DNA of 64,000 nucleotides from a virus: IMG/VR virus record IMGVR_UViG_2930960728_000001, one strand, 5' to 3'. Each line of letters opens with the position of its first letter. Positions within the stretch are counted from its first letter, which is position 1. Under the pieces are notes generated by a model. That model did not search any database and had not been told where the DNA came from. It saw only the letters and a program-made list of their open reading frames with translations. The position numbers and the translations under genes were made by a program. Below, piece after piece: positions 1 through 64,000 of this stretch.

Positions 1-31
1 CGATATCTGGTAATTTTTATTAAATACAATC

Positions 32-52
32 AACGTCCTTCGGGGCGTTTTT
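32..52 (+). terminator. Intrinsic terminator after the NDT-like moron
   Basis: AACGTCC-TTCG-GGGCGTT followed by a T tract; copy 2 at about 51660..51679. Confidence 0.7.
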
Positions 53-81
53 ATTTTGCCCAAAATTAGGAGGTGGCCGGC

Positions 82-258
82 ATGGCCCAGATGGTAAATA
101 CAAAATTTGGCCTTGTCAGCCGCACAGAGGCACGTTGTTTGGGCGAGTTAGAGCGACAGCTTAAAGATGGACGGTGGCAGCGTAAAAAGCCACAGCAGCC
201 ACGTAAACCACGTATTACGGTGTGGAGAAAAAATAGAGTAACGAGCGTGAAAAAATAA
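82..258 (+). CDS. Small basic phage protein
   Basis: AGGAGG RBS before ATG at 82; 58 aa, Lys/Arg-rich. Confidence 0.6.
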   Translation: MAQMVNTKFGLVSRTEARCLGELERQLKDGRWQRKKPQQPRKPRITVWRKNRVTSVKK

Positions 259-283
259 AAGAAGACCAGATTTTGGTCTTCTT
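259..283 (-). terminator. Terminator for csbD
   Basis: AAGAAGACCA/TGGTCTTCTT hairpin with an A tract on its left, which is a U tract on the minus strand. Confidence 0.65.
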
Positions 284-295
284 AAAAATGATAAT

Positions 296-511
296 TTATT
301 TATCGTCTTTATCTAACTTTTCCTTTACGTCATCAACCGTATCTTTAACAGCATCTTTGGCATCTGACAGTTTATCTTTAGCCTTACCTAGAATACCTTG
401 ACCCTTACCTTCAGCTTCACGGGCCTTGTCGTTCGTAACCTTGCCTTCAACTTCTTTAGCTTTTCCACTTACCTTATCTTTGGTGCTATCAATCTTGTCA
501 TCTAGACTCAT
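296..511 (-). CDS. csbD: CsbD family stress protein
   Basis: MSLDDKIDSTKDKVSGKAKEVEGKVTND...EAEGK pattern; GGGAGG RBS before the ATG at 511. Confidence 0.85.
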   Translation of the reverse strand: MSLDDKIDSTKDKVSGKAKEVEGKVTNDKAREAEGKGQGILGKAKDKLSDAKDAVKDTVDDVKEKLDKDDK

Positions 512-641
512 AATATAACCTCCCATAATGTATTTGTTACAACAGTATTATTCCACATTTTAATTTGCTTGTCTAATAAGGAGATCCTGCAAGAGATAGT
601 GTAAATGACACTTATAAATTTAAATTTTCAGATTTTGAATC

Positions 642-672
642 AAGCATCACTCGCAAAATAGTGGTGCTTTTT
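642..672 (+). terminator. Terminator-like hairpin upstream of the packaging genes
   Basis: AAGCATCACT...AGTGGTGCTT followed by TTT. Confidence 0.6.
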
Positions 673-678
673 CTGTAG

Positions 679-942
679 GTGAAATCACAAAAGCAAAGGA
701 TGAGAGCAATGAACATCACAGTTAAGCTTAGTCCAGAAAACGTAGCTCAATTTTCATGGGCTTATTCGTATAGCCAAGAAATAGAGTATGAAGGTTCTTA
801 CTGTTACGTCACAGGGATGGAAAGGAATGTCCATGGTGATTTTTATGCCCAACTAAGTCCGACGCCAACAAATGAACTGACCGAAAAACAACGGAAAAAT
901 TTGTTTGCTGAAAAGTTTATTCGGGACACGTTGGTTGATTAG
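679..942 (+). CDS. Hypothetical phage protein
   Basis: 87-aa ORF; start uncertain (679 or about 709). Confidence 0.45.
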   Translation: MKSQKQRMRAMNITVKLSPENVAQFSWAYSYSQEIEYEGSYCYVTGMERNVHGDFYAQLSPTPTNELTEKQRKNLFAEKFIRDTLVD

Positions 943-1000
943 TCTCGGTATTTAGCAGCAATTACAAAACAACACGGATGTGGGGAGGTGGTGAGCACGG

Positions 1001-1753
1001 TTGTCAAGACGAAGAAATCCAGACCGGGACAAGGCTAAATCGATTTGGCTGGAATCCGGAAAACAGGAGCCGCTTAAAGATATTGCCGCAGAGCTGGGTG
1101 TGTCCGCTTCGACGGTCCGTAAGTGGAAATCGACGGACCATTGGGACGAGAACGCGAAAAGGAGCGCTCCGATTCAAACGGAGCGTTACGATTCACTCCA
1201 CGAGAATCATAATGCAGTTGGTAACCATGGTGGGGCGCCGCCGCACAATCATAATGCGGTCACTCATGGCCTGTTCGCTAAGTGGCTTCCTGATGAAACC
1301 AGCGATATTCTGCAGGTTGTGGAGCAACAATCGCCGGCAGATATTATCTGGCAAAACATCACGCTGCAGTACACGGCAATTATCAGGGCACAGCAAATTA
1401 TGTTTGTGCAGGATCAGTCTGATATGAGTAATGAAGTGTCTAGCATTGGAAAGGTTGAGTCCTATGATGTGCAGTATGCGTGGGACAAACAGGCCACCTT
1501 TATGGCGGCACAGTCTCGGGCAATGGGGACGCTAGGGAACTTGATTAAGCAGTTCGTAGCAATTGCTGATGAAAATGATATCCGGCGCAAGCGTATCACG
1601 TTGATGGAGGCCCAAGTTGACAAGGCTAAAGCAGAAGTTGCTCAGCTTAAGCGTGATAGCGACCGTGATAACCTGCCGCTACCGACATTCGTTGATGACG
1701 TACCAGAAGATGATGAAGAGATTGGAGGAGATGCCGATGGTAACGACAGCTAA
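1001..1753 (+). CDS. terS: Terminase small subunit
   Basis: N-terminal HTH (LKDIAAELGVSASTVRKWKS), GN.GG.P..N.NAVTHGLF motif, directly before terL; TTG start after GGAGG. Confidence 0.9.
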   Translation: MSRRRNPDRDKAKSIWLESGKQEPLKDIAAELGVSASTVRKWKSTDHWDENAKRSAPIQTERYDSLHENHNAVGNHGGAPPHNHNAVTHGLFAKWLPDETSDILQVVEQQSPADIIWQNITLQYTAIIRAQQIMFVQDQSDMSNEVSSIGKVESYDVQYAWDKQATFMAAQSRAMGTLGNLIKQFVAIADENDIRRKRITLMEAQVDKAKAEVAQLKRDSDRDNLPLPTFVDDVPEDDEEIGGDADGNDS

Positions 1754-3074
1754 GCGACCGAAGATAAAGATTAAGTACCTGATTGGTCATGGCTACAATG
1801 AGTTTTGGCGTGACCGACACTTTTTTCGCGTAGTCAAGGGTTCCCGTGGATCTAAGAAGTCTCGGACGACTGCACTGAACTTCATCTACCGAATTATGAA
1901 GTATCCTTGGTCTAACCTACTGGTGGTCCGCCGGTACTCCAACACCAATCATGATTCGACGTACACGGTGCTTAAATGGGCGATTAACCGACTTGGGGTT
2001 AGTCGCCTTTTCAAATGCAACGAAGGAAAACCGGAGATTACTTACCTACCCACCGGTCAGAAGATTATTTTCCGAGGGTTGGATGATCCCTTGAAGGTCA
2101 CCTCAGTTGACGTGGATACGGGAATTCTTAGCTGGGCTTGGTTTGAAGAAGCCTACGAGATAGAGAACAGTGATAAGTTTGAAACCGTTGTTGAATCTAT
2201 TCGTGGGAGTTTAGATGATCCCTATGCTGAGCACCAGTACGTTCCGGCTGACGAATTAATCAAGCGGGAGAAGTGGAAGAAGGAGTTCTTCAAGCAAATC
2301 ACGCTAACCTTTAACCCTTGGTCGGAACGGCATTGGTTGAAACCAATGTTTTTTGACCCGGAGACACGTAAGCCAGATGTTTTTGCTCGAACGACTACCT
2401 TTAGGGTCAACGAGTGGCTTGATAAGCAAGACAGGCAAAGATACCTAGACTTGTATCGAACTAACCCCAGACGGGCTCAGATTGTCTGTGACGGCAACTG
2501 GGGAGTTGCTGAAGGGCTGGTATTTGAGAACTGGGTTGTTGAGGACTTTGATGTCAACAAAGTAGTGGCTGAGTCGGATGGCGTGGGTCACGGGATGGAC
2601 TTTGGGTTCACTCATGACCCCACGACCTTTGCTGAAGCTGCTATTAATCGCGAGACCAAGGATATCTGGATTTTTAAAGAGTTGTATCAGAAAGCTATGA
2701 CGACACAGGATATCTTCGATTGGTTGGACGATAACCACTACTTAAAGTCCGATATTGGGGCCGATTGTGCTGAACCTCGATTGATTGATGAGTTACAGGC
2801 TAAAGGCGTGCGGCGTATGCATGCGTCGATTAAAGGCCCTGATTCAATCGACTATGGGATCAACTTCTTGCAGGGCTATCGAATCCATATCCTGCCTAGT
2901 TGTGTGCACGCCATCGAGGAATTTAACACCTACGTCTTCGATCGTGATAAGGACGGAAACTGGCTGAATAAGCCGGTTGACGCCAATAATCACTTTATTG
3001 ACGCGTTACGTTACGGATTAGAAAAGTACATCATTCAATACGAATCACTAGAGAAGCGCTTCGGCGTTGTATAA
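1737..3074 (+). CDS. terL: Terminase large subunit, PBSX type
   Basis: VVKGSRGSKKS Walker A, WFEEA Walker B, TFNP motif, GMDFG and NHFIDALRY nuclease motifs. Confidence 0.95.
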   Translation: MVTTAKRPKIKIKYLIGHGYNEFWRDRHFFRVVKGSRGSKKSRTTALNFIYRIMKYPWSNLLVVRRYSNTNHDSTYTVLKWAINRLGVSRLFKCNEGKPEITYLPTGQKIIFRGLDDPLKVTSVDVDTGILSWAWFEEAYEIENSDKFETVVESIRGSLDDPYAEHQYVPADELIKREKWKKEFFKQITLTFNPWSERHWLKPMFFDPETRKPDVFARTTTFRVNEWLDKQDRQRYLDLYRTNPRRAQIVCDGNWGVAEGLVFENWVVEDFDVNKVVAESDGVGHGMDFGFTHDPTTFAEAAINRETKDIWIFKELYQKAMTTQDIFDWLDDNHYLKSDIGADCAEPRLIDELQAKGVRRMHASIKGPDSIDYGINFLQGYRIHILPSCVHAIEEFNTYVFDRDKDGNWLNKPVDANNHFIDALRYGLEKYIIQYESLEKRFGVV

Positions 3075-3090
3075 GCAAGGAGGTGAGTGA

Positions 3091-4452
3091 ATGAGCAAAG
3101 ATATTGTCGGGCTAGATGGTAACCCGTTGATCATGGACTTTATGCAGACCAAGCAGGCACCAACGGCAGGAACACGACACCCAGACCCCTTCCGCATGCA
3201 GCGACCGGGGATGGGACACCATTTGGAAGAATACGAGTTGGAGCAACTGTATCGGGGGAATTCGATGGCCCGAAACATTGTGGACATTCCCGCTGAGGAT
3301 ATGACCCGTAATGGCTGGCATATCAAGATGGACGATAATACCCTAGCAGCTAAGTATGAGGCGCGATTAAATGAACTGAATGCTCAGAAGCGATTCAAGG
3401 ACCTTTACCGATACTCACGGCTTTACCGAGCGGGGTACATTGCTATCAGTACGACCGAGAGCTGGAATTATGGTCTTGAGGACCCTTTGAACCCGGACAG
3501 ACTGTTGCGAATCCCATTTCTTACGGCATTTAGCTCTAAGAAGGTCAACGAGACCAAGTTCGATGATGACGTCTTCTCACCAACTTACGGTCAAGCTCTA
3601 AGTTATCAGATCAACAACGGAACCGCTGACGTGCAAGGGTCAAATTATTATGGGGTACAGCAGGTAGATAAGTCACGTTTGCTTCGCCAACAAGAACTGC
3701 GGTTCGAAGATGAAACGGAAGGTGTCTCGCTATTGGAGACCATTTACGACATCTTAATGACGATGGATACAGGGCTCTACTCGGTCGGTGAGATTCTTTA
3801 CGACTACGTTTTCAAAGTCTTCAAGTCCCCATCGGTTGACGACACGAGTCCCGACAAGCTGTTGCAGGTTGGGGCGGCAGCTTCGTCCAAGTTTAGAACT
3901 GAGTCCACCGCGTTGATTAGTGACAAGGACGAATTGACCAAAGAATCAACCAACGTCGGCGGCATTGACAGCCTACTTGATTTCTTGTGGGAATACCTTA
4001 GCGGCGCTGCCCGCATGCCTAAGTCGGTTCTTAAAGGCCAAGAGGCCGGGACACTGACTGGGGCACAGTATGATGTGATGAACTACTATAGCCGCATTGC
4101 TTCGGACCAAGAGAACAAGATGAGACCCCAGCTGGAATACCTACTCAAATTGCTCATGCGGGCAAGTGATGAGTGTGGCGGCCCGCTGGACCCCGACACA
4201 GTTAACTGGTCCATCGAATTTAACCCGCTGTGGTCGGTTGATTCGCAAACCGATTCGCAGATTCGCTTAGCAAACGCTCAGGCCGACCAGATTTACATCC
4301 AGAATGGCGTGCAAGGGCCCAATGAGGTCCGAGAGGCGCGCTTTGGGTCAGGTGGCATGGACCCAGACGGCTCAGTTGACATGGACAGTATGAGTGATGA
4401 CGAGCGCCGGGCGGTAGTTGAAGCTTATCGCAAAGAACATGGCGGTGATTAG
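3091..4452 (+). CDS. Portal protein (DUF1073-like)
   Basis: 453 aa, follows terL; ARNIVDIPAEDMTR and GAARMPKSVLKG...G patterns. Confidence 0.85.
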   Translation: MSKDIVGLDGNPLIMDFMQTKQAPTAGTRHPDPFRMQRPGMGHHLEEYELEQLYRGNSMARNIVDIPAEDMTRNGWHIKMDDNTLAAKYEARLNELNAQKRFKDLYRYSRLYRAGYIAISTTESWNYGLEDPLNPDRLLRIPFLTAFSSKKVNETKFDDDVFSPTYGQALSYQINNGTADVQGSNYYGVQQVDKSRLLRQQELRFEDETEGVSLLETIYDILMTMDTGLYSVGEILYDYVFKVFKSPSVDDTSPDKLLQVGAAASSKFRTESTALISDKDELTKESTNVGGIDSLLDFLWEYLSGAARMPKSVLKGQEAGTLTGAQYDVMNYYSRIASDQENKMRPQLEYLLKLLMRASDECGGPLDPDTVNWSIEFNPLWSVDSQTDSQIRLANAQADQIYIQNGVQGPNEVREARFGSGGMDPDGSVDMDSMSDDERRAVVEAYRKEHGGD

Positions 4453-4454
4453 TC

Positions 4455-5282
4455 ATGAGAGTGCCACACACGCGTTATCCACTAAGAATTGAGAAATCAT
4501 ACGCACATACTGTCGGTAAGGCTGTAGGCCAAGTTGAGAGCACTACACTACTGTTGCTTAAGTCAGAGGTCAAGCCGGTAATTGACCGGGGAACCGTTAA
4601 CGACTCACTTTACAACGACGACATGATCGACTGGGTTGAGTCTTTAATCGAACGGCTAAAAGAATTGATCCTCGGTTCGTTCACCGATACCGACGCCCAG
4701 CAAATGGTTGAGCGGTTTATGTCGGCTATCAGTACTAGCAATCGTGCCAACGTGTCGTCACAGATTCAATCTCACGAGCTAGTGAAACATTCGACATTGC
4801 TTTCTACTGGTAAGCCGGTAGTCTTGGCTATTAACCCGGTCGCAGGGGATGCACAGCTCGATGGTTACATTAAAGGCAAGATTGCCGAAAATGTCAGTTA
4901 CATCAAGGGTATCCGCGATGATTATGCGACGAAGATTGAGCAAATTATCTACCGCGGTGTTACCAAGGGACAATCATACGGCGAGATGGCGGAGGCAATT
5001 CGTCACCAAGGCAAGATGAGCCGAAATCGCGCCGCTTTCATTGCCCGGGACCAGTCCGGGACCATCTACAGTCAGATGACCCGTACTAGGCACCAAACAG
5101 CCGGAATTAATCACTTTCAATGGAGAGGCATGATGGACGAGCGTGAGCGTGCCAGTCATGTGGCACGTGAAGGCATTATCTACAATTACGACACGGCTGA
5201 CTTACTACCCGGAGAAGATTATGGGTGCCGTTGTACTGGTGATCCTGTTTTTGATGACGAATTTGATGACTCAGAAGAGTAA
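4455..5282 (+). CDS. Minor head protein, Mu F / SPP1 gp7-like
   Basis: RAAFIARDQ, WRGMMDERER.SH and PGEDYGCRC motifs. Confidence 0.9.
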   Translation: MRVPHTRYPLRIEKSYAHTVGKAVGQVESTTLLLLKSEVKPVIDRGTVNDSLYNDDMIDWVESLIERLKELILGSFTDTDAQQMVERFMSAISTSNRANVSSQIQSHELVKHSTLLSTGKPVVLAINPVAGDAQLDGYIKGKIAENVSYIKGIRDDYATKIEQIIYRGVTKGQSYGEMAEAIRHQGKMSRNRAAFIARDQSGTIYSQMTRTRHQTAGINHFQWRGMMDERERASHVAREGIIYNYDTADLLPGEDYGCRCTGDPVFDDEFDDSEE

Positions 5283-5304
5283 CGAAACGAAGGGAGGTGA
5301 AAGT

Positions 5305-5574
5305 ATGGCAGATACAAATTCATCTAGTGCCGCAAGTACGCCAAGTTCTGCAGCATCTAGCTCTAAAACCGCTGCTAGCATGTATGCTTCGAGTACGACA
5401 CCAGCAGCATCAGCAACTAAGCCTAAGGGTGCGGCCAAGACCGTGACCTTAAAAGAAGGCGACAAGCTATGGCGGGTTGCCACTGATGCTGGCATTTCGT
5501 TAGACACACTTGTAAAAATTAATGGCTTGAAGGACTATTCGGTTAAGCCCGGTAAGGTTCTGCAATTGCCATAG
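5305..5574 (+). CDS. Small LysM-domain protein with Ser/Ala-rich N-terminus
   Basis: VTLKEGDKLWRVA...ISLDTLVKINGLKDYSVKPGKVLQLP is a LysM fold; GGAGG RBS. Confidence 0.8.
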   Translation: MADTNSSSAASTPSSAASSSKTAASMYASSTTPAASATKPKGAAKTVTLKEGDKLWRVATDAGISLDTLVKINGLKDYSVKPGKVLQLP

Positions 5575-5585
5575 GAGGTAATTGC

Positions 5586-6689
5586 ATGAAATTTTATGAT
5601 CGTGCTGAGCTTGGCAAGTATGTTGAGACGCCTGAGGGTTACTTACACGGGGAGTTTCCGATTACGCGTCCCGGAGTTTTTCCGTATATGCGTAATGGTG
5701 GAAGTGTCTCCCAAGTGGCAAAGCTTCCGGACGAGGTATTTTCTAAGGAAACCATCGAATCTGCGAACAACAAGCCACTGACCAATGACCACCCAAACGT
5801 GGGCGTTGACGTACGTAACTTCAAAGCATTGTCAGTTGGGATGACAGACGGTGATGCTCACGTTGAGGACAATAAGCTGGTAGTTGGGGCGACCATTACG
5901 GACCCAGACATGATTGCCCAAGTTAAGTCGGGGAAGCGGGAGCTTTCAATCGGATTCAATGCCGATGTTCCCACGGAATCCGGAGAGTACGGCGGAGCCC
6001 AGTATGATGCCGCTCAGCGCAATATCAAAATTAATCACATTGCTATCGTAGATAGAGGCCGCGCAGGTCATGGAATCTCAATTCATGACAGTGCGGCTTT
6101 TGTTATGGGCGATAACAACACGAATACAGGAGGAAAACACATGGCTAATTTGATTATCGACAGCCAACAGTTCGAAGTGGACCAGCATGTTGCGGACGCC
6201 CACGACGACTTAAAGAAGAAGCTTGCGGCTGCGGAAGCAACTGTGACTCAGTTAAAGAAGCAGCTTTCAGGGTCTGAAGATGAGGCCAAGAGTTCCAAGA
6301 AGGAAGCCGATTCACTTAAGGGTGAACGGGATGCCTTAAAGACGCAACTCAAGGATGCTCAGGATAAGCAACTTGACCAAGACGCCTTAGACAAGCGCAT
6401 TGACGCACGGCTTGCACTTCAGACTAGCGCAGCTCGTTTTGTTGGTGATAGCTTCGACTTCAAGGGGAAGACTGACCGGGAAGTTAAGGTGGCTGCCATC
6501 AAAACAACCAATGATTCGTTTGATGAAAAGGATAAGTCTGACGACTATATCAATGCATTCTACGATTCTGCGGTTTCCTTGGCAGATAAGAAAGGGTTCA
6601 CTCACACGTTGGGTGGCCAAGGTGTGAATCAAAACGAAACTGACTCGGTAGATAAGCTCAAAGGCGACCGAGCTAACGCCTACAAGTAA
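5586..6689 (+). CDS. DUF2213-like head maturation protease/scaffold protein
   Basis: TPEGYL, LTNDHP, RELSIGF and NHIAIVDRGRAG motifs plus a C-terminal coiled coil. Confidence 0.85.
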   Translation: MKFYDRAELGKYVETPEGYLHGEFPITRPGVFPYMRNGGSVSQVAKLPDEVFSKETIESANNKPLTNDHPNVGVDVRNFKALSVGMTDGDAHVEDNKLVVGATITDPDMIAQVKSGKRELSIGFNADVPTESGEYGGAQYDAAQRNIKINHIAIVDRGRAGHGISIHDSAAFVMGDNNTNTGGKHMANLIIDSQQFEVDQHVADAHDDLKKKLAAAEATVTQLKKQLSGSEDEAKSSKKEADSLKGERDALKTQLKDAQDKQLDQDALDKRIDARLALQTSAARFVGDSFDFKGKTDREVKVAAIKTTNDSFDEKDKSDDYINAFYDSAVSLADKKGFTHTLGGQGVNQNETDSVDKLKGDRANAYK

Positions 6690-6703
6690 AGGAGGGATAA
6701 CTC

Positions 6704-7168
6704 ATGGGATTAATTCCACGACCACAAATGTACATGGACCCCAACATTGGGTTGGGCAAGATTGCCGACATTCGGCATACAGAAGTTGACTCAGCGGTTG
6801 CTGCAGGAGTAGTAGCTGCCGGGGCCGCCGTTCAAATGAGTTCGGGGGCTGTTACAACCGTCAGTGACGGTAAGTTCTATGGCGTTGCAGTAGCCAAGGA
6901 CTACGTCGATAACTTGGATGATTCACCACAAACGTCTAAGTACAAGGCTAAGCAAATGGTTCCTGTTTTGCGTAAGGGGACCATCAACGTTGCCATCACG
7001 GCCGATGTTACGGAAGGCCAACCAGCTGCTGTTGACGGAACGACTGGGAACTTCAAGCCGGCCGCAGATGCTGACACGATTGTGGGGACGTTTAAGACGG
7101 CAGGTAAGTTTGTTGCCGACGACGCCACTGCGGGCTCAACGGCCCAACTTCAAATTAACTTGCCATAA
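6704..7168 (+). CDS. Capsid decoration/cement protein
   Basis: 154-aa Ala/Gly/Val-rich protein between the scaffold and capsid genes; VLRKGTINV pattern. Confidence 0.7.
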   Translation: MGLIPRPQMYMDPNIGLGKIADIRHTEVDSAVAAGVVAAGAAVQMSSGAVTTVSDGKFYGVAVAKDYVDNLDDSPQTSKYKAKQMVPVLRKGTINVAITADVTEGQPAAVDGTTGNFKPAADADTIVGTFKTAGKFVADDATAGSTAQLQINLP

Positions 7169-7182
7169 GGAGGCGACAGTAG

Positions 7183-8061
7183 ATGCCACAAGAATTAGCG
7201 ATGATTGAAAATCGCGACTTAATTGCGATGGAAAAGACGGTGCTTAAGGCGCCACAAGAAGAATTAATTGGTCGGTCACTGTTTCCAAAAATTTCTGGGG
7301 TAAATCCCGGTGCAGAGACCTACGGATACAGCCTAATGACTCGGCACGGTGCTGCCAAGGTTATTGCCAACGGGGCCGATGACTTGCCAATGGTTGACGA
7401 AGACGTTAAGCGAGCTTATCAGCCAATTTACACCATTGCTGCTGGTATTCACTTCACGTATCAGGAAGTATTTGCCGCTCAAATGGCCGGACAACCGCTT
7501 CAAACGGATAAAGCTGAAACTGTCCGCCGGGCAATCTCTGAAAAGGAAAATGACATCATCTTCAACGGGGAATCAAAAGTTGGTATCACAGGTCTGACAA
7601 ACCTTGAAGGTATTCAGGCAATGAACGCTGACAAGAAGTTTTCAGAGTCGACCGGGGCAGAGATGCAAGAGACCTTACGTAAGGCTAAGTCCTTAATCAC
7701 TGTAATTCCGGGGTTCAATCAAGCACGGTTGAAGCTAGTCTTAGCTCCTGCTCAATATGAATCTTTGAACTCACGTTACAGTGACTACGACTCCCGGACT
7801 ATTCTGGAAGTCATCAAGGCCGCCGGCTGGTTTAACTCAATTGAAACGACCTCCGCATTAGTAGGTAAGGGGTTGGATAACTCCGAATGTGCGATGATCT
7901 TTGATTCCACTTCACAAACCGGTGGCTTCTTGCTCCCTCGTGATGTCACGCAGTTCCCACAAGAAGCGCACTATCCTAACACGATTGTGCCTTACGATGA
8001 ACGGACCGGTGGTCTGGTAATCAAGACGCCGTACGCCATTGTTAAGCTGTCAGGAATCTGA
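7183..8061 (+). CDS. Major capsid protein (DUF2184 / HK97 fold)
   Basis: 292 aa; GAETY and KENDIIFNGE..GITGLTN motifs, ERTGGLVIKTPYAI C-terminus. Confidence 0.88.
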   Translation: MPQELAMIENRDLIAMEKTVLKAPQEELIGRSLFPKISGVNPGAETYGYSLMTRHGAAKVIANGADDLPMVDEDVKRAYQPIYTIAAGIHFTYQEVFAAQMAGQPLQTDKAETVRRAISEKENDIIFNGESKVGITGLTNLEGIQAMNADKKFSESTGAEMQETLRKAKSLITVIPGFNQARLKLVLAPAQYESLNSRYSDYDSRTILEVIKAAGWFNSIETTSALVGKGLDNSECAMIFDSTSQTGGFLLPRDVTQFPQEAHYPNTIVPYDERTGGLVIKTPYAIVKLSGI

Positions 8062-8071
8062 GGAGGACGCC

Positions 8072-8434
8072 ATGCTAGTTAAAAATAAGGGCAAATTCAT
8101 TCACAATGTTGGTGGGGTGCAACTGGTCCCCGGTTCTAACCAACTCACCAAGAAGCAATCCGAAGCATTCAACGCGGCTATCAAGTCGAACGAGTTGAAT
8201 GCTTTTTTAATTGAAAAGGGCACCTTATCCGCTGTTGAAGGTAAAGGTGGCAAGGACGTGCAAAGCGTTACTGACATGACCCTTGACCAAGCACTGCCTG
8301 AGATTGCTGACACCGTATCGGTTGAGACACTGACCAAGTGGTTAGCCGATGAACAACGCGGCGCCGGTCGTAAGAAGATGGTGGACACGTTGAAGGCTCG
8401 GATTGCTGAATTAAAGACCCCGGAAGATGAATAG
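8072..8434 (+). CDS. Hypothetical head-associated protein
   Basis: GAGGAGG RBS; located between the capsid and connector genes. Confidence 0.65.
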   Translation: MLVKNKGKFIHNVGGVQLVPGSNQLTKKQSEAFNAAIKSNELNAFLIEKGTLSAVEGKGGKDVQSVTDMTLDQALPEIADTVSVETLTKWLADEQRGAGRKKMVDTLKARIAELKTPEDE

Positions 8435-8445
8435 AGGTGGTCTAA

Positions 8446-8772
8446 GTGGATGAAGCGGATAAGAGCACCATCCAGAACGTTCGGCTGATTCGGTCGGACT
8501 TGACGAAGGTCAGTGACGATACTATCCAACTCGCAATTGATGATGCTTGGACTGAAGTTCAGAACCGGGGTTTCCCCACACAGTATCAAGAGCAAGCATG
8601 CCGTTATCTAGCAGCGAGTCTGATCAGTCGTGAGGATGACCGTGTTTCTCTGAAGCAAGTTGGGGATTTGAAGAAGCAATATTTCAAGGGTGTCAACGCT
8701 TGGGCCGACCGGTACAAATACTTGTTGGGCCAGTTCGGTGATGGTGGCTCCCTCAGAATTGTGGTGATTTGA
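8446..8772 (+). CDS. Head-tail connector (DUF4054-like)
   Basis: 108 aa; position in the neck module; ACRYLAASL helix. Confidence 0.7.
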   Translation: MDEADKSTIQNVRLIRSDLTKVSDDTIQLAIDDAWTEVQNRGFPTQYQEQACRYLAASLISREDDRVSLKQVGDLKKQYFKGVNAWADRYKYLLGQFGDGGSLRIVVI

Positions 8773-9371
8773 TGGAAAATTTCGACAGAATTCCAGACGT
8801 TGAGCGGGAGATGGCGGAGCTGAATCATCTTCAACTACAAGTTGGGATATTTGGTGAGGACGGGTCGTTTATGCAAATGATTGCGTCCGCCAACGAGTAT
8901 GGCGCTGATATTGAACCGAAGAATGGCAAATGGCTGACAATTCCCACCGAAAATGCACCCAAAGGAGCCAAGGCTCGGGACATTGAGGGCCTTTTTCGAC
9001 CAAAGGACAAAAACATTCTTGCTGTCAGTGATGGTAAGGGTGGACTTATCCCGATGTTCTATCTGGTGAAGAAGGTTCATATACCAGAGCGATCCTTTAT
9101 TCGGTCTACCTTTGACGAAAATGTTGATGACTGGGTTGAGTATCTTGTTGATCAAGTTATCGAGCTGGGGATGGGTGATAGCGGTATTACAGCTAGAAAA
9201 ATCATGGAATCTTTAGGTAATCGCATTCAACGGAGTATCGTGCAAAAAATACGTTCCATTGAATCACCTGCCAATTCTCCCATAACTATTGCTCGTAAAG
9301 GTTCTAGCTCACCACTGGAAGATACAGGTCATCTTATTGATGCTGTGAGATATAAGGTGGTGAACGTCTGA
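8772..9371 (+). CDS. Neck/virion morphogenesis protein
   Basis: IASANEYGA, IPERSFIRSTF and SPLEDTGHLI motifs. Confidence 0.75.
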   Translation: MENFDRIPDVEREMAELNHLQLQVGIFGEDGSFMQMIASANEYGADIEPKNGKWLTIPTENAPKGAKARDIEGLFRPKDKNILAVSDGKGGLIPMFYLVKKVHIPERSFIRSTFDENVDDWVEYLVDQVIELGMGDSGITARKIMESLGNRIQRSIVQKIRSIESPANSPITIARKGSSSPLEDTGHLIDAVRYKVVNV

Positions 9372-9745
9372 TGTATGAAGAGTTTGCCGACATGCTAGTG
9401 GAATTTGGAATCCCGCTGCTAGTGTATCTACCTGCCAATGGCGAGGGTGGTCACTTAGAGCATGGAACTTGGGTTAAGGACCATGAGACGCCACCAGTTG
9501 AGGTCAGTGAGCCACTGGTGGTGCCATCCAAGACATCACTGTACAGCATGGAGGTTCAGCATAACGCGGGTGGAGAGACGCAATCTTACGATGCTGTTTG
9601 GTATTCAACGATGGAGGCCCCTAAGGGAACCATTGTAGAAAATAAGCGGACCGGTCGAAAGTACGTTGTTGACCACGAGCGGGATTATGCGGATTACTCT
9701 GATGTTTACGAGTACGACATGAAGGGGGTAAGTAACTATGACTGA
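9371..9745 (+). CDS. Head-closure/adaptor protein
   Basis: Synteny within the neck module; 124 aa. Confidence 0.6.
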   Translation: MYEEFADMLVEFGIPLLVYLPANGEGGHLEHGTWVKDHETPPVEVSEPLVVPSKTSLYSMEVQHNAGGETQSYDAVWYSTMEAPKGTIVENKRTGRKYVVDHERDYADYSDVYEYDMKGVSNYD

Positions 9746-10208
9746 CGGTTCTTTCGAGTATGGAGGGCTAGCCGACGTTCTAATTGACGAAGTTAAAGAC
9801 CTTGTGGGATGTGACTTAGTTGAGCAGGACTTTTCTGGGCCGCAACGCGCTTACCCTTTTTTCACGTATAAAATAACCACGCCTTACATCAAGGACATGG
9901 AGCAAATGAATAACGGTGAGATGTTCGATTTGACGGTCTCAATGACTTGCTGTAGTGACAACAGCATTAAGGCTCAAGACCTCGCTATGAAACTCTTCAA
10001 GAATCTCAAATCTGATGCCGTGCGTCGCAAACTTCGAACAGATCACGATATTGTAATTTCCGATATTGATTCTTTCGACAACCGAAGCGTTTTTCAGTCC
10101 ATCAATTACGAACGGCGCGTTGGGTTTGATTTACACCTTCGAGTAGTGGATGACTTCCATGAAGATGTTCCAACCATCGACAAGATTAACTTAGACAACA
10201 CAAATTAA
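9738..10208 (+). CDS. Tail terminator/completion protein
   Basis: 156 aa, immediately before the sheath; YPFFTYKI and GFDLHLRV patterns. Confidence 0.7.
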   Translation: MTDGSFEYGGLADVLIDEVKDLVGCDLVEQDFSGPQRAYPFFTYKITTPYIKDMEQMNNGEMFDLTVSMTCCSDNSIKAQDLAMKLFKNLKSDAVRRKLRTDHDIVISDIDSFDNRSVFQSINYERRVGFDLHLRVVDDFHEDVPTIDKINLDNTN

Positions 10209-10220
10209 GGAGGTAGCTAA

Positions 10221-11258
10221 ATGACTGTAGCTACGAAGATTGGTGACATCATCGTTACGATTGATGTCAACCACCCGGTAATCCCTGTTGGGTTAGGGGT
10301 TCCGGGACTTTTTATTAAGGGTGATACCCAAAAGGACCAAGTGTACTCAAGCTTGGATGCCTTAGCGGCTGACTACGCGGAAGGCACTGACATCTATAAG
10401 GTGGCATCAGCATACTACGCACAACCGAATGCAGGGACTACGATTGAAGTGATCACCTACACAGCGTCCACGACTGATGCTGACACGAAGGCAACGACTG
10501 GTGGGATTTCTGCCGCTGCTGCGGCTTATTTCTTCAGCGTCTGGCACTTTGCCGTTGTTATCGGTGATAGTGATGCGGACCAGCTGGAACTTAGCAACTA
10601 TATTGAAGAACAGAACTTCAAGTTCTTAGTTGCGGAGTTCCCCACGCCTGACGCAGCGAAGGCTTACACCAATAAGCGGACCATTAACCTCATTCATAAG
10701 GCCACCACGGATAACTTTCCGGTGGCTTTTTTAGGTCGAGTAGCTAACCAGACGGTCGGCTCTGTGACGTGGAAAGGTAAGGGAGATTTAGTGGGTGTTG
10801 AGGTCGATGACTTGTCCTACCCCGAGTATGCAGCAATTGAGGCGGCTCATGGTATTTGCTATGTAGTCAAGGGGAAAAAGGCCGTTAGCTCTAACGGATG
10901 GACAGCTTCCGGAGACTGGATCGATGTCTTGCATGGCAGTGATTGGGTCAAGGTCAACATCGAATCATCTCTTCAAGATTTGTTGAACACGCAAGATAAG
11001 ATCACTTTCGATGATCTTGGATTTGCTCAACTCCAAGCAGTTGTTGAGAAGGTTCTCTCTACGGCCTATGCCAACGGGATTATTGCTTACAATGCCACAA
11101 CTAAGGCAGCTGATTACTCAGTTACGGCTGATAAGTATGCCGACCTGTCTGTTGAGGATATCAAGAACCGTCAATATAACGGGATTCACTGGTCTTACAC
11201 GCCTGCCGATGCTGTGCATGGTATGAAGGTCGGCGGTACTCTCGATTTTCCATACTAA
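10221..11258 (+). CDS. Tail sheath protein (DUF3383-like)
   Basis: SVTWKGK, GWTASGDWIDVLHGSDW, KITFDDLG and AVHGMKVGGT motifs typical of Firmicutes sheath proteins. Confidence 0.82.
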   Translation: MTVATKIGDIIVTIDVNHPVIPVGLGVPGLFIKGDTQKDQVYSSLDALAADYAEGTDIYKVASAYYAQPNAGTTIEVITYTASTTDADTKATTGGISAAAAAYFFSVWHFAVVIGDSDADQLELSNYIEEQNFKFLVAEFPTPDAAKAYTNKRTINLIHKATTDNFPVAFLGRVANQTVGSVTWKGKGDLVGVEVDDLSYPEYAAIEAAHGICYVVKGKKAVSSNGWTASGDWIDVLHGSDWVKVNIESSLQDLLNTQDKITFDDLGFAQLQAVVEKVLSTAYANGIIAYNATTKAADYSVTADKYADLSVEDIKNRQYNGIHWSYTPADAVHGMKVGGTLDFPY

Positions 11259-11272
11259 AGGGGTGAAAAATA

Positions 11273-11671
11273 ATGGCTAAATGGAATTACGATGCAACTG
11301 ATGTCAAGGTCATCGCTGATAACGAACCAATGTACGGATATCAACCTGGGGACATGGTATCAGGCGAACGAGCTAACAACTCCGAAGATTATGATGTTGA
11401 TGCTCAAGGCTGGGGTGTTTTTAGTACAAACAATGACATTCATGGAACTATCACGATTAACCTGTCTGCTGGCTCACCAGCGAACCTTAAGTTGATGGCT
11501 CTCGCTAATGCCCATAAAGAATTTACATTGAGTGTTACGACGCCACACGAACGGGTTTACTCGAATCAGGCCAAAATCCAAAAAGTACCATCATTTGGTG
11601 CGGGGACCAAGACCGGCGTTAAAGCATGGGTAATCTTGTGCATTGACTACAACGATGAAATGAACGAATAA
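11273..11671 (+). CDS. Tail tube protein (DUF3277-like)
   Basis: 132 aa after the sheath; HGTITINL.AGSPAN pattern. Confidence 0.78.
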   Translation: MAKWNYDATDVKVIADNEPMYGYQPGDMVSGERANNSEDYDVDAQGWGVFSTNNDIHGTITINLSAGSPANLKLMALANAHKEFTLSVTTPHERVYSNQAKIQKVPSFGAGTKTGVKAWVILCIDYNDEMNE

Positions 11672-11677
11672 AACTAG

Positions 11678-11709
11678 ACGCTTAGGGTTCGACTCCCTGA
11701 GCGTTTTTT
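11678..11709 (+). terminator. Hairpin with a tRNA T-loop (TTCGACT) and T tract inside the tail operon
   Basis: ACGCTTAGGG-TTCGACT-CCCTGAGCGT-TTTTT. Confidence 0.6.
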
Positions 11710-11741
11710 GTACCAAAAATTTATGTAAAGGGTGATTACAA

Positions 11742-12116
11742 ATGACTGTAGCAAAGAAAACTGTATCGCAAGACACTAAGGCAACTAATGAGGTAGCGAA
11801 GGCGCGGCAAAAACGTGATGAAGTGGAACGGATGCCACTCAAGCGGATGGGTAAGACTGAAACCATCACGGTTGATGATTACGATGGCCCCAAAGACTAC
11901 ACGTTCTTTTTCCCTGGCTTAAAGAAGGCACACAACATCGTTGACTTTGCGCGCATGGGGAATGGAGTTATGGATAACACCACATACAATGAGAGCCTTA
12001 TGAAAACAGTAATTGTGGAACCTCAGACGAATTGGGATTACTGGGATGAACATGACGGCTATGGTGAGGTCATGGAAAAAGCTGATCAGTTTCTTGGCAA
12101 ATGGCTGCGCAAGTAA
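11742..12116 (+). CDS. Tail assembly chaperone
   Basis: Position between the tube and tape measure genes. Confidence 0.7.
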   Translation: MTVAKKTVSQDTKATNEVAKARQKRDEVERMPLKRMGKTETITVDDYDGPKDYTFFFPGLKKAHNIVDFARMGNGVMDNTTYNESLMKTVIVEPQTNWDYWDEHDGYGEVMEKADQFLGKWLRK

Positions 12117-12126
12117 TCGAAAAGGA

Positions 12127-12297
12127 ATGCAATTGGAGCTTGCCTATCGGAACAATCGGCAGTATGAGTGGCCGGTTGAGATGGGGATTGCTACGCGTGA
12201 AGAGGTTGAGTTGGCAACCTTTGACGAACTAGAAATGTTTAACTATCAAGCCGATAAAAAATTTGAATTGATGCAAGGAATGGACCCGGAAGAATAG
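12127..12297 (+). CDS. Second tail chaperone segment (possible frameshift extension)
   Basis: Short ORF in the +1 frame relative to the chaperone, just before the tape measure; weak independent RBS. Confidence 0.55.
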   Translation: MQLELAYRNNRQYEWPVEMGIATREEVELATFDELEMFNYQADKKFELMQGMDPEE

Positions 12298-12311
12298 TGA
12301 GGTGAAAAAGT

Positions 12312-15300
12312 ATGGCAATCAAGCACACGACAATCGATATTGATTGGAAAGTGGATGATAGTGGGCTACGGTCTGCGGAAGGTAGCGTCAAAACACTAGA
12401 AACGGCAACGAAGTCGGCAACGACAGCAAGTGCCAGTTTCTCAGCCAGTCAGCGAGCTTCAGCAGCGGCCCAGCGAGAGTCTACGTCAGCTGCCAAGTCT
12501 TATACTGAGTCCCAACGCAATTCTGGACGACAGGATCGAGAGTCTGCGCAAGATAGGGCCAAGCTTAAAGAGCAGGTCAAGGAATACGAAACCGCTCTTA
12601 AATCCTCTCAGCGTACCATTGAGCTAACCAAAAAGGCTGATGCTTCCTATACGGAGATGCTGAAGGCCCAAGGCCATGCGCATGCCGCCAACAGTGACCA
12701 TATTCGGTCACTGCGCGGTACATACGCGAGCCTACAGACTCAGTACGGAAAAGAGATAACCCAGCTCCAGCGAGTAAAGACAGCTAGTGGCTCAACCTCA
12801 GAGGCCTATCAGGCACAGCGAAAGCGTGTTAACGACTTAGGCTTACAGATGGCTAAGACTTCTAACGAACTCAATGGGTTCAATCGGGCACAGAAGTCTA
12901 TGAAGTCGGCGTCTGAGTCCGCTAACCGTGTTTATGATAAGACCAAGGCATTGAGTCTAGGTGTCGGTGCAGCGTTTGTCTATGGAGCTAAGAAGGCCAT
13001 TGAGCTTCAGCATGAGTATAAGGTCACCAATAATTTGCTGACGACCGGTGGTGAAAGCGCAAGAACTTCAATGCGGGCCACTAAACAAATGCAGGCTGAT
13101 GGGGCTAAATACTCTATCCAGTATGGTAAGTCACAAAAGTCGATTGCTGAGGGGTACCAGGAGCTAACCAAACGTGGCTATACTTCCGAACAATCCCTTG
13201 GCTCTATGCAGGCATTGTTAAAGGCGTCTGTGGCTTCTGGGGACAGTTTTTCGGACGTTGTCCATGATTCAACGGCGGCCTTAGAGTCCTTTGGAATGCG
13301 GGCAAATTCAACTTCTGGCATGATCCGAAACACTAAAAAGGTCACCAATGAGATGGCATATGCCGCCGATTTGACGGCGACGGACTTCCATTCGATGGGG
13401 ATCGCGCTTAGTTATTCGGGTGTCAGTGCTAAGCAAGCTGGATTAAGTCTTTCTGAAACTTCCAGTGCAATCGGTATCTTATCTAACAACGGTCTCGAAG
13501 CTGATAAAGCCGGGACCGGGTTACGCAAGACGCTGTCTAGCCTACAGTCACCTTCAAAAGCAGCACAAGGTGCGCTTGATAAATTAGGGCTTTCAACCAA
13601 AGATTTCACCAAGAAAAATGGTGATATGAAGTCTATGGCTGACACGTTTAGCCTAATTCAACAGCATAGCGCCAAGCTAGGAGCGACTGAAAAGGCCTCC
13701 GTATTTCATAACTTGTTTGGGGCAACAGGACAGCAAGCCGGGGCCATCTTAGCCGAGAATGCTGATCAGCTTGGCAAATTAAACGAGAAGGTCAAGGATT
13801 CAGCTAAGAATGACTATACTGGCAAGCTGTCAGCCAAGAACATGCAGTCTGCTCAAAACCAGATTAACAAGTTCAAACAGGCTGCGTCAGGATTAGCCAT
13901 CACTTTTGCACAAACGGTACTGCCGTCGATTACTAAACTGGCAATCGGTATGGGGGGCTTGCTGGATAAGTTCGGCAAACTTGATAAGTCACAGAAGACT
14001 ATGCTGACGTGGACTGCTATTTCAGTAGCTGCATTAGCGCCGTTAGCGAAGGTTGTAAGCGTCGTTACGACACTTGGCGGAGCAGCGGTAAAGACTACTA
14101 GTCTGCTTGCAAAGATGGCCGGCGTTGAAAAGGCAGCCACTGGAATTGCTGTTGGAAAAGAAGCAGTGAGTGCATCTGGAAAGGCGAAAGTGGCTTCTTC
14201 CGCGGTAGCGAGTGGTTCTGGTAAACTGGCTAGTTCAGGATTAGTTTCCAAGCTAACATATGCTGGCATTGGTCTAAGCGTTGGCAGTGATGTTGTTAAA
14301 GCAATTTATTCGGGTGTTGACAGCAAGCAAGGCGGTAAGGAGTTATGGCACGGCGCTGGTTCTGCAGTCGGCGGTGGAGTTGCGGCCGCTCTAAGCGGTG
14401 GAAATCCACTTGTTGCCACAATTGGTGCAGCTGTTGGTGGGGCCATAGGCAATGCAATTGCTGATAGTCCCATTGTTAAACAAGTAAATAAGACAGAACG
14501 CCAAAATATTCATAGTTACGATGCCAGCGCTAAAAAGAGTGGCTCAGCGAGTCACCAAACGCTACGAACTAATCCTTACGGTTCCGGTGCTGGTAATGAT
14601 ATTTCTGGCTTATCTGTGGGTAGTTCTAAGAAAAAGGACACAAAAAGTCCGTACGATAAATTACCTAGTTATGCTAAGAAAGCTATGGCTGATGTTAGCC
14701 AGACATTCAACCAAGGTCGCGCCCGATTAATTCAGGCAACCGAATCTGGGAGTAAGTCAGAGTCCAAGTCCTTGCTAGCTCAGAACGCTAAAACTTATTC
14801 AGGACTTAGCAAAACCGTTAAAGAATATGGGCGTACTCGCGTCCACGAATCTGCTAGTAGCTTAGACACACTCGTTAAAAACGGGTTAATTACTAAGAAA
14901 CAAGAGAAGTCGATTCTTGATAGTGAGAAGAAGTCTAATTCAAAGCGCGAGTCTTCAGCAAAAAAGGCCATATCCGAAGTTACGAAATCCGAGGCTAACG
15001 GCGGTAAGGGTCGTCAAAAGGCCGTTGCCAACGCTAATGCCAAAATTGCTTCACTGATGTCTCAAGGCAGTGCTAAGCAGAAGGTTATTTTGGGCAAGCT
15101 CAGCGACAGTACCAAAAAACTGTCTGCTAAGCAGGGTGCAGCAGTGGTTCAATCATCGTACAAGGCCATGCGAAGTACGATCAAAAATGCTAACACCACC
15201 TATACCAAGTCTAAGTCGGCAGCAGAAAAGAAATACAAAGCCGTTATGTCGGCGGCCGATCATGAGCGATATGTCACTGGGACCATATCTAAGAAACAGT

Positions 15301-18035
15301 ATGAGGCAATTAAGAAAAAAGCCGAAAAGACACGTGATAAATCAGTTGATGCTGCCAAAGATCGCCGCGATAAGACGGTAGCCGCGGCACAAGATGAACA
15401 TGAAAAAGTCGTACGTGAAGCACGTAAGCAGACCAAAGGACATTTAAAACAAGTTGACCAAGAGACCGGACAAGCTGTTGGGCTATTTCAGTCAATGGTG
15501 GACAGTATTAATTCAATTCTCACGGGAATTAAATGGCCTGATATGGACCATCTAACATCCAATGAGATTGACAAGGTAAGTAAGAGTACCGCCAAAGGTG
15601 CAGCAGCACAGAATAAGACACTTAGAAATATGGATGCCGGGAAGAAACATCCGGCAGCTACCAAGTCTAAGGCTACTTTCCGTACTGCGCCTAAGCTTAA
15701 TACCGGCTTTTCTGTTGGTGGATCAATCCGTAAGACCGGTATGGCAATGGTTGGGGAAAATGGCTCCGAGGTCTTACAACGCGGGAAGCAATTCAGCGTT
15801 GTGGGTGCTAAGGGTGCGCAACTTCTACAGGTACGATCGGGTGATCGTATCTACAACCACGCAGATGTTACCAAGATGGCACATGGCACTTTCAGCCAAC
15901 GACTCCCTAACTTTGCCGCCGGTACGACTCAACTAACCAGCTTTGCGGCTGGTAATGGAGCCGCTATGCCGGGGCTGAGTAAAAAGACCTCTAAAGACTC
16001 AATTTCGGAATCCAAAAAGATGTCGAAATCAGTCACCAAGAACTATGGTGATATGTCTAAGAAGTCTGCTTCGTCATTGAAACAGCTCAACAAGAAGAAC
16101 GCCTCGTTGTGGCACGATACGCGAACCGATGCAGAATCTGAGACCACTAAGTTACACAAGCAGGCGGTCAAAAAGTTTGACGACACCAAGGGCGACACGG
16201 TTTCGACGCTGAAGTCGATGCACAAGCAGTTTAACAGCGTCACAACGGACCTAGTTAGCGATTTTGGGTCCATTTTTGGCAAGTTAAAGGGCCAAGCTCA
16301 TGATGGAATGGCTGGCGCAATTTCTTCAATGAACTCTGGTATCAGCAGTATCGATACCACACTGGCTCAGTTTGGCGGCAACAAGTCTGTGTTGAAGCCA
16401 ATTCACTATGCAACTGGATCTAAGGGTCCAATCGCTAGTGACCAACTGGCAGTCCTTAACGACGCAACGAGTGGCCCTCGACAAGAATTAGTGGCACGCG
16501 GCAGTCAACTTTTAAAACCCGTCGGTAAGGATGTCATTACACCTCTGAAAAAGGGTGATGAGGTCTTTAACGGAACACAGGTGGAGAATGCTAAACCATA
16601 CCTACCACACTTCAAGAAGGGGACTGGTGCATCTGATGACAAGCTGATTAGTCTGGCTTCCAAGAATCATAAGAACCCAGACGCTGCTTGGAAACGTGAC
16701 TTTGATGACAAGACGACTAAGCCTAAAGGGTCCGACCTACAACGTGGGTTGACCACTACGGCCAAGGGGGCAACGGATTCTGTCGGCCCTAATTGGTACA
16801 AGGCGGGTTGGAACGTCATCAGTGATGCAATTAATGGCGGTAGCGGGGCCGGCGGCAACTGGGCTCACTCGCCAGGTTCTGGATGGAGCACAGGTGCTAG
16901 TGGCCAGAGATTTGGTGATACTGCTGGAAGAGGATTTCCACATGACGGTGTGGACTTCGGCGCAGCGCTGGGAACTCCATTTCATGCCATGCATGGTGGG
17001 GTCGTAACGCGTGCTGGAAATCCCGTTTGGGCCCCTGGTGCTTTAGGTAAGGTTATTACCGTTAAGAGTGATGACGGCTATCAGGAAATCTACCAAGAAT
17101 TTGGCGGAATGAGAAATATCAAAGTTTCCGTTGGCGACAAAGTTAAAACGGGGCAAACACTTGGTACTCTTGGACCATTAAATGGTGCTGGTAGCGGAGC
17201 TCATTTGCACGTCGGTGTCTCTCACGGGTCTTTGTGGGACCATGGAGGGACTTCAACTCACGGCTGGTACGATGTCACCAAGATGAACGGTAAAAGCTCT
17301 GGTGTAGATAAGAGCAAGTCGAAGGACACCGGTGTTGAAAAGCTCTTCAAGCGCGAGATTGGCAATTCAGCGTTGGCTTGGATTTCTAAACGTTTGCACG
17401 TTGCTGATGACTCAGGATCGGGTGGTACAAGCGCCGCTCCTTCCGGTAGCCATAAACATTGGTTAGAACAAGCCGGTATTCCTGCAAGTCAGTTTGACAC
17501 TTACAATTCAATCATTACACCAGAGTCCGGGTGGAATCCAACGGTTCATAACCCACATAGCTCTGCCTATGGTATTCCACAAGCCTTGCCAGGCTCAAAG
17601 ATGGCATCTGCAGGGTCTGATTGGAAGACAAATCCAATTACTCAGCTGAAATGGATGAAGAGTTATGTTAATGGACGATACGGAAGTATTGATAAGGCGT
17701 TAGCATTCAGAAAGGTACACGGTTGGTACGCAAAGGGTGGTCGTCCGAAGGTTGGCGAGTGGTCAATTGTTGGTGAGAAGGGGCCAGAACTCTTCAAGCC
17801 AGACTCAGCTGGGACCATTTATCCACACGAGAAATCGAAGCAGATTGCGAACCAATCAATGCCTTCGAACTCGCGGAGCGGTGGGAAACCCAAAATTGAT
17901 TTTCACCCAACGATCAATGTCAATATCACTGGTGATGCTGGTGGAAATGTCACGAAACAACAAGTTATGAAGTGGGTCAAGGAAGCGATGGGTGAAAGCT
18001 TTGAGCAGTTACAAGACCTGTTAGGAGGAGCTTAA
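12312..18035 (+). CDS. Tape measure protein with M23 peptidase and lytic transglycosylase domains
   Basis: 1907 aa; TP901-like core (GLEADKAGTGLRK), HDGVDFG...HLHVG (M23) and ESGWNP...AYGIPQAL (SLT). Confidence 0.93.
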   Translation: MAIKHTTIDIDWKVDDSGLRSAEGSVKTLETATKSATTASASFSASQRASAAAQRESTSAAKSYTESQRNSGRQDRESAQDRAKLKEQVKEYETALKSSQRTIELTKKADASYTEMLKAQGHAHAANSDHIRSLRGTYASLQTQYGKEITQLQRVKTASGSTSEAYQAQRKRVNDLGLQMAKTSNELNGFNRAQKSMKSASESANRVYDKTKALSLGVGAAFVYGAKKAIELQHEYKVTNNLLTTGGESARTSMRATKQMQADGAKYSIQYGKSQKSIAEGYQELTKRGYTSEQSLGSMQALLKASVASGDSFSDVVHDSTAALESFGMRANSTSGMIRNTKKVTNEMAYAADLTATDFHSMGIALSYSGVSAKQAGLSLSETSSAIGILSNNGLEADKAGTGLRKTLSSLQSPSKAAQGALDKLGLSTKDFTKKNGDMKSMADTFSLIQQHSAKLGATEKASVFHNLFGATGQQAGAILAENADQLGKLNEKVKDSAKNDYTGKLSAKNMQSAQNQINKFKQAASGLAITFAQTVLPSITKLAIGMGGLLDKFGKLDKSQKTMLTWTAISVAALAPLAKVVSVVTTLGGAAVKTTSLLAKMAGVEKAATGIAVGKEAVSASGKAKVASSAVASGSGKLASSGLVSKLTYAGIGLSVGSDVVKAIYSGVDSKQGGKELWHGAGSAVGGGVAAALSGGNPLVATIGAAVGGAIGNAIADSPIVKQVNKTERQNIHSYDASAKKSGSASHQTLRTNPYGSGAGNDISGLSVGSSKKKDTKSPYDKLPSYAKKAMADVSQTFNQGRARLIQATESGSKSESKSLLAQNAKTYSGLSKTVKEYGRTRVHESASSLDTLVKNGLITKKQEKSILDSEKKSNSKRESSAKKAISEVTKSEANGGKGRQKAVANANAKIASLMSQGSAKQKVILGKLSDSTKKLSAKQGAAVVQSSYKAMRSTIKNANTTYTKSKSAAEKKYKAVMSAADHERYVTGTISKKQYEAIKKKAEKTRDKSVDAAKDRRDKTVAAAQDEHEKVVREARKQTKGHLKQVDQETGQAVGLFQSMVDSINSILTGIKWPDMDHLTSNEIDKVSKSTAKGAAAQNKTLRNMDAGKKHPAATKSKATFRTAPKLNTGFSVGGSIRKTGMAMVGENGSEVLQRGKQFSVVGAKGAQLLQVRSGDRIYNHADVTKMAHGTFSQRLPNFAAGTTQLTSFAAGNGAAMPGLSKKTSKDSISESKKMSKSVTKNYGDMSKKSASSLKQLNKKNASLWHDTRTDAESETTKLHKQAVKKFDDTKGDTVSTLKSMHKQFNSVTTDLVSDFGSIFGKLKGQAHDGMAGAISSMNSGISSIDTTLAQFGGNKSVLKPIHYATGSKGPIASDQLAVLNDATSGPRQELVARGSQLLKPVGKDVITPLKKGDEVFNGTQVENAKPYLPHFKKGTGASDDKLISLASKNHKNPDAAWKRDFDDKTTKPKGSDLQRGLTTTAKGATDSVGPNWYKAGWNVISDAINGGSGAGGNWAHSPGSGWSTGASGQRFGDTAGRGFPHDGVDFGAALGTPFHAMHGGVVTRAGNPVWAPGALGKVITVKSDDGYQEIYQEFGGMRNIKVSVGDKVKTGQTLGTLGPLNGAGSGAHLHVGVSHGSLWDHGGTSTHGWYDVTKMNGKSSGVDKSKSKDTGVEKLFKREIGNSALAWISKRLHVADDSGSGGTSAAPSGSHKHWLEQAGIPASQFDTYNSIITPESGWNPTVHNPHSSAYGIPQALPGSKMASAGSDWKTNPITQLKWMKSYVNGRYGSIDKALAFRKVHGWYAKGGRPKVGEWSIVGEKGPELFKPDSAGTIYPHEKSKQIANQSMPSNSRSGGKPKIDFHPTINVNITGDAGGNVTKQQVMKWVKEAMGESFEQLQDLLGGA

Positions 18036-18682
18036 TGGTAAAACCAGTATACAAGCGAACTCGGGATGGGACTTCCGAGTTTTTTGGTGCATATATGCAC
18101 GAATACGGAAAGAATAAAGTGTCTCAACGAATCGGCATTCACGCTAAGACTGAGGATGATGATTCGGCTTCTGAGGTCACTCAGTACGCTATTGAAAAAG
18201 GCGAACCTATCACTGATCATTCGCGGCCAACAAGTAAGACAATTACCCTTTCAATCTTGATTCAAGAAGACACGATGGCTAAGGCTAATAAGGTTTGGGC
18301 TAAGTTGAATAAGTGGCGGTTCGATGGCACACAAGTGGTTTTTAAGGGGGCTGTTGTCTACTACAAACACCTTCAAATTGAGGACTTAACCCGTCATGGC
18401 GAAAAGTACACTTCGACAATTGAGGCAACCATGTCCTTGAAGTTTGTGCATTTTGCTAAAACTTCCCGAATCAAAAAGAAGGGTAAAAAAAGTAATGGTA
18501 ATAAGAAGCCCACTGGTAGCACTAAGTCTGCTCAGACTAAGGGCACTTATCGTAAGACTAAGGCCGGTGACACGTACTGGGGCTTCCATCAAAGCTTTGG
18601 GACGTCAATTGCAACGCTGCGTAAGTGGAACAAGTACCCGGATCGCAAGATACCTATTGGTGTTCGGGTTAGAGTTAAGTGA
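18035..18682 (+). CDS. Baseplate tube-initiator protein with C-terminal LysM
   Basis: TQYAIEKGEPITDH N-terminus; KAGDTYWG...LRKWNK...IPIGVRVRV LysM. Confidence 0.78.
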   Translation: MVKPVYKRTRDGTSEFFGAYMHEYGKNKVSQRIGIHAKTEDDDSASEVTQYAIEKGEPITDHSRPTSKTITLSILIQEDTMAKANKVWAKLNKWRFDGTQVVFKGAVVYYKHLQIEDLTRHGEKYTSTIEATMSLKFVHFAKTSRIKKKGKKSNGNKKPTGSTKSAQTKGTYRKTKAGDTYWGFHQSFGTSIATLRKWNKYPDRKIPIGVRVRVK

Positions 18683-18693
18683 GGTGAGTGGTG

Positions 18694-19086
18694 ATGTCGC
18701 AACGCGACTACATTCCGATAGATGTTGATGATTTGCCGGAAATTTTTGAAATTGAATTAGCAGATATCACCTTCAACTTTGGAGTTTCCTACAACGCTGT
18801 TGGTGATTTTTTTACGGTCGATTTATACGACGAGGACCTCAACCCAATCATTTTGGGTGAAAAATTGGTGTTGAATCACCGACTATGGGCCTATGTCAAT
18901 GATGACCGGCTGCCAGCGGTTGACTTGGTACCGATGGATGAGTCCGGACAAGCCACAGCCGTCAATGCTGAGACTTTTGGGCGGACAGTGTTCTTAATGA
19001 TTGATGATATTGACCCGACAGATGATCTTAGTAGTAATGATTATGTTGGAATTGGTGAAGACGGAGGTGATGATGATGGCAGCTAA
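18694..19086 (+). CDS. Baseplate protein (plug-like)
   Basis: Synteny; FGVSYNAVGDFFTVDLYD pattern. Confidence 0.65.
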   Translation: MSQRDYIPIDVDDLPEIFEIELADITFNFGVSYNAVGDFFTVDLYDEDLNPIILGEKLVLNHRLWAYVNDDRLPAVDLVPMDESGQATAVNAETFGRTVFLMIDDIDPTDDLSSNDYVGIGEDGGDDDGS

Positions 19087-20317
19087 GTATCAAGTGAATC
19101 GGCGAGTCAAGTTGGTTCTGGATACAGGTAAGGAAAAAGTGACGCTTGAAAATCTCAACCGGCTGAATCACTTACTAGAGATTCAGTTTAGTGTGCCATT
19201 TTCTAGCGAGCCCACACCAGATATTGCGACAGTGACCATCATGAACCTATCTAAGAAGACACGGGCTCTTTTTAAAAAAGGAGAGCACGTCACACTTTAC
19301 GCAGGCTATAAAGGCGATGTTGGGGTACTGACAGAAGGCAATATCAACAAAATACCACCGCTACTATGGTCAGGGGTTGATTCGCAATTTAGCTTCACCT
19401 TTATCCAAGGTGCCGATTATTCTAAGAAAAAAGACGTATCAATTACATTCAAGCGACAATCGGACGCTGAACAAGTTATCAAGGCGATTGCCAAAAAGTC
19501 AGGTATTCCGCTGAAATCAATCAAGCTACAAATTCCGAAGAAATTTAAAAAGGGCTATACAGCTGATGGTCAGCCGTTGGAACTGATTGAGTCTATCGCT
19601 AAGAAGTGTGGTTCTGTTCTCCGAATTGTGCGTGGAAAATACTGCGTGGTCTATGACACTAGTGCCAGTGATCTGCAAAGGATTGTACGGACACGACGTA
19701 CTGCAGTTCGTTCTGCTCACAACCACTATTTGACCAAGGTACGACAGCAGGAGACAGCAGCTAAGTATCGGTCGTCTACAACAGCAACAATCTCTAAGGA
19801 CCGGGAGCTTTACAAGAAGAATTTAACAGCTGCTCAGAATCGATTGAAAAAGACTAAGACCAAGAGCGGAAAGGAAGCAGCTAAAAAAGCAATCGCGCAC
19901 TGGCAAAAGCGTATCAGTGAGGTTGGAAGCTTGAAGTCTCATAAGAATGCAGTTGAATCCTATACCAAGCGTACGAAAGAGGTTAAGGACGCTAAGGATG
20001 ATTGGATTAATGCTAAGAAGTTGTTGACCAAGGCGGAGAGGGCGCTGAAGAAGGCCGGAGGGGCCAAAAAAAATAGCACGGCAACCAAGCCTGCTGAGTT
20101 TTTACTCTCAAACGAAACCGGGCTCACTGATGAGCCTGCCTACAGTGAAGATGACGATGGCGAATCATGGAGCTTTAGTTGCCTTTTACAGCACCGTATC
20201 ACGACGGATGCTGTCATCAAAGTTGAGAGTCGTAACTTGAAACGTACGATGGTTGTCGATAACGGGGAGCATGCCTATGATGGTTCGTCCTTCCTCACAA
20301 CGGGGGTGTTGAAGTAA
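19076..20317 (+). CDS. Baseplate hub protein with a basic helical insertion
   Basis: FSVPFSSEPTPD.A.VTIMNLS and LYAGYKGD hub motifs; Lys-rich insertion at about 19661..20090. Confidence 0.78.
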   Translation: MAAKYQVNRRVKLVLDTGKEKVTLENLNRLNHLLEIQFSVPFSSEPTPDIATVTIMNLSKKTRALFKKGEHVTLYAGYKGDVGVLTEGNINKIPPLLWSGVDSQFSFTFIQGADYSKKKDVSITFKRQSDAEQVIKAIAKKSGIPLKSIKLQIPKKFKKGYTADGQPLELIESIAKKCGSVLRIVRGKYCVVYDTSASDLQRIVRTRRTAVRSAHNHYLTKVRQQETAAKYRSSTTATISKDRELYKKNLTAAQNRLKKTKTKSGKEAAKKAIAHWQKRISEVGSLKSHKNAVESYTKRTKEVKDAKDDWINAKKLLTKAERALKKAGGAKKNSTATKPAEFLLSNETGLTDEPAYSEDDDGESWSFSCLLQHRITTDAVIKVESRNLKRTMVVDNGEHAYDGSSFLTTGVLK

Positions 20318-20661
20318 TGGCAAATAAGCGACCGGAATTGAAATTTTTCCGATTCTTTGCTCGAAAGGTCAAGCGGGAAACCCATGTTCATCTTCTTTGC
20401 CGCGTAGTTTCAGTTGAGCCAGATCATACCTGTACCGTACAGCCACAAGACCTTGCGCCTGATGGTGATAAGCGAGGCATGATTCTGAGCGTACGAATTC
20501 CTAAACATGCTCGAGACGATGTCAAAAAGGATGTCAGCGTTAGTGTGGGCTTCTTTGATCGCGACGTTTCAGAAGCAGATGTAGGCGATACAGGGGATAT
20601 TTCAAACGCTTCAGACCGTTTGCATAGCTTGAACGATGCTTTTATCGAGGCGGTGTTTTAA
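20317..20661 (+). CDS. Baseplate spike protein
   Basis: 114 aa OB-fold-like protein after the hub; RLHSLNDAF C-terminus. Confidence 0.65.
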   Translation: MANKRPELKFFRFFARKVKRETHVHLLCRVVSVEPDHTCTVQPQDLAPDGDKRGMILSVRIPKHARDDVKKDVSVSVGFFDRDVSEADVGDTGDISNASDRLHSLNDAFIEAVF

Positions 20662-21059
20662 TGGAACTACGAGATTTAAAACAAGATGAGAACGGCGATT
20701 TAGTCATCGAAAATGGCGAGATGCAGACAGTTATTGGTAAAGAGGAATTGGCCCAAGGCATCCGCACCATCATCAGTAATCAGCTGGGGGATGCGCCACT
20801 AGAACCCGATTTGGGAATGGACTATGAAAATCTAATCGGTGAAGACTTTAACGAAGCCTTTGCGCAAGCCGATTTTGAAGACGCCATTTTGGAGCAGGAA
20901 CCCCGAGTGGTAGCCATCACAGATACCATTTTTAATCTGGATCATAAAACGCGAATTTTGTCGGTAACATTGAAGATGACCGTTGATATGAATCAGACGG
21001 GCAATGAGGATGACCAAGAGGAAATAGAACAGGAGGTGACGATTGATGGCGGAAACTGA
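20661..21059 (+). CDS. Sheath initiator / wedge protein (DUF2634, gp25-like)
   Basis: DENGDLVI and GDAPLEPDLGMDY motifs. Confidence 0.75.
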   Translation: MELRDLKQDENGDLVIENGEMQTVIGKEELAQGIRTIISNQLGDAPLEPDLGMDYENLIGEDFNEAFAQADFEDAILEQEPRVVAITDTIFNLDHKTRILSVTLKMTVDMNQTGNEDDQEEIEQEVTIDGGN

Positions 21060-22223
21060 TACTGAGTACGGACTAACGCCGCAAGGTTATGTAGCGGAGC
21101 CAGAGGACGCGATTCAAATTGACCTATTTGAGCTTGCCGGTAGTCTGATGGGTTCTAATATTGGAACGGCTGAAAAGTCTATCTTAGGTAGTTTTATCCG
21201 TATCGTGGCTCACCGAATGGCTAAGTACGAGCAAACTATCGGGCACGTTTGGGACTCGTGGTTTTTCGATACCGCAACAGGGATTACCTTAGACAAGGTT
21301 GTTGCCTTATTAGGACTAACCCGAAATAAATCACAACCAGCTTACGTGTCTTTATCTTTCACCGGAAAAGCAGGAACAGTGATTGAAGCTGATGAGATGT
21401 TTGAAACGGAAGATGGACAAACCTTCATACTTGAAGATGCAGTTATTTTGGATGCCGATGGCAATGGTTCCGGCATCGCTGTCTCGATGGATGAGTCAGC
21501 TGATGCGAATGTCGCAGCAGGTACGATTACTAAGCAGACCATGCCGGTTGAAGAGATCATTTCGGTCACTAATCCAGTGGCAGCGACTGGTGGTATGACT
21601 ACTGAGGATGATGAGACTTTTAAGAACCGGGTAAAAGTCTTCGAAGAATCACTTTCGGGGCTACTCGTGACGGAATCAGATCATCAGTGGCTAACGTGGC
21701 CGGAGTCGATCAAGTGGAGGTCAACGTCAATGATACCAATGAAGTTGACGAAAATAGTGACCCACCAAAATCAATTCACGTCTATGTTGCAGGTGGCATC
21801 GATGGTGATGTAGCTCAAGCTATTAGCGATACTCTTGCTGGTGGGACTCAGACAGTAGGGGCAACGGTATGCAAGGTGCTGGACCGTGGCGGACACCTGC
21901 AAGAGATTCACTTTGACCGTCCAACTGGCGTGCCAATCTTTATGGCGGTCACGCTTGATACTGACAGCACCTTATTTGAGACAGATGGAATTGACCAAAT
22001 TAAAACCAACATCAAAACGTATCTTAACTCTCTAACGATGGGAGATAAGGTGCGTTTTACTTATCTCTACACTTTAGTTTATGGCGTTGTCGGTGTAACT
22101 GATGCAGAGATTAAGATTGGGCGCACAACTGATACTTTAGCAGCGTCCGATATCCAGCTAGAGACCTTTGAGTCAGCAACTTATGCTCCGGGCAATATCG
22201 AGGTGGTAACTAATGCAAATTGA
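21046..22223 (+). CDS. Baseplate J-like protein (one-base frameshift near 21657-21661, probably a sequencing error)
   Basis: ATGITLD and AATGGMTTEDDETFKNR motifs; adding one base in the tcgggg run joins ORF 21043 to ORF 21687 (SGATRDGIRSSVANVAGV). Confidence 0.85.
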
Positions 22224-22872
22224 TCCAACAATTAAGGAATTACCGCCATCTTTTGATCGGTCTACTGGGTCGAACAATTGGAAGATGATGCAGTTGGTCG
22301 AACAGCCGATAGGTGCTGGTGAGAAGCGATTGGATATGCTGTTGAAAATGCGGTCACTAGACACTGCTGAGGGCGGATTCCTAGACAGAATAGGTAACCT
22401 CATTGGAGTTTATCGAGGACAGATGGATGACGACTTCTATCGGCGAATGATTTACGCACGTCTTGCGCGACGTCATACCGATGGGACCATCAACCAGATT
22501 TATGATGTTGTCTCGGTCATCCTCTCTGCGGACCCACACGAATTTTGGGTACGCCCTCTTTGGAACGCAACTGGTGAACCAATGGCCATTGAGGTCTTGA
22601 ATGTCCCGGCAATCTACATTGACTCACAGGAGAAGGAAGCAATGTTGCTTGATCAGGTCCGAGCATCCGTTGCAGCACCGACCAGAGTGGCAACAATTCA
22701 ATTTAGAACGACGGTCAAAAGTAATCTCTATATGACCTCTTACACTATGGTTCACCAGAACATCCGGTCAACTATGAACATCGCGCAGGACCGCCACATC
22801 TCGATGCAAGGACAAGCTGGCTTAGCTAGTGTCACCAAAATTAGACAAACAATTAAAGCAAAGGAGGGGTAA
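22213..22872 (+). CDS. Baseplate wedge protein (DUF2612/DUF2313-like)
   Basis: AEGGFLDRIGNLIGVYR and DDFYRRMI motifs. Confidence 0.78.
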   Translation: MQIDPTIKELPPSFDRSTGSNNWKMMQLVEQPIGAGEKRLDMLLKMRSLDTAEGGFLDRIGNLIGVYRGQMDDDFYRRMIYARLARRHTDGTINQIYDVVSVILSADPHEFWVRPLWNATGEPMAIEVLNVPAIYIDSQEKEAMLLDQVRASVAAPTRVATIQFRTTVKSNLYMTSYTMVHQNIRSTMNIAQDRHISMQGQAGLASVTKIRQTIKAKEG

Positions 22873-22874
22873 TA

Positions 22875-24770
22875 GTGGCAAGTAATGACGAGCAGAGAAG
22901 TGCAACAACCATCTTCACGACTGCCGCCCAGTCAATAGCCGCACGGCTTATCGCCAATAAGACGACGGCAAAATTTACCAAGGCAGAAATCAGCACCACT
23001 AATCTTTTTAATCAATCGGTTACCGAGCTACAAGTCCTAACATCTCTGGATAATGTGCAGCAGACAGCTGATATTAATACCGTGACAGTCATCAACAACA
23101 ATACTGTCAATGTCAATGTTGCAATCGACCAAACCAAAGCACCTAATGATTATCAAATGAATTCGGTGGGGTTGTATGCCAAGGACGGTGATGGTAAGGA
23201 AGTGCTGTACAGTGTCACTGTTCTAAAGGACCCTGTTTATATCCATCAAGACGCAATGGGGTCGGCCTTAGGAATCGATCTGGAAACCGTAGTAGGTCAA
23301 TCCAGTAATGTTGACCTATCAATCAACCCAGCTGGTGCAGTGACCAACGAAGCGTTGAAAGTGACTTTGGCTGATTACGTCAAAACGGACGATGTGGAAA
23401 GCCTTATCCCTGCCACCGTTATCGACGGTAGCAAGCCAGCGGACTTCAAGGAGTCCGTTACGCTTGAAAAGGGTGCGGTGGACGGTGCTGGCAATGCCAT
23501 TGCGACCAGCAAGAATTTAGCCGATGGCGACGCGGAAATACTCAAGTCGGCCAAGGAATACGCGGACACGCAGGCTAGTGGCAAAGCTGACGATAGTAAG
23601 GTAGTTCATAAAACTGGAGACGAAGAGATTTCGGGTAGTAAGACTTTTGATACTGCACCAGTAGATAAAACAACAGGTAACCCATACATTACTGTTACTG
23701 ATTTAAACAATGGATTGAGTACAAAAGTTACTGATAACAAAAATGGTACTGAACAACTTAATGGGGTTCAGGTACAGCCGTTCAATAAGTTATCAGATAC
23801 TATTGGTGGACGTAACCTGTTAGTTGGTACAAGTGGAACATTACAAACTGTGACTAATGTTACTGGCTGGAACACTAATTTGCCAAGTTATACTCTAGTG
23901 GCGACAACAGTTGCTAGTGATACAACTTATACAGTCAGGTCATGGATAGCACCAGCTTCATATGACATGTGGGTTCAACTGAAGTGGACAGAATCATCAG
24001 GTACATTGCACTTTGGAACCGGTAATACTATATCCGCTGGTGCATCTGGGTACTCTACATGGACAGGGACAGTTCCAGCTGGCAGTACTCTTCAGAATGT
24101 CCAAATAGCTTTTACTAAACCACAATCAACAGCTTCAAGTGTATCATATAAAGAATTTAAACTAGAAAAAGGTTCAATAGCCACTGATTGGTCGCCTGCA
24201 CCAGAAGATAAAGTTAACGTATCTGATATGCGCAAGCCGGCTAGTGATGTAGCTGGAATAGAAGAGGTTAACGCCAAGCAAGATAAGTTGGATTACACAC
24301 CCGCTAACAACGCCAATGTGGTTCACCGCAATCCGGACACTGGGGTTGTTTCTGAACCTGTTGATTTCACCAAGCTTACTGTGAACGGAGGTAAATCAGT
24401 CGCTACCAGCGACGATTTGAAAAGCCTTGAAGCAAGTGCTTGGAAACTATTGGTAAATAGTGATGCTACTACTGCTTTTTATCGACTTGTTGACGGCACA
24501 CTATATATATCTGGGTATGCACGCGTAGGGGGAAATGGTGGTAACACATACGCTAGTCTGACAATAGTTAGTCAACTTCCAACAGAATTACAAAATAAAG
24601 TATGGACTATCCAAAAGAAAATGACAGTAGGACTTAACAGTGGTGACTATGCGATGACTGCCGATTTATCTTTTGGTAAAGATTCATCTTTGTCTGCCAC
24701 TTCTAGCGTTCCAAATGGTTGGACCCATGACGGTATCGTAATTTTTAATAACTCATATACACAAAGTTAG
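22875..24770 (+). CDS. Tail fibre / receptor-binding protein
   Basis: N-terminal fibre anchor (SVGLYAKDGDGKEVLYSV), VVHKTGDEEISGSKTF repeat, GRNLL...KLEKGSIATDWSPAPED carbohydrate-binding-type module. Confidence 0.85.
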   Translation: MASNDEQRSATTIFTTAAQSIAARLIANKTTAKFTKAEISTTNLFNQSVTELQVLTSLDNVQQTADINTVTVINNNTVNVNVAIDQTKAPNDYQMNSVGLYAKDGDGKEVLYSVTVLKDPVYIHQDAMGSALGIDLETVVGQSSNVDLSINPAGAVTNEALKVTLADYVKTDDVESLIPATVIDGSKPADFKESVTLEKGAVDGAGNAIATSKNLADGDAEILKSAKEYADTQASGKADDSKVVHKTGDEEISGSKTFDTAPVDKTTGNPYITVTDLNNGLSTKVTDNKNGTEQLNGVQVQPFNKLSDTIGGRNLLVGTSGTLQTVTNVTGWNTNLPSYTLVATTVASDTTYTVRSWIAPASYDMWVQLKWTESSGTLHFGTGNTISAGASGYSTWTGTVPAGSTLQNVQIAFTKPQSTASSVSYKEFKLEKGSIATDWSPAPEDKVNVSDMRKPASDVAGIEEVNAKQDKLDYTPANNANVVHRNPDTGVVSEPVDFTKLTVNGGKSVATSDDLKSLEASAWKLLVNSDATTAFYRLVDGTLYISGYARVGGNGGNTYASLTIVSQLPTELQNKVWTIQKKMTVGLNSGDYAMTADLSFGKDSSLSATSSVPNGWTHDGIVIFNNSYTQS

Positions 24771-24781
24771 GAGGAAAAGAA

Positions 24782-25210
24782 ATGCCAATTTATTACGTAA
24801 AATCAGATTCAGATAACAAGTTTCCAGATAAAGATACTACACCCGTACTTGAACCAGCGGATGACTTACGGGCAGTCAATATCCCAACTACCTCGGTTCA
24901 ATACTTCACGCGATACTGGTGGATGTATGCATTCAAGAGTAATGATTCGCAAGAAGTCACAGCTCCGGGTAACTTACCCAATTTGGATATTGATTACCTG
25001 CAAGGATTGATTGACCAGCAAGGCGAACAAGCCGAAAAGCGGGACAAAACCATCGAAGGCTTGCAAACAGCATTGGGAAGCGCCACAAAGGATCAAGTAG
25101 AAGCCCAGCAACAGTTTGTCACTACGCAAGAGCAATTTCAAAAGCAATTCGGTAGTCTTTCGCAACAAATAGTAGCTGTTCAAAAACAGCTTGCAACTAA
25201 GGCAGAATAG
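24782..25210 (+). CDS. Hypothetical protein, fibre chaperone-like, Gln-rich coiled coil
   Basis: GGAGG RBS; position after the fibre gene. Confidence 0.6.
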   Translation: MPIYYVKSDSDNKFPDKDTTPVLEPADDLRAVNIPTTSVQYFTRYWWMYAFKSNDSQEVTAPGNLPNLDIDYLQGLIDQQGEQAEKRDKTIEGLQTALGSATKDQVEAQQQFVTTQEQFQKQFGSLSQQIVAVQKQLATKAE

Positions 25211-25221
25211 GAGGAATCATC

Positions 25222-25389
25222 ATGGGAAACAATCCATTTTCAGCACCAAACATTGAAGATGCTAAGTTGTATGCTTCATGGGGGTTAGACATTGGCTATA
25301 TGGTCAATTGGTGTATCACACCAGAACAGTACAAAGAGCTGACTGGTAAGGATTACACGGCACCGACGACGGATACTACTACCGCCTAG
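25222..25389 (+). CDS. xkdX: XkdX family protein (55 aa, absent from the ORF track)
   Basis: Translated by hand: MGNNPFSAPNIEDAKLYASWGLDIGYMVNWCITPEQYKELTGKDY...; ITPEQYKELTG motif; GGAGG RBS. Confidence 0.8.
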   Translation: MGNNPFSAPNIEDAKLYASWGLDIGYMVNWCITPEQYKELTGKDYTAPTTDTTTA

Positions 25390-25414
25390 GTGCTTTTATT
25401 TTGGAGGCGTAAGC

Positions 25415-25846
25415 ATGCATCGTATTAAAGATGGCCCGGTTCAACGGGCCTTTTCGCATTGGAATCATTTCTGTTTTGGCTTGTTTTCAATGATAGGCGG
25501 CTTGTATATTTGGTTTCATCAGGGCTATTTAGATGATCCACGGGTGACACCACCGCCACCACCTTCACCAGCTGAGCATGCAATCTTTGCCTTTGCTGAC
25601 GACTGGTGGTTTTCATTGTGGTTAATTATCTGTGGCATCGCTATTCTGGTTGGCGTCTTTCATAACCGGCGGTTGCTACGTGATGGCGGACTAGTCGCCC
25701 TATCACCGGCAATGGGGGCTTTATCAGTGGCTTTTATTGTTCGGGGCTTGTTTGATGTGCGGTTTAACCTAACGTGGGTGTTCGCTTTACTCATGCTGTT
25801 CTTGCTAGTCGGTACATTGATTAGGGGGGACACGCATGGATATTAA
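25415..25846 (+). CDS. Multi-pass membrane protein of the lysis cassette
   Basis: About four hydrophobic segments and a PPPPPSP loop. Confidence 0.65.
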   Translation: MHRIKDGPVQRAFSHWNHFCFGLFSMIGGLYIWFHQGYLDDPRVTPPPPPSPAEHAIFAFADDWWFSLWLIICGIAILVGVFHNRRLLRDGGLVALSPAMGALSVAFIVRGLFDVRFNLTWVFALLMLFLLVGTLIRGDTHGY

Positions 25847-26219
25847 GTCCTGGGCAGTTGCTTTAGGTGCGCTGGGAACGTTTGTAACTACCATATGGGC
25901 TGTTATTCATGGCTACCATTCAGACGCCCACCAAGCTGAACATGATCGTCAAGATATGGATAAGTACCGACAAGGCATGGAAAAGTACATCATGGAACAA
26001 GTCAAAGCCGATAATGAGTCGCTTCGCAAAGAACGTGAGAATGATCAAGCACAATTTGCGAAAGATTTGAACGAATTGAAGGCTAAGAAAGATGCCATGG
26101 AACAAGAACTTAACCAGCAGATTGCCTTGAAGGTTAGTGAGAATGAAGCTTTACGAAAACGCAATGCCGCTTTAGAACGTGAGAATCAAGCGTACCGGGA
26201 ACGGTATGGTGAACTTTAG
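25836..26219 (+). CDS. Single-TM coiled-coil protein (holin-like accessory)
   Basis: N-terminal hydrophobic helix followed by a charged coiled coil. Confidence 0.6.
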   Translation: MDIKSWAVALGALGTFVTTIWAVIHGYHSDAHQAEHDRQDMDKYRQGMEKYIMEQVKADNESLRKERENDQAQFAKDLNELKAKKDAMEQELNQQIALKVSENEALRKRNAALERENQAYRERYGEL

Positions 26220-26230
26220 GAGGAAAAAGC

Positions 26231-26749
26231 ATGAATGAATTTACGAAGATTATTAAATTACTCAACGACACCGGTATCTTAGGTGTCTTAATTTTTTTCT
26301 TGATTGGCTGGTTTACCCGGATCAATCCGGCTTTAAAGACCAAGATTGCAGCGAATAAGTCCGCTACTCAGCGCGAAGTGTTGGGGCTCTTAGACACATT
26401 GGCGTTCAGTGCTGTCAACAAGGCGGCCACTAATTATGAAATGCCAGGGGAAGAAAAGCGTGAGCAGGCGATTGCTGATGTAACAGGCCAAATGAAAATA
26501 TTTGGTCATGATAGTCTGGCACCGGCAATTATTTCAGCAGCCATCGAAAAAGCATATCAGTCGATGACAACAACAGATACGAAAGCCCAAACAAAACAGG
26601 CTGAATACAATGCCGCTCTGGCGGACACAGAGCAAGCGTTCGCTGATAAGCAAGCACAACTGGACAAGCAAGCTGCGACAGTGCCCGCTGAACCAGCACC
26701 TTTAAATGTGCCCGAAAAGACGGCCACTACGGAGGGAGATGTGAAGTAA
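26231..26749 (+). CDS. Holin, LL-H type
   Basis: N-terminal TM; GEEKREQA and ISAAIEKAY motifs; directly before the endolysin. Confidence 0.8.
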   Translation: MNEFTKIIKLLNDTGILGVLIFFLIGWFTRINPALKTKIAANKSATQREVLGLLDTLAFSAVNKAATNYEMPGEEKREQAIADVTGQMKIFGHDSLAPAIISAAIEKAYQSMTTTDTKAQTKQAEYNAALADTEQAFADKQAQLDKQAATVPAEPAPLNVPEKTATTEGDVK

Positions 26750-27800
26750 TGCCACATTATGATGTTGTGGATACGTCCAATAACAACGGAATCATGACCG
26801 TTAGCAATTGGCGCTCAATGAAAAAATATGGGGTCAAAGCCATGATAGCTAAGCTATCCGAAGGCACGTACTTCACTGACCAAACGGCCAAGCAAAGCAT
26901 TCGTAACGCGGTATCTGCTGGCTTACACGTCAACGGCTATCACTTTGCCCGATTTACGACAGTGGCTGGTGCTAAGGCTGAAGCCCAGATGGCAGCCCGA
27001 AGTGCGCTTAAGGCAGGATTGGGCAAGAGCAGTGTGATCGTACTTGACTTTGAAGCCACCAACTCTGGTTGGAATCAGAACTCTAAAATTGTTAAGGCCT
27101 GGATCAACGAAGTCCATCGCATGGGCTATCCAAGACGGACGTCTACACGATGGGGAGCTGGATTAATTCAGTGCCGTTGAACAACTCGGGCCGTGGCGGT
27201 TGGGTGGCTAACTATCCTTATAACCCGTCCGGGTTTAAGCTTTATACCGGATATAACGGCTGGCAATGGACGTCAAGCATGCACTTCCCGGGCTGCTATG
27301 GAACATTTGACGTGTCCCAGATGTATTCAAACTACTACTATGGGACAGCAACTAAGGCAGTTAAGCCAAAGAAGGCCATCTACTACCGGTACAATCCTAA
27401 GATGATCTATGCACGGACACCGATTAATCGCTATAAGGACATTAGCTTCAAACACAAAGTGGACAGCTTCCCAGTGGGTACGGTGTTTGCGATTGCCAAA
27501 GTGATTAAATACGACAAAATCACCCGATTCCAGTTGGCTAACGGGTACTATATCACGTCTAACCAAGCCAATGTAAATCGGCTTTACTATGTGGCTGGTG
27601 GTGATGTCAAACGGGTAAAGTCTGTTCGCGGTACTCACCGGTACAAGGACAAAGCCCTTAAGCATGTTGTTGATTGGCAACCAGCTGGGACTGAGTTTGA
27701 TGTCGCTAAGATCGTCAAGTATGGAGACACAACTCGGATTCAGCTGGCTAATGAATTATTTATTAGTGGCAACAAAAAGATTAACAAATTTTTCAAATAA
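26749..27800 (+). CDS. GH25 endolysin with two C-terminal DUF5776-like repeats (one-base frameshift near 27130, probably a sequencing error)
   Basis: VDTSNNN, AKLSEGTY, GYHFARF, LDFE and WVANY...WQWTS motifs; adding one C in tatccaag gives GYPKTDVYTMGSW. Confidence 0.9.
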
Positions 27801-27844
27801 GAGTATAGTATAAGATATACCTGTACGTTACTGATTTAGAAAAG

Positions 27845-27878
27845 GGCGCTCACTCCTAACGGGGTGGGCGCCTTTTTT
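27845..27878 (+). terminator. Terminator after the endolysin
   Basis: GGCGCTCACTCC-TAAC-GGGGTGGGCGCC-TTTTTT. Confidence 0.8.
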
Positions 27879-27965
27879 GTGTATGATAAATTAATCTTGA
27901 ACGATTGTGGAAAAAAACTGCATAAAGTTGTAAAATTGATGAAAAGAACAAAAAGGAGCGGTAAT

Positions 27966-28676
27966 ATGGCAATTCCATCGAACAGTGACACATTTAAAAT
28001 GCAAAAAAAATCTCCTCAACAGTATCTGGATGAAAGGATTTCATTTGCAAATAGAGCTTTAATTGGTAGTGCCATTTCTGTTGCGTATCAGAATGTAGTT
28101 GAATACATGCACAAGTCTCCGGATTTTTTAAAGACACAGCATGCCCAGAAGCTATTACCAGAGATTAAGAACATGGCTGTTGAATATACTTTAATTCAAG
28201 CTTGCAATAATGGAATTATTCCTTTAACGTGGTCAGTTGAACAGAACACAAATAGATCCGGCTGTTTTGTCGAATTGAAGTCGGACGATAATGGATGTGT
28301 GTTTACAATAAATCAGACAAAAAGCAGGGGAACCAAAAGCCGTAAAGCCAAGTTCCGTGAAGATTTAGATGATGTATTTCAATCTAAGCTGATTTTGTTT
28401 TCAAGTGATGCAGAAGCAGTAAATAATTCGATAATAAATGAGCGACCTCTTTATTTTGAAATTAATCACGGGTATCAAAGTACGGAACCTCTATTTGCTG
28501 TCGTTGGACGACCTAATTTAGATGCAGGGTGGGAAATGCAATATTCACTATTAAATCAAGTTCAACTTTTATCTAAAGGTGAATCTAATGATATCAAGAC
28601 AGCGGCGCATGATCTTGAAGATTTTAGCAACTCCGATTTTGAAGAATATGCAGGTTTAAATGTTAATAAGGAATGA
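27966..28676 (+). CDS. Hypothetical protein, candidate RosmerTA-like toxin partner
   Basis: 236 aa, AT-rich, AAGGAG RBS; 7 nt before the XRE-peptidase gene. Confidence 0.6.
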   Translation: MAIPSNSDTFKMQKKSPQQYLDERISFANRALIGSAISVAYQNVVEYMHKSPDFLKTQHAQKLLPEIKNMAVEYTLIQACNNGIIPLTWSVEQNTNRSGCFVELKSDDNGCVFTINQTKSRGTKSRKAKFREDLDDVFQSKLILFSSDAEAVNNSIINERPLYFEINHGYQSTEPLFAVVGRPNLDAGWEMQYSLLNQVQLLSKGESNDIKTAAHDLEDFSNSDFEEYAGLNVNKE

Positions 28677-28683
28677 GTAGGTA

Positions 28684-29817
28684 ATGAATAATTCGAGAAA
28701 GTTGAATAATTTCAAAGGTCATAAGCTCCGTTTTCTACGTAATCTAAGAGGCGAAACTCTTGAAAGTCTTGACAAAAAATCGAATGTAAGGTCTCAGAAA
28801 ATTTCCAGAATTGAGTTAAATGAATGTGTACCAAGTTTCGACGAAATAAGATCTCTTTCAAATGCTTTACAAGTTAGCCCTTTATTTTTGTTGAATGATG
28901 ATCAAGTACCGACTACTGGTGGTGCCATTTTTTATCGAAAGTTACAGCGGACCCCTAAAAAGGACTTCGAGCGGGCTGAATTAAAGACAAGAATTTTTGC
29001 ATTGTTGGATCAAAAATTGTCTGAAAAATTACACTTGTCTTACCAAGATTATATTAGTTTTGCAAATCACGATGAAATATTTAATATGTTAGATGATGAG
29101 TATATTGAAAATATGGCATTATGTGTTAGATCACAATTTAAATTAGGCGATGGTCCCATATCGAATATGACATTGCTGATAGAAAGATTGGGAATAAGGG
29201 TTCTATTTGCTGATTTTTCCAATGAACATATTGATGCACTAACTGTAAAAATTAATGACCATTTTTATATAGCTGTCAATTCTAAGAATATTTCAAGTGT
29301 CAGAATGCGTTTCAACTTGGCCCACGAATTAGGGCATGTTTTGCTACATTCGTATTATAGCGAACAAGAAGTAAAAAAGTCCTCTGTTAGAAAAGTCATT
29401 GAGGCTGAAGCCAATTATTTTGCAGGCGCATTATTGATGCCTGTCAAGGGGCTAGCGTTAGATATGATTGCAGTTAATATGTCCTATATTAAGAAGCTAA
29501 AGAAGCATTGGAAAGCTTCTATACAAGCAATTGTGTATCGTGGAGAACAAATAAATCTAATTACTAGTCAACAAGCGTTATTTCTTAGACAAACCATTGC
29601 CAGAAACTCTTGGAGAAAGAAAGAACCATATGACGATGAAATTCCGATAGAATACCCTTCTTTTTTAAAAAGTGCTCTACGATATAAGGGGGATAATCAA
29701 CTGCCGCAGAAGATACAAGAAGAAGTTGGAATACATGATGATTTTTTTGATGGGCTTAGTTTCTCTGACTTAAATTTAGGCAAGGGAAGTCTCATGTTAC
29801 TAAATAGCAGACGATGA
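28684..29817 (+). CDS. XRE-HTH plus ImmA/IrrE (M78) metallopeptidase, RmrA-like
   Basis: KLRFLRNLRGETL...ISRIELNE HTH; RMRFNLAHELGH (HEXXH); EAEANYFAGALLMP. Confidence 0.85.
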   Translation: MNNSRKLNNFKGHKLRFLRNLRGETLESLDKKSNVRSQKISRIELNECVPSFDEIRSLSNALQVSPLFLLNDDQVPTTGGAIFYRKLQRTPKKDFERAELKTRIFALLDQKLSEKLHLSYQDYISFANHDEIFNMLDDEYIENMALCVRSQFKLGDGPISNMTLLIERLGIRVLFADFSNEHIDALTVKINDHFYIAVNSKNISSVRMRFNLAHELGHVLLHSYYSEQEVKKSSVRKVIEAEANYFAGALLMPVKGLALDMIAVNMSYIKKLKKHWKASIQAIVYRGEQINLITSQQALFLRQTIARNSWRKKEPYDDEIPIEYPSFLKSALRYKGDNQLPQKIQEEVGIHDDFFDGLSFSDLNLGKGSLMLLNSRR

Positions 29818-30223
29818 TGTAACTCACTTTAATTGCCGAATTATCAGAATCCTGTGTTATTCAGTCCACTCATCTCTTAGGAGGTGGGTGGATTTTTTGT
29901 GTTGTCATTTTTTAATAAAAAGGCAAACTATTAACATCGCATGTGTGGTGTTTACAGTTTTCCATAAAAGGTGTAGTTCTGAATACACAGTCTAAAAACA
30001 CGATGCTATCAAAGATTTTGATACGAGCTGTTGTGAAAATTCCGTTTTCATTGTCTAACTGTTGTAGGGATTAAGAAAACCCGGTACAAGAGCCTAAAGT
30101 TGTAATTTTGATGAAAAAAAACAAAAGTAAGTAAAATATCAGTCAGGCCGCTCATCTCTACTGAGGTGAGCGGCCTTTTATGCCATTCATTTTTAATTTT
30201 GAAACTTATAATTTGCGAATTTT

Positions 30224-30430
30224 TTAATGCTGTTTTCTGATGAAGTTCATCCAGATGAGATCTCCAACGTACATAATTAGAAATAAGAAAATCCAAATTC
30301 CAATTGAAGTAGCCCGGTTCCCATTCGAATTAGTAATTCCTGAACCATCAATTTTTCTAAACCATAAAAAAATAACACCTATCAGAAAGACCACTGTTTC
30401 TAAGATAACTGTAAGTCTCCAAATTTTCAT
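30224..30430 (-). CDS. Small two-TM membrane protein
   Basis: 68 aa with two hydrophobic segments; GGGGTAG RBS-like sequence upstream. Confidence 0.55.
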   Translation of the reverse strand: MKIWRLTVILETVVFLIGVIFLWFRKIDGSGITNSNGNRATSIGIWIFLFLIMYVGDLIWMNFIRKQH

Positions 30431-30602
30431 TAGAAAACTACCCCTTCAAGACAATTTTTAAAAATAAATCACAGTGATTTTTATGATGATTTTATTAGGT
30501 TAACTATTATAGTACCCTTTTAACTGAGATTATATGATAATATAGTGGATATTTTCCAAAGCGAGATTAATTACACTATTGCTAAAAATAGGCGGTGGAA
30601 CG

Positions 30603-30980
30603 TTAAATAATTAGTTTTTCTATATCGTGCTTAATACTTTTTATTTCTGATTCCACAAAGGGGATCATGTTTTGATATGTTTTTTCCCCTAATAAGGTAG
30701 GTTTTAAAAAATGAATCCTATGATCTTTATTAGAAGTAACAGAGCTAATCAGGTCTTTCTTAAGCAAATCAGTAGTCTGCATTGAGACAAATGTTTTACC
30801 AATATCATATTTGGAGCAAAAATCTCTAGTAATAAAGGAGTCTTCAAAGTAAATCATTTCGTGTAACATCATAAATTGGATAATACTAATGGTGAAATTT
30901 TCGCTATCTATACGAGATATTCTATTGGTTATTTTTCTAAGTTTCCACGTCTCATCTAACAATTCATCAAAAGACAACAT
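30603..30980 (-). CDS. MarR family transcriptional regulator
   Basis: Winged-helix pattern VSMQTTDLLKKDLI...KDHRIHFLKPTLLG; GGAGG RBS. Confidence 0.72.
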   Translation of the reverse strand: MLSFDELLDETWKLRKITNRISRIDSENFTISIIQFMMLHEMIYFEDSFITRDFCSKYDIGKTFVSMQTTDLLKKDLISSVTSNKDHRIHFLKPTLLGEKTYQNMIPFVESEIKSIKHDIEKLII

Positions 30981-31338
30981 GAAGTCCCTCCAATAATGTG
31001 TTGAAATTTAATTTAATGATTAACAATTACAATAATAACACTAAAAACTATTTTTTTGAATAACTTTCGTGCAGCTTCATATAATGGAGACTTCACCAGC
31101 CACAGATGTTTTTTGAATTAATTGTAAGTCTGACGATCACTTTAAACAACAAAACCAGTGTAAGTGATGGTCAATTGAGTGTGCGCTCGAATCCGTTTGA
31201 TTAGCGATTCCAGATAGACAAGAGTGTCTGTTTTCACAGTATGTAGGGTGGGATGAGCTGCTACATATATTAAGTAAATTGAACGTGTTGGAGTAACAGT
31301 TGAAAGTTTTGTTAATTTGATAGTATATGTACATATTG

Positions 31339-32690
31339 GGTAGCGTCAAGAATCTTGTGTAAATGAAATGCCTTCGTACATATAATATGTATCTAACTTA
31401 AATAAATGATGCTTCCAAGGTGTCCTGGAGTCCTTTGAACCCTCGGTGGATCCGCTTCAGAGACTTCTCGTTATAAACATTAAACTGAGAAACCAGGAAG
31501 CGATCCAGTGAATCTTCCGTTGGAAATTGTTCTTTGTGGTGGGTGGTGCGCTTGAGATGCTTATTAAAGTTCTCAATCAGGTTAGTGGAGTATAGTGATT
31601 GCCGGATAGCTGGTGGAAAGTCCATGAAAGTGAGTAAATTCGGCATTTTAAGCAGATCTTTGATTAATTTGGGATAGGTCTGATGCCAGTTGTTGGCGAA
31701 CTCATTCAGTTTCAGTTTGGCTGCTTCAAGGTTGGCGGCCCGATGAACTTGTTTAAAGTCACTGATCACGGCCTTGCGGTCTTTTACGCGAACTTTGTTC
31801 ATCAGATTCCGCTCAACATGAACCAGGCAACGTTGTCGTTTGGCTTTAGGGAAATGCCGATTCAAGCCTTCATCCAAACCAACTAACCCATCGGCCACAA
31901 ACAACAGCACATCTTTAACGCCCTGCTTGATCAAGGTTCCCAGCAGTTCAGTCCAGATTCCAGTCGATTCCGTTGGCGCCACTTGGTAGTTCAGCACTTC
32001 TTTCGTACCATCTGGACGAATGCCAATCGCAATATGAACGGCTTCTTTTTGAACGGTATCCCGCTTTAACGGCAAGTAAGTGGCATCTAAGAAGATGGCC
32101 GCATATTGTGAAGCCAGTCGACGTTGCTGGAAAGCTTGAACCTGTTCATTGACGGCTTTAGTCATGTTGGAAACCGTGGCTTTGGAGTAGTGAGCACCGT
32201 ACATTTTCTCAATGAGTTCGGCAATTTCAGCAGTGGTAATTCCCTTGGTATACAACTGAATGACCGTTGTTTCTAAATTATCACTGTGCCGACCGTAGGC
32301 TGGCAAGGTATGATTTTCAAACCGGCCATTGCGATCTCGAGGAATGGTTAAGTTAAGTTGGCCGTACTTCGTATCAAACGAGCGCTCATAACTGCCGTTG
32401 CGGTTATTACCAGTGTTAATCCCAGCGTATGAGTAGCGTTCGTAACCCAAAAACTCTGCCAATTCGGTTTGAAGCAGCTGGTTAATCGCAATTTCGAGGT
32501 GGTGACGAAAAACTTCGTCCAAATCTTGCTTTTGGGCTAGTGCAGCGATAATTTCTGTGGTAAGTTCATTCATGGGGAATGCCTCCTGTGATGTTTTCTG
32601 TGGTTACTAAATATCATAAGGGAAGGCATTCCCTATTTCTATACAATTCAGAAATCTTTTATGCATTTACACAAGATATTTTACGCTCTC
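31339..32690 (-). mobile_element. IS256 family insertion sequence
   Basis: Imperfect 27-bp terminal IRs (ggtagcgtcaagaatcttgtgtaaatg / catttacacaagatattttacgctctc) and an 8-bp target duplication ACATATTG at 31331-31338 and 32691-32698. Confidence 0.93.
31398..32573 (-). CDS. IS256 family transposase
   Basis: RNGSYER, IPRDRNGRFE, FLDAT, VADGL, QRCLVH and STNLIENFN motifs. Confidence 0.95.
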   Translation of the reverse strand: MNELTTEIIAALAQKQDLDEVFRHHLEIAINQLLQTELAEFLGYERYSYAGINTGNNRNGSYERSFDTKYGQLNLTIPRDRNGRFENHTLPAYGRHSDNLETTVIQLYTKGITTAEIAELIEKMYGAHYSKATVSNMTKAVNEQVQAFQQRRLASQYAAIFLDATYLPLKRDTVQKEAVHIAIGIRPDGTKEVLNYQVAPTESTGIWTELLGTLIKQGVKDVLLFVADGLVGLDEGLNRHFPKAKRQRCLVHVERNLMNKVRVKDRKAVISDFKQVHRAANLEAAKLKLNEFANNWHQTYPKLIKDLLKMPNLLTFMDFPPAIRQSLYSTNLIENFNKHLKRTTHHKEQFPTEDSLDRFLVSQFNVYNEKSLKRIHRGFKGLQDTLEASFI

Positions 32691-32964
32691 ACATATTGGG
32701 CAACTGTTTAAAGTTAGCATCAATTTAATATATTTATCGGCACTGCCTCTTTATCTAGACCTGTTTTGCCGTAATTATTTAATCTCTGAATGTATTATCT
32801 GTGAACACTGTTTTAACAATGTCTAGAAACCAACCAGTTTTTAATAGAATCTTCTTGCCTTGAAATATCTTCTGCTGATGAAGATAAATGAATTTGTTTT
32901 AAGAAATTATTTTGTACTAAATATGATAAGCGTTAAAATTAAGCCTAATATGATTAGGGGCTAT

Positions 32965-34149
32965 ATGATGCTAGAAAAGATGGCATACAAGGAACTATTT
33001 AGTCATGCGTTTGATATTCCTATTTCAGTTACTTATTGGGATGGTTCAATCGCCACATACGGTGAGGGAACTCAAAATATTGCAATAACGTTTAAGAAAG
33101 AAATTTCGCTTAAATCAATGACATCTGAGCCAACTCTTGTGTTAGCAGAGGCTTATATGAATGGCGAAATTGAAATTGATGGCAGTATACAAGAATTAAT
33201 TACATCTGCTTTTCGAACCGACCATAGTTTTTTAACCAACAATCCCTTCTTGAAACATTTGCCAAGTATTTCTCACTCAGAAAAAAATAGCGAACGAGAT
33301 ATTCAGAAGCATTATGATATTGGGAATGAGTTTTATCGGTTATGGTTGGATAAAACCATGACTTACTCATGCGCTTATTTTGAACATGATAACGATACTC
33401 TCGAAGAAGCACAATTAAATAAGGACCGACACATTATTCATAAGTTGAACCCTGAATCTGGGAAACGGTTGTTGGATATTGGCAGTGGATGGGGCACTTT
33501 ACTATTTATGGCTGCTGAGGAATTTGGACTCAATGCGACGGGAGTAACCTTAAGTCAAGAGCAGTATGATTATACGCAGGAGCAAATTAAGGCTCGTCAC
33601 CTTGAAAGCAAGGTTTCTGTGTTACTTGAAGATTATCGTGAAGTGGATGATAAGTATGATTACGTTACTTCCGTTGGAATGTTTGAGCATGTGGGGAAAG
33701 AAAATTTAGGACTATACTTTAATAAAGTTAAAGACTTGTTGAAGCCTAATGGGCGAGCTTTAATTCATGGAATTACAGGTCAGCATGAAGGAGCCGGCGT
33801 TGACCCATTTTTGAATAAATACATCTTCCATGGTGGGTATATTCCCAATGTTGCCGAAAATTTACGGCACGTTATGGATTCAGGGTTACAATTGACAGAC
33901 CTAGAAACTTTACGTCGGCACTATCAAAGAACATTGGAAATTTGGTATAGCAATTACAATGGTGTTATTGATCAAGTAAGAGAAAAGTATGGAGTCCCAT
34001 TCTCTAGAATGTGGTCGCTATACCTCCAAGCTTGTGCAGGGGCATTTGAATCGGGAAACATTGATGTTATGCAATACTTACTTACAAATGCTCCAAGCGG
34101 AACTGGCCTACCAATGACACGTCAATATGTTTATCAGAACGAAGTATAG
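32965..34149 (+). CDS. cfa: Cyclopropane-fatty-acyl-phospholipid synthase
   Basis: HYDIGNEFY.LWLD..MTYSCAYF, LLDIGSGWG, SVGMFEHVG and RMWSLYL motifs; the usual IFPGG reads IFHGG here. Confidence 0.92.
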   Translation: MMLEKMAYKELFSHAFDIPISVTYWDGSIATYGEGTQNIAITFKKEISLKSMTSEPTLVLAEAYMNGEIEIDGSIQELITSAFRTDHSFLTNNPFLKHLPSISHSEKNSERDIQKHYDIGNEFYRLWLDKTMTYSCAYFEHDNDTLEEAQLNKDRHIIHKLNPESGKRLLDIGSGWGTLLFMAAEEFGLNATGVTLSQEQYDYTQEQIKARHLESKVSVLLEDYREVDDKYDYVTSVGMFEHVGKENLGLYFNKVKDLLKPNGRALIHGITGQHEGAGVDPFLNKYIFHGGYIPNVAENLRHVMDSGLQLTDLETLRRHYQRTLEIWYSNYNGVIDQVREKYGVPFSRMWSLYLQACAGAFESGNIDVMQYLLTNAPSGTGLPMTRQYVYQNEV

Positions 34150-34397
34150 TGAGATCGTCATTGGATAAATCAATGGTGGCGATCTGAAACTAATTGTTAA
34201 TGATTAAGTGTGGAGAGGATAGTTTCAGAATTCTAGGGTCAGATAGGATGCTATTTTTTAATAGCAAATTGCTTTTATTTATGATCATAAATGTTCTAGA
34301 GCACAGGGGGACAGCAAGTAAATAATTCTGAGCGGGGTTATTTGAGTGCTTAAATTCGATATATTAATCTTGAAACTATGTACTAAAATTAGAAAAA

Positions 34398-34630
34398 TGC
34401 TACAGAATTCCTACTACGGCTAGGGTGAAATGCCGGTTTATCAGTATTTTAAAAGAGTTTCCAGACCCCACCTCCGGTATATCAAGGAAATATATGTCTG
34501 TTTAAAAAGAGAAGAAACGTTGATATAACAACGTTCCTTCTCTTTTTTTGTTCTTATAAAATCATATTCATACATACTTATACAAGTTAGTGCTACAGAA
34601 GTGCTATTTTTTTAGAGTGCAATGCTACAT
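34398..34630. other. Putative attP region
   Basis: TGCTACAGAA direct repeats at 34398 and 34591 plus variants at 34601 and 34623 (arm-site-like); candidate core GACCCCACCTCCGGTAT at 34464-34480 resembles a tRNA 3' end; lies beside the integrase stop codon. Confidence 0.6.
34503..34549. terminator. Bidirectional terminator-like inverted repeat in the att region
   Basis: AAAAAGAGAAGAAACGTTG-ATATAA-CAACGTTCCTTCTCTTTTTT. Confidence 0.65.
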
Positions 34631-35824
34631 TTTTATCGATTTTGTAGCATCAATGTTAAAACTATCCCAGTCAACACTGCTACCGAGCTTCGTCATGACG
34701 CGCTCAGCCTTATCGTCCTCAGCCTGCTCTAGTTCTTGAATGATGTGTAGGTAGGTCTTTGTGGTCGTTGAGATACTCTCATGGCCTAATCGATGGCTGA
34801 TATAAGCGATTGAAGCCTTTTGGTACAGTAAAATTGAAGCATGCGTGTGTCGTAGACCGTGGAAGTTAAGTTTTTGATCTATACTAGCTGATTTTAGCAA
34901 TTCTGCTAAACCGTCATTTAGGGCCTTAGAAGAGGGAACCCGCTGGTAGCGAGAGAAGAATACTAAATCCTTAGAGTTCAATATCTCTTTGGATTTAAGA
35001 AATAGTTCTTGTTCATAATGTAACTTCTGCAAAATGTTGATTAAGTTACGGTCTACTTTTATCTTCCGTACGGAGTAAGGATTTTTTGTTGGTCCAAAGT
35101 CACGTTTCTTCCAGTTCCAGGATTTATTAATGTCTATGGTGCCACCTTTAACATCAATATCCTTCCATGTAAGCCCCGCAATTTCTTGTTGTCGCATACC
35201 AGTAAGCAGAGCGGTCAGGCACATGTAAGAAGTTACATCTAAGCCGTGAAGATTGCTCATAGTCACCTTATAGAGCTTAGCCGCGTCATTGTAACTAAGG
35301 TATTTAATTTCCCGTGTATTACTAGAGTCGTAGACTATGTGGGTATTTAGTGTGAAATCCCTTGGTATAACACCGTCATTTACCGCGTTACGTACGGCAG
35401 CATGAATATGGACGTTAATCTTGGCGGCTGATTCTTTAGAGTGTTTTTTTTCGTCTTTTCCATTGCCAAGGCCGTACCAATTAAGAAATTTCTGGTATTG
35501 AGCCGTGTCTATTTTCCGGAGTAGGGTGTTTCCAAAATACTTGGTGATCGTGTTGATCGTGTATTGGTACCTTTCGGCCGTCGCGTCAGCAATATTTGGT
35601 TTCCTGAATATTTTGAACCATTCCGTAAAGTAATCCAAAAATGTGATGTTGCGTTGAGCGATTTTTCCGCCGCTGTGAACTTGTTGTTCTAATTCGATGC
35701 CATATATTTCTGCTTCTTTCTTAGTTCTAAATCCACTTTTGGACTTATAATGGCGCTTGCCATCGGTGCCCTTAAAACTAACACGGGCGATCCATTTTCC
35801 ATTTCCTTTATATACTTCTGCCAT
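34625..35824 (-). CDS. int: Tyrosine integrase
   Basis: N-terminal arm-binding domain (KSGFRTKKEA); TGMRQQE, HGLRHTHAS, RLGH and TYLH catalytic motifs; GGAGG RBS before ATG 35824. Confidence 0.95.
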   Translation of the reverse strand: MAEVYKGNGKWIARVSFKGTDGKRHYKSKSGFRTKKEAEIYGIELEQQVHSGGKIAQRNITFLDYFTEWFKIFRKPNIADATAERYQYTINTITKYFGNTLLRKIDTAQYQKFLNWYGLGNGKDEKKHSKESAAKINVHIHAAVRNAVNDGVIPRDFTLNTHIVYDSSNTREIKYLSYNDAAKLYKVTMSNLHGLDVTSYMCLTALLTGMRQQEIAGLTWKDIDVKGGTIDINKSWNWKKRDFGPTKNPYSVRKIKVDRNLINILQKLHYEQELFLKSKEILNSKDLVFFSRYQRVPSSKALNDGLAELLKSASIDQKLNFHGLRHTHASILLYQKASIAYISHRLGHESISTTTKTYLHIIQELEQAEDDKAERVMTKLGSSVDWDSFNIDATKSIKM

Positions 35825-35866
35825 GGATATTCCTCCTAAATGGAAATTAGTTAACTTGATTTTTAC

Positions 35867-35878
35867 AAACATATGTTC
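35867..35878 (-). promoter_or_regulatory. LexA (Cheo) box-like site upstream of int
   Basis: GAAC-ATAT-GTTT on the minus strand, compared with the Firmicutes consensus GAAC-N4-GTTC. Confidence 0.6.
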
Positions 35879-35927
35879 TCTGAATGGCAAAAAAGAAAAT
35901 CCCGGATAGGGATCTCTTGTATTGCTA

Positions 35928-36001
35928 TGGACCTTGTTAGACTCGAACTTACGACCAAACGGTTATGAGCCGTATGCTCTAACCAACTGAGTTAAGGGTC
36001 C
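35928..36001 (-). tRNA. Degenerate tRNA-Ile2/Met (CAT), possibly pseudo
   Basis: Full cloverleaf GGACCCT...CT CAT AA...TTCGAGT...AAGGTCCA, but with one mismatch in each of the four stems. Confidence 0.7.
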
Positions 36002-36124
36002 AATGAGCCCTGCGAGATTTAGGCCTGCAGCTTTATAAGTTGTTTATTGTGAACTCATATAAGTATGATTCAGATGTTATACTTAATTTGATAGTTTTCC
36101 TTTAAAAATATTTCCTTGTTAAAT

Positions 36125-36222
36125 AAAAAGAGGAAACCCAAAAGTTATTTGGATTTCCTCGAGTCGCGCTCGACTCAATGATAATAAGACTATATTTGTA
36201 ATAGTCGGCGTGCAATTACGCC
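36125..36222 (-). ncRNA. Structured element (three hairpins plus terminator) downstream of the PemK/MazF-like gene
   Basis: Minus strand: GGCGT-aattgc-ACGCC, GACTAT-tacaaat-ATAGTC, GAGTCG-agcg-CGACTC, then GAGGAAATCC...GGGTTTCCTC-TTTTT. Confidence 0.5.
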
Positions 36223-36255
36223 CTAGAACAATCATATCTTATTAAACCGGAAAAT

Positions 36256-37137
36256 TCAAATTAAATTATTTAGTTTTTTCTTAATTGACTTGAGTGCTTT
36301 CTCTGTAACAAAAATATTCCCAGAGATATTCTGTTCGGAAAAACTTGTAATGCGTAATTTGCTAATCGTTGAAATGTTGGATACATCTGCATAAGAGTTA
36401 TTGCCATATTTCTTGGCTTTTTTAAGTAGTGCGGATGAAGCATTGATATGGGAAAGAATAATCTTTCTATAGAATTCCTGATATTTTACTTGTTTAATAT
36501 AATAAATGACTTTCTGTGCAGCTGCTCTTAACTCTTCATTTTCACTTCCTTTTAATAACTTTTGCATTTGCTCCATCTTTTTTTGACTTTCATCTAGAGA
36601 GGAAGGTTCAGTTGTCACGGGAGTAATTCCTTTGTCCTTAAGCTCTTGTTCAAGCCTGTCCCGAAGCGCAAATACTTTCTTTTGCAAGTTCTCAGAGTCA
36701 TTGTTAAATCGTTCAATTCGTTTTGAATTGTTATCAATCAGCTTTTTGGTAGTGCGTATTATCCCCGCCTGAAGTTCAGTTCCTAATTCGATATAGCTTT
36801 TACGGTTTCGTGAAGTTAATGGGACAACGATAAGGGTCTTTTTATGCTGGTTGTCTTTCGCTGATAATACGACAGCGAAATGTGGACCACTCATTTCTGA
36901 GCCAATTTTAATACCAAAGTCAACCATAACCACTGTTCCTGGACGATAGCTATGATAATACTTAGGGAGCGCATCGTCTAGTTCTTTGGAGAGCCAGTAT
37001 CCATATTGATCTATCCAAAAAGGGAGCGCGTTAACCTTAAATTGCTTGTCATCACTTTCATAATAAACATGATTAAAGTTCTTAAGATGAAGTTTCTTCT
37101 CTTCTTCTGTTAATATAACATGGAGTTTTTGGGTCAT
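36256..37137 (-). CDS. PemK/MazF-family protein with a coiled-coil insertion
   Basis: GTVVMVDFGIKIGSEMSGPHFAVVLS...LIVVPLTS N-half and YADVSNISTISKLRI C-half, split by about 120 aa of coiled coil. Confidence 0.8.
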   Translation of the reverse strand: MTQKLHVILTEEEKKLHLKNFNHVYYESDDKQFKVNALPFWIDQYGYWLSKELDDALPKYYHSYRPGTVVMVDFGIKIGSEMSGPHFAVVLSAKDNQHKKTLIVVPLTSRNRKSYIELGTELQAGIIRTTKKLIDNNSKRIERFNNDSENLQKKVFALRDRLEQELKDKGITPVTTEPSSLDESQKKMEQMQKLLKGSENEELRAAAQKVIYYIKQVKYQEFYRKIILSHINASSALLKKAKKYGNNSYADVSNISTISKLRITSFSEQNISGNIFVTEKALKSIKKKLNNLI

Positions 37138-37255
37138 TTATGCAGTACCTCCTTATATTTTAATAGCGCTTAAAGTCTAAAACGGACACAGGTCTATTAG
37201 ATTTTAATGCTTCTCCCCGGAATCGAACCGAGGGGAGTCACCAGACGGAAGCTGA

Positions 37256-37639
37256 TTATTTTTTATACATGGTCAGGGGACTGTTAGACTTTTTGAAATT
37301 GATGTTAAATGAAACTTTCATGTGTTTGTTGGAAACAAGTTTGATGTATCTATTTACACGATCCTTGGTGTAAAAGGGTTCATAACCATTAATTTTGTAG
37401 ATTTTATTACCTAAGTACTTGTATTTGGTGTTATTCAGATAATCTGGATCATTCGCACAGAAATGGTAATAGTTCTTGCCAATCTTAGCGCCACTGTGGA
37501 ATATCTTGTCATGAGGCACCTTCCATGTTCCACGCATCTTTTTTGGCATGCCTTTATGCCAAGTGGACGCTTGTGCTTCGGTTACCGTGAATCCAAAGAT
37601 AGATATTGCTGCTAAAATAGTGATAATTGTTTTCTTCAT
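37256..37639 (-). CDS. Secreted hypothetical protein
   Basis: Signal peptide MKKTIITILAAISIFGFTVTEAQA; Lys/Tyr-rich mature part. Confidence 0.7.
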   Translation of the reverse strand: MKKTIITILAAISIFGFTVTEAQASTWHKGMPKKMRGTWKVPHDKIFHSGAKIGKNYYHFCANDPDYLNNTKYKYLGNKIYKINGYEPFYTKDRVNRYIKLVSNKHMKVSFNINFKKSNSPLTMYKK

Positions 37640-37692
37640 CAGAAAGAAATCCTTTCACAAAATGTAGTTACGTGATTACTGTATATGCCCAG

Positions 37693-38016
37693 CTATTTTT
37701 TTAGCCACTTGGTATTGTAATGGCCTTTAACAACCCAAACATAACCGCTAGTGTTCTTTAGCTTAGAAGACTTCAATGTCCAACTTAAATTGGCTGAATT
37801 ATAAACCTTAATTTTGGTTCCAATCTTTAAGCGCTTTTTTGCATGTGTTTTCCAATTTTGGGGATTAATTTGATAAGCAGTGACGGATTTTTTTACATGC
37901 ATCGTCCGGGTTTTATACCAATAGGAAGAATTGTACCCTGGTAAACTGGCTAATGCAGTAGTGGCTACACTACTTGAAAGCAATGCAACAGTTAATGTTA
38001 AACAGATTTTTTTCAT
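37693..38016 (-). CDS. Secreted hypothetical protein
   Basis: Signal peptide MKKICLTLTVALLSSSVATTALA; basic mature part. Confidence 0.7.
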   Translation of the reverse strand: MKKICLTLTVALLSSSVATTALASLPGYNSSYWYKTRTMHVKKSVTAYQINPQNWKTHAKKRLKIGTKIKVYNSANLSWTLKSSKLKNTSGYVWVVKGHYNTKWLKK

Positions 38017-38077
38017 GCTTTCCTCCTGGAATATGTACAGCTTTTAACGTCATCAGTTTTGGACAGTAGCTAAAAGT

Positions 38078-38095
38078 GAACGTATGTTTTATAAT
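38078..38095 (+). promoter_or_regulatory. LexA box-like site abutting a -10 box
   Basis: GAAC-GTAT-GTTT followed directly by TATAAT, 32 nt before ATG 38127. Confidence 0.6.
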
Positions 38096-38126
38096 TATTG
38101 CAACTAAAACTGGTGAGGTGATATAA

Positions 38127-38297
38127 ATGAATGAATTTGAACCTGTGGTTGAAAGGGCAGAATTGCAGCAAGTTATTCGAGTGGAACATGTTATAGGAAA
38201 AGGAACTGTTGATTCGCCAGTGAGAAAAGTTGTACAGTTCTGGACAACTGATGGCATAATGATTGGCGAAAAAGGAATCAATGAGCTCAATAAATAG
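38127..38297 (+). CDS. Small hypothetical protein (56 aa, absent from the ORF track)
   Basis: Translated by hand: MNEFEPVVERAELQQVIRVEHVIGKGTVDSPVRKVVQFWTTDGIMIGEKGINELNK; GAGGTG RBS. Confidence 0.7.
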   Translation: MNEFEPVVERAELQQVIRVEHVIGKGTVDSPVRKVVQFWTTDGIMIGEKGINELNK

Positions 38298-38308
38298 GGT
38301 TACTTTTA

Positions 38309-38944
38309 CTAGTTTTTGTTTACCAAATTGTGAGCTCGTTTGATTGATGCTTTCATCTCAATGTAATTAATCATGGCCCGAATCCACTCTTTTATATCAG
38401 CAACCTGGAATTCAGGATTCTGTCGATAGTAGTGAGTTTCATCATTTCCAATCCAAGCACTAGCAAGCGCTAACTCCCTGATACTTTCTTCGGGGAGTTT
38501 TTTAATTAGTTTAGATAGAGGGAGTTTTACAGACTCATCTTTGGTAACTAGCTTATTGGTTAGCACAAAATCAGTTACTAAATATTCAAGTGCTTTTCGA
38601 TATCCCATACCAGCAATCTGAGATAGGCCTATTTCTTCTGCTGTAGATGCTTGAGAATACGTCTTAATAAATGACGGCGACATCTTTTCAATGGATTTTG
38701 GAAAAGTCATATTTTCTGGTGAAAATATAGGGCTAACTAATTCAGTTCGCAAATAAGAACCACCGCTGGTGAAGAATAAATTGTAGGCGGTTGCTCGTCG
38801 ACAATTTTCACATCTTGAAACTATTACCTCTACTTCTTCGTTTTCATGAGAGCGGAAGAACGCTGTTTTGCTGAGTTGAGTTTGTATACCTGAATAGTTG
38901 CAGTGCGGACATTTTCTTGGAATATACATAAAGTTTTCGGACAT
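38309..38944 (-). CDS. DUF4145-like protein with N-terminal Zn finger
   Basis: CPHC...CENC; GMGYRKALEYLVTDF and AWIGNDETHY motifs. Confidence 0.8.
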   Translation of the reverse strand: MSENFMYIPRKCPHCNYSGIQTQLSKTAFFRSHENEEVEVIVSRCENCRRATAYNLFFTSGGSYLRTELVSPIFSPENMTFPKSIEKMSPSFIKTYSQASTAEEIGLSQIAGMGYRKALEYLVTDFVLTNKLVTKDESVKLPLSKLIKKLPEESIRELALASAWIGNDETHYYRQNPEFQVADIKEWIRAMINYIEMKASIKRAHNLVNKN

Positions 38945-38954
38945 AAAATTCTCC

Positions 38955-39365
38955 TTAGTCTGATATACACTTTTTAAATCGTGAAATTACAGCATTTAGT
39001 AGATAGTTGGGGATGCCAAATTGCTCCATAAATGGGGATACATTATTTAAGGTATATCCAGTAACATCAACATAAATTGGGATCAAAATGTCTAATCCGG
39101 TCATATTAGCCGCACGTTCATACTTTGACTTGTTAGAAAAACTAGAATAGTAGAGTGTTCCTTCATCGCCATTAACGACGTGTCCTAGTTCATGGGCCAT
39201 CTGGAATGGTATTTCTTTTTCTTCATGCCAATTCGTATTAACAACAATTGTTTTGGTATCAGGGCGGGATGCAGAAGGAGTATGGCTGTCAAAATGGTTA
39301 GTTAAAATTACGGTTATTTTATGATCGTATGCGTATTTCATAAGATTGACGATAATTACGTTCAT
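38955..39365 (-). CDS. ImmA/IrrE family anti-repressor metallopeptidase
   Basis: FQMAHELGHV (HEXXH), KYERAAN; directly downstream of the repressor. Confidence 0.88.
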   Translation of the reverse strand: MNVIIVNLMKYAYDHKITVILTNHFDSHTPSASRPDTKTIVVNTNWHEEKEIPFQMAHELGHVVNGDEGTLYYSSFSNKSKYERAANMTGLDILIPIYVDVTGYTLNNVSPFMEQFGIPNYLLNAVISRFKKCISD

Positions 39366-39369
39366 ACAG

Positions 39370-39750
39370 CTAGTCCTTCTTTCCGCCCCTGAGCAAACGC
39401 TCCATATACTCTAAGTCCTCATCAGATATTATTCGACCTTCAAAGGTCATAATTTTCTTTTTATCGTTGATTTGTTCCTTAAGGTCAACGTATTCGGGCT
39501 TGTCAGGGTCAGAATTGTTGTCAATATAGCCTGCTAACCTCATAAGATGGTCATAATCCGTTTCATATACCTCAGCCAAAATCTTTAGAGTTTCTGGGGT
39601 TGGCTTTATGATATTTCCCCGACGACTTTTGCCTTTTTCTAAATCAGAGATATATGAGTGGCTAAGTTTTCCATTGGTTTTATCGGCTACAGCGCGTAGT
39701 GACTGTGTTCCTCTTAAGGAACGTAAATATGGTCCTAATTTGTCTGCCAT
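39370..39750 (-). CDS. CI/ImmR-like XRE repressor
   Basis: LRSLRGTQSLRAVA...SHSYISDLEKG HTH; divergent from cro. Confidence 0.9.
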   Translation of the reverse strand: MADKLGPYLRSLRGTQSLRAVADKTNGKLSHSYISDLEKGKSRRGNIIKPTPETLKILAEVYETDYDHLMRLAGYIDNNSDPDKPEYVDLKEQINDKKKIMTFEGRIISDEDLEYMERLLRGGKKD

Positions 39751-39771
39751 TGTTTACACCTCCAAATGCAT

Positions 39772-39872
39772 TGTAATCTATAGTTTACAAAAATGATATT
39801 ATTTTTATGTAAGACATGGTTGACAAACGGTATTCTGTGGCATACAATAGTTTTTGTAAGATATGTCTTACA
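39772..39872. promoter_or_regulatory. Genetic switch: three 18-bp operators and the cro promoter
   Basis: TGT-N12-ACA sites at 39772, 39808 and 39855 (near-palindrome TGTAAGATATGTCTTACA); TTGACA(39820)-17 nt-TACAAT(39843). Confidence 0.8.
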
Positions 39873-39890
39873 AGTTGAGAGGTGAATAAG

Positions 39891-40118
39891 ATGCGCAACA
39901 ATATCAAATCCTTACGGCAAGAAATAAAAATGTCACAGACTACGCTGGCAAGAGAAGCTAAGATTTCTCGACCATATTTATCAGATATTGAAAACGGTCA
40001 TGTTCCCAGTTTGATAATTGCTTCTCGTATTGCGGGAGTATTAGGAAAGTCGATTGATGATGTTTTTTTTGCTAAAATGTCGTACATGGTTGACAAACGA
40101 CCTGAGGAGGTGAGCTGA
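39891..40118 (+). CDS. Cro-like XRE regulator
   Basis: IKSLRQEIKMSQTTLAREAKISRPYLSDIENG HTH. Confidence 0.88.
   Translation: MRNNIKSLRQEIKMSQTTLAREAKISRPYLSDIENGHVPSLIIASRIAGVLGKSIDDVFFAKMSYMVDKRPEEVS
40078..40095. promoter_or_regulatory. Fourth operator at the 3' end of cro
   Basis: TGTCGTACATGGTTGACA, sharing ACATGGTTGACAAACG exactly with the 39808 site. Confidence 0.7.
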
Positions 40119-40294
40119 TGAAGGTAAGATTCAGTTCAGAACTCAACGATCGGATTAAGAAATTTAAACCAGAGGGTTTCTGGGAAAGGTTTTCTGATTT
40201 CACTGATAGACACTGGATTTTCGTTAAGTTTGTCTGGCCAGTCATTGTGGCAATCATAGTTCCATTCATAGTTGTGGGGCTAATGCGAAAGTAG
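40118..40294 (+). CDS. Small membrane protein (58 aa)
   Basis: Translated by hand; GGAGGTG RBS; C-terminal TM. Confidence 0.6.
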   Translation: MKVRFSSELNDRIKKFKPEGFWERFSDFTDRHWIFVKFVWPVIVAIIVPFIVVGLMRK

Positions 40295-40387
40295 GTAGCT
40301 CGGATAGCGCTATGTCATACCCAAATTTGAGTTTTACCAGCTGGATTTTCTTTCTCAATTTTGAATTTAACGTTAGGAGGTGAGCTG

Positions 40388-40573
40388 ATGGAGAAAGAAG
40401 AGTTCCAAAGTGCAGTTCTTACAGAACTTCGTAGTTTAAACAAAACGCTCAAGGTTATCGCTAGTAACCAAGAGCGTCACGAAACGTCATTGTCATCGGA
40501 TGAATTGTCCAAAAAAGTCAAAAATGACATCCGGCAAACCATGAGAAACGTAGAGAAAGAATTATTTAGCTGA
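40388..40573 (+). CDS. Small hypothetical protein
   Basis: GGAGGTG RBS, MEKEEFQSAVL start. Confidence 0.6.
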   Translation: MEKEEFQSAVLTELRSLNKTLKVIASNQERHETSLSSDELSKKVKNDIRQTMRNVEKELFS

Positions 40574-40828
40574 TGTGTCGTCAACTAAGAACTCTTCTAG
40601 AAGGTTATGAACTGCTCGAAGAGTGGATACTTGAAAGCTGCTGCTAACTTTAGTGGCGATCTTTGATGCTATGAGATTACTATCCGAATTATTGTTAATG
40701 ATTTCAGTCACGGAATCTCCAATTTTTGATACAAACTTTTCAGTATTCTGGTCGTCCAAGGCAGTTTTAACAATTTTATTGAAACGCTCTTCAAATTCTG
40801 CTTTTTCCATGATTATCACCTCCTTCAA
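40562..40828 (-). CDS. Hypothetical protein, convergent insert
   Basis: GGAGGTG RBS before the internal ATG (MEKAEF). Confidence 0.55.
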   Translation of the reverse strand: MKEVIIMEKAEFEERFNKIVKTALDDQNTEKFVSKIGDSVTEIINNNSDSNLIASKIATKVSSSFQVSTLRAVHNLLEEFLVDDTSAK

Positions 40829-40966
40829 GTATCAATTGTACCAGAGAAGGTGGCTAATATTATTTTTTCAAAGACCGGGGGGTGACATTATGTTCAAATT
40901 TCTAGCAGCGGTATTACTGATTCTCGTGATTGGACACTGTTCATCAAACTAATAGGAGGTGGCAAA

Positions 40967-41131
40967 ATGACACGACTACAGAAAATTCGGTTTGTAGCTG
41001 AAAGTAGCAATCATTCAATGGCAATGATTATGGCTATGGTTGAAGCAAATGGTGATGACTATCTTGGCCGATTGTTCATGATCGAGTGTGCTAAATCCGA
41101 CGACCAGTCATTTGAACTCCAGTATCAATGA
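40967..41131 (+). CDS. Small hypothetical protein (54 aa)
   Basis: Translated by hand (MTRLQKIRFVAES...); AGGAGG RBS. Confidence 0.55.
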   Translation: MTRLQKIRFVAESSNHSMAMIMAMVEANGDDYLGRLFMIECAKSDDQSFELQYQ

Positions 41132-41191
41132 TAACTGTGAGCTTAGGAAAAGTGATTGAATCCAATTTCCAATCACGATGGGAGGAAAAAG

Positions 41192-41701
41192 ATGCAAAGT
41201 AAATTTTCGGAACAACTAACGCTTGCCCTAGATGGGATTCAGGGCTCGCTAACGCATAAGCAAGTAGCTGGTAAGGTTCACGTATCTGTTGGTCAGCTAA
41301 GTCGTTTAAAGAACGGCACTCGTAACACAGACAAGCCAACACGAATATCGTTGGCGGACGCACTGCAAAGTATTTGGCTTAATTTTTCTGGGGCACGGGA
41401 GGATTACCATATTCCGTCTTTTATGAAAAATAAGACCAAGCATAACGATGTGATGGCGGCCTTGTTTCAACAGCGAAAAGAAGAGAATGAGCGGCGACAG
41501 TTGGAAGATGCATTCGATGAGGCCATCGGCACTAAGCCGGAGCTTCGATCACCGCAGCAACAACAACTAATCCGAGATTACTTCAAAGAATATGTTGAAG
41601 AAATTGGGGCTGAGAACACGGACATTGTAATGAAGGCCCAATATGCTGGGGTTCAACTGCAAAGCTATTTTGATAGATATAACAATCAATATGGAGGGTG
41701 A
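41192..41701 (+). CDS. XRE-type HTH early regulator
   Basis: LTHKQVAGKVHVSVGQLSRLKNG HTH; GGGAGG RBS. Confidence 0.72.
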   Translation: MQSKFSEQLTLALDGIQGSLTHKQVAGKVHVSVGQLSRLKNGTRNTDKPTRISLADALQSIWLNFSGAREDYHIPSFMKNKTKHNDVMAALFQQRKEENERRQLEDAFDEAIGTKPELRSPQQQQLIRDYFKEYVEEIGAENTDIVMKAQYAGVQLQSYFDRYNNQYGG

Positions 41702-41705
41702 GGCT

Positions 41706-41981
41706 ATGTCTGCATTTGATCCACAAGCAGTTGCGGAAAAGGTCATTGAGAGTCGTGTTGACGATCTTCTTAACGAAGACCAACAATTTCAAATTTCCGT
41801 TAACATTAAGCAACTTGCCACGATGACAGGTTCCTCAGTATCAACGCTTGAGACAACATTTGTCCCACTGTCATATGTGCAGGAACTGCAACGTAAGGTT
41901 GGCGAAAAAGGCAGAAAACGAGTTTGGATTTATCCAGAAATTCGTGATGCTTGGCTTCGATATCTTGATGAAAGGGGGTAA
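41706..41981 (+). CDS. Excisionase-like / DUF771-like DNA-binding protein
   Basis: IKQLATMTGSSVSTLE HTH and RVWIYPEIRDAW wing. Confidence 0.55.
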   Translation: MSAFDPQAVAEKVIESRVDDLLNEDQQFQISVNIKQLATMTGSSVSTLETTFVPLSYVQELQRKVGEKGRKRVWIYPEIRDAWLRYLDERG

Positions 41982-41986
41982 TTAGA

Positions 41987-42145
41987 ATGGATTTGTTTTA
42001 TTACTATGTCGGCGAGTGTGTGTCATGGTTCGGATTGATTTCTGGGGCAATGTTCCTAGGATTCAAGCTTTCTGAGAGTGTTCACGACATGGGCGGCTGG
42101 AAAGCATGGGCAATGGATTTCTTCGGATTGGAGGACAAAAAATGA
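41987..42145 (+). CDS. Small membrane protein (52 aa)
   Basis: Translated by hand (MDLFYYYVGECVSWFGLISGAMFLGF...); AAAGGGGG RBS. Confidence 0.55.
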   Translation: MDLFYYYVGECVSWFGLISGAMFLGFKLSESVHDMGGWKAWAMDFFGLEDKK

Positions 42146-42254
42146 CATTTTGGCATAAAAAAAGAGCCCTGAGTGGCAGCTCAGAACTCGAAGATAAATT
42201 ACATTTATCATACTTTTTCAATATCAATTCTACCTCAGACGGGCGGTGGTTGCA

Positions 42255-42569
42255 ATGGCATTAGGTGGCATGACAGCCTCTTATACTCAGTTGTACCGGC
42301 ACCAGGACGATGCAAGCACGGCCGCTCCCGAAGTGTTAGATACCAACGGCGAGCCATTACTGATCAATAGCCGCTACTGGGTCGTTGACGACAAAGAACA
42401 ACCAACATATATCTACAATGACTTGATTGACGTTGATAACTACCTTGAAAACTTCAAGGATGGCGGTCACGACAGCTATCAGAGTGCTGTACTGGCACTT
42501 TATGGGTACTGCCCAGAGGTGCGACTAGTCACCTATCTTGGCCGTAACAAGTTTGAGGAGGAGAAATAA
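42255..42569 (+). CDS. Hypothetical phage protein
   Basis: ORF abutting yqaJ. Confidence 0.55.
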   Translation: MALGGMTASYTQLYRHQDDASTAAPEVLDTNGEPLLINSRYWVVDDKEQPTYIYNDLIDVDNYLENFKDGGHDSYQSAVLALYGYCPEVRLVTYLGRNKFEEEK

Positions 42570-43456
42570 TGGATGAAGTTAAAGAGCGTTTACGTCCAAA
42601 GGTCGAGATGACCTACAAGATGAACCGCTATCAGTGGCTAGAGCATCGCCGTAAGGGAATTGGCGGTTCAGATGTGTCTGCTATTTTGGGCTTCAATAGT
42701 TGGCGTTCACCGTTCGAAGTGTGGGCCGACAAAACAGGCCAATTGCCAATTGATGATAGTGGTAATGAATTTACCCATTGGGGAAATATTATGGAGCCCA
42801 TAATTGCTCAAGAGTTTCAGCGACAAACTGGTAAGAAGGTCCATCGTCAAAACAAAACATTCGTTGATCCTGAGTATGACTTTTTACGGGCAGACATCGA
42901 CCGGGATATCGTTGGCGAGCCTGGTTTCCTTGAAATCAAAACAGCTATGGAATTTAAGTCCTCAGAATGGGTCGATGATGAGATTCCACCAGCATACTTG
43001 CTACAGGTTCAACACTATATGATGGTTCTTGATCGTCCTTACTGCTACTTCGCAACCCTAATCGGCGGACACCACTTCATTACTAAACGGGTAGACAGAG
43101 ATGATGAATTAATTGCTACCATGCGTCGGCAAATTGTTGATTGGTGGGATAAGCACATTATCCAAGGCATTCCGCCGGAAGTTGATGGGTCCGACTCAAC
43201 GACCAATGTTCTAAAGCAGTTGCATCATAAGACCGAAGGACAGCCAATCATCTTAGATGATGACTTGGATAAATTACTGGTTGAGCGTGAACACCTCAAA
43301 GAGGGGCTCAAGACTTACAACAATGATATCAAAACAACTGAAAACAAGGTTCGCGCGGCAATGCTAACTACTGAGGTTGGCACGTCAGAACATTTCGTCG
43401 TTACTAATCGACTTACCAAAAAAGGCAATCGCGTACTACGGATTAAGGAGAGGTAA
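42569..43456 (+). CDS. YqaJ-like viral recombinase exonuclease
   Basis: WLEHRRKGIGGSD, WGNIMEP, ADIDR, LEIKT and QVQHYM motifs. Confidence 0.92.
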   Translation: MDEVKERLRPKVEMTYKMNRYQWLEHRRKGIGGSDVSAILGFNSWRSPFEVWADKTGQLPIDDSGNEFTHWGNIMEPIIAQEFQRQTGKKVHRQNKTFVDPEYDFLRADIDRDIVGEPGFLEIKTAMEFKSSEWVDDEIPPAYLLQVQHYMMVLDRPYCYFATLIGGHHFITKRVDRDDELIATMRRQIVDWWDKHIIQGIPPEVDGSDSTTNVLKQLHHKTEGQPIILDDDLDKLLVEREHLKEGLKTYNNDIKTTENKVRAAMLTTEVGTSEHFVVTNRLTKKGNRVLRIKER

Positions 43457-43458
43457 AG

Positions 43459-44411
43459 ATGGCTACTAATAACACTTTAAACCAAGCGTTAAATACGCAA
43501 CCGCAAAAGGTCAGCGCTAAAAATGCGTCAATCAAAGTTCTACTTGAATCACCAACAATTCAAGCTAAATTCCAAAATGTATTGAAGGAAAAATCATCAG
43601 GATTCGTTAGTTCTGTTCTAAATGTTGTTAACACGAATGGCTATCTAGCGGATGCTCAGCCAATGTCCATTATGACTAGCGCGATGGTTGCAGCAACTTT
43701 GGATTTGCCGATTGATCCCAACCTTGGCTATGCCTACATCGTTCCATTTAACAGCATGAACAAAGAAACCGATCGATGGGAGAAAAAAGCTCAATTAATC
43801 ATTGGTTACAAAGGCTACATTCAATTGGCACAACGATCGGGGCAGTATCGTAAGTTAAATGTGGCCCCGATTCCTGAGGGGCATTCATTTCATGGAACCC
43901 GTTGGCTGAGGAACTAAAGTATGATTTCACCAAAGCCACTTCGGATAAGGCTGTAGGATATGCAGGCTATTTTGAACTTCTAAATGGATTTACTAAAACC
44001 GTTTATTGGACTCGTGACCAAGTAGAGGCACATCGGGTAGCCAATAACAAAGCTAAGGACAAACGAGCACTAACTGGTGTATGGCGTGATAACTACGATG
44101 CTATGGCAACTAAAACAGTGCTAAGAAGTATGTTAGGCCGCTGGGGAATCTTGTCCATTGAAATGCAAAACGCTGTCAGTAAAGATGAGAAGGCTCAAAC
44201 GTTGGATGATAATGACCAGCTGGTGGAAGATCGGTTGGACATCACTGATGACGCAACTAACTCTGATAGTGATAATGCGGCGGCAGACGCAAACAAATCG
44301 TCTGATAGTTCATCCAAAGCCAAAACAGTGCAATCAAGCAAAAGTAATTCCAGCCTAACAGAGCAACAGCAAAAGGATATTTACGATGCCATTAATGGTG
44401 ATAAAAAATAA
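43459..44411 (+). CDS. recT: RecT single-strand annealing protein (one-base frameshift near 43878, probably a sequencing error)
   Basis: LPIDPNLGYAYIVPF, IIGYKGYIQLAQRSGQY and MATKTVLR motifs; adding one G in gaggggca gives EGAFISWNPLAEE. Confidence 0.9.
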
Positions 44412-44439
44412 TCATATAGGCAAGTTAGGAGGTGCGTAA

Positions 44440-45380
44440 ATGGCACGTCCAATAAAAAAGGAATTGATTACTATTCAATAGATGTTGATTTTCTCAGAGA
44501 TATCAAGATTCGAAAAATCATGCGTTCTTGTGGAATCGCTACAGGGTCCATCTTGCTGAGCCTGCTGGGTAATATTTATCGTGATGAAGGGTATTACGCC
44601 GTGTGGGATTCAGATATGTGCTTCTTGGTGGCTGACGAAGTCGGTACCAAGGAAAGTGCGGTAGATGAGCTGGTAAAACGGGCCACAGAAGTTGGATTTT
44701 TCGATAATGGCATGTTTGAAAAATATCACATTTTAACTTCCCATGGTATTCAGGCTAGATATGAGCAGGCGGCACGCCAGAAGAAAAATCATCATATCGA
44801 ACCAAAATTTAGTTTATTGCGGGTTTCCAACGTTGGAAACCAAGTAACCAACACCGATAACCCCGTTTCCAACGTTGAGAGTACACAAAGTATATTAAAT
44901 GATACTAAAGGAAATAATAGTAAATCAGATAATACTAAGCCCAAGGTGACTGATGACCAGCTTCGAGAAAGATTCAATCTTGGATTTTGGCTAACCTATC
45001 CAAAAAAACAAGGATTCGATAAGGCATTCGATGAGTTTAAGATTGCCATTGACAACGGATTTAGTCCCGATGACATTGAAACTGGTGCCAAGAAGTATGC
45101 AGAATACTGCAAAATTAAAAAACGGACTGAGCAGTATACCAAGAATCCTGATAACTGGATTGCCGAGCACAGGTGGACTGACACATTGGATATGCTGCCT
45201 GATCCACCGCGTCAGGGGCAGAAGACAAACACCAAAGAAACCTTGCCAGACTGGGCACAATCGGGAACCACTCCAACGGCTACCCGAACGGAACTAACGC
45301 CTGAACAACAGGAAAAAATCAACATGCGGATAGCGCGACTACAGCAGAATGGAAAAACAGAACGGGAGGCTACATCATGA
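44440..45380 (+). CDS. Replication initiator (DUF4373/Lin1244-like N-terminus; frameshift near 44460, probably a sequencing error)
   Basis: MARPIKKGIDY...DIKIR after a one-base correction; LTSHGIQARY; FWLTYPKK C-terminal domain; AGGAGG RBS. Confidence 0.82.
44823..44940. other. Putative replication origin inside the initiator gene
   Basis: Perfect 18-bp palindrome GTTTCCAACGTTGGAAAC, a 13-bp repeat at 44865 and an adjacent AT-rich tract. Confidence 0.5.
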
Positions 45381-46078
45381 ACGACTTAGTAATTATGAAA
45401 AATCGACAGGCAGTTACTACGAGCCTGCAAGTAGCAGAGACTTTTGGCAAAAATCACCGCGATGTTTTGCGGGCTATTGATGACATGAAAGATGTGCGCA
45501 ATTTTGCGCAGATGTACGTTGAGAGTGATATTCCGGACTCCTATGGACGTTCGCGGCGGGCTTACTACATGAACCGCGATGGATTTACGCTGCTGGCAAT
45601 GGGCTTTACAGGAAAACGTGCGACTAACTTTAAGTTGGACTACATTGAAGCCTTTAACACAATGGAAAAGCAGGTTAAGTTACCGATGACACCTGAGGAA
45701 CGGCTTCAATTAGCCATGGAAAATAGCAATCGGGCGAATCATCGTCTGACTGACGTTGAAGAACGGGTGGACGACTTGGAGAGCAATGCCAAACTTGATC
45801 CGTCCGAGTACGCCCATATCGGTAAACGCGTGAACAAGGCAGTTAGCGATTACGTGAAGGTTCATCGTCTGCAGCTGACTCGTAAACAACGAAGTGAGCT
45901 ATACAAAGACATTAGCAATGGCCTTAATCAAGTAACTGGCGTCCGCACACGTACTCAGATTCGTGAAAGGGACTTCGACAAGGCCGAAAAGTTCATTGAT
46001 GATTGGCGGCCAAGCACTGCTACCAAAATGTTGATTCAGCAGACAGAATTACCATTGGCAGGTGTCGCCGGTGATTGA
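45377..46078 (+). CDS. Rha family regulator with ORF6C-like C-terminus
   Basis: TTSLQVAETFGKNHRDVLRAI, YYMNRDGFTLLAMGFTG and FKLDYIEAFNTME motifs. Confidence 0.9.
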   Translation: MNDLVIMKNRQAVTTSLQVAETFGKNHRDVLRAIDDMKDVRNFAQMYVESDIPDSYGRSRRAYYMNRDGFTLLAMGFTGKRATNFKLDYIEAFNTMEKQVKLPMTPEERLQLAMENSNRANHRLTDVEERVDDLESNAKLDPSEYAHIGKRVNKAVSDYVKVHRLQLTRKQRSELYKDISNGLNQVTGVRTRTQIRERDFDKAEKFIDDWRPSTATKMLIQQTELPLAGVAGD

Positions 46079-46490
46079 GTTAGTTGTATATGGCGAGCCA
46101 GTTCCAGCAGCGCGGCCACGTTTTAATCGTAGCGGACATGCGTATGATCCATTAAAAAGTCGGACGTATAAGCAGTATGTGTCATTAGAAGCTAGTAAAA
46201 AGTATCACGGTGATCTAATTGGTAAAAGACCATTGTCGGTACACATCGCCATTTATCGACCAATACAGACCAGTATCAGTAACATTGAACATGCTAGGCG
46301 GGCCCAGAACATTCATCGGCCGATAGTTAAGCCTGACACGTCCAATTACGTCAAACTCATCGAAGACGCGCTCACGGGTGTTATCTGGAAAGATGACAAC
46401 TGTATTGTTGATTTAACAGCCAGCAAGTACTACTCGGACGATCCGCGGATTGAAGTCACAGTCACGGAGGCGAAGCAATGGTTAGATTAA
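46071..46490 (+). CDS. rusA: RusA Holliday junction resolvase
   Basis: GEPVPAARPR and KPDTSNYVKLIEDALTGVIWKDD motifs. Confidence 0.9.
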   Translation: MIELVVYGEPVPAARPRFNRSGHAYDPLKSRTYKQYVSLEASKKYHGDLIGKRPLSVHIAIYRPIQTSISNIEHARRAQNIHRPIVKPDTSNYVKLIEDALTGVIWKDDNCIVDLTASKYYSDDPRIEVTVTEAKQWLD

Positions 46491-46740
46491 TTACGGGTGC
46501 CGGTCGTCAATCTGACAGTGATTATACCCAACGCAAGAAACGCCACTCCCGTAAGGTGGAGAAACGGTTAAACAATCAAGCTAAGCAACGTTCAGTGGCT
46601 CGCTATGACCAGCGAACGTGGCCCAATATGTCGTACAGCGCTAAAGACTTACGAGAGCGGAACAATGAGACTGGCGCAGGGTTAAATGGACGCCCCAAGG
46701 TTTGGTTGTGCTAGAAGAACAACAATCAGAAAAGTCGTGA
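46478..46740 (+). CDS. Hypothetical basic protein (probable one-base frameshift near 46680)
   Basis: ORF 46478..46714; adding one G gives AGVKWTPQGLVVLEEQQSEKS* ending near 46740. Confidence 0.45.
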
Positions 46741-46913
46741 TTAGATTCATGTTATTAAGACTATCAAGTGAACATGGTTGTATAGAGTGTCGGCTAGGTT
46801 ATGCTCGGAAGCATTACTTGGGACACATACCAACGTGGAAAATCAAGGCTGCTATATGGCAGCAGAAAAAGCCAGTCATCAATGGCTGGCGAGTGGAAGT
46901 GATTAAACGATGA
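46737..46913 (+). CDS. Small hypothetical protein
   Basis: GTG start within ORF 46686, overlapping the dam start. Confidence 0.4.
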   Translation: MIRFMLLRLSSEHGCIECRLGYARKHYLGHIPTWKIKAAIWQQKKPVINGWRVEVIKR

Positions 46914-47712
46914 AACGGATATTAAATTATCCCGGCAGTAAGTGGTCCATGGCAGATTTTATTATCAACATGATGCCGCCACATACAACCTACGTAGAAC
47001 CTTACTTTGGTTCTGGGCCGTGTTTTTCAACAAGCCCCAGTCTAAGGTAGAGACAATCAACGACTTGGACAGCCGCGTTATTAATTTTTTTAAAGTTTGC
47101 CGCGATCAGCCAAATGAGTTGGTTCAGGCAATCGAATTAACCCCGCTGTCGCGTGAGGAACACGAGATGGCTTACATGCCTTCTGCGGATCCCGTGGAAG
47201 ATGCGCGACGCTTCATGGTAAGAAGCTGGCAAGCAATTGGCGGCAAGACGAGTGATCGTACCGGGTGGCGCTCAAATATTGACAAGGTGGGCGGAAAGAT
47301 TGGTGAGTGGAACCATCTTGACGGCCGAATCATGGCAGTGGCGGCACGCCTTAAGGATGCTCAGATTGAACACCAACCGGCCCTACAAATCCTTGACCGT
47401 TACAATCGACCGGGAGTTCTCGCGTATGTGGACCCGCCATACTTGCTGAGTACGCGAACCAAGCGTCACTACGCTGTAGAGATGACGGATGCCGACCACG
47501 AAGCGCTGCTGGACACGCTAGTGGGATTCAAGGGCAAGGTTATCCTTAGCGGATATCCGAGCAGCATGTACGATAGCTACTTAATTGGGTGGCGCAAGCG
47601 CTACTTTGAGGCACATGCCGAGGCGGGGCAAAAGCGGCAAGAAGTCATATGGTGCAATTTTGAGCCTGCTGGGTCCATTGATTTATTGGAGGCGGCTAAT
47701 GAAATTCATTGA
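46910..47712 (+). CDS. DNA adenine methyltransferase, Dam/D12 class (frameshift near 47015, probably a sequencing error)
   Basis: LNYPGSKW, YVEPYFGSG(A)VFF, INDLD and YVDPPY motifs. Confidence 0.88.
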
Positions 47713-47818
47713 TCTATTTGCTGGAATTAGTAGCAGCCAGCTATACAAGCAGGCGGAAAATAGTGTCACCGTTCCTGTAATTAGGGCTATAGCAGAAAAA
47801 ATGGAGGTAATCAAATGA
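47699..47818 (+). pseudogene. Internally deleted C5-cytosine methyltransferase remnant (39 aa)
   Basis: MKFIDLFAGI (motif I) fused directly to SSSQLYKQAENSVTVPVIRAIA (motif X); GGAGG RBS. Confidence 0.8.
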
Positions 47819-48012
47819 TGATGGAAAATAAAATGGCACTTGAAATTCACTCCCGACGTGATGATGTAAGGGTGGATATCATGGCCCTCCGGCCGCTTAC
47901 CAAAAAGGAATTAGCGGCGGTAGCTGAATTACTTGGACCGCATTTTACCCCAAGCCAAGGGGAGACTATTCATCAACACGTGAATGGAACGAAGAAGGCA
48001 TATTATGGCTAA
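47815..48012 (+). CDS. Small hypothetical protein
   Basis: GGAGG RBS, 65 aa. Confidence 0.5.
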   Translation: MMMENKMALEIHSRRDDVRVDIMALRPLTKKELAAVAELLGPHFTPSQGETIHQHVNGTKKAYYG

Positions 48013-48280
48013 AGTTCAAGAATTGAAAATTGCCCCAGAATTCATGGAAGCACAGCTTAATGGACTAAAGAATTTCGAAATCCGGAAGAACGATCGTAAC
48101 TTTGAGGTTAACGATATGCTGTGGCTTCGAGAGTGGTCTAATGGCGAGTATACAGGAAGAAGCGCATCGGTCTCAGTTACTTTCATTACTGATTATAAGC
48201 AGAGACCGGGATATGTGGTATTGTCTACACGGCCGGTTCAACTTGATACTAAAAAGATAGTTGGCAAGCCAATTTATTAG
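48005..48280 (+). CDS. DUF3850 / ASCH-like protein
   Basis: ELKIAPEF...GLKNFEIRKNDRNFEVND.L.LREW and TFITDYKQRPGYVVLS motifs. Confidence 0.82.
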   Translation: MAKVQELKIAPEFMEAQLNGLKNFEIRKNDRNFEVNDMLWLREWSNGEYTGRSASVSVTFITDYKQRPGYVVLSTRPVQLDTKKIVGKPIY

Positions 48281-48313
48281 TTAAAATTCTTATTTTATGT
48301 AGGAGATGGAGAA

Positions 48314-48556
48314 ATGTTTTATACGATTGGTTACGTGTTTGCTGGTATTTTAGTGCTTGCTGTTGCTTGTTTGGCGATTGGTTATGTATCAGATAGCATT
48401 CGAGAAACTCGCTTAAATAAGCAGTATTTACCGGACATTGACAAGAACGCCAATATTAAGATTTCCATTGATGGTGGAGATCAAAAATATTATCGAGTGG
48501 ACGATTTAGTTACTTGCCTTAATGATGAGGGAGAACTAAAAATCAGCGATTCGTAA
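48314..48556 (+). CDS. Small membrane protein
   Basis: N-terminal TM; AGGAG RBS. Confidence 0.55.
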   Translation: MFYTIGYVFAGILVLAVACLAIGYVSDSIRETRLNKQYLPDIDKNANIKISIDGGDQKYYRVDDLVTCLNDEGELKISDS

Positions 48557-48644
48557 AGATATTAGAGTTACACGAGTTAACCGAGGCCGAAATTTCGGAT
48601 GAATTGTTGAAATAAAACTTTTAATTTATGTAGGAGGGAAAATC

Positions 48645-49216
48645 ATGATTGATATGCGAATCGCTGAGTATCACATCACGAGCGAACCACGTAATGTCAT
48701 CGTTAGTATCGCGAAGCTAAATGGTGATGGAACACCCGATGTACGTAAAACAAAGAACGGAGTTGTCCTCAACGAAACGGTCATGGGTTACTACCCTAGT
48801 CTTACAAGTGCGTTCATCAGTATCGCGGATCGCATGACTAGAGTAGGTGATGACATGGTGACGACTATTTCAGAATATGAGGCGCAGGCTAGGGGATTGA
48901 GATGATGCTTGGCATTGCCGCTCATAAGTATGGTCAACAGATTCAAGACAGATTGGAGGATAACCGTATGAATGATGAAAACGGGCAAACCGGTGGAGCA
49001 ACTGCCAAATGGCGGAACGTTGGAAACGTTATTATCAACACTAATAACATCACTACGATTAGGCGAGTCGGCAAAGCGAGCAGCACGGAGATTAAGCTGA
49101 CTAACGGGATGTGCTTGACATTCCAGTTGATTTTAAGGAGTTCATTAAGGCAATTGAGTCTTAGACAGCAAAAAAGCGCAGCCATAAGCCGCGCTACGAT
49201 TAGTCCCAACAACTAA
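48645..49216 (+). CDS. One or two hypothetical proteins (ORFs 48645..48905 and 48902..49216; boundary uncertain, possible frameshift)
   Basis: AGGAGG RBS at 48645; MGYYPSL pattern; G run at the junction. Confidence 0.4.
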
Positions 49217-49241
49217 TTATAGCATAGGCAGGGTGGCTGTG

Positions 49242-49715
49242 ATGGAAAGCATTTTTAAAAACGTAGATGAGGATAAGACAATCGATAACGCAAAACGGGT
49301 GCTGGGAGAATACCGACGATGGAAGTTAAAGGCCCGCCGTGTCAGTTTCAGCCTTCAGTCGCCTACATACGACGGCATGCCGAAGTCACCAAATTACGAA
49401 AACACAGCGGATGCCAAGCATGTTAACCGGCTTAATGCCCAGTTCATGTACACGTTGGTCGAGAAGGTGATTGATGCCGCTGGTGAGATTGACGACAGTA
49501 CGGCCGTTTACAGCAAGATTCTACTGTACAAGTACATTTATGGATGGACGAATGTCAAGTGTGCCCAGCGACTCGACAGCATGACAGAACGGACGTTTGA
49601 CCGGTATCTGCGGGAAGCATTGTTGACGTTCGCAGAGATTTACCCAGATGCGGTCGAAGACCTGATCGCGAAGAAGTACAAGCCGGACCAACACGTTAAT
49701 TTTAGTTTCGAATAA
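49242..49715 (+). CDS. arpU: ArpU/RinA-like late transcriptional activator
   Basis: KTIDNAKRVLGEYR, LQSPTYDGMPKS and ERTFDRYLREALLTFAE motifs; last gene of the early region. Confidence 0.85.
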   Translation: MESIFKNVDEDKTIDNAKRVLGEYRRWKLKARRVSFSLQSPTYDGMPKSPNYENTADAKHVNRLNAQFMYTLVEKVIDAAGEIDDSTAVYSKILLYKYIYGWTNVKCAQRLDSMTERTFDRYLREALLTFAEIYPDAVEDLIAKKYKPDQHVNFSFE

Positions 49716-49720
49716 AAAAG

Positions 49721-49759
49721 TTGGCGAGGTATTGGCGTTAAATTGGCGATACATTGGCG
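49721..49759 (+). promoter_or_regulatory. Four TTGGCG direct repeats with 11-bp period (putative activator site of the late promoter)
   Basis: TTGGCG at 49721, 49732, 49743 and 49754, right after arpU. Confidence 0.7.
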
Positions 49760-49831
49760 TTCAAAGCACGTTTTAGGGGTGTAAATTGGTATTATCGAAT
49801 GATGTGGGGAGCCACCCCGTTCCTGCGTCAC

Positions 49832-49906
49832 GTTGCTGTAGGCAAATGGTTAAGCCGCCTGATGGTCCGCCACCAGGAGATGCGGGTTCAATTCCCGTCA
49901 GCGACA
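49832..49906 (+). tRNA. tRNA-like element with an abnormal anticodon arm (pseudo)
   Basis: GTTGCTG/CAGCGAC acceptor, GGC...GGTTAAGCC D arm, GCGGG-TTCAATT-CCCGT T arm; anticodon arm CCTG-ATGGTCCGCCAC-CAGG. Confidence 0.55.
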
Positions 49907-50011
49907 TTGGCGAGCATTACAAAATGGGAGGCGACTCCCCTTCATTTAAGCGCATGTTCTAGCTCGCCAAACTCCTTCATAAAATTGACCGGCCTGCATA
50001 ACCGGTCTTTT

Positions 50012-50085
50012 GGACCTTTAACTCAGTTGGTTAGAGTAGACGGCTCATAACCGTTCGGTCGTAGGTTCGAATCCTACAAGGTCCA
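50012..50085 (+). tRNA. tRNA-Ile2/Met (CAT)
   Basis: Intact cloverleaf GGACCTT/AAGGTCC, ACTC/GAGT, GACGG-CT CAT AA-CCGTT, GTAGG-TTCGAAT-CCTAC; body resembles Firmicutes Ile2 tRNA. Confidence 0.9.
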
Positions 50086-50091
50086 TTAAGT

Positions 50092-50206
50092 CGCTATAGC
50101 TCAGAGGATTGGTAGCTGCCCTGTGTTGATCAGCAGGTTGGTCCAGTTAGGTTAGAGCGCCCACCTGAGACGTGGGAGGTCACCGGTTCGAATCCGGTTA
50201 GGGCGT
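50092..50206 (+). tRNA. tRNA-like element, GAG anticodon, with a 5' insertion (pseudo)
   Basis: CCCAC-CT GAG AC-GTGGG, short AGGTC variable loop, ACCGG-TTCGAAT-CCGGT, TAGGGCG acceptor 3' side; ambiguous 5' acceptor strand. Confidence 0.5.
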
Positions 50207-50269
50207 TGGACGCAAATAAACCTAAGGAGATGAGCTCTCCCGTTCATCCAAGGCTATAGCGTCCATATT

Positions 50270-50345
50270 GTGATTGTAACTGGCGTTGGCCTGCCAGAAG
50301 AGGCGGTTTGACTTCCGTGTGTGGTTCGATTCCACACCAATCACA
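50270..50345 (+). tRNA. tRNA-like element (pseudo)
   Basis: GTGATTG/CAATCAC acceptor, GTGTGG-TTCGATT-CCACAC T arm, irregular D and anticodon arms. Confidence 0.5.
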
Positions 50346-50437
50346 TTGGCCCAAAACAAATCTTGCTTAACATTGGGTCATACAAACTAATCTGAAAAGA
50401 GGTGAAAACTTCTCTCAGTTAGTTTGAAATTAGTCTG

Positions 50438-50469
50438 AGGAGCCGTCTGTGGTAGAGCGGCTCCTTTTT
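50438..50469 (+). terminator. Terminator closing the tRNA array
   Basis: AGGAGCCG...CGGCTCCT followed by TTTT. Confidence 0.78.
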
Positions 50470-50577
50470 CGTATAAAAGTGTCATTCTAATTTTCAAGAT
50501 TAATACTTCCATTTTTAAAGGATCAATTTATTCTGATATACTTAGGTAAATTTCATTTTTTAATTGGAGGTATAAAG

Positions 50578-51651
50578 GTGTCAATATATTATTCGGGTAT
50601 TTATGGGGGCTGGTGTCCACTAATAGCATTGGGGCATTAATGAGCCAGGTGCAGTTATCATTAAGAAAAATATTTTTGGAAAAAAAGTGCAAAAAAATTT
50701 TTTTATCCTTTGGGGAATTATTGCTGAATCTTTGGATGGTTGGGACTCAGAGTTAAATGTTTTAAAAAACAGGTTACATATGGAACAGCCTTTTGACTTC
50801 TATGTACTTTTTAATTCTTTGCCGAATAAAATTGTTATTGCGTTTTCATCACAAAAAGCAACACGAGGAAATTGTAATCTTCTATTTGATGAAGCTGTCC
50901 TGTCTAGCGAAGTGGATACCATACTAAAAAAACGTGCAAAGATTTTATCTGGTATTGAATATTCGAAGTGGATATCTATACCAGTGGAGTTTGTTAAGGA
51001 ATTTTCAGCAGAATTAGATGAAAAATTAGGTGTCAATCAAGATATAGATACTACTGCTGATTTAAGGAAATTAGGAGAAAGTATTTGGCATAAGACTTTG
51101 CAATTAAATCATAGCCAAGATAAAAACATTTTTAAGTTTAAGAAAGAAGAGGTGGAGACTATGGATTTTAATCCGATCTTTAAAGCACGTAATTTGACAG
51201 TTGATAATAAATTAGCATTTGGAATTCTACAGTTTGATTCAAAAAGATCAGCATTCTTTGACGATTTAATTAAACCAGTGATTGAAAAGGAATTTCAAAT
51301 TAACGTAGTGAAATCCGGTGATATGTTTGATGCTAATAATTCCAACATCATGGAAAATATTTGGACTAGTATCAATACTTCTAAGTTTATTATTTGCGAT
51401 CTGAGTGGGAAAAATCCTAATGTTTTTTATGAATTGGGGATTGCTAATACAATTGGTAAACCGGTTATAACGATCTGTGATGAAGATTCGTTTAAGAAAG
51501 ACTATGACGGTAAGCTACCCTTTGATGTATCTACCACGAATACTATTTTTTATAGTGACACAGCAGTTGGGCTAAGAAGTTTGAATCTAAACTAAAAGCG
51601 ACCGTAAAGTCGATTATTACTGGTCAACCGATATCTGGTAATTTTTATTAA
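50578..51651 (+). CDS. Moron with C-terminal nucleoside 2-deoxyribosyltransferase/TIR-like domain (ORF 50687..51595; probable homopolymer frameshifts at both ends)
   Basis: IMENIWTSINTSKFIICDLSGKNPNVFYELGIANTIGKPVITI...LPFDV motif; GGAGG RBS before GTG 50578; one added G near 51570 extends it to ...PISGNFY* at 51651. Confidence 0.7.
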
Positions 51652-51708
51652 ATACAATCAACGTCCTTCGGGCGTTTTTATTTTGCCCAAAATTAGGAGG
51701 TGGCCGGC

Positions 51709-51885
51709 ATGGCCCAGATGGTAAATACAAAATTTGGCCTTGTCAGCCGCACAGAGGCACGTTGTTTGGGCGAGTTAGAGCGACAGCTTAAAGATGGACG
51801 GTGGCAGCGTAAAAAGCCACAGCAGCCACGTAAACCACGTATTACGGTGTGGAGAAAAAATAGAGTAACGAGCGTGAAAAAATAA
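51709..51885 (+). CDS. Repeat copy of the small basic protein (82..258)
   Basis: Identical translation. Confidence 0.55.
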   Translation: MAQMVNTKFGLVSRTEARCLGELERQLKDGRWQRKKPQQPRKPRITVWRKNRVTSVKK

Positions 51886-51922
51886 AAGAAGACCAGATTT
51901 TGGTCTTCTTAAAAATGATAAT

Positions 51923-52138
51923 TTATTTATCGTCTTTATCTAACTTTTCCTTTACGTCATCAACCGTATCTTTAACAGCATCTTTGGCATCTGACAGTTT
52001 ATCTTTAGCCTTACCTAGAATACCTTGACCCTTACCTTCAGCTTCACGGGCCTTGTCGTTCGTAACCTTGCCTTCAACTTCTTTAGCTTTTCCACTTACC
52101 TTATCTTTGGTGCTATCAATCTTGTCATCTAGACTCAT
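51923..52138 (-). CDS. csbD: Repeat copy of csbD
   Basis: Identical translation to 296..511. Confidence 0.8.
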   Translation of the reverse strand: MSLDDKIDSTKDKVSGKAKEVEGKVTNDKAREAEGKGQGILGKAKDKLSDAKDAVKDTVDDVKEKLDKDDK

Positions 52139-52624
52139 AATATAACCTCCCATAATGTATTTGTTACAACAGTATTATTCCACATTTTAATTTGCTTGTC
52201 TAATAAGGAGATCCTGCAAGAGATAGTGTAAATGACACTTATAAATTTAAATTTTCAGATTTTGAATCAAGCATCACTCGCAAAATAGTGGTGCTTTTTC
52301 TGTAGGTGAAATCACAAAAGCAAAGGATGAGAGCAATGAACATCACAGTTAAGCTTAGTCCAGAAAACGTAGCTCAATTTTCATGGCTTATTCGTATAGC
52401 CAAGAAATAGAGTATGAAGGTTCTTACTGTTACGTCACAGGGATGGAAAGGAATGTCCATGGTGATTTTTATGCCCAACTAAGTCCGACGCCAACAAATG
52501 AACTGACCGAAAAACAACGGAAAAATTTGTTTGCTGAAAAGTTTATTCGGACACGTTGGTTGATTAGTCTCGGTATTTAGCAGCAATTACAAAACAACAC
52601 GGATGTGGGAGGTGGTGAGCACGG

Positions 52625-53377
52625 TTGTCAAGACGAAGAAATCCAGACCGGGACAAGGCTAAATCGATTTGGCTGGAATCCGGAAAACAGGAGCCGCTTA
52701 AAGATATTGCCGCAGAGCTGGGTGTGTCCGCTTCGACGGTCCGTAAGTGGAAATCGACGGACCATTGGGACGAGAACGCGAAAAGGAGCGCTCCGATTCA
52801 AACGGAGCGTTACGATTCACTCCACGAGAATCATAATGCAGTTGGTAACCATGGTGGGGCGCCGCCGCACAATCATAATGCGGTCACTCATGGCCTGTTC
52901 GCTAAGTGGCTTCCTGATGAAACCAGCGATATTCTGCAGGTTGTGGAGCAACAATCGCCGGCAGATATTATCTGGCAAAACATCACGCTGCAGTACACGG
53001 CAATTATCAGGGCACAGCAAATTATGTTTGTGCAGGATCAGTCTGATATGAGTAATGAAGTGTCTAGCATTGGAAAGGTTGAGTCCTATGATGTGCAGTA
53101 TGCGTGGGACAAACAGGCCACCTTTATGGCGGCACAGTCTCGGGCAATGGGGACGCTAGGGAACTTGATTAAGCAGTTCGTAGCAATTGCTGATGAAAAT
53201 GATATCCGGCGCAAGCGTATCACGTTGATGGAGGCCCAAGTTGACAAGGCTAAAGCAGAAGTTGCTCAGCTTAAGCGTGATAGCGACCGTGATAACCTGC
53301 CGCTACCGACATTCGTTGATGACGTACCAGAAGATGATGAAGAGATTGGAGGAGATGCCGATGGTAACGACAGCTAA
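52625..53377 (+). CDS. terS: Repeat copy of the terminase small subunit (intact)
   Basis: Identical 250-aa translation. Confidence 0.85.
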   Translation: MSRRRNPDRDKAKSIWLESGKQEPLKDIAAELGVSASTVRKWKSTDHWDENAKRSAPIQTERYDSLHENHNAVGNHGGAPPHNHNAVTHGLFAKWLPDETSDILQVVEQQSPADIIWQNITLQYTAIIRAQQIMFVQDQSDMSNEVSSIGKVESYDVQYAWDKQATFMAAQSRAMGTLGNLIKQFVAIADENDIRRKRITLMEAQVDKAKAEVAQLKRDSDRDNLPLPTFVDDVPEDDEEIGGDADGNDS

Positions 53378-54689
53378 GCGACCGAAGATAAAGATTAAGT
53401 ACCTGATTGGTCATGGCTACAATGAGTTTTGGCGTGACCGACACTTTTTTCGCGTAGTCAAGGGTTCCCGTGGATCTAAGAAGTCTCGGACGACTGCACT
53501 GAACTTCATCTACCGAATTATGAAGTATCCTTGGTCTAACCTACTGGTGGTCCGCCGGTACTCCAACACCAATCATGATTCGACGTACACGGTGCTTAAA
53601 TGGGCGATTAACCGACTTGGGGTTAGTCGCCTTTTCAAATGCAACGAAGGAAAACCGGAGATTACTTACCTACCCACCGGTCAGAAGATTATTTTCCGAG
53701 GGTTGGATGATCCCTTGAAGGTCACCTCAGTTGACGTGGATACGGGAATTCTTAGCTGGGCTTGGTTTGAAGAAGCCTACGAGATAGAGAACAGTGATAA
53801 GTTTGAAACCGTTGTTGAATCTATTCGTGGGAGTTTAGATGATCCCTATGCTGAGCACCAGTACGTTCCGGCTGACGAATTAATCAAGCGGGAGAAGTGG
53901 AAGAAGGAGTTCTTCAAGCAAATCACGCTAACCTTTAACCCTTGGTCGGAACGGCATTGGTTGAAACCAATGTTTTTTGACCCGGAGACACGTAAGCCAG
54001 ATGTTTTTGCTCGAACGACTACCTTTAGGGTCAACGAGTGGCTTGATAAGCAAGACAGGCAAAGATACCTAGACTTGTATCGAACTAACCCAGACGGGCT
54101 CAGATTGTCTGTGACGGCAACTGGGGAGTTGCTGAAGGCTGGTATTTGAGAACTGGGTTGTTGAGGACTTTGATGTCAACAAAGTAGTGGCTGAGTCGGA
54201 TGGCGTGGGTCACGGATGGACTTTGGTTCACTCATGACCCACGACCTTTGCTGAAGCTGCTATTAATCGCGAGACCAAGGATATCTGGATTTTTAAAGAG
54301 TTGTATCAGAAAGCTATGACGACACAGGATATCTTCGATTGGTTGGACGATAACCACTACTTAAAGTCCGATATTGGGCGATTGTGCTGAACCTCGATTG
54401 ATTGATGAGTTACAGGCTAAAGGCGTGCGGCGTATGCATGCGTCGATTAAAGGCCCTGATTCAATCGACTATGGATCAACTTCTTGCAGGCTATCGAATC
54501 CATATCCTGCCTAGTTGTGTGCACGCCATCGAGGAATTTAACACCTACGTCTTCGATCGTGATAAGGACGGAAACTGGCTGAATAAGCCGGTTGACGCCA
54601 ATAATCACTTTATTGACGCGTTACGTTACGGATTAGAAAAGTACATCATTCAATACGAATCACTAGAGAAGCGCTTCGGCGTTGTATAA
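53361..54689 (+). pseudogene. terL: Repeat copy of terL, frameshifted by probable sequencing deletions
   Basis: Matches 1737..3074 apart from single-base losses. Confidence 0.8.
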
Positions 54690-54705
54690 GCAAGGAGGTG
54701 AGTGA

Positions 54706-56043
54706 ATGAGCAAAGATATTGTCGGCTAGATGGTAACCCGTTGATCATGGACTTTATGCAGACCAAGCAGGCACCAACGGCAGGAACACGACACCCAGAC
54801 CCTTCCGCATGCAGCGACCGGGATGGGACACCATTTGGAAGAATACGAGTTGGAGCAACTGTATCGGGGAATTCGATGGCCCGAAACATTGTGGACATTC
54901 CGCTGAGGATATGACCGTAATGGCTGGCATATCAAGATGGACGATAATACCCTAGCAGCTAAGTATGAGGCGCGATTAAATGAACTGAATGCTCAGAAGC
55001 GATTCAAGGACCTTTACCGATACTCACGGCTTTACGAGCGGGGTACATTGCTATCAGTACGACCGAGAGCTGGAATTATGGTCTTGAGGACCCTTTGAAC
55101 CGGACAGACTGTTGCGAATCCCATTTCTTACGGCATTTAGCTCTAAGAAGGTCAACGAGACCAAGTTCGATGATGACGTCTTCTCACCAACTTACGGTCA
55201 AGCTCTAAGTTATCAGATCAACAACGGAACCGCTGACGTGCAAGGTCAAATTATTATGGGGTACAGCAGGTAGATAAGTCACGTTTGCTTCGCCAACAAG
55301 AACTGCGGTTCGAAGATGAAACGGAAGGTGTCTCGCTATTGGAGACCATTTACGACATCTTAATGACGATGGATACAGGCTCTACTCGGTCGGTGAGATT
55401 CTTTACGACTACGTTTTCAAAGTCTTCAAGTCCCATCGGTTGACGACACGAGTCCGACAAGCTGTTGCAGGTTGGGCGGCAGCTTCGTCCAAGTTTAGAA
55501 CTGAGTCCACCGCGTTGATTAGTGACAAGGACGAATTGACCAAAGAATCAACCAACGTCGGCGGCATTGACAGCCTACTTGATTTCTTGTGGGAATACCT
55601 TAGCGGCGCTGCCCGCATGCCTAAGTCGGTTCTTAAAGGCAAGAGGCCGGGACACTGACTGGGCACAGTATGATGTGATGAACTACTATAGCCGCATTGC
55701 TTCGGACAAGAGAACAAGATGAGACCCAGCTGGAATACTACTCAAATTGCTCATGCGGGCAAGTGATGAGTGTGGCGGCCCGCTGGACCCGACACAGTTA
55801 ACTGGTCCATCGAATTTAACCCGCTGTGGTCGGTTGATTCGCAAACCGATTCGCAGATTCGCTTAGCAAACGCTCAGGCCGACCAGATTTACATCCAGAA
55901 TGGCGTGCAAGGCCAATGAGGTCCGAGAGGCGCGCTTTGGTCAGGTGGCATGGACCAGACGGCTCAGTTGACATGGACAGTATGAGTGATGACGAGCGCC
56001 GGCGGTAGTTGAAGCTTATCGCAAAGAACATGGCGGTGATTAG
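54706..56043 (+). pseudogene. Repeat copy of the portal, frameshifted
   Basis: Matches 3091..4452 with many single-base losses. Confidence 0.8.
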
Positions 56044-56045
56044 TC

Positions 56046-59000
56046 ATGAGAGTGCCACACACGCGTTATCCACTAAGAATTGAGAAATCATACGCACATA
56101 CTGTCGGTAAGGCTGTAGGCAAGTTGAGAGCACTACACTACTGTTGCTTAAGTCAGAGGTCAAGCGGTAATTGACCGGGGAACCGTTAACGACTCACTTT
56201 ACAACGACGACATGATCGACTGGGTTGAGTCTTTAATCGAACGGCTAAAAGAATTGATCCTCGGTTCGTTCACCGATACCGACGCCAGCAAATGGTTGAG
56301 CGGTTTATGTCGGCTATCAGTACTAGCAATCGTGCCAACGTGTCGTCACAGATTCAATCTCACGAGCTAGTGAAACATTCGACATTGCTTTCTACTGGTA
56401 AGCCGGTAGTCTTGGCTATTAACCGGTCGCAGGGATGCACAGCTCGATGGTTACATTAAAGGCAAGATTGCGAAAATGTCAGTTACATCAAGGTATCCGC
56501 GATGATTATGCGACGAAGATTGAGCAAATTATCTACCGCGGTGTTACCAAGGACAATCATACGGCGAGATGGCGGAGGCAATTCGTCACCAAGGCAAGAT
56601 GAGCCGAAATCGCGCCGCTTTCATTGCCGGGACCAGTCGGGACCATCTACAGTCAGATGACCCGTACTAGGCACCAAACAGCCGGAATTAATCACTTTCA
56701 ATGGAGAGGCATGATGGACGAGCGTGAGCGTGCCAGTCATGTGGCACGTGAAGGCATTATCTACAATTACGACACGGCTGACTTACTACCCGGAGAAGAT
56801 TATGGTGCCGTTGTACTGGTGATCCTGTTTTTGATGACGAATTTGATGACTCAGAAGAGTAACGAAACGAAGGAGGTGAAAGTATGGCAGATACAAATTC
56901 ATCTAGTGCCGCAAGTACGCCAAGTTCTGCAGCATCTAGCTCTAAAACCGCTGCTAGCATGTATGCTTCGAGTACGACACCAGCAGCATCAGCAACTAAG
57001 CTAAGGGTGCGGCCAAGACCGTGACCTTAAAAGAAGGCGACAAGCTATGCGGGTTGCCACTGATGCTGGCATTTCGTTAGACACACTTGTAAAATTAATG
57101 GCTTGAAGGACTATTCGGTTAAGCCGGTAAGGTTCTGCAATTGCCATAGGAGGTAATTGCATGAAATTTTATGATCGTGCTGAGCTTGGCAAGTATGTTG
57201 AGACGCCTGAGGGTTACTTACACGGGAGTTTCCGATTACGCGTCCGGAGTTTTTCCGTATATGCGTAATGGTGGAAGTGTCTCCAAGTGGCAAAGCTTCC
57301 GGACGAGGTATTTTCTAAGGAAACCATCGAATCTGCGAACAACAAGCCACTGACCAATGACACCAAACGTGGCGTTGACGTACGTAACTTCAAAGCATTG
57401 TCAGTTGGGATGACAGACGGTGATGCTCACGTTGAGGACAATAAGCTGGTAGTTGGGGCGACCATTACGGACCCAGACATGATTGCCCAAGTTAAGTCGG
57501 GGAAGCGGGAGCTTTCAATCGGATTCAATGCCGATGTTCCCACGGAATCCGGAGAGTACGGCGGAGCCCAGTATGATGCGCTCAGCGCAATATCAAAATT
57601 AATCACATTGCTATCGTAGATAGAGGCGCGCAGGTCATGGAATCTCAATTCATGACAGTGCGGCTTTTGTTATGGGCGATAACAACACGAATACAGGAGG
57701 AAAACACATGGCTAATTTGATTATCGACAGCCAACAGTTCGAAGTGGACCAGCATGTTGCGGACGCCCACGACGACTTAAAGAAGAAGCTTGCGGCTGCG
57801 GAAGCAACTGTGACTCAGTTAAAGAAGCAGCTTTCAGGGTCTGAAGATGAGGCCAAGAGTTCCAAGAAGGAAGCCGATTCACTTAAGGGTGAACGGGATG
57901 CCTTAAAGACGCAACTCAAGGATGCTCAGGATAAGCAACTTGACCAAGACGCCTTAGACAAGCGCATTGACGCACGGCTTGCACTTCAGACTAGCGCAGC
58001 TCGTTTTGTTGGTGATAGCTTCGACTTCAAGGGAAGACTGACCGGGAAGTTAAGGTGGCTGCATCAAAACAACCAATGATTCGTTTGATGAAAAGGATAA
58101 GTCTGACGACTATATCAATGCATTCTACGATTCTGCGGTTTCCTTGGCAGATAAGAAAGGGTTCACTCACACGTTGGGTGGCCAAGGTGTGAATCAAAAC
58201 GAAACTGACTCGGTAGATAAGCTCAAAGGCGACCGAGCTAACGCCTACAAGTAAAGGAGGGATAACTCATGGATTAATTCCACGACACAAATGTACATGG
58301 ACCCAACATTGGGTTGGGCAAGATTGCCGACATTCGGCATACAGAAGTTGACTCAGCGGTTGCTGCAGGAGTAGTAGCTGCCGGGCGCCGTTCAAATGAG
58401 TTCGGGGCTGTTACAACCGTCAGTGACGGTAAGTTCTATGGCGTTGCAGTAGCCAAGGACTACGTCGATAACTTGGATGATTCACCACAAACGTCTAAGT
58501 ACAAGGCTAAGCAAATGGTTCCTGTTTTGCGTAAGGGACCATCAACGTTGCCATCACGGCCGATGTTACGGAAGGCCAACCAGCTGCTGTTGACGGAACG
58601 ACTGGGAACTTCAAGCCGGCCGCAGATGCTGACACGATTGTGGGGACGTTTAAGACGGCAGGTAAGTTTGTTGCCGACGACGCACTGCGGGCTCAACGCC
58701 CAACTTCAAATTAACTTGCATAAGGAGGCGACAGTAGATGCCACAAGAATTAGCGATGATTGAAAATCGCGACTTAATTGCGATGGAAAAGACGGTGCTT
58801 AAGGCGCCACAAGAAGAATTAATTGGTCGGTCACTGTTTCCAAAATTTCTGGGGTAAATCCGGTGCAGAGACCTACGGATACAGCCTAATGACTCGGCAC
58901 GGTGCTGCCAAGGTTATTGCCAACGGGCCGATGACTTGCCAATGGTTGACGAAGACGTTAAGCGAGCTTATCAGCCAATTTACACCATTGCTGCTGGTAT

Positions 59001-59606
59001 TCACTTCACGTATCAGGAAGTATTTGCCGCTCAAATGGCCGGACAACCGCTTCAAACGGATAAAGCTGAAACTGTCCGCCGGGCAATCTCTGAAAAGGAA
59101 AATGACATCATCTTCAACGGGGAATCAAAAGTTGGTATCACAGGTCTGACAAACCTTGAAGGTATTCAGGCAATGAACGCTGACAAGAAGTTTTCAGAGT
59201 CGACCGGGGCAGAGATGCAAGAGACCTTACGTAAGGCTAAGTCCTTAATCACTGTAATTCCGGGGTTCAATCAAGCACGGTTGAAGCTAGTCTTAGCTCC
59301 TGCTCAATATGAATCTTTGAACTCACGTTACAGTGACTACGACTCCGGACTATTCTGGAAGTCATCAAGCGCCGGCTGGTTTAACTCAATTGAAACGACC
59401 TCCGCATTAGTAGGTAAGGGGTTGGATAACTCCGAATGTGCGATGATCTTTGATTCCACTTCACAACCGGTGGCTTCTTGCTCCCTCGTGATGTCACGCA
59501 GTTCCACAAGAAGCGCACTATCCTAACACGATTGTGCTTACGATGAACGGACGGTGGTCTGGTAATCAAGACGCCGTACGCCATTGTTAAGCTGTCAGGA
59601 ATCTGA
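56046..59606 (+). pseudogene. Repeat copy of the MuF, LysM, DUF2213, cement and major capsid genes, frameshifted
   Basis: Matches 4455..8061 with single-base losses. Confidence 0.8.
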
Positions 59607-61270
59607 GGAGGACGCCATGCTAGTTAAAAATAAGGGCAAATTCATTCACAATGTTGGTGGGGTGCAACTGGTCCCGGTTCTAACCAACTCACCAAGAAGC
59701 AATCCGAAGCATTCAACGCGGCTATCAAGTCGAACGAGTTGAATGCTTTTTTAATTGAAAAGGGCACCTTATCCGCTGTTGAAGGTAAAGGTGGCAAGGA
59801 CGTGCAAAGCGTTACTGACATGACCCTTGACCAAGCACTGCCTGAGATTGCTGACACCGTATCGGTTGAGACACTGACCAAGTGGTTAGCCGATGAACAA
59901 CGCGGCGCCGGTCGTAAGAAGATGGTGGACACGTTGAAGGCTCGGATTGCTGAATTAAAGACCCGGAAGATGAATAGAGGTGGTCTAAGTGGATGAAGCG
60001 GATAAGAGCACCATCCAGAACGTTCGGCTGATTCGGTCGGACTTGACGAAGGTCAGTGACGATACTATCCAACTCGCAATTGATGATGCTTGGACTGAAG
60101 TTCAGAACCGGGGTTTCCCACACAGTATCAAGAGCAAGCATGCGTTATCTAGCAGCGAGTCTGATCAGTCGTGAGGATGACCGTGTTTCTCTGAAGCAAG
60201 TTGGGGATTTGAAGAAGCAATATTTCAAGGGTGTCAACGCTTGGGCCGACCGGTACAAATACTTGTTGGGCCAGTTCGGTGATGGTGGCTCCCTCAGAAT
60301 TGTGGTGATTTGATGGAAAATTTCGACAGAATTCCAGACGTTGAGCGGGAGATGGCGGAGCTGAATCATCTTCAACTACAAGTTGGGATATTTGGTGAGG
60401 ACGGGTCGTTTATGCAAATGATTGCGTCGCCAACGAGTATGGCGCTGATATTGAACCGAAGAATGGCAAATGGCTGACAATTCCACCGAAAATGCACCCA
60501 AAGGAGCCAAGGCTCGGGACATTGAGGGCCTTTTTCGACCAAAGGACAAAACATTCTTGCTGTCAGTGATGGTAAGGGTGGACTTATCCGATGTTCTATC
60601 TGGTGAAGAAGGTTCATATACCAGAGCGATCCTTTATTCGGTCTACCTTTGACGAAAATGTTGATGACTGGGTTGAGTATCTTGTTGATCAAGTTATCGA
60701 GCTGGGGATGGGTGATAGCGGTATTACAGCTAGAAAAATCATGGAATCTTTAGGTAATCGCATTCAACGGAGTATCGTGCAAAAATACGTTCCATTGAAT
60801 CACTGCCAATTCTCCCATAACTATTGCTCGTAAAGGTTCTAGCTCACCACTGGAAGATACAGGTCATCTTATTGATGCTGTGAGATATAAGGTGGTGAAC
60901 GTCTGATGTATGAAGAGTTTGCCGACATGCTAGTGGAATTTGGAATCCCGCTGCTAGTGTATCTACCTGCCAATGGCGAGGGTGGTCACTTAGAGCATGG
61001 AACTTGGGTTAAGGACCATGAGACGCCACCAGTTGAGGTCAGTGAGCCACTGGTGGTGCCATCCAAGACATCACTGTACAGCATGGAGGTTCAGCATAAC
61101 GCGGGTGGAGAGACGCAATCTTACGATGCTGTTTGGTATTCAACGATGGAGGCCCTAAGGGAACCATTGTAGAAAATAAGCGGACCGGTCGAAAGTACGT
61201 TGTTGACCACGAGCGGGATTATGCGGATTACTCTGATGTTTACGAGTACGACATGAAGGGGTAAGTAACT

Positions 61271-61741
61271 ATGACTGACGGTTCTTTCGAGTATGGAGGG
61301 CTAGCCGACGTTCTAATTGACGAAGTTAAAGACCTTGTGGGATGTGACTTAGTTGAGCAGGACTTTTCTGGGCCGCAACGCGCTTACCCTTTTTTCACGT
61401 ATAAAATAACCACGCCTTACATCAAGGACATGGAGCAAATGAATAACGGTGAGATGTTCGATTTGACGGTCTCAATGACTTGCTGTAGTGACAACAGCAT
61501 TAAGGCTCAAGACCTCGCTATGAAACTCTTCAAGAATCTCAAATCTGATGCCGTGCGTCGCAAACTTCGAACAGATCACGATATTGTAATTTCCGATATT
61601 GATTCTTTCGACAACCGAAGCGTTTTTCAGTCCATCAATTACGAACGGCGCGTTGGGTTTGATTTACACCTTCGAGTAGTGGATGACTTCCATGAAGATG
61701 TTCCAACCATCGACAAGATTAACTTAGACAACACAAATTAA
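61271..61741 (+). CDS. Repeat copy of the tail terminator (intact)
   Basis: Identical 156-aa translation. Confidence 0.7.
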   Translation: MTDGSFEYGGLADVLIDEVKDLVGCDLVEQDFSGPQRAYPFFTYKITTPYIKDMEQMNNGEMFDLTVSMTCCSDNSIKAQDLAMKLFKNLKSDAVRRKLRTDHDIVISDIDSFDNRSVFQSINYERRVGFDLHLRVVDDFHEDVPTIDKINLDNTN

Positions 61742-61753
61742 GGAGGTAGCTAA

Positions 61754-62789
61754 ATGACTGTAGCTACGAAGATTGGTGACATCATCGTTACGATTGATGT
61801 CAACCACCCGGTAATCCCTGTTGGGTTAGGGGTTCCGGGACTTTTTATTAAGGGTGATACCCAAAAGGACCAAGTGTACTCAAGCTTGGATGCCTTAGCG
61901 GCTGACTACGCGGAAGGCACTGACATCTATAAGGTGGCATCAGCATACTACGCACAACCGAATGCAGGGACTACGATTGAAGTGATCACCTACACAGCGT
62001 CCACGACTGATGCTGACACGAAGGCAACGACTGGTGGGATTTCTGCCGCTGCTGCGGCTTATTTCTTCAGCGTCTGGCACTTTGCCGTTGTTATCGGTGA
62101 TAGTGATGCGGACCAGCTGGAACTTAGCAACTATATTGAAGAACAGAACTTCAAGTTCTTAGTTGCGGAGTTCCCACGCCTGACGCAGCGAAGGCTTACA
62201 CCAATAAGCGGACCATTAACCTCATTCATAAGGCCACCACGGATAACTTTCCGGTGGCTTTTTTAGGTCGAGTAGCTAACCAGACGGTCGGCTCTGTGAC
62301 GTGGAAAGGTAAGGGAGATTTAGTGGGTGTTGAGGTCGATGACTTGTCCTACCCGAGTATGCAGCAATTGAGGCGGCTCATGGTATTTGCTATGTAGTCA
62401 AGGGGAAAAAGGCCGTTAGCTCTAACGGATGGACAGCTTCCGGAGACTGGATCGATGTCTTGCATGGCAGTGATTGGGTCAAGGTCAACATCGAATCATC
62501 TCTTCAAGATTTGTTGAACACGCAAGATAAGATCACTTTCGATGATCTTGGATTTGCTCAACTCCAAGCAGTTGTTGAGAAGGTTCTCTCTACGGCCTAT
62601 GCCAACGGGATTATTGCTTACAATGCCACAACTAAGGCAGCTGATTACTCAGTTACGGCTGATAAGTATGCCGACCTGTCTGTTGAGGATATCAAGAACC
62701 GTCAATATAACGGGATTCACTGGTCTTACACGCCTGCCGATGCTGTGCATGGTATGAAGGTCGGCGGTACTCTCGATTTTCCATACTAA
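61754..62789 (+). pseudogene. Repeat copy of the tail sheath, frameshifted
   Basis: Matches 10221..11258 with single-base losses. Confidence 0.78.
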
Positions 62790-62803
62790 AGGGGTGAAAA
62801 ATA

Positions 62804-63202
62804 ATGGCTAAATGGAATTACGATGCAACTGATGTCAAGGTCATCGCTGATAACGAACCAATGTACGGATATCAACCTGGGGACATGGTATCAGGCGAAC
62901 GAGCTAACAACTCCGAAGATTATGATGTTGATGCTCAAGGCTGGGGTGTTTTTAGTACAAACAATGACATTCATGGAACTATCACGATTAACCTGTCTGC
63001 TGGCTCACCAGCGAACCTTAAGTTGATGGCTCTCGCTAATGCCCATAAAGAATTTACATTGAGTGTTACGACGCCACACGAACGGGTTTACTCGAATCAG
63101 GCCAAAATCCAAAAAGTACCATCATTTGGTGCGGGGACCAAGACCGGCGTTAAAGCATGGGTAATCTTGTGCATTGACTACAACGATGAAATGAACGAAT
63201 AA
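62804..63202 (+). CDS. Repeat copy of the tail tube (intact)
   Basis: Identical 132-aa translation. Confidence 0.75.
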   Translation: MAKWNYDATDVKVIADNEPMYGYQPGDMVSGERANNSEDYDVDAQGWGVFSTNNDIHGTITINLSAGSPANLKLMALANAHKEFTLSVTTPHERVYSNQAKIQKVPSFGAGTKTGVKAWVILCIDYNDEMNE

Positions 63203-63840
63203 AACTAGACGCTTAGGGTTCGACTCCCTGAGCGTTTTTTGTACCAAAAATTTATGTAAAGGGTGATTACAAATGACTGTAGCAAAGAAAACTGTATCGC
63301 AAGACACTAAGGCAACTAATGAGGTAGCGAAGGCGCGGCAAAAACGTGATGAAGTGGAACGGATGCCACTCAAGCGGATGGGTAAGACTGAAACCATCAC
63401 GGTTGATGATTACGATGGCCCAAAGACTACACGTTCTTTTTCCCTGGCTTAAAGAAGGCACACAACATCGTTGACTTTGCGCGCATGGGGAATGGAGTTA
63501 TGGATAACACCACATACAATGAGAGCCTTATGAAAACAGTAATTGTGGAACCTCAGACGAATTGGGATTACTGGGATGAACATGACGGCTATGGTGAGGT
63601 CATGGAAAAAGCTGATCAGTTTCTTGGCAAATGGCTGCGCAAGTAATCGAAAAGGAATGCAATTGGAGCTTGCCTATCGGAACAATCGGCAGTATGAGTG
63701 GCCGGTTGAGATGGGGATTGCTACGCGTGAAGAGGTTGAGTTGGCAACCTTTGACGAACTAGAAATGTTTAACTATCAAGCCGATAAAAAATTTGAATTG
63801 ATGCAAGGAATGGACCGGAAGAATAGTGAGGTGAAAAAGT

Positions 63841-64000
63841 ATGGCAATCAAGCACACGACAATCGATATTGATTGGAAAGTGGATGATAGTGGGCTACGG
63901 TCTGCGGAAGGTAGCGTCAAAACACTAGAAACGGCAACGAAGTCGGCAACGACAGCAAGTGCCAGTTTCTCAGCCAGTCAGCGAGCTTCAGCAGCGGCCC
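63841..64000 (+). CDS. Start of the repeat copy of the tape measure gene (cut by the window end)
   Basis: MAIKHTTIDIDWKVDD start as at 12312. Confidence 0.75.
   Translation, partial: MAIKHTTIDIDWKVDDSGLRSAEGSVKTLETATKSATTASASFSASQRASAAA

Follow-up and report, generated by a model that had tools for sequence, protein, structure and literature searches.

How is a MazF-like nuclease tolerated in a lysogen when no gene for a protein antitoxin lies beside it, and do the hairpins that follow its gene have a part in this? The question is raised by a 293-aa protein encoded in the window (the whole 64,000-nt stretch of viral DNA that we analysed; G+C content 44%), the coding sequence of which is followed by a compact series of RNA hairpins. 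The original prediction took the two for an undescribed toxin-RNA pair.

The locus and its protein

Since positions 1-12471 and 51629-64000 of the window are 99.2% identical over 12.4 kb, the window comprises either a pair of related prophages or a tandem polylysogen. Host-like genes (30603-34149) lie between the two related prophages, and the gene of interest and its RNA are located at the left end of the second one (Table 1). The cI/ImmA operon (38955-39750) is located upstream of the slot that is occupied by Sma-like genes (see below) in relatives. In the window three minus-strand genes without a Pfam family (37256-38944) separate the Sma-like gene from ImmA: two encode small signal-peptide proteins (127 and 107 aa) and the third a protein of 211 aa, the N-terminal part of which has a CxxC...CxxC motif. 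Probably these, too, are morons expressed in lysogeny, e.g. exclusion proteins. A 45-nt tRNA-like piece (37209-37253, minus strand) sits immediately upstream of the cassette, the border of which, at 37206, directly follows it; an acceptor-like stem (GCUUC/GAAGC) can be recognised in it, as can a perfect T-arm (GGUUCGAUUCC), but it lacks the D and anticodon arms and may be a tRNA remnant or the core of an old attachment site. Elsewhere in the prophage, ARAGORN reports a plus-strand tRNA with the four-base anticodon tccg, to which it gives no identity (49832-49906), and beside it lies a second tRNA-Met (50011-50086, plus strand).

Table 1. Features of the locus, in window coordinates
Feature	Position	Strand	Basis or remark
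cfa-synthase gene	32860-34149	-	host side of the second prophage
Tyrosine integrase of the prophage	34625-35890	-	context
tRNA-Met gene	35927-36002	-	between cassette and integrase; context, outside the module
Cassette (gene, RNA and spacers)	36003-37205	-	missing in related sequences
Predicted small RNA, ~100 nt	36125-36224	-	folding, descriptor and covariance models
H4, terminator, 13 bp	36130-36160	-	U-tract 36125-36129
H3	36161-36176	-	GAGUCG/CGACUC; abuts H4
A/U linker, 11 nt	36177-36187	-	single-stranded, between the hairpin pairs
H2	36188-36206	-	GACUAU/AUAGUC
H1	36207-36222	-	GGCGU/ACGCC; abuts H2
Predicted sigma-A promoter	36231-36259	-	-35/-10 boxes, position conserved in relatives
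-10 box, TATGAT	36236-36231	-	17-nt spacer after the -35 box
-35 box, TTGAAT	36259-36254	-	overlaps TGA stop codon 36258-36256
Sma-family gene, 293 aa	36256-37137	-	ORF list, Pfam, PHROG, AF2 model, BLASTP
ImmA-type metalloprotease	38955-39365	-	lysogeny operon
cI-like XRE repressor	39370-39750	-	lysogeny operon; faces a cro-like gene

Pfam recognises only part of the protein: PemK_toxin (PF02452) matches residues 66-124, i.e. profile positions 2-61 of 109, with 44.2 bits against a cut-off of 23.1. The C-terminal half of the barrel was matched by a profile search against the MazF chains of the PDB, and the alignment of the 134-homologue profile with solved MazF/PemK chains falls into two parts, profile positions 62-111 and 213-255; a search of the PDB with the single protein sequence returned coiled-coil noise only. 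AF2 modelling gave a poor result from the single sequence (pLDDT 52.9) and a confident one with the homologue alignment (pLDDT 93.8, pTM 0.82). In the latter model strands are found in 68-119 and 248-259, with a C-terminal helix at 279-292. The barrel is thus split into 68-119 and 248-292, with a helical insert of about 123 aa (121-243) placed between the fourth and fifth strands. This insert is an antiparallel helical hairpin with a short middle helix (helices 121-168, 181-195 and 201-243), and both it and an N-terminal helical domain (helices within 3-53) pack confidently on the barrel. The top PDB matches of the model in Foldseek are the MazF proteins of S. aureus, B. subtilis and E. coli (probability 1.0; TM by target 0.70-0.77 against 9g1y, 4mzm, 1ne8 and 5cr2), with the alignment crossing the insert; AlphaFold DB also contains clusters with the same extended architecture. 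The prediction of a PemK/MazF fold split by about 120 aa of coiled coil is therefore borne out by two-piece profile alignment, AF2 model and Foldseek alike.

The architecture is common. While a word-based homologue search yielded only two proteins, an exhaustive HMMER search (E ≤ 0.001) yielded 690 representative clusters that share it, nearly all of 200-330 aa and aligned end to end. In MazF the catalytic Arg is R25 in B. subtilis and R29 in E. coli; in the profile alignment this Arg is replaced by His86, which falls on B. subtilis Arg25, while Thr108 falls on Thr48. His86 is invariant in the 134 homologues, as are Pro106 and Lys260, and the substitution of His for Arg noticed in the original prediction holds throughout them. 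Also in agreement with that prediction, no small protein antitoxin accompanies the gene: in the loci examined we found no conserved small ORF of MazE/PemI type beside Sma-like genes, the neighbours of which are cI, ImmA or variable morons. Canonical MazEF/PemIK modules thus share with the window protein the toxin fold and the Thr/Ser catalytic position, and differ from it in having a MazE/PemI gene and a catalytic Arg where this family has an invariant His; the 123-aa insert and a 60-aa N-terminal extension further set the window protein apart from canonical MazF. As judged from these alignments and models, the protein is a predicted nuclease of MazF fold with a His/Thr active-site pair.

The family itself turned out to be already described. 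Sma, or FS_Sma, was reported in 2022 as a single-gene anti-phage system (PMC12409344, PMC13660305) that is expressed in the lysogenic state and targets non-helper phages (PMC12409344). In both Sma and the chromosomal FS_Sma of RN4220 the two ends are MazF-like and the central region varies in length (PMC13660305), a description that, judging by its homologues and the AF2 model, the window protein fits. PHROG 1412, which also takes in streptococcal relatives, covers the full length of the protein (E 3e-46); no model of PADLOC-DB v2.0.0 matches it. BLASTP aligns residues 22-289 with ORF005 of PT1028 at 28% identity (E 2e-29), and the family HMM scores ORF005 at 1.2e-74. The 'phage PT1028' record is the satellite SaPIpT1028 and ORF005 its only PemK match; ORF005 is therefore Sma by elimination, and the window protein a distant member of the family, an assignment of which we are highly confident. 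The two have in common full-length homology, split MazF ends, a solo gene and a place in a lysogeny-expressed region of a mobile element. They differ in sequence (28% identity), in that the window element is a Lactobacillaceae-type prophage, and in the position of the gene, which in the window is upstream of int and in the satellite follows it.

The closest relatives of the protein come from Lactobacillaceae, and among phage records the gene recurs in temperate phages and satellites of Staphylococcus and Streptococcus. About 60 loci have the order cI-ImmA-Sma-like-(morons)-int on one strand, many of them with an XRE gene directly upstream of the Sma-like gene at gaps of about 30 nt; the Sma-like gene is upstream of int in phages and downstream of int in SaPIs. 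One locus (L023:2139-3888) carries two Sma-like genes in tandem. The superinfection-immunity gene orf203 of Sfi21, which occupies the same int/ImmA slot, is unrelated (hhalign probability 0.1) and belongs to PHROG 11491.

The small RNA 3' of the gene

The hairpins predicted downstream of the gene are real and fall in DNA devoid of ORFs (none of at least 40 aa on the minus strand of 36003-36255), but they number four, H1-H4, the last being the terminator. The minus strand of 36122-36224 folds at -40.9 kcal/mol (z = -8.2), with the minimum free energy structure making up 73% of the ensemble. Since H4 also serves as the terminator of the gene itself, only H1-H3 are informative about a separate RNA.

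Such an RNA would be transcribed from the promoter that overlaps the stop codon. A -35/17/-10 promoter ending 5-6 nt before H1 scores at least 9/13 in 16 of 19 loci, compared with 4.3% of random positions, and its -35 box often overlaps the stop codon in relatives as well; SaPIpT1028 has TTGACT-17-TATATT at the equivalent place. Promoter-like hexamers over 35800-37700 were fewer in our scan than in shuffles. In one food-fermentation metatranscriptome, contigs cover only 36348-36642 of the coding sequence, and none of the RNA-seq reads fall on the small RNA of the window element.

We gathered about 60 loci by protein similarity alone and inspected the DNA that follows the Sma-like genes. The first intrinsic terminator lies 100-150 nt past the stop codon in 89% of 45 distinct flanks; among 203 further ORFs of this DNA the share is 4.4%. 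Local folds place several hairpins between stop and terminator. A strict descriptor (perfect stems, H1 abutting H2, a linker of 4-22 nt, H3 abutting the terminator) picks out the four-hairpin layout in 20 flanks, whereas dinucleotide shuffles hardly ever yield it. At the primary sequence level the similarity is low: blastn of the window flank against phages gave a match limited to the tRNA-Met part. Since MAFFT and RNAalifold misaligned the hairpins of the flanks and recovered the terminator only, we resorted to iterated covariance models.

Model R1, seeded with eight similar flanks and with the window left out, found 36121-36226 (minus strand) at 36.2 bits (E 2.5e-4); model R2 scores the window RNA at 69.7 bits (E 6.7e-11). 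In 342 kb R2 makes 24 matches at E < 1e-3, and 22 of these are directly 3' of a Sma-like gene; one of the other two follows a decayed Sma-like pseudogene (L008) and one is at a contig end (L041). A match of R2 inside a membrane-protein ORF (L078) is probably false. In each of two whole genomes the sma flank is the sole R2 match. The gene was present in 22 of 396 Lactobacillaceae genomes, the loci of which were fetched by protein: the same RNA class follows six more genes, to which a weak match at L088 (18.8 bits) may be added, and the other Lactobacillaceae Sma-like genes are followed by different multi-hairpin classes with promoter and terminator at the same distance. The RNA classes are highly divergent, with linker and loop sequences differing between them, and the SaPIpT1028 flank, which has three hairpins, reaches only 22 bits with R2 (E 0.13).

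Covariation analysis of the 3' flanks, as called for by the original prediction, was done both on the sequences used for model building and on a set of 14 that had been kept out of it. Cells assigned to base pairs were paired in 97.8% of cases in the former set and 96.1% in the latter, compared with 71% and 68.7% in shuffles and 37-50% and 38-53% when the partners were slid, although the percentages paired are inflated because the alignments were fitted to the covariance model. Compensatory double changes were seen at 23 of 25 pairs in the model-building set and at 24 of 25 in the held-out set, and they occur in every helix, H1-H3 included. G-U pairs outnumber A-C pairs by 36 to 10, as expected for an RNA on the strand of the gene; for H1-H3 alone the bias, 16 to 7, is weak. 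The prediction had staked itself on conservation of the hairpins among homologues, and the RNA indeed recurs 3' of Sma-like genes, covaries and has its own promoter. Taken together, this makes it very probable that the hairpins belong to a real small RNA gene that is linked to the Sma-like gene.

The description of the RNA as non-repetitive is less secure. The window RNA can be read as two hairpin-pair units, and the Staphylococcus phage versions contain plainly duplicated hairpins: in those flanks one hairpin appears twice with compensatory differences (GCCG..CGGC, GCUG..CAGC). The 6 nt before H1 and the 6 nt before H3 share a UAY(A/U) consensus, and the copy before H1 may be just transcription start context; in a test for internal repeats these 6-nt copies were no more alike within than between loci (p = 0.064).

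Additional RNA matches were noted in a few loci. At L041:3960-4074 (minus strand) a class-A RNA match of 64 bits, with upstream DNA that runs off the contig, lies on the opposite strand and converges on the class-B RNA of that locus's Sma-like gene. In two streptococcal phages the stretch from the Sma-linked RNA to the integrase gives sub-threshold Rfam matches on the opposite strand, one to ctRNA_pT181 (L003:3348-3444, minus strand; 47 bits) and one to the S. pyogenes sRNA Spy779816 (L001:3332-3421, minus strand; 38 bits), and these phages may have a second small RNA there.

Sau-63 and the persistence of the RNA

One member of this group of RNAs has a name. The flank of the Staphylococcus phage YMC/09/04/R1988 matches the Rfam model sau-63 (RF02394) with 51.7 bits (E 7e-7), below its gathering threshold of 100 bits. 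An RNA-first pattern scan of viral contigs returned 26 loci, all 26 of which have a Sma-like coding sequence upstream on the same strand. One of our loci, L122, carries a bona fide sau-63 (128 bits, above gathering) that starts about 40 nt past the Sma-like ORF, and from the promoter there (TTGAAT-17-TATAAT) transcription would start with base 1 of the Rfam model. The link between Sau-63 and Sma thus comes from viral-contig loci, and our literature search found no published report of it. Sau-63 is an RNA of ~100 nt on Northern blots, encoded in SaPIn2 (vSa-alpha) of strain N315 (PMC3053349, Table 1), and its level is 16-fold higher in serum in USA300 (PMC4752604). The RN4220 FS_Sma gene is also located in the vSa-alpha island (PMC13660305, PMC12829572). 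An Rfam scan of 30000-42000 of the window at E ≤ 1 gave no sau-63 match and nothing at the window RNA; no sequence match between the two RNAs is detectable, and the likeness is one of place and shape. Both RNAs are ~100 nt long, directly follow a Sma-like gene, have their promoter at its stop codon and share the layout H1|H2-linker-H3|H4 with the terminator last. Sau-63 is the S. aureus equivalent of the window RNA.

We then compared how gene and RNA fare in related sequences. In contigs of three runs, from two samples, 37206 is followed immediately by 36002, so that exactly the cassette is skipped. This hints that gene and RNA form a self-contained unit, a hint rather than proof because the joint has only 28 nt on its shorter side. 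Where the gene has decayed, the RNA is still there. It is intact beside the L008 pseudogene, the split genes of L054 and L002 and the L104 gene with internal stops; in L015, a Logan contig from another sample that corresponds to window 35856-37236 at 99.7% identity, the start codon is changed from ATG to ATT while the RNA region is unchanged. In L008:2200-5016 a decayed Sma-like pseudogene with its RNA (3443-3544) is followed by an intact gene with a second RNA (4932-5016). An orphan RNA (L077:1501-1592, minus strand; 53.5 bits) has the promoter TTGAAC-17-TAATAAT and a 63-aa ORF upstream, with no Sma-like ORF nearby. Conversely, among genes with readable flanks we found no intact Sma-like gene that lacks a structured flank. 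An RNA that outlasts its gene would be the asymmetry expected of a toxin-antitoxin pair, without being proof of one.

Possible roles of the RNA

The best explanation that we can offer, with a probability somewhat short of even, is that the prophage encodes an anti-phage (abortive-infection) nuclease of the Sma family together with a dedicated small RNA gene that silences it in a type III-like manner. That the RNA acts as antitoxin or as a direct regulator of the nuclease is a tentative reading. The RNA would be made constitutively in the lysogen and, like the antitoxin RNAs of type III systems, would bind the nuclease and keep it inactive; with its two hairpin-pair units it could correspond to a MazF-like dimer. 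Upon infection the nuclease would be freed, either because a phage product engages the helical insert or the N-terminal domain or because the RNA decays once transcription by the host has been shut off, and the freed nuclease would cleave RNA and abort the infection. In the former case the coiled coil may be the phage sensor, as originally suggested.

The type III systems ToxIN, CptIN and TenpIN combine a Kid/MazF-related endoribonuclease with a structured cis RNA, have no protein antitoxin and act by abortive infection. In these systems several tandem repeats upstream of the toxin gene make up the RNA; a terminator stands between this array and the gene, and the toxin processes the RNA. Unlike such an array, the window RNA is located downstream of the gene, has its own promoter and comprises at most two units. 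This difference from the known multi-repeat arrays speaks against the antitoxin reading, as do the publication of Sma as a single-gene system, the orphan RNA of L077 and the divergence of the RNA classes.

The RNA might instead be a moron in its own right, a trans-acting regulatory sRNA with targets among host or phage mRNAs that is only a fellow passenger of the Sma-like gene; control of the nuclease would then be exerted otherwise. The serum induction of Sau-63 in USA300 (16-fold; PMC4752604), the A/U-rich single-stranded linker between the hairpin pairs and the existence of an orphan copy without a Sma-like gene are in line with this. Yet the sequences of linker and loops differ from class to class, so that there is no common target seed; the linkage survives the rearrangement that places the gene upstream of int in phages and downstream in SaPIs; the sma flank is the only copy in two genomes; and each of the 26 RNA-first matches is tied to a Sma-like coding sequence. 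We regard a trans-acting sRNA as unlikely. A similarly low probability is assigned to a true single-protein nuclease that is auto-inhibited by its N-terminal helices or insert, or held by cI/ImmA-type proteins, until a phage protein switches it on. Sma is indeed called single-protein and is active when cloned (PMC13660305, PMC12409344), its N-terminal domain is conserved, the AF2 model confidently packs both this domain and the insert against the barrel, and an XRE gene is directly upstream in many loci at gaps of about 30 nt. That XRE protein is the phage repressor with its divergent cro partner, however, and in the window three unrelated genes come between the Sma-like gene and ImmA/cI; moreover, auto-inhibition leaves the conserved promoter and the covarying H1-H3 after the stop codon unexplained.

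The hairpins might also be a cis-acting 3' end and nothing else, i.e. an mRNA stabiliser, terminator or insulator of the lysogenic operon, with the promoter boxes being fortuitous or serving downstream genes. H4 is a canonical terminator, and promoter-like hexamers are frequent because the sequence is AT-rich. Against this, the boxes stand at a fixed 5-6 nt from H1 in the 16 of 19 loci (random positions, 4.3%), the predicted start is the first base of the Rfam sau-63 model, and the ~100-nt Sau-63 RNA forms a discrete band (PMC3053349). Nor can the promoter drive downstream genes, since a terminator follows it directly. This makes a purely cis-acting 3' end very improbable.

The pair that the original prediction took for undescribed thus includes a protein of a known family, Sma/FS_Sma (PMC12409344, PMC13660305) and PHROG 1412; it is the conserved RNA partner, present also at the family prototype, that appears to be unreported. 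The published description of Sma contains no RNA partner, and defence-system catalogues list Sma as a one-gene system without known silencing. The finding of a conserved RNA gene of ~100 bases 3' of Sma-family genes means that Sma systems may be protein-plus-RNA pairs. If true, an RNA partner would account for the tolerance of a MazF-fold nuclease in the absence of MazE, extend the RNA-antitoxin (type III-like) logic to a downstream, self-promoted RNA and assign a function to the validated S. aureus sRNA Sau-63. Cloning and scoring of Sma systems should then retain 110-150 nt past the stop codon. More broadly, and with the caution due to a proposal that we hold to be possible rather than probable, the 'single-protein' Sma systems may be two-component protein-RNA modules that add a new branch to the type III-like toxin-antitoxin systems. 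In this branch a two-unit hairpin RNA with its own promoter, encoded immediately past the stop codon (Sau-63 and its many divergent relatives), would neutralise a His-dependent MazF-fold nuclease in hundreds of Bacillota prophages and satellites.
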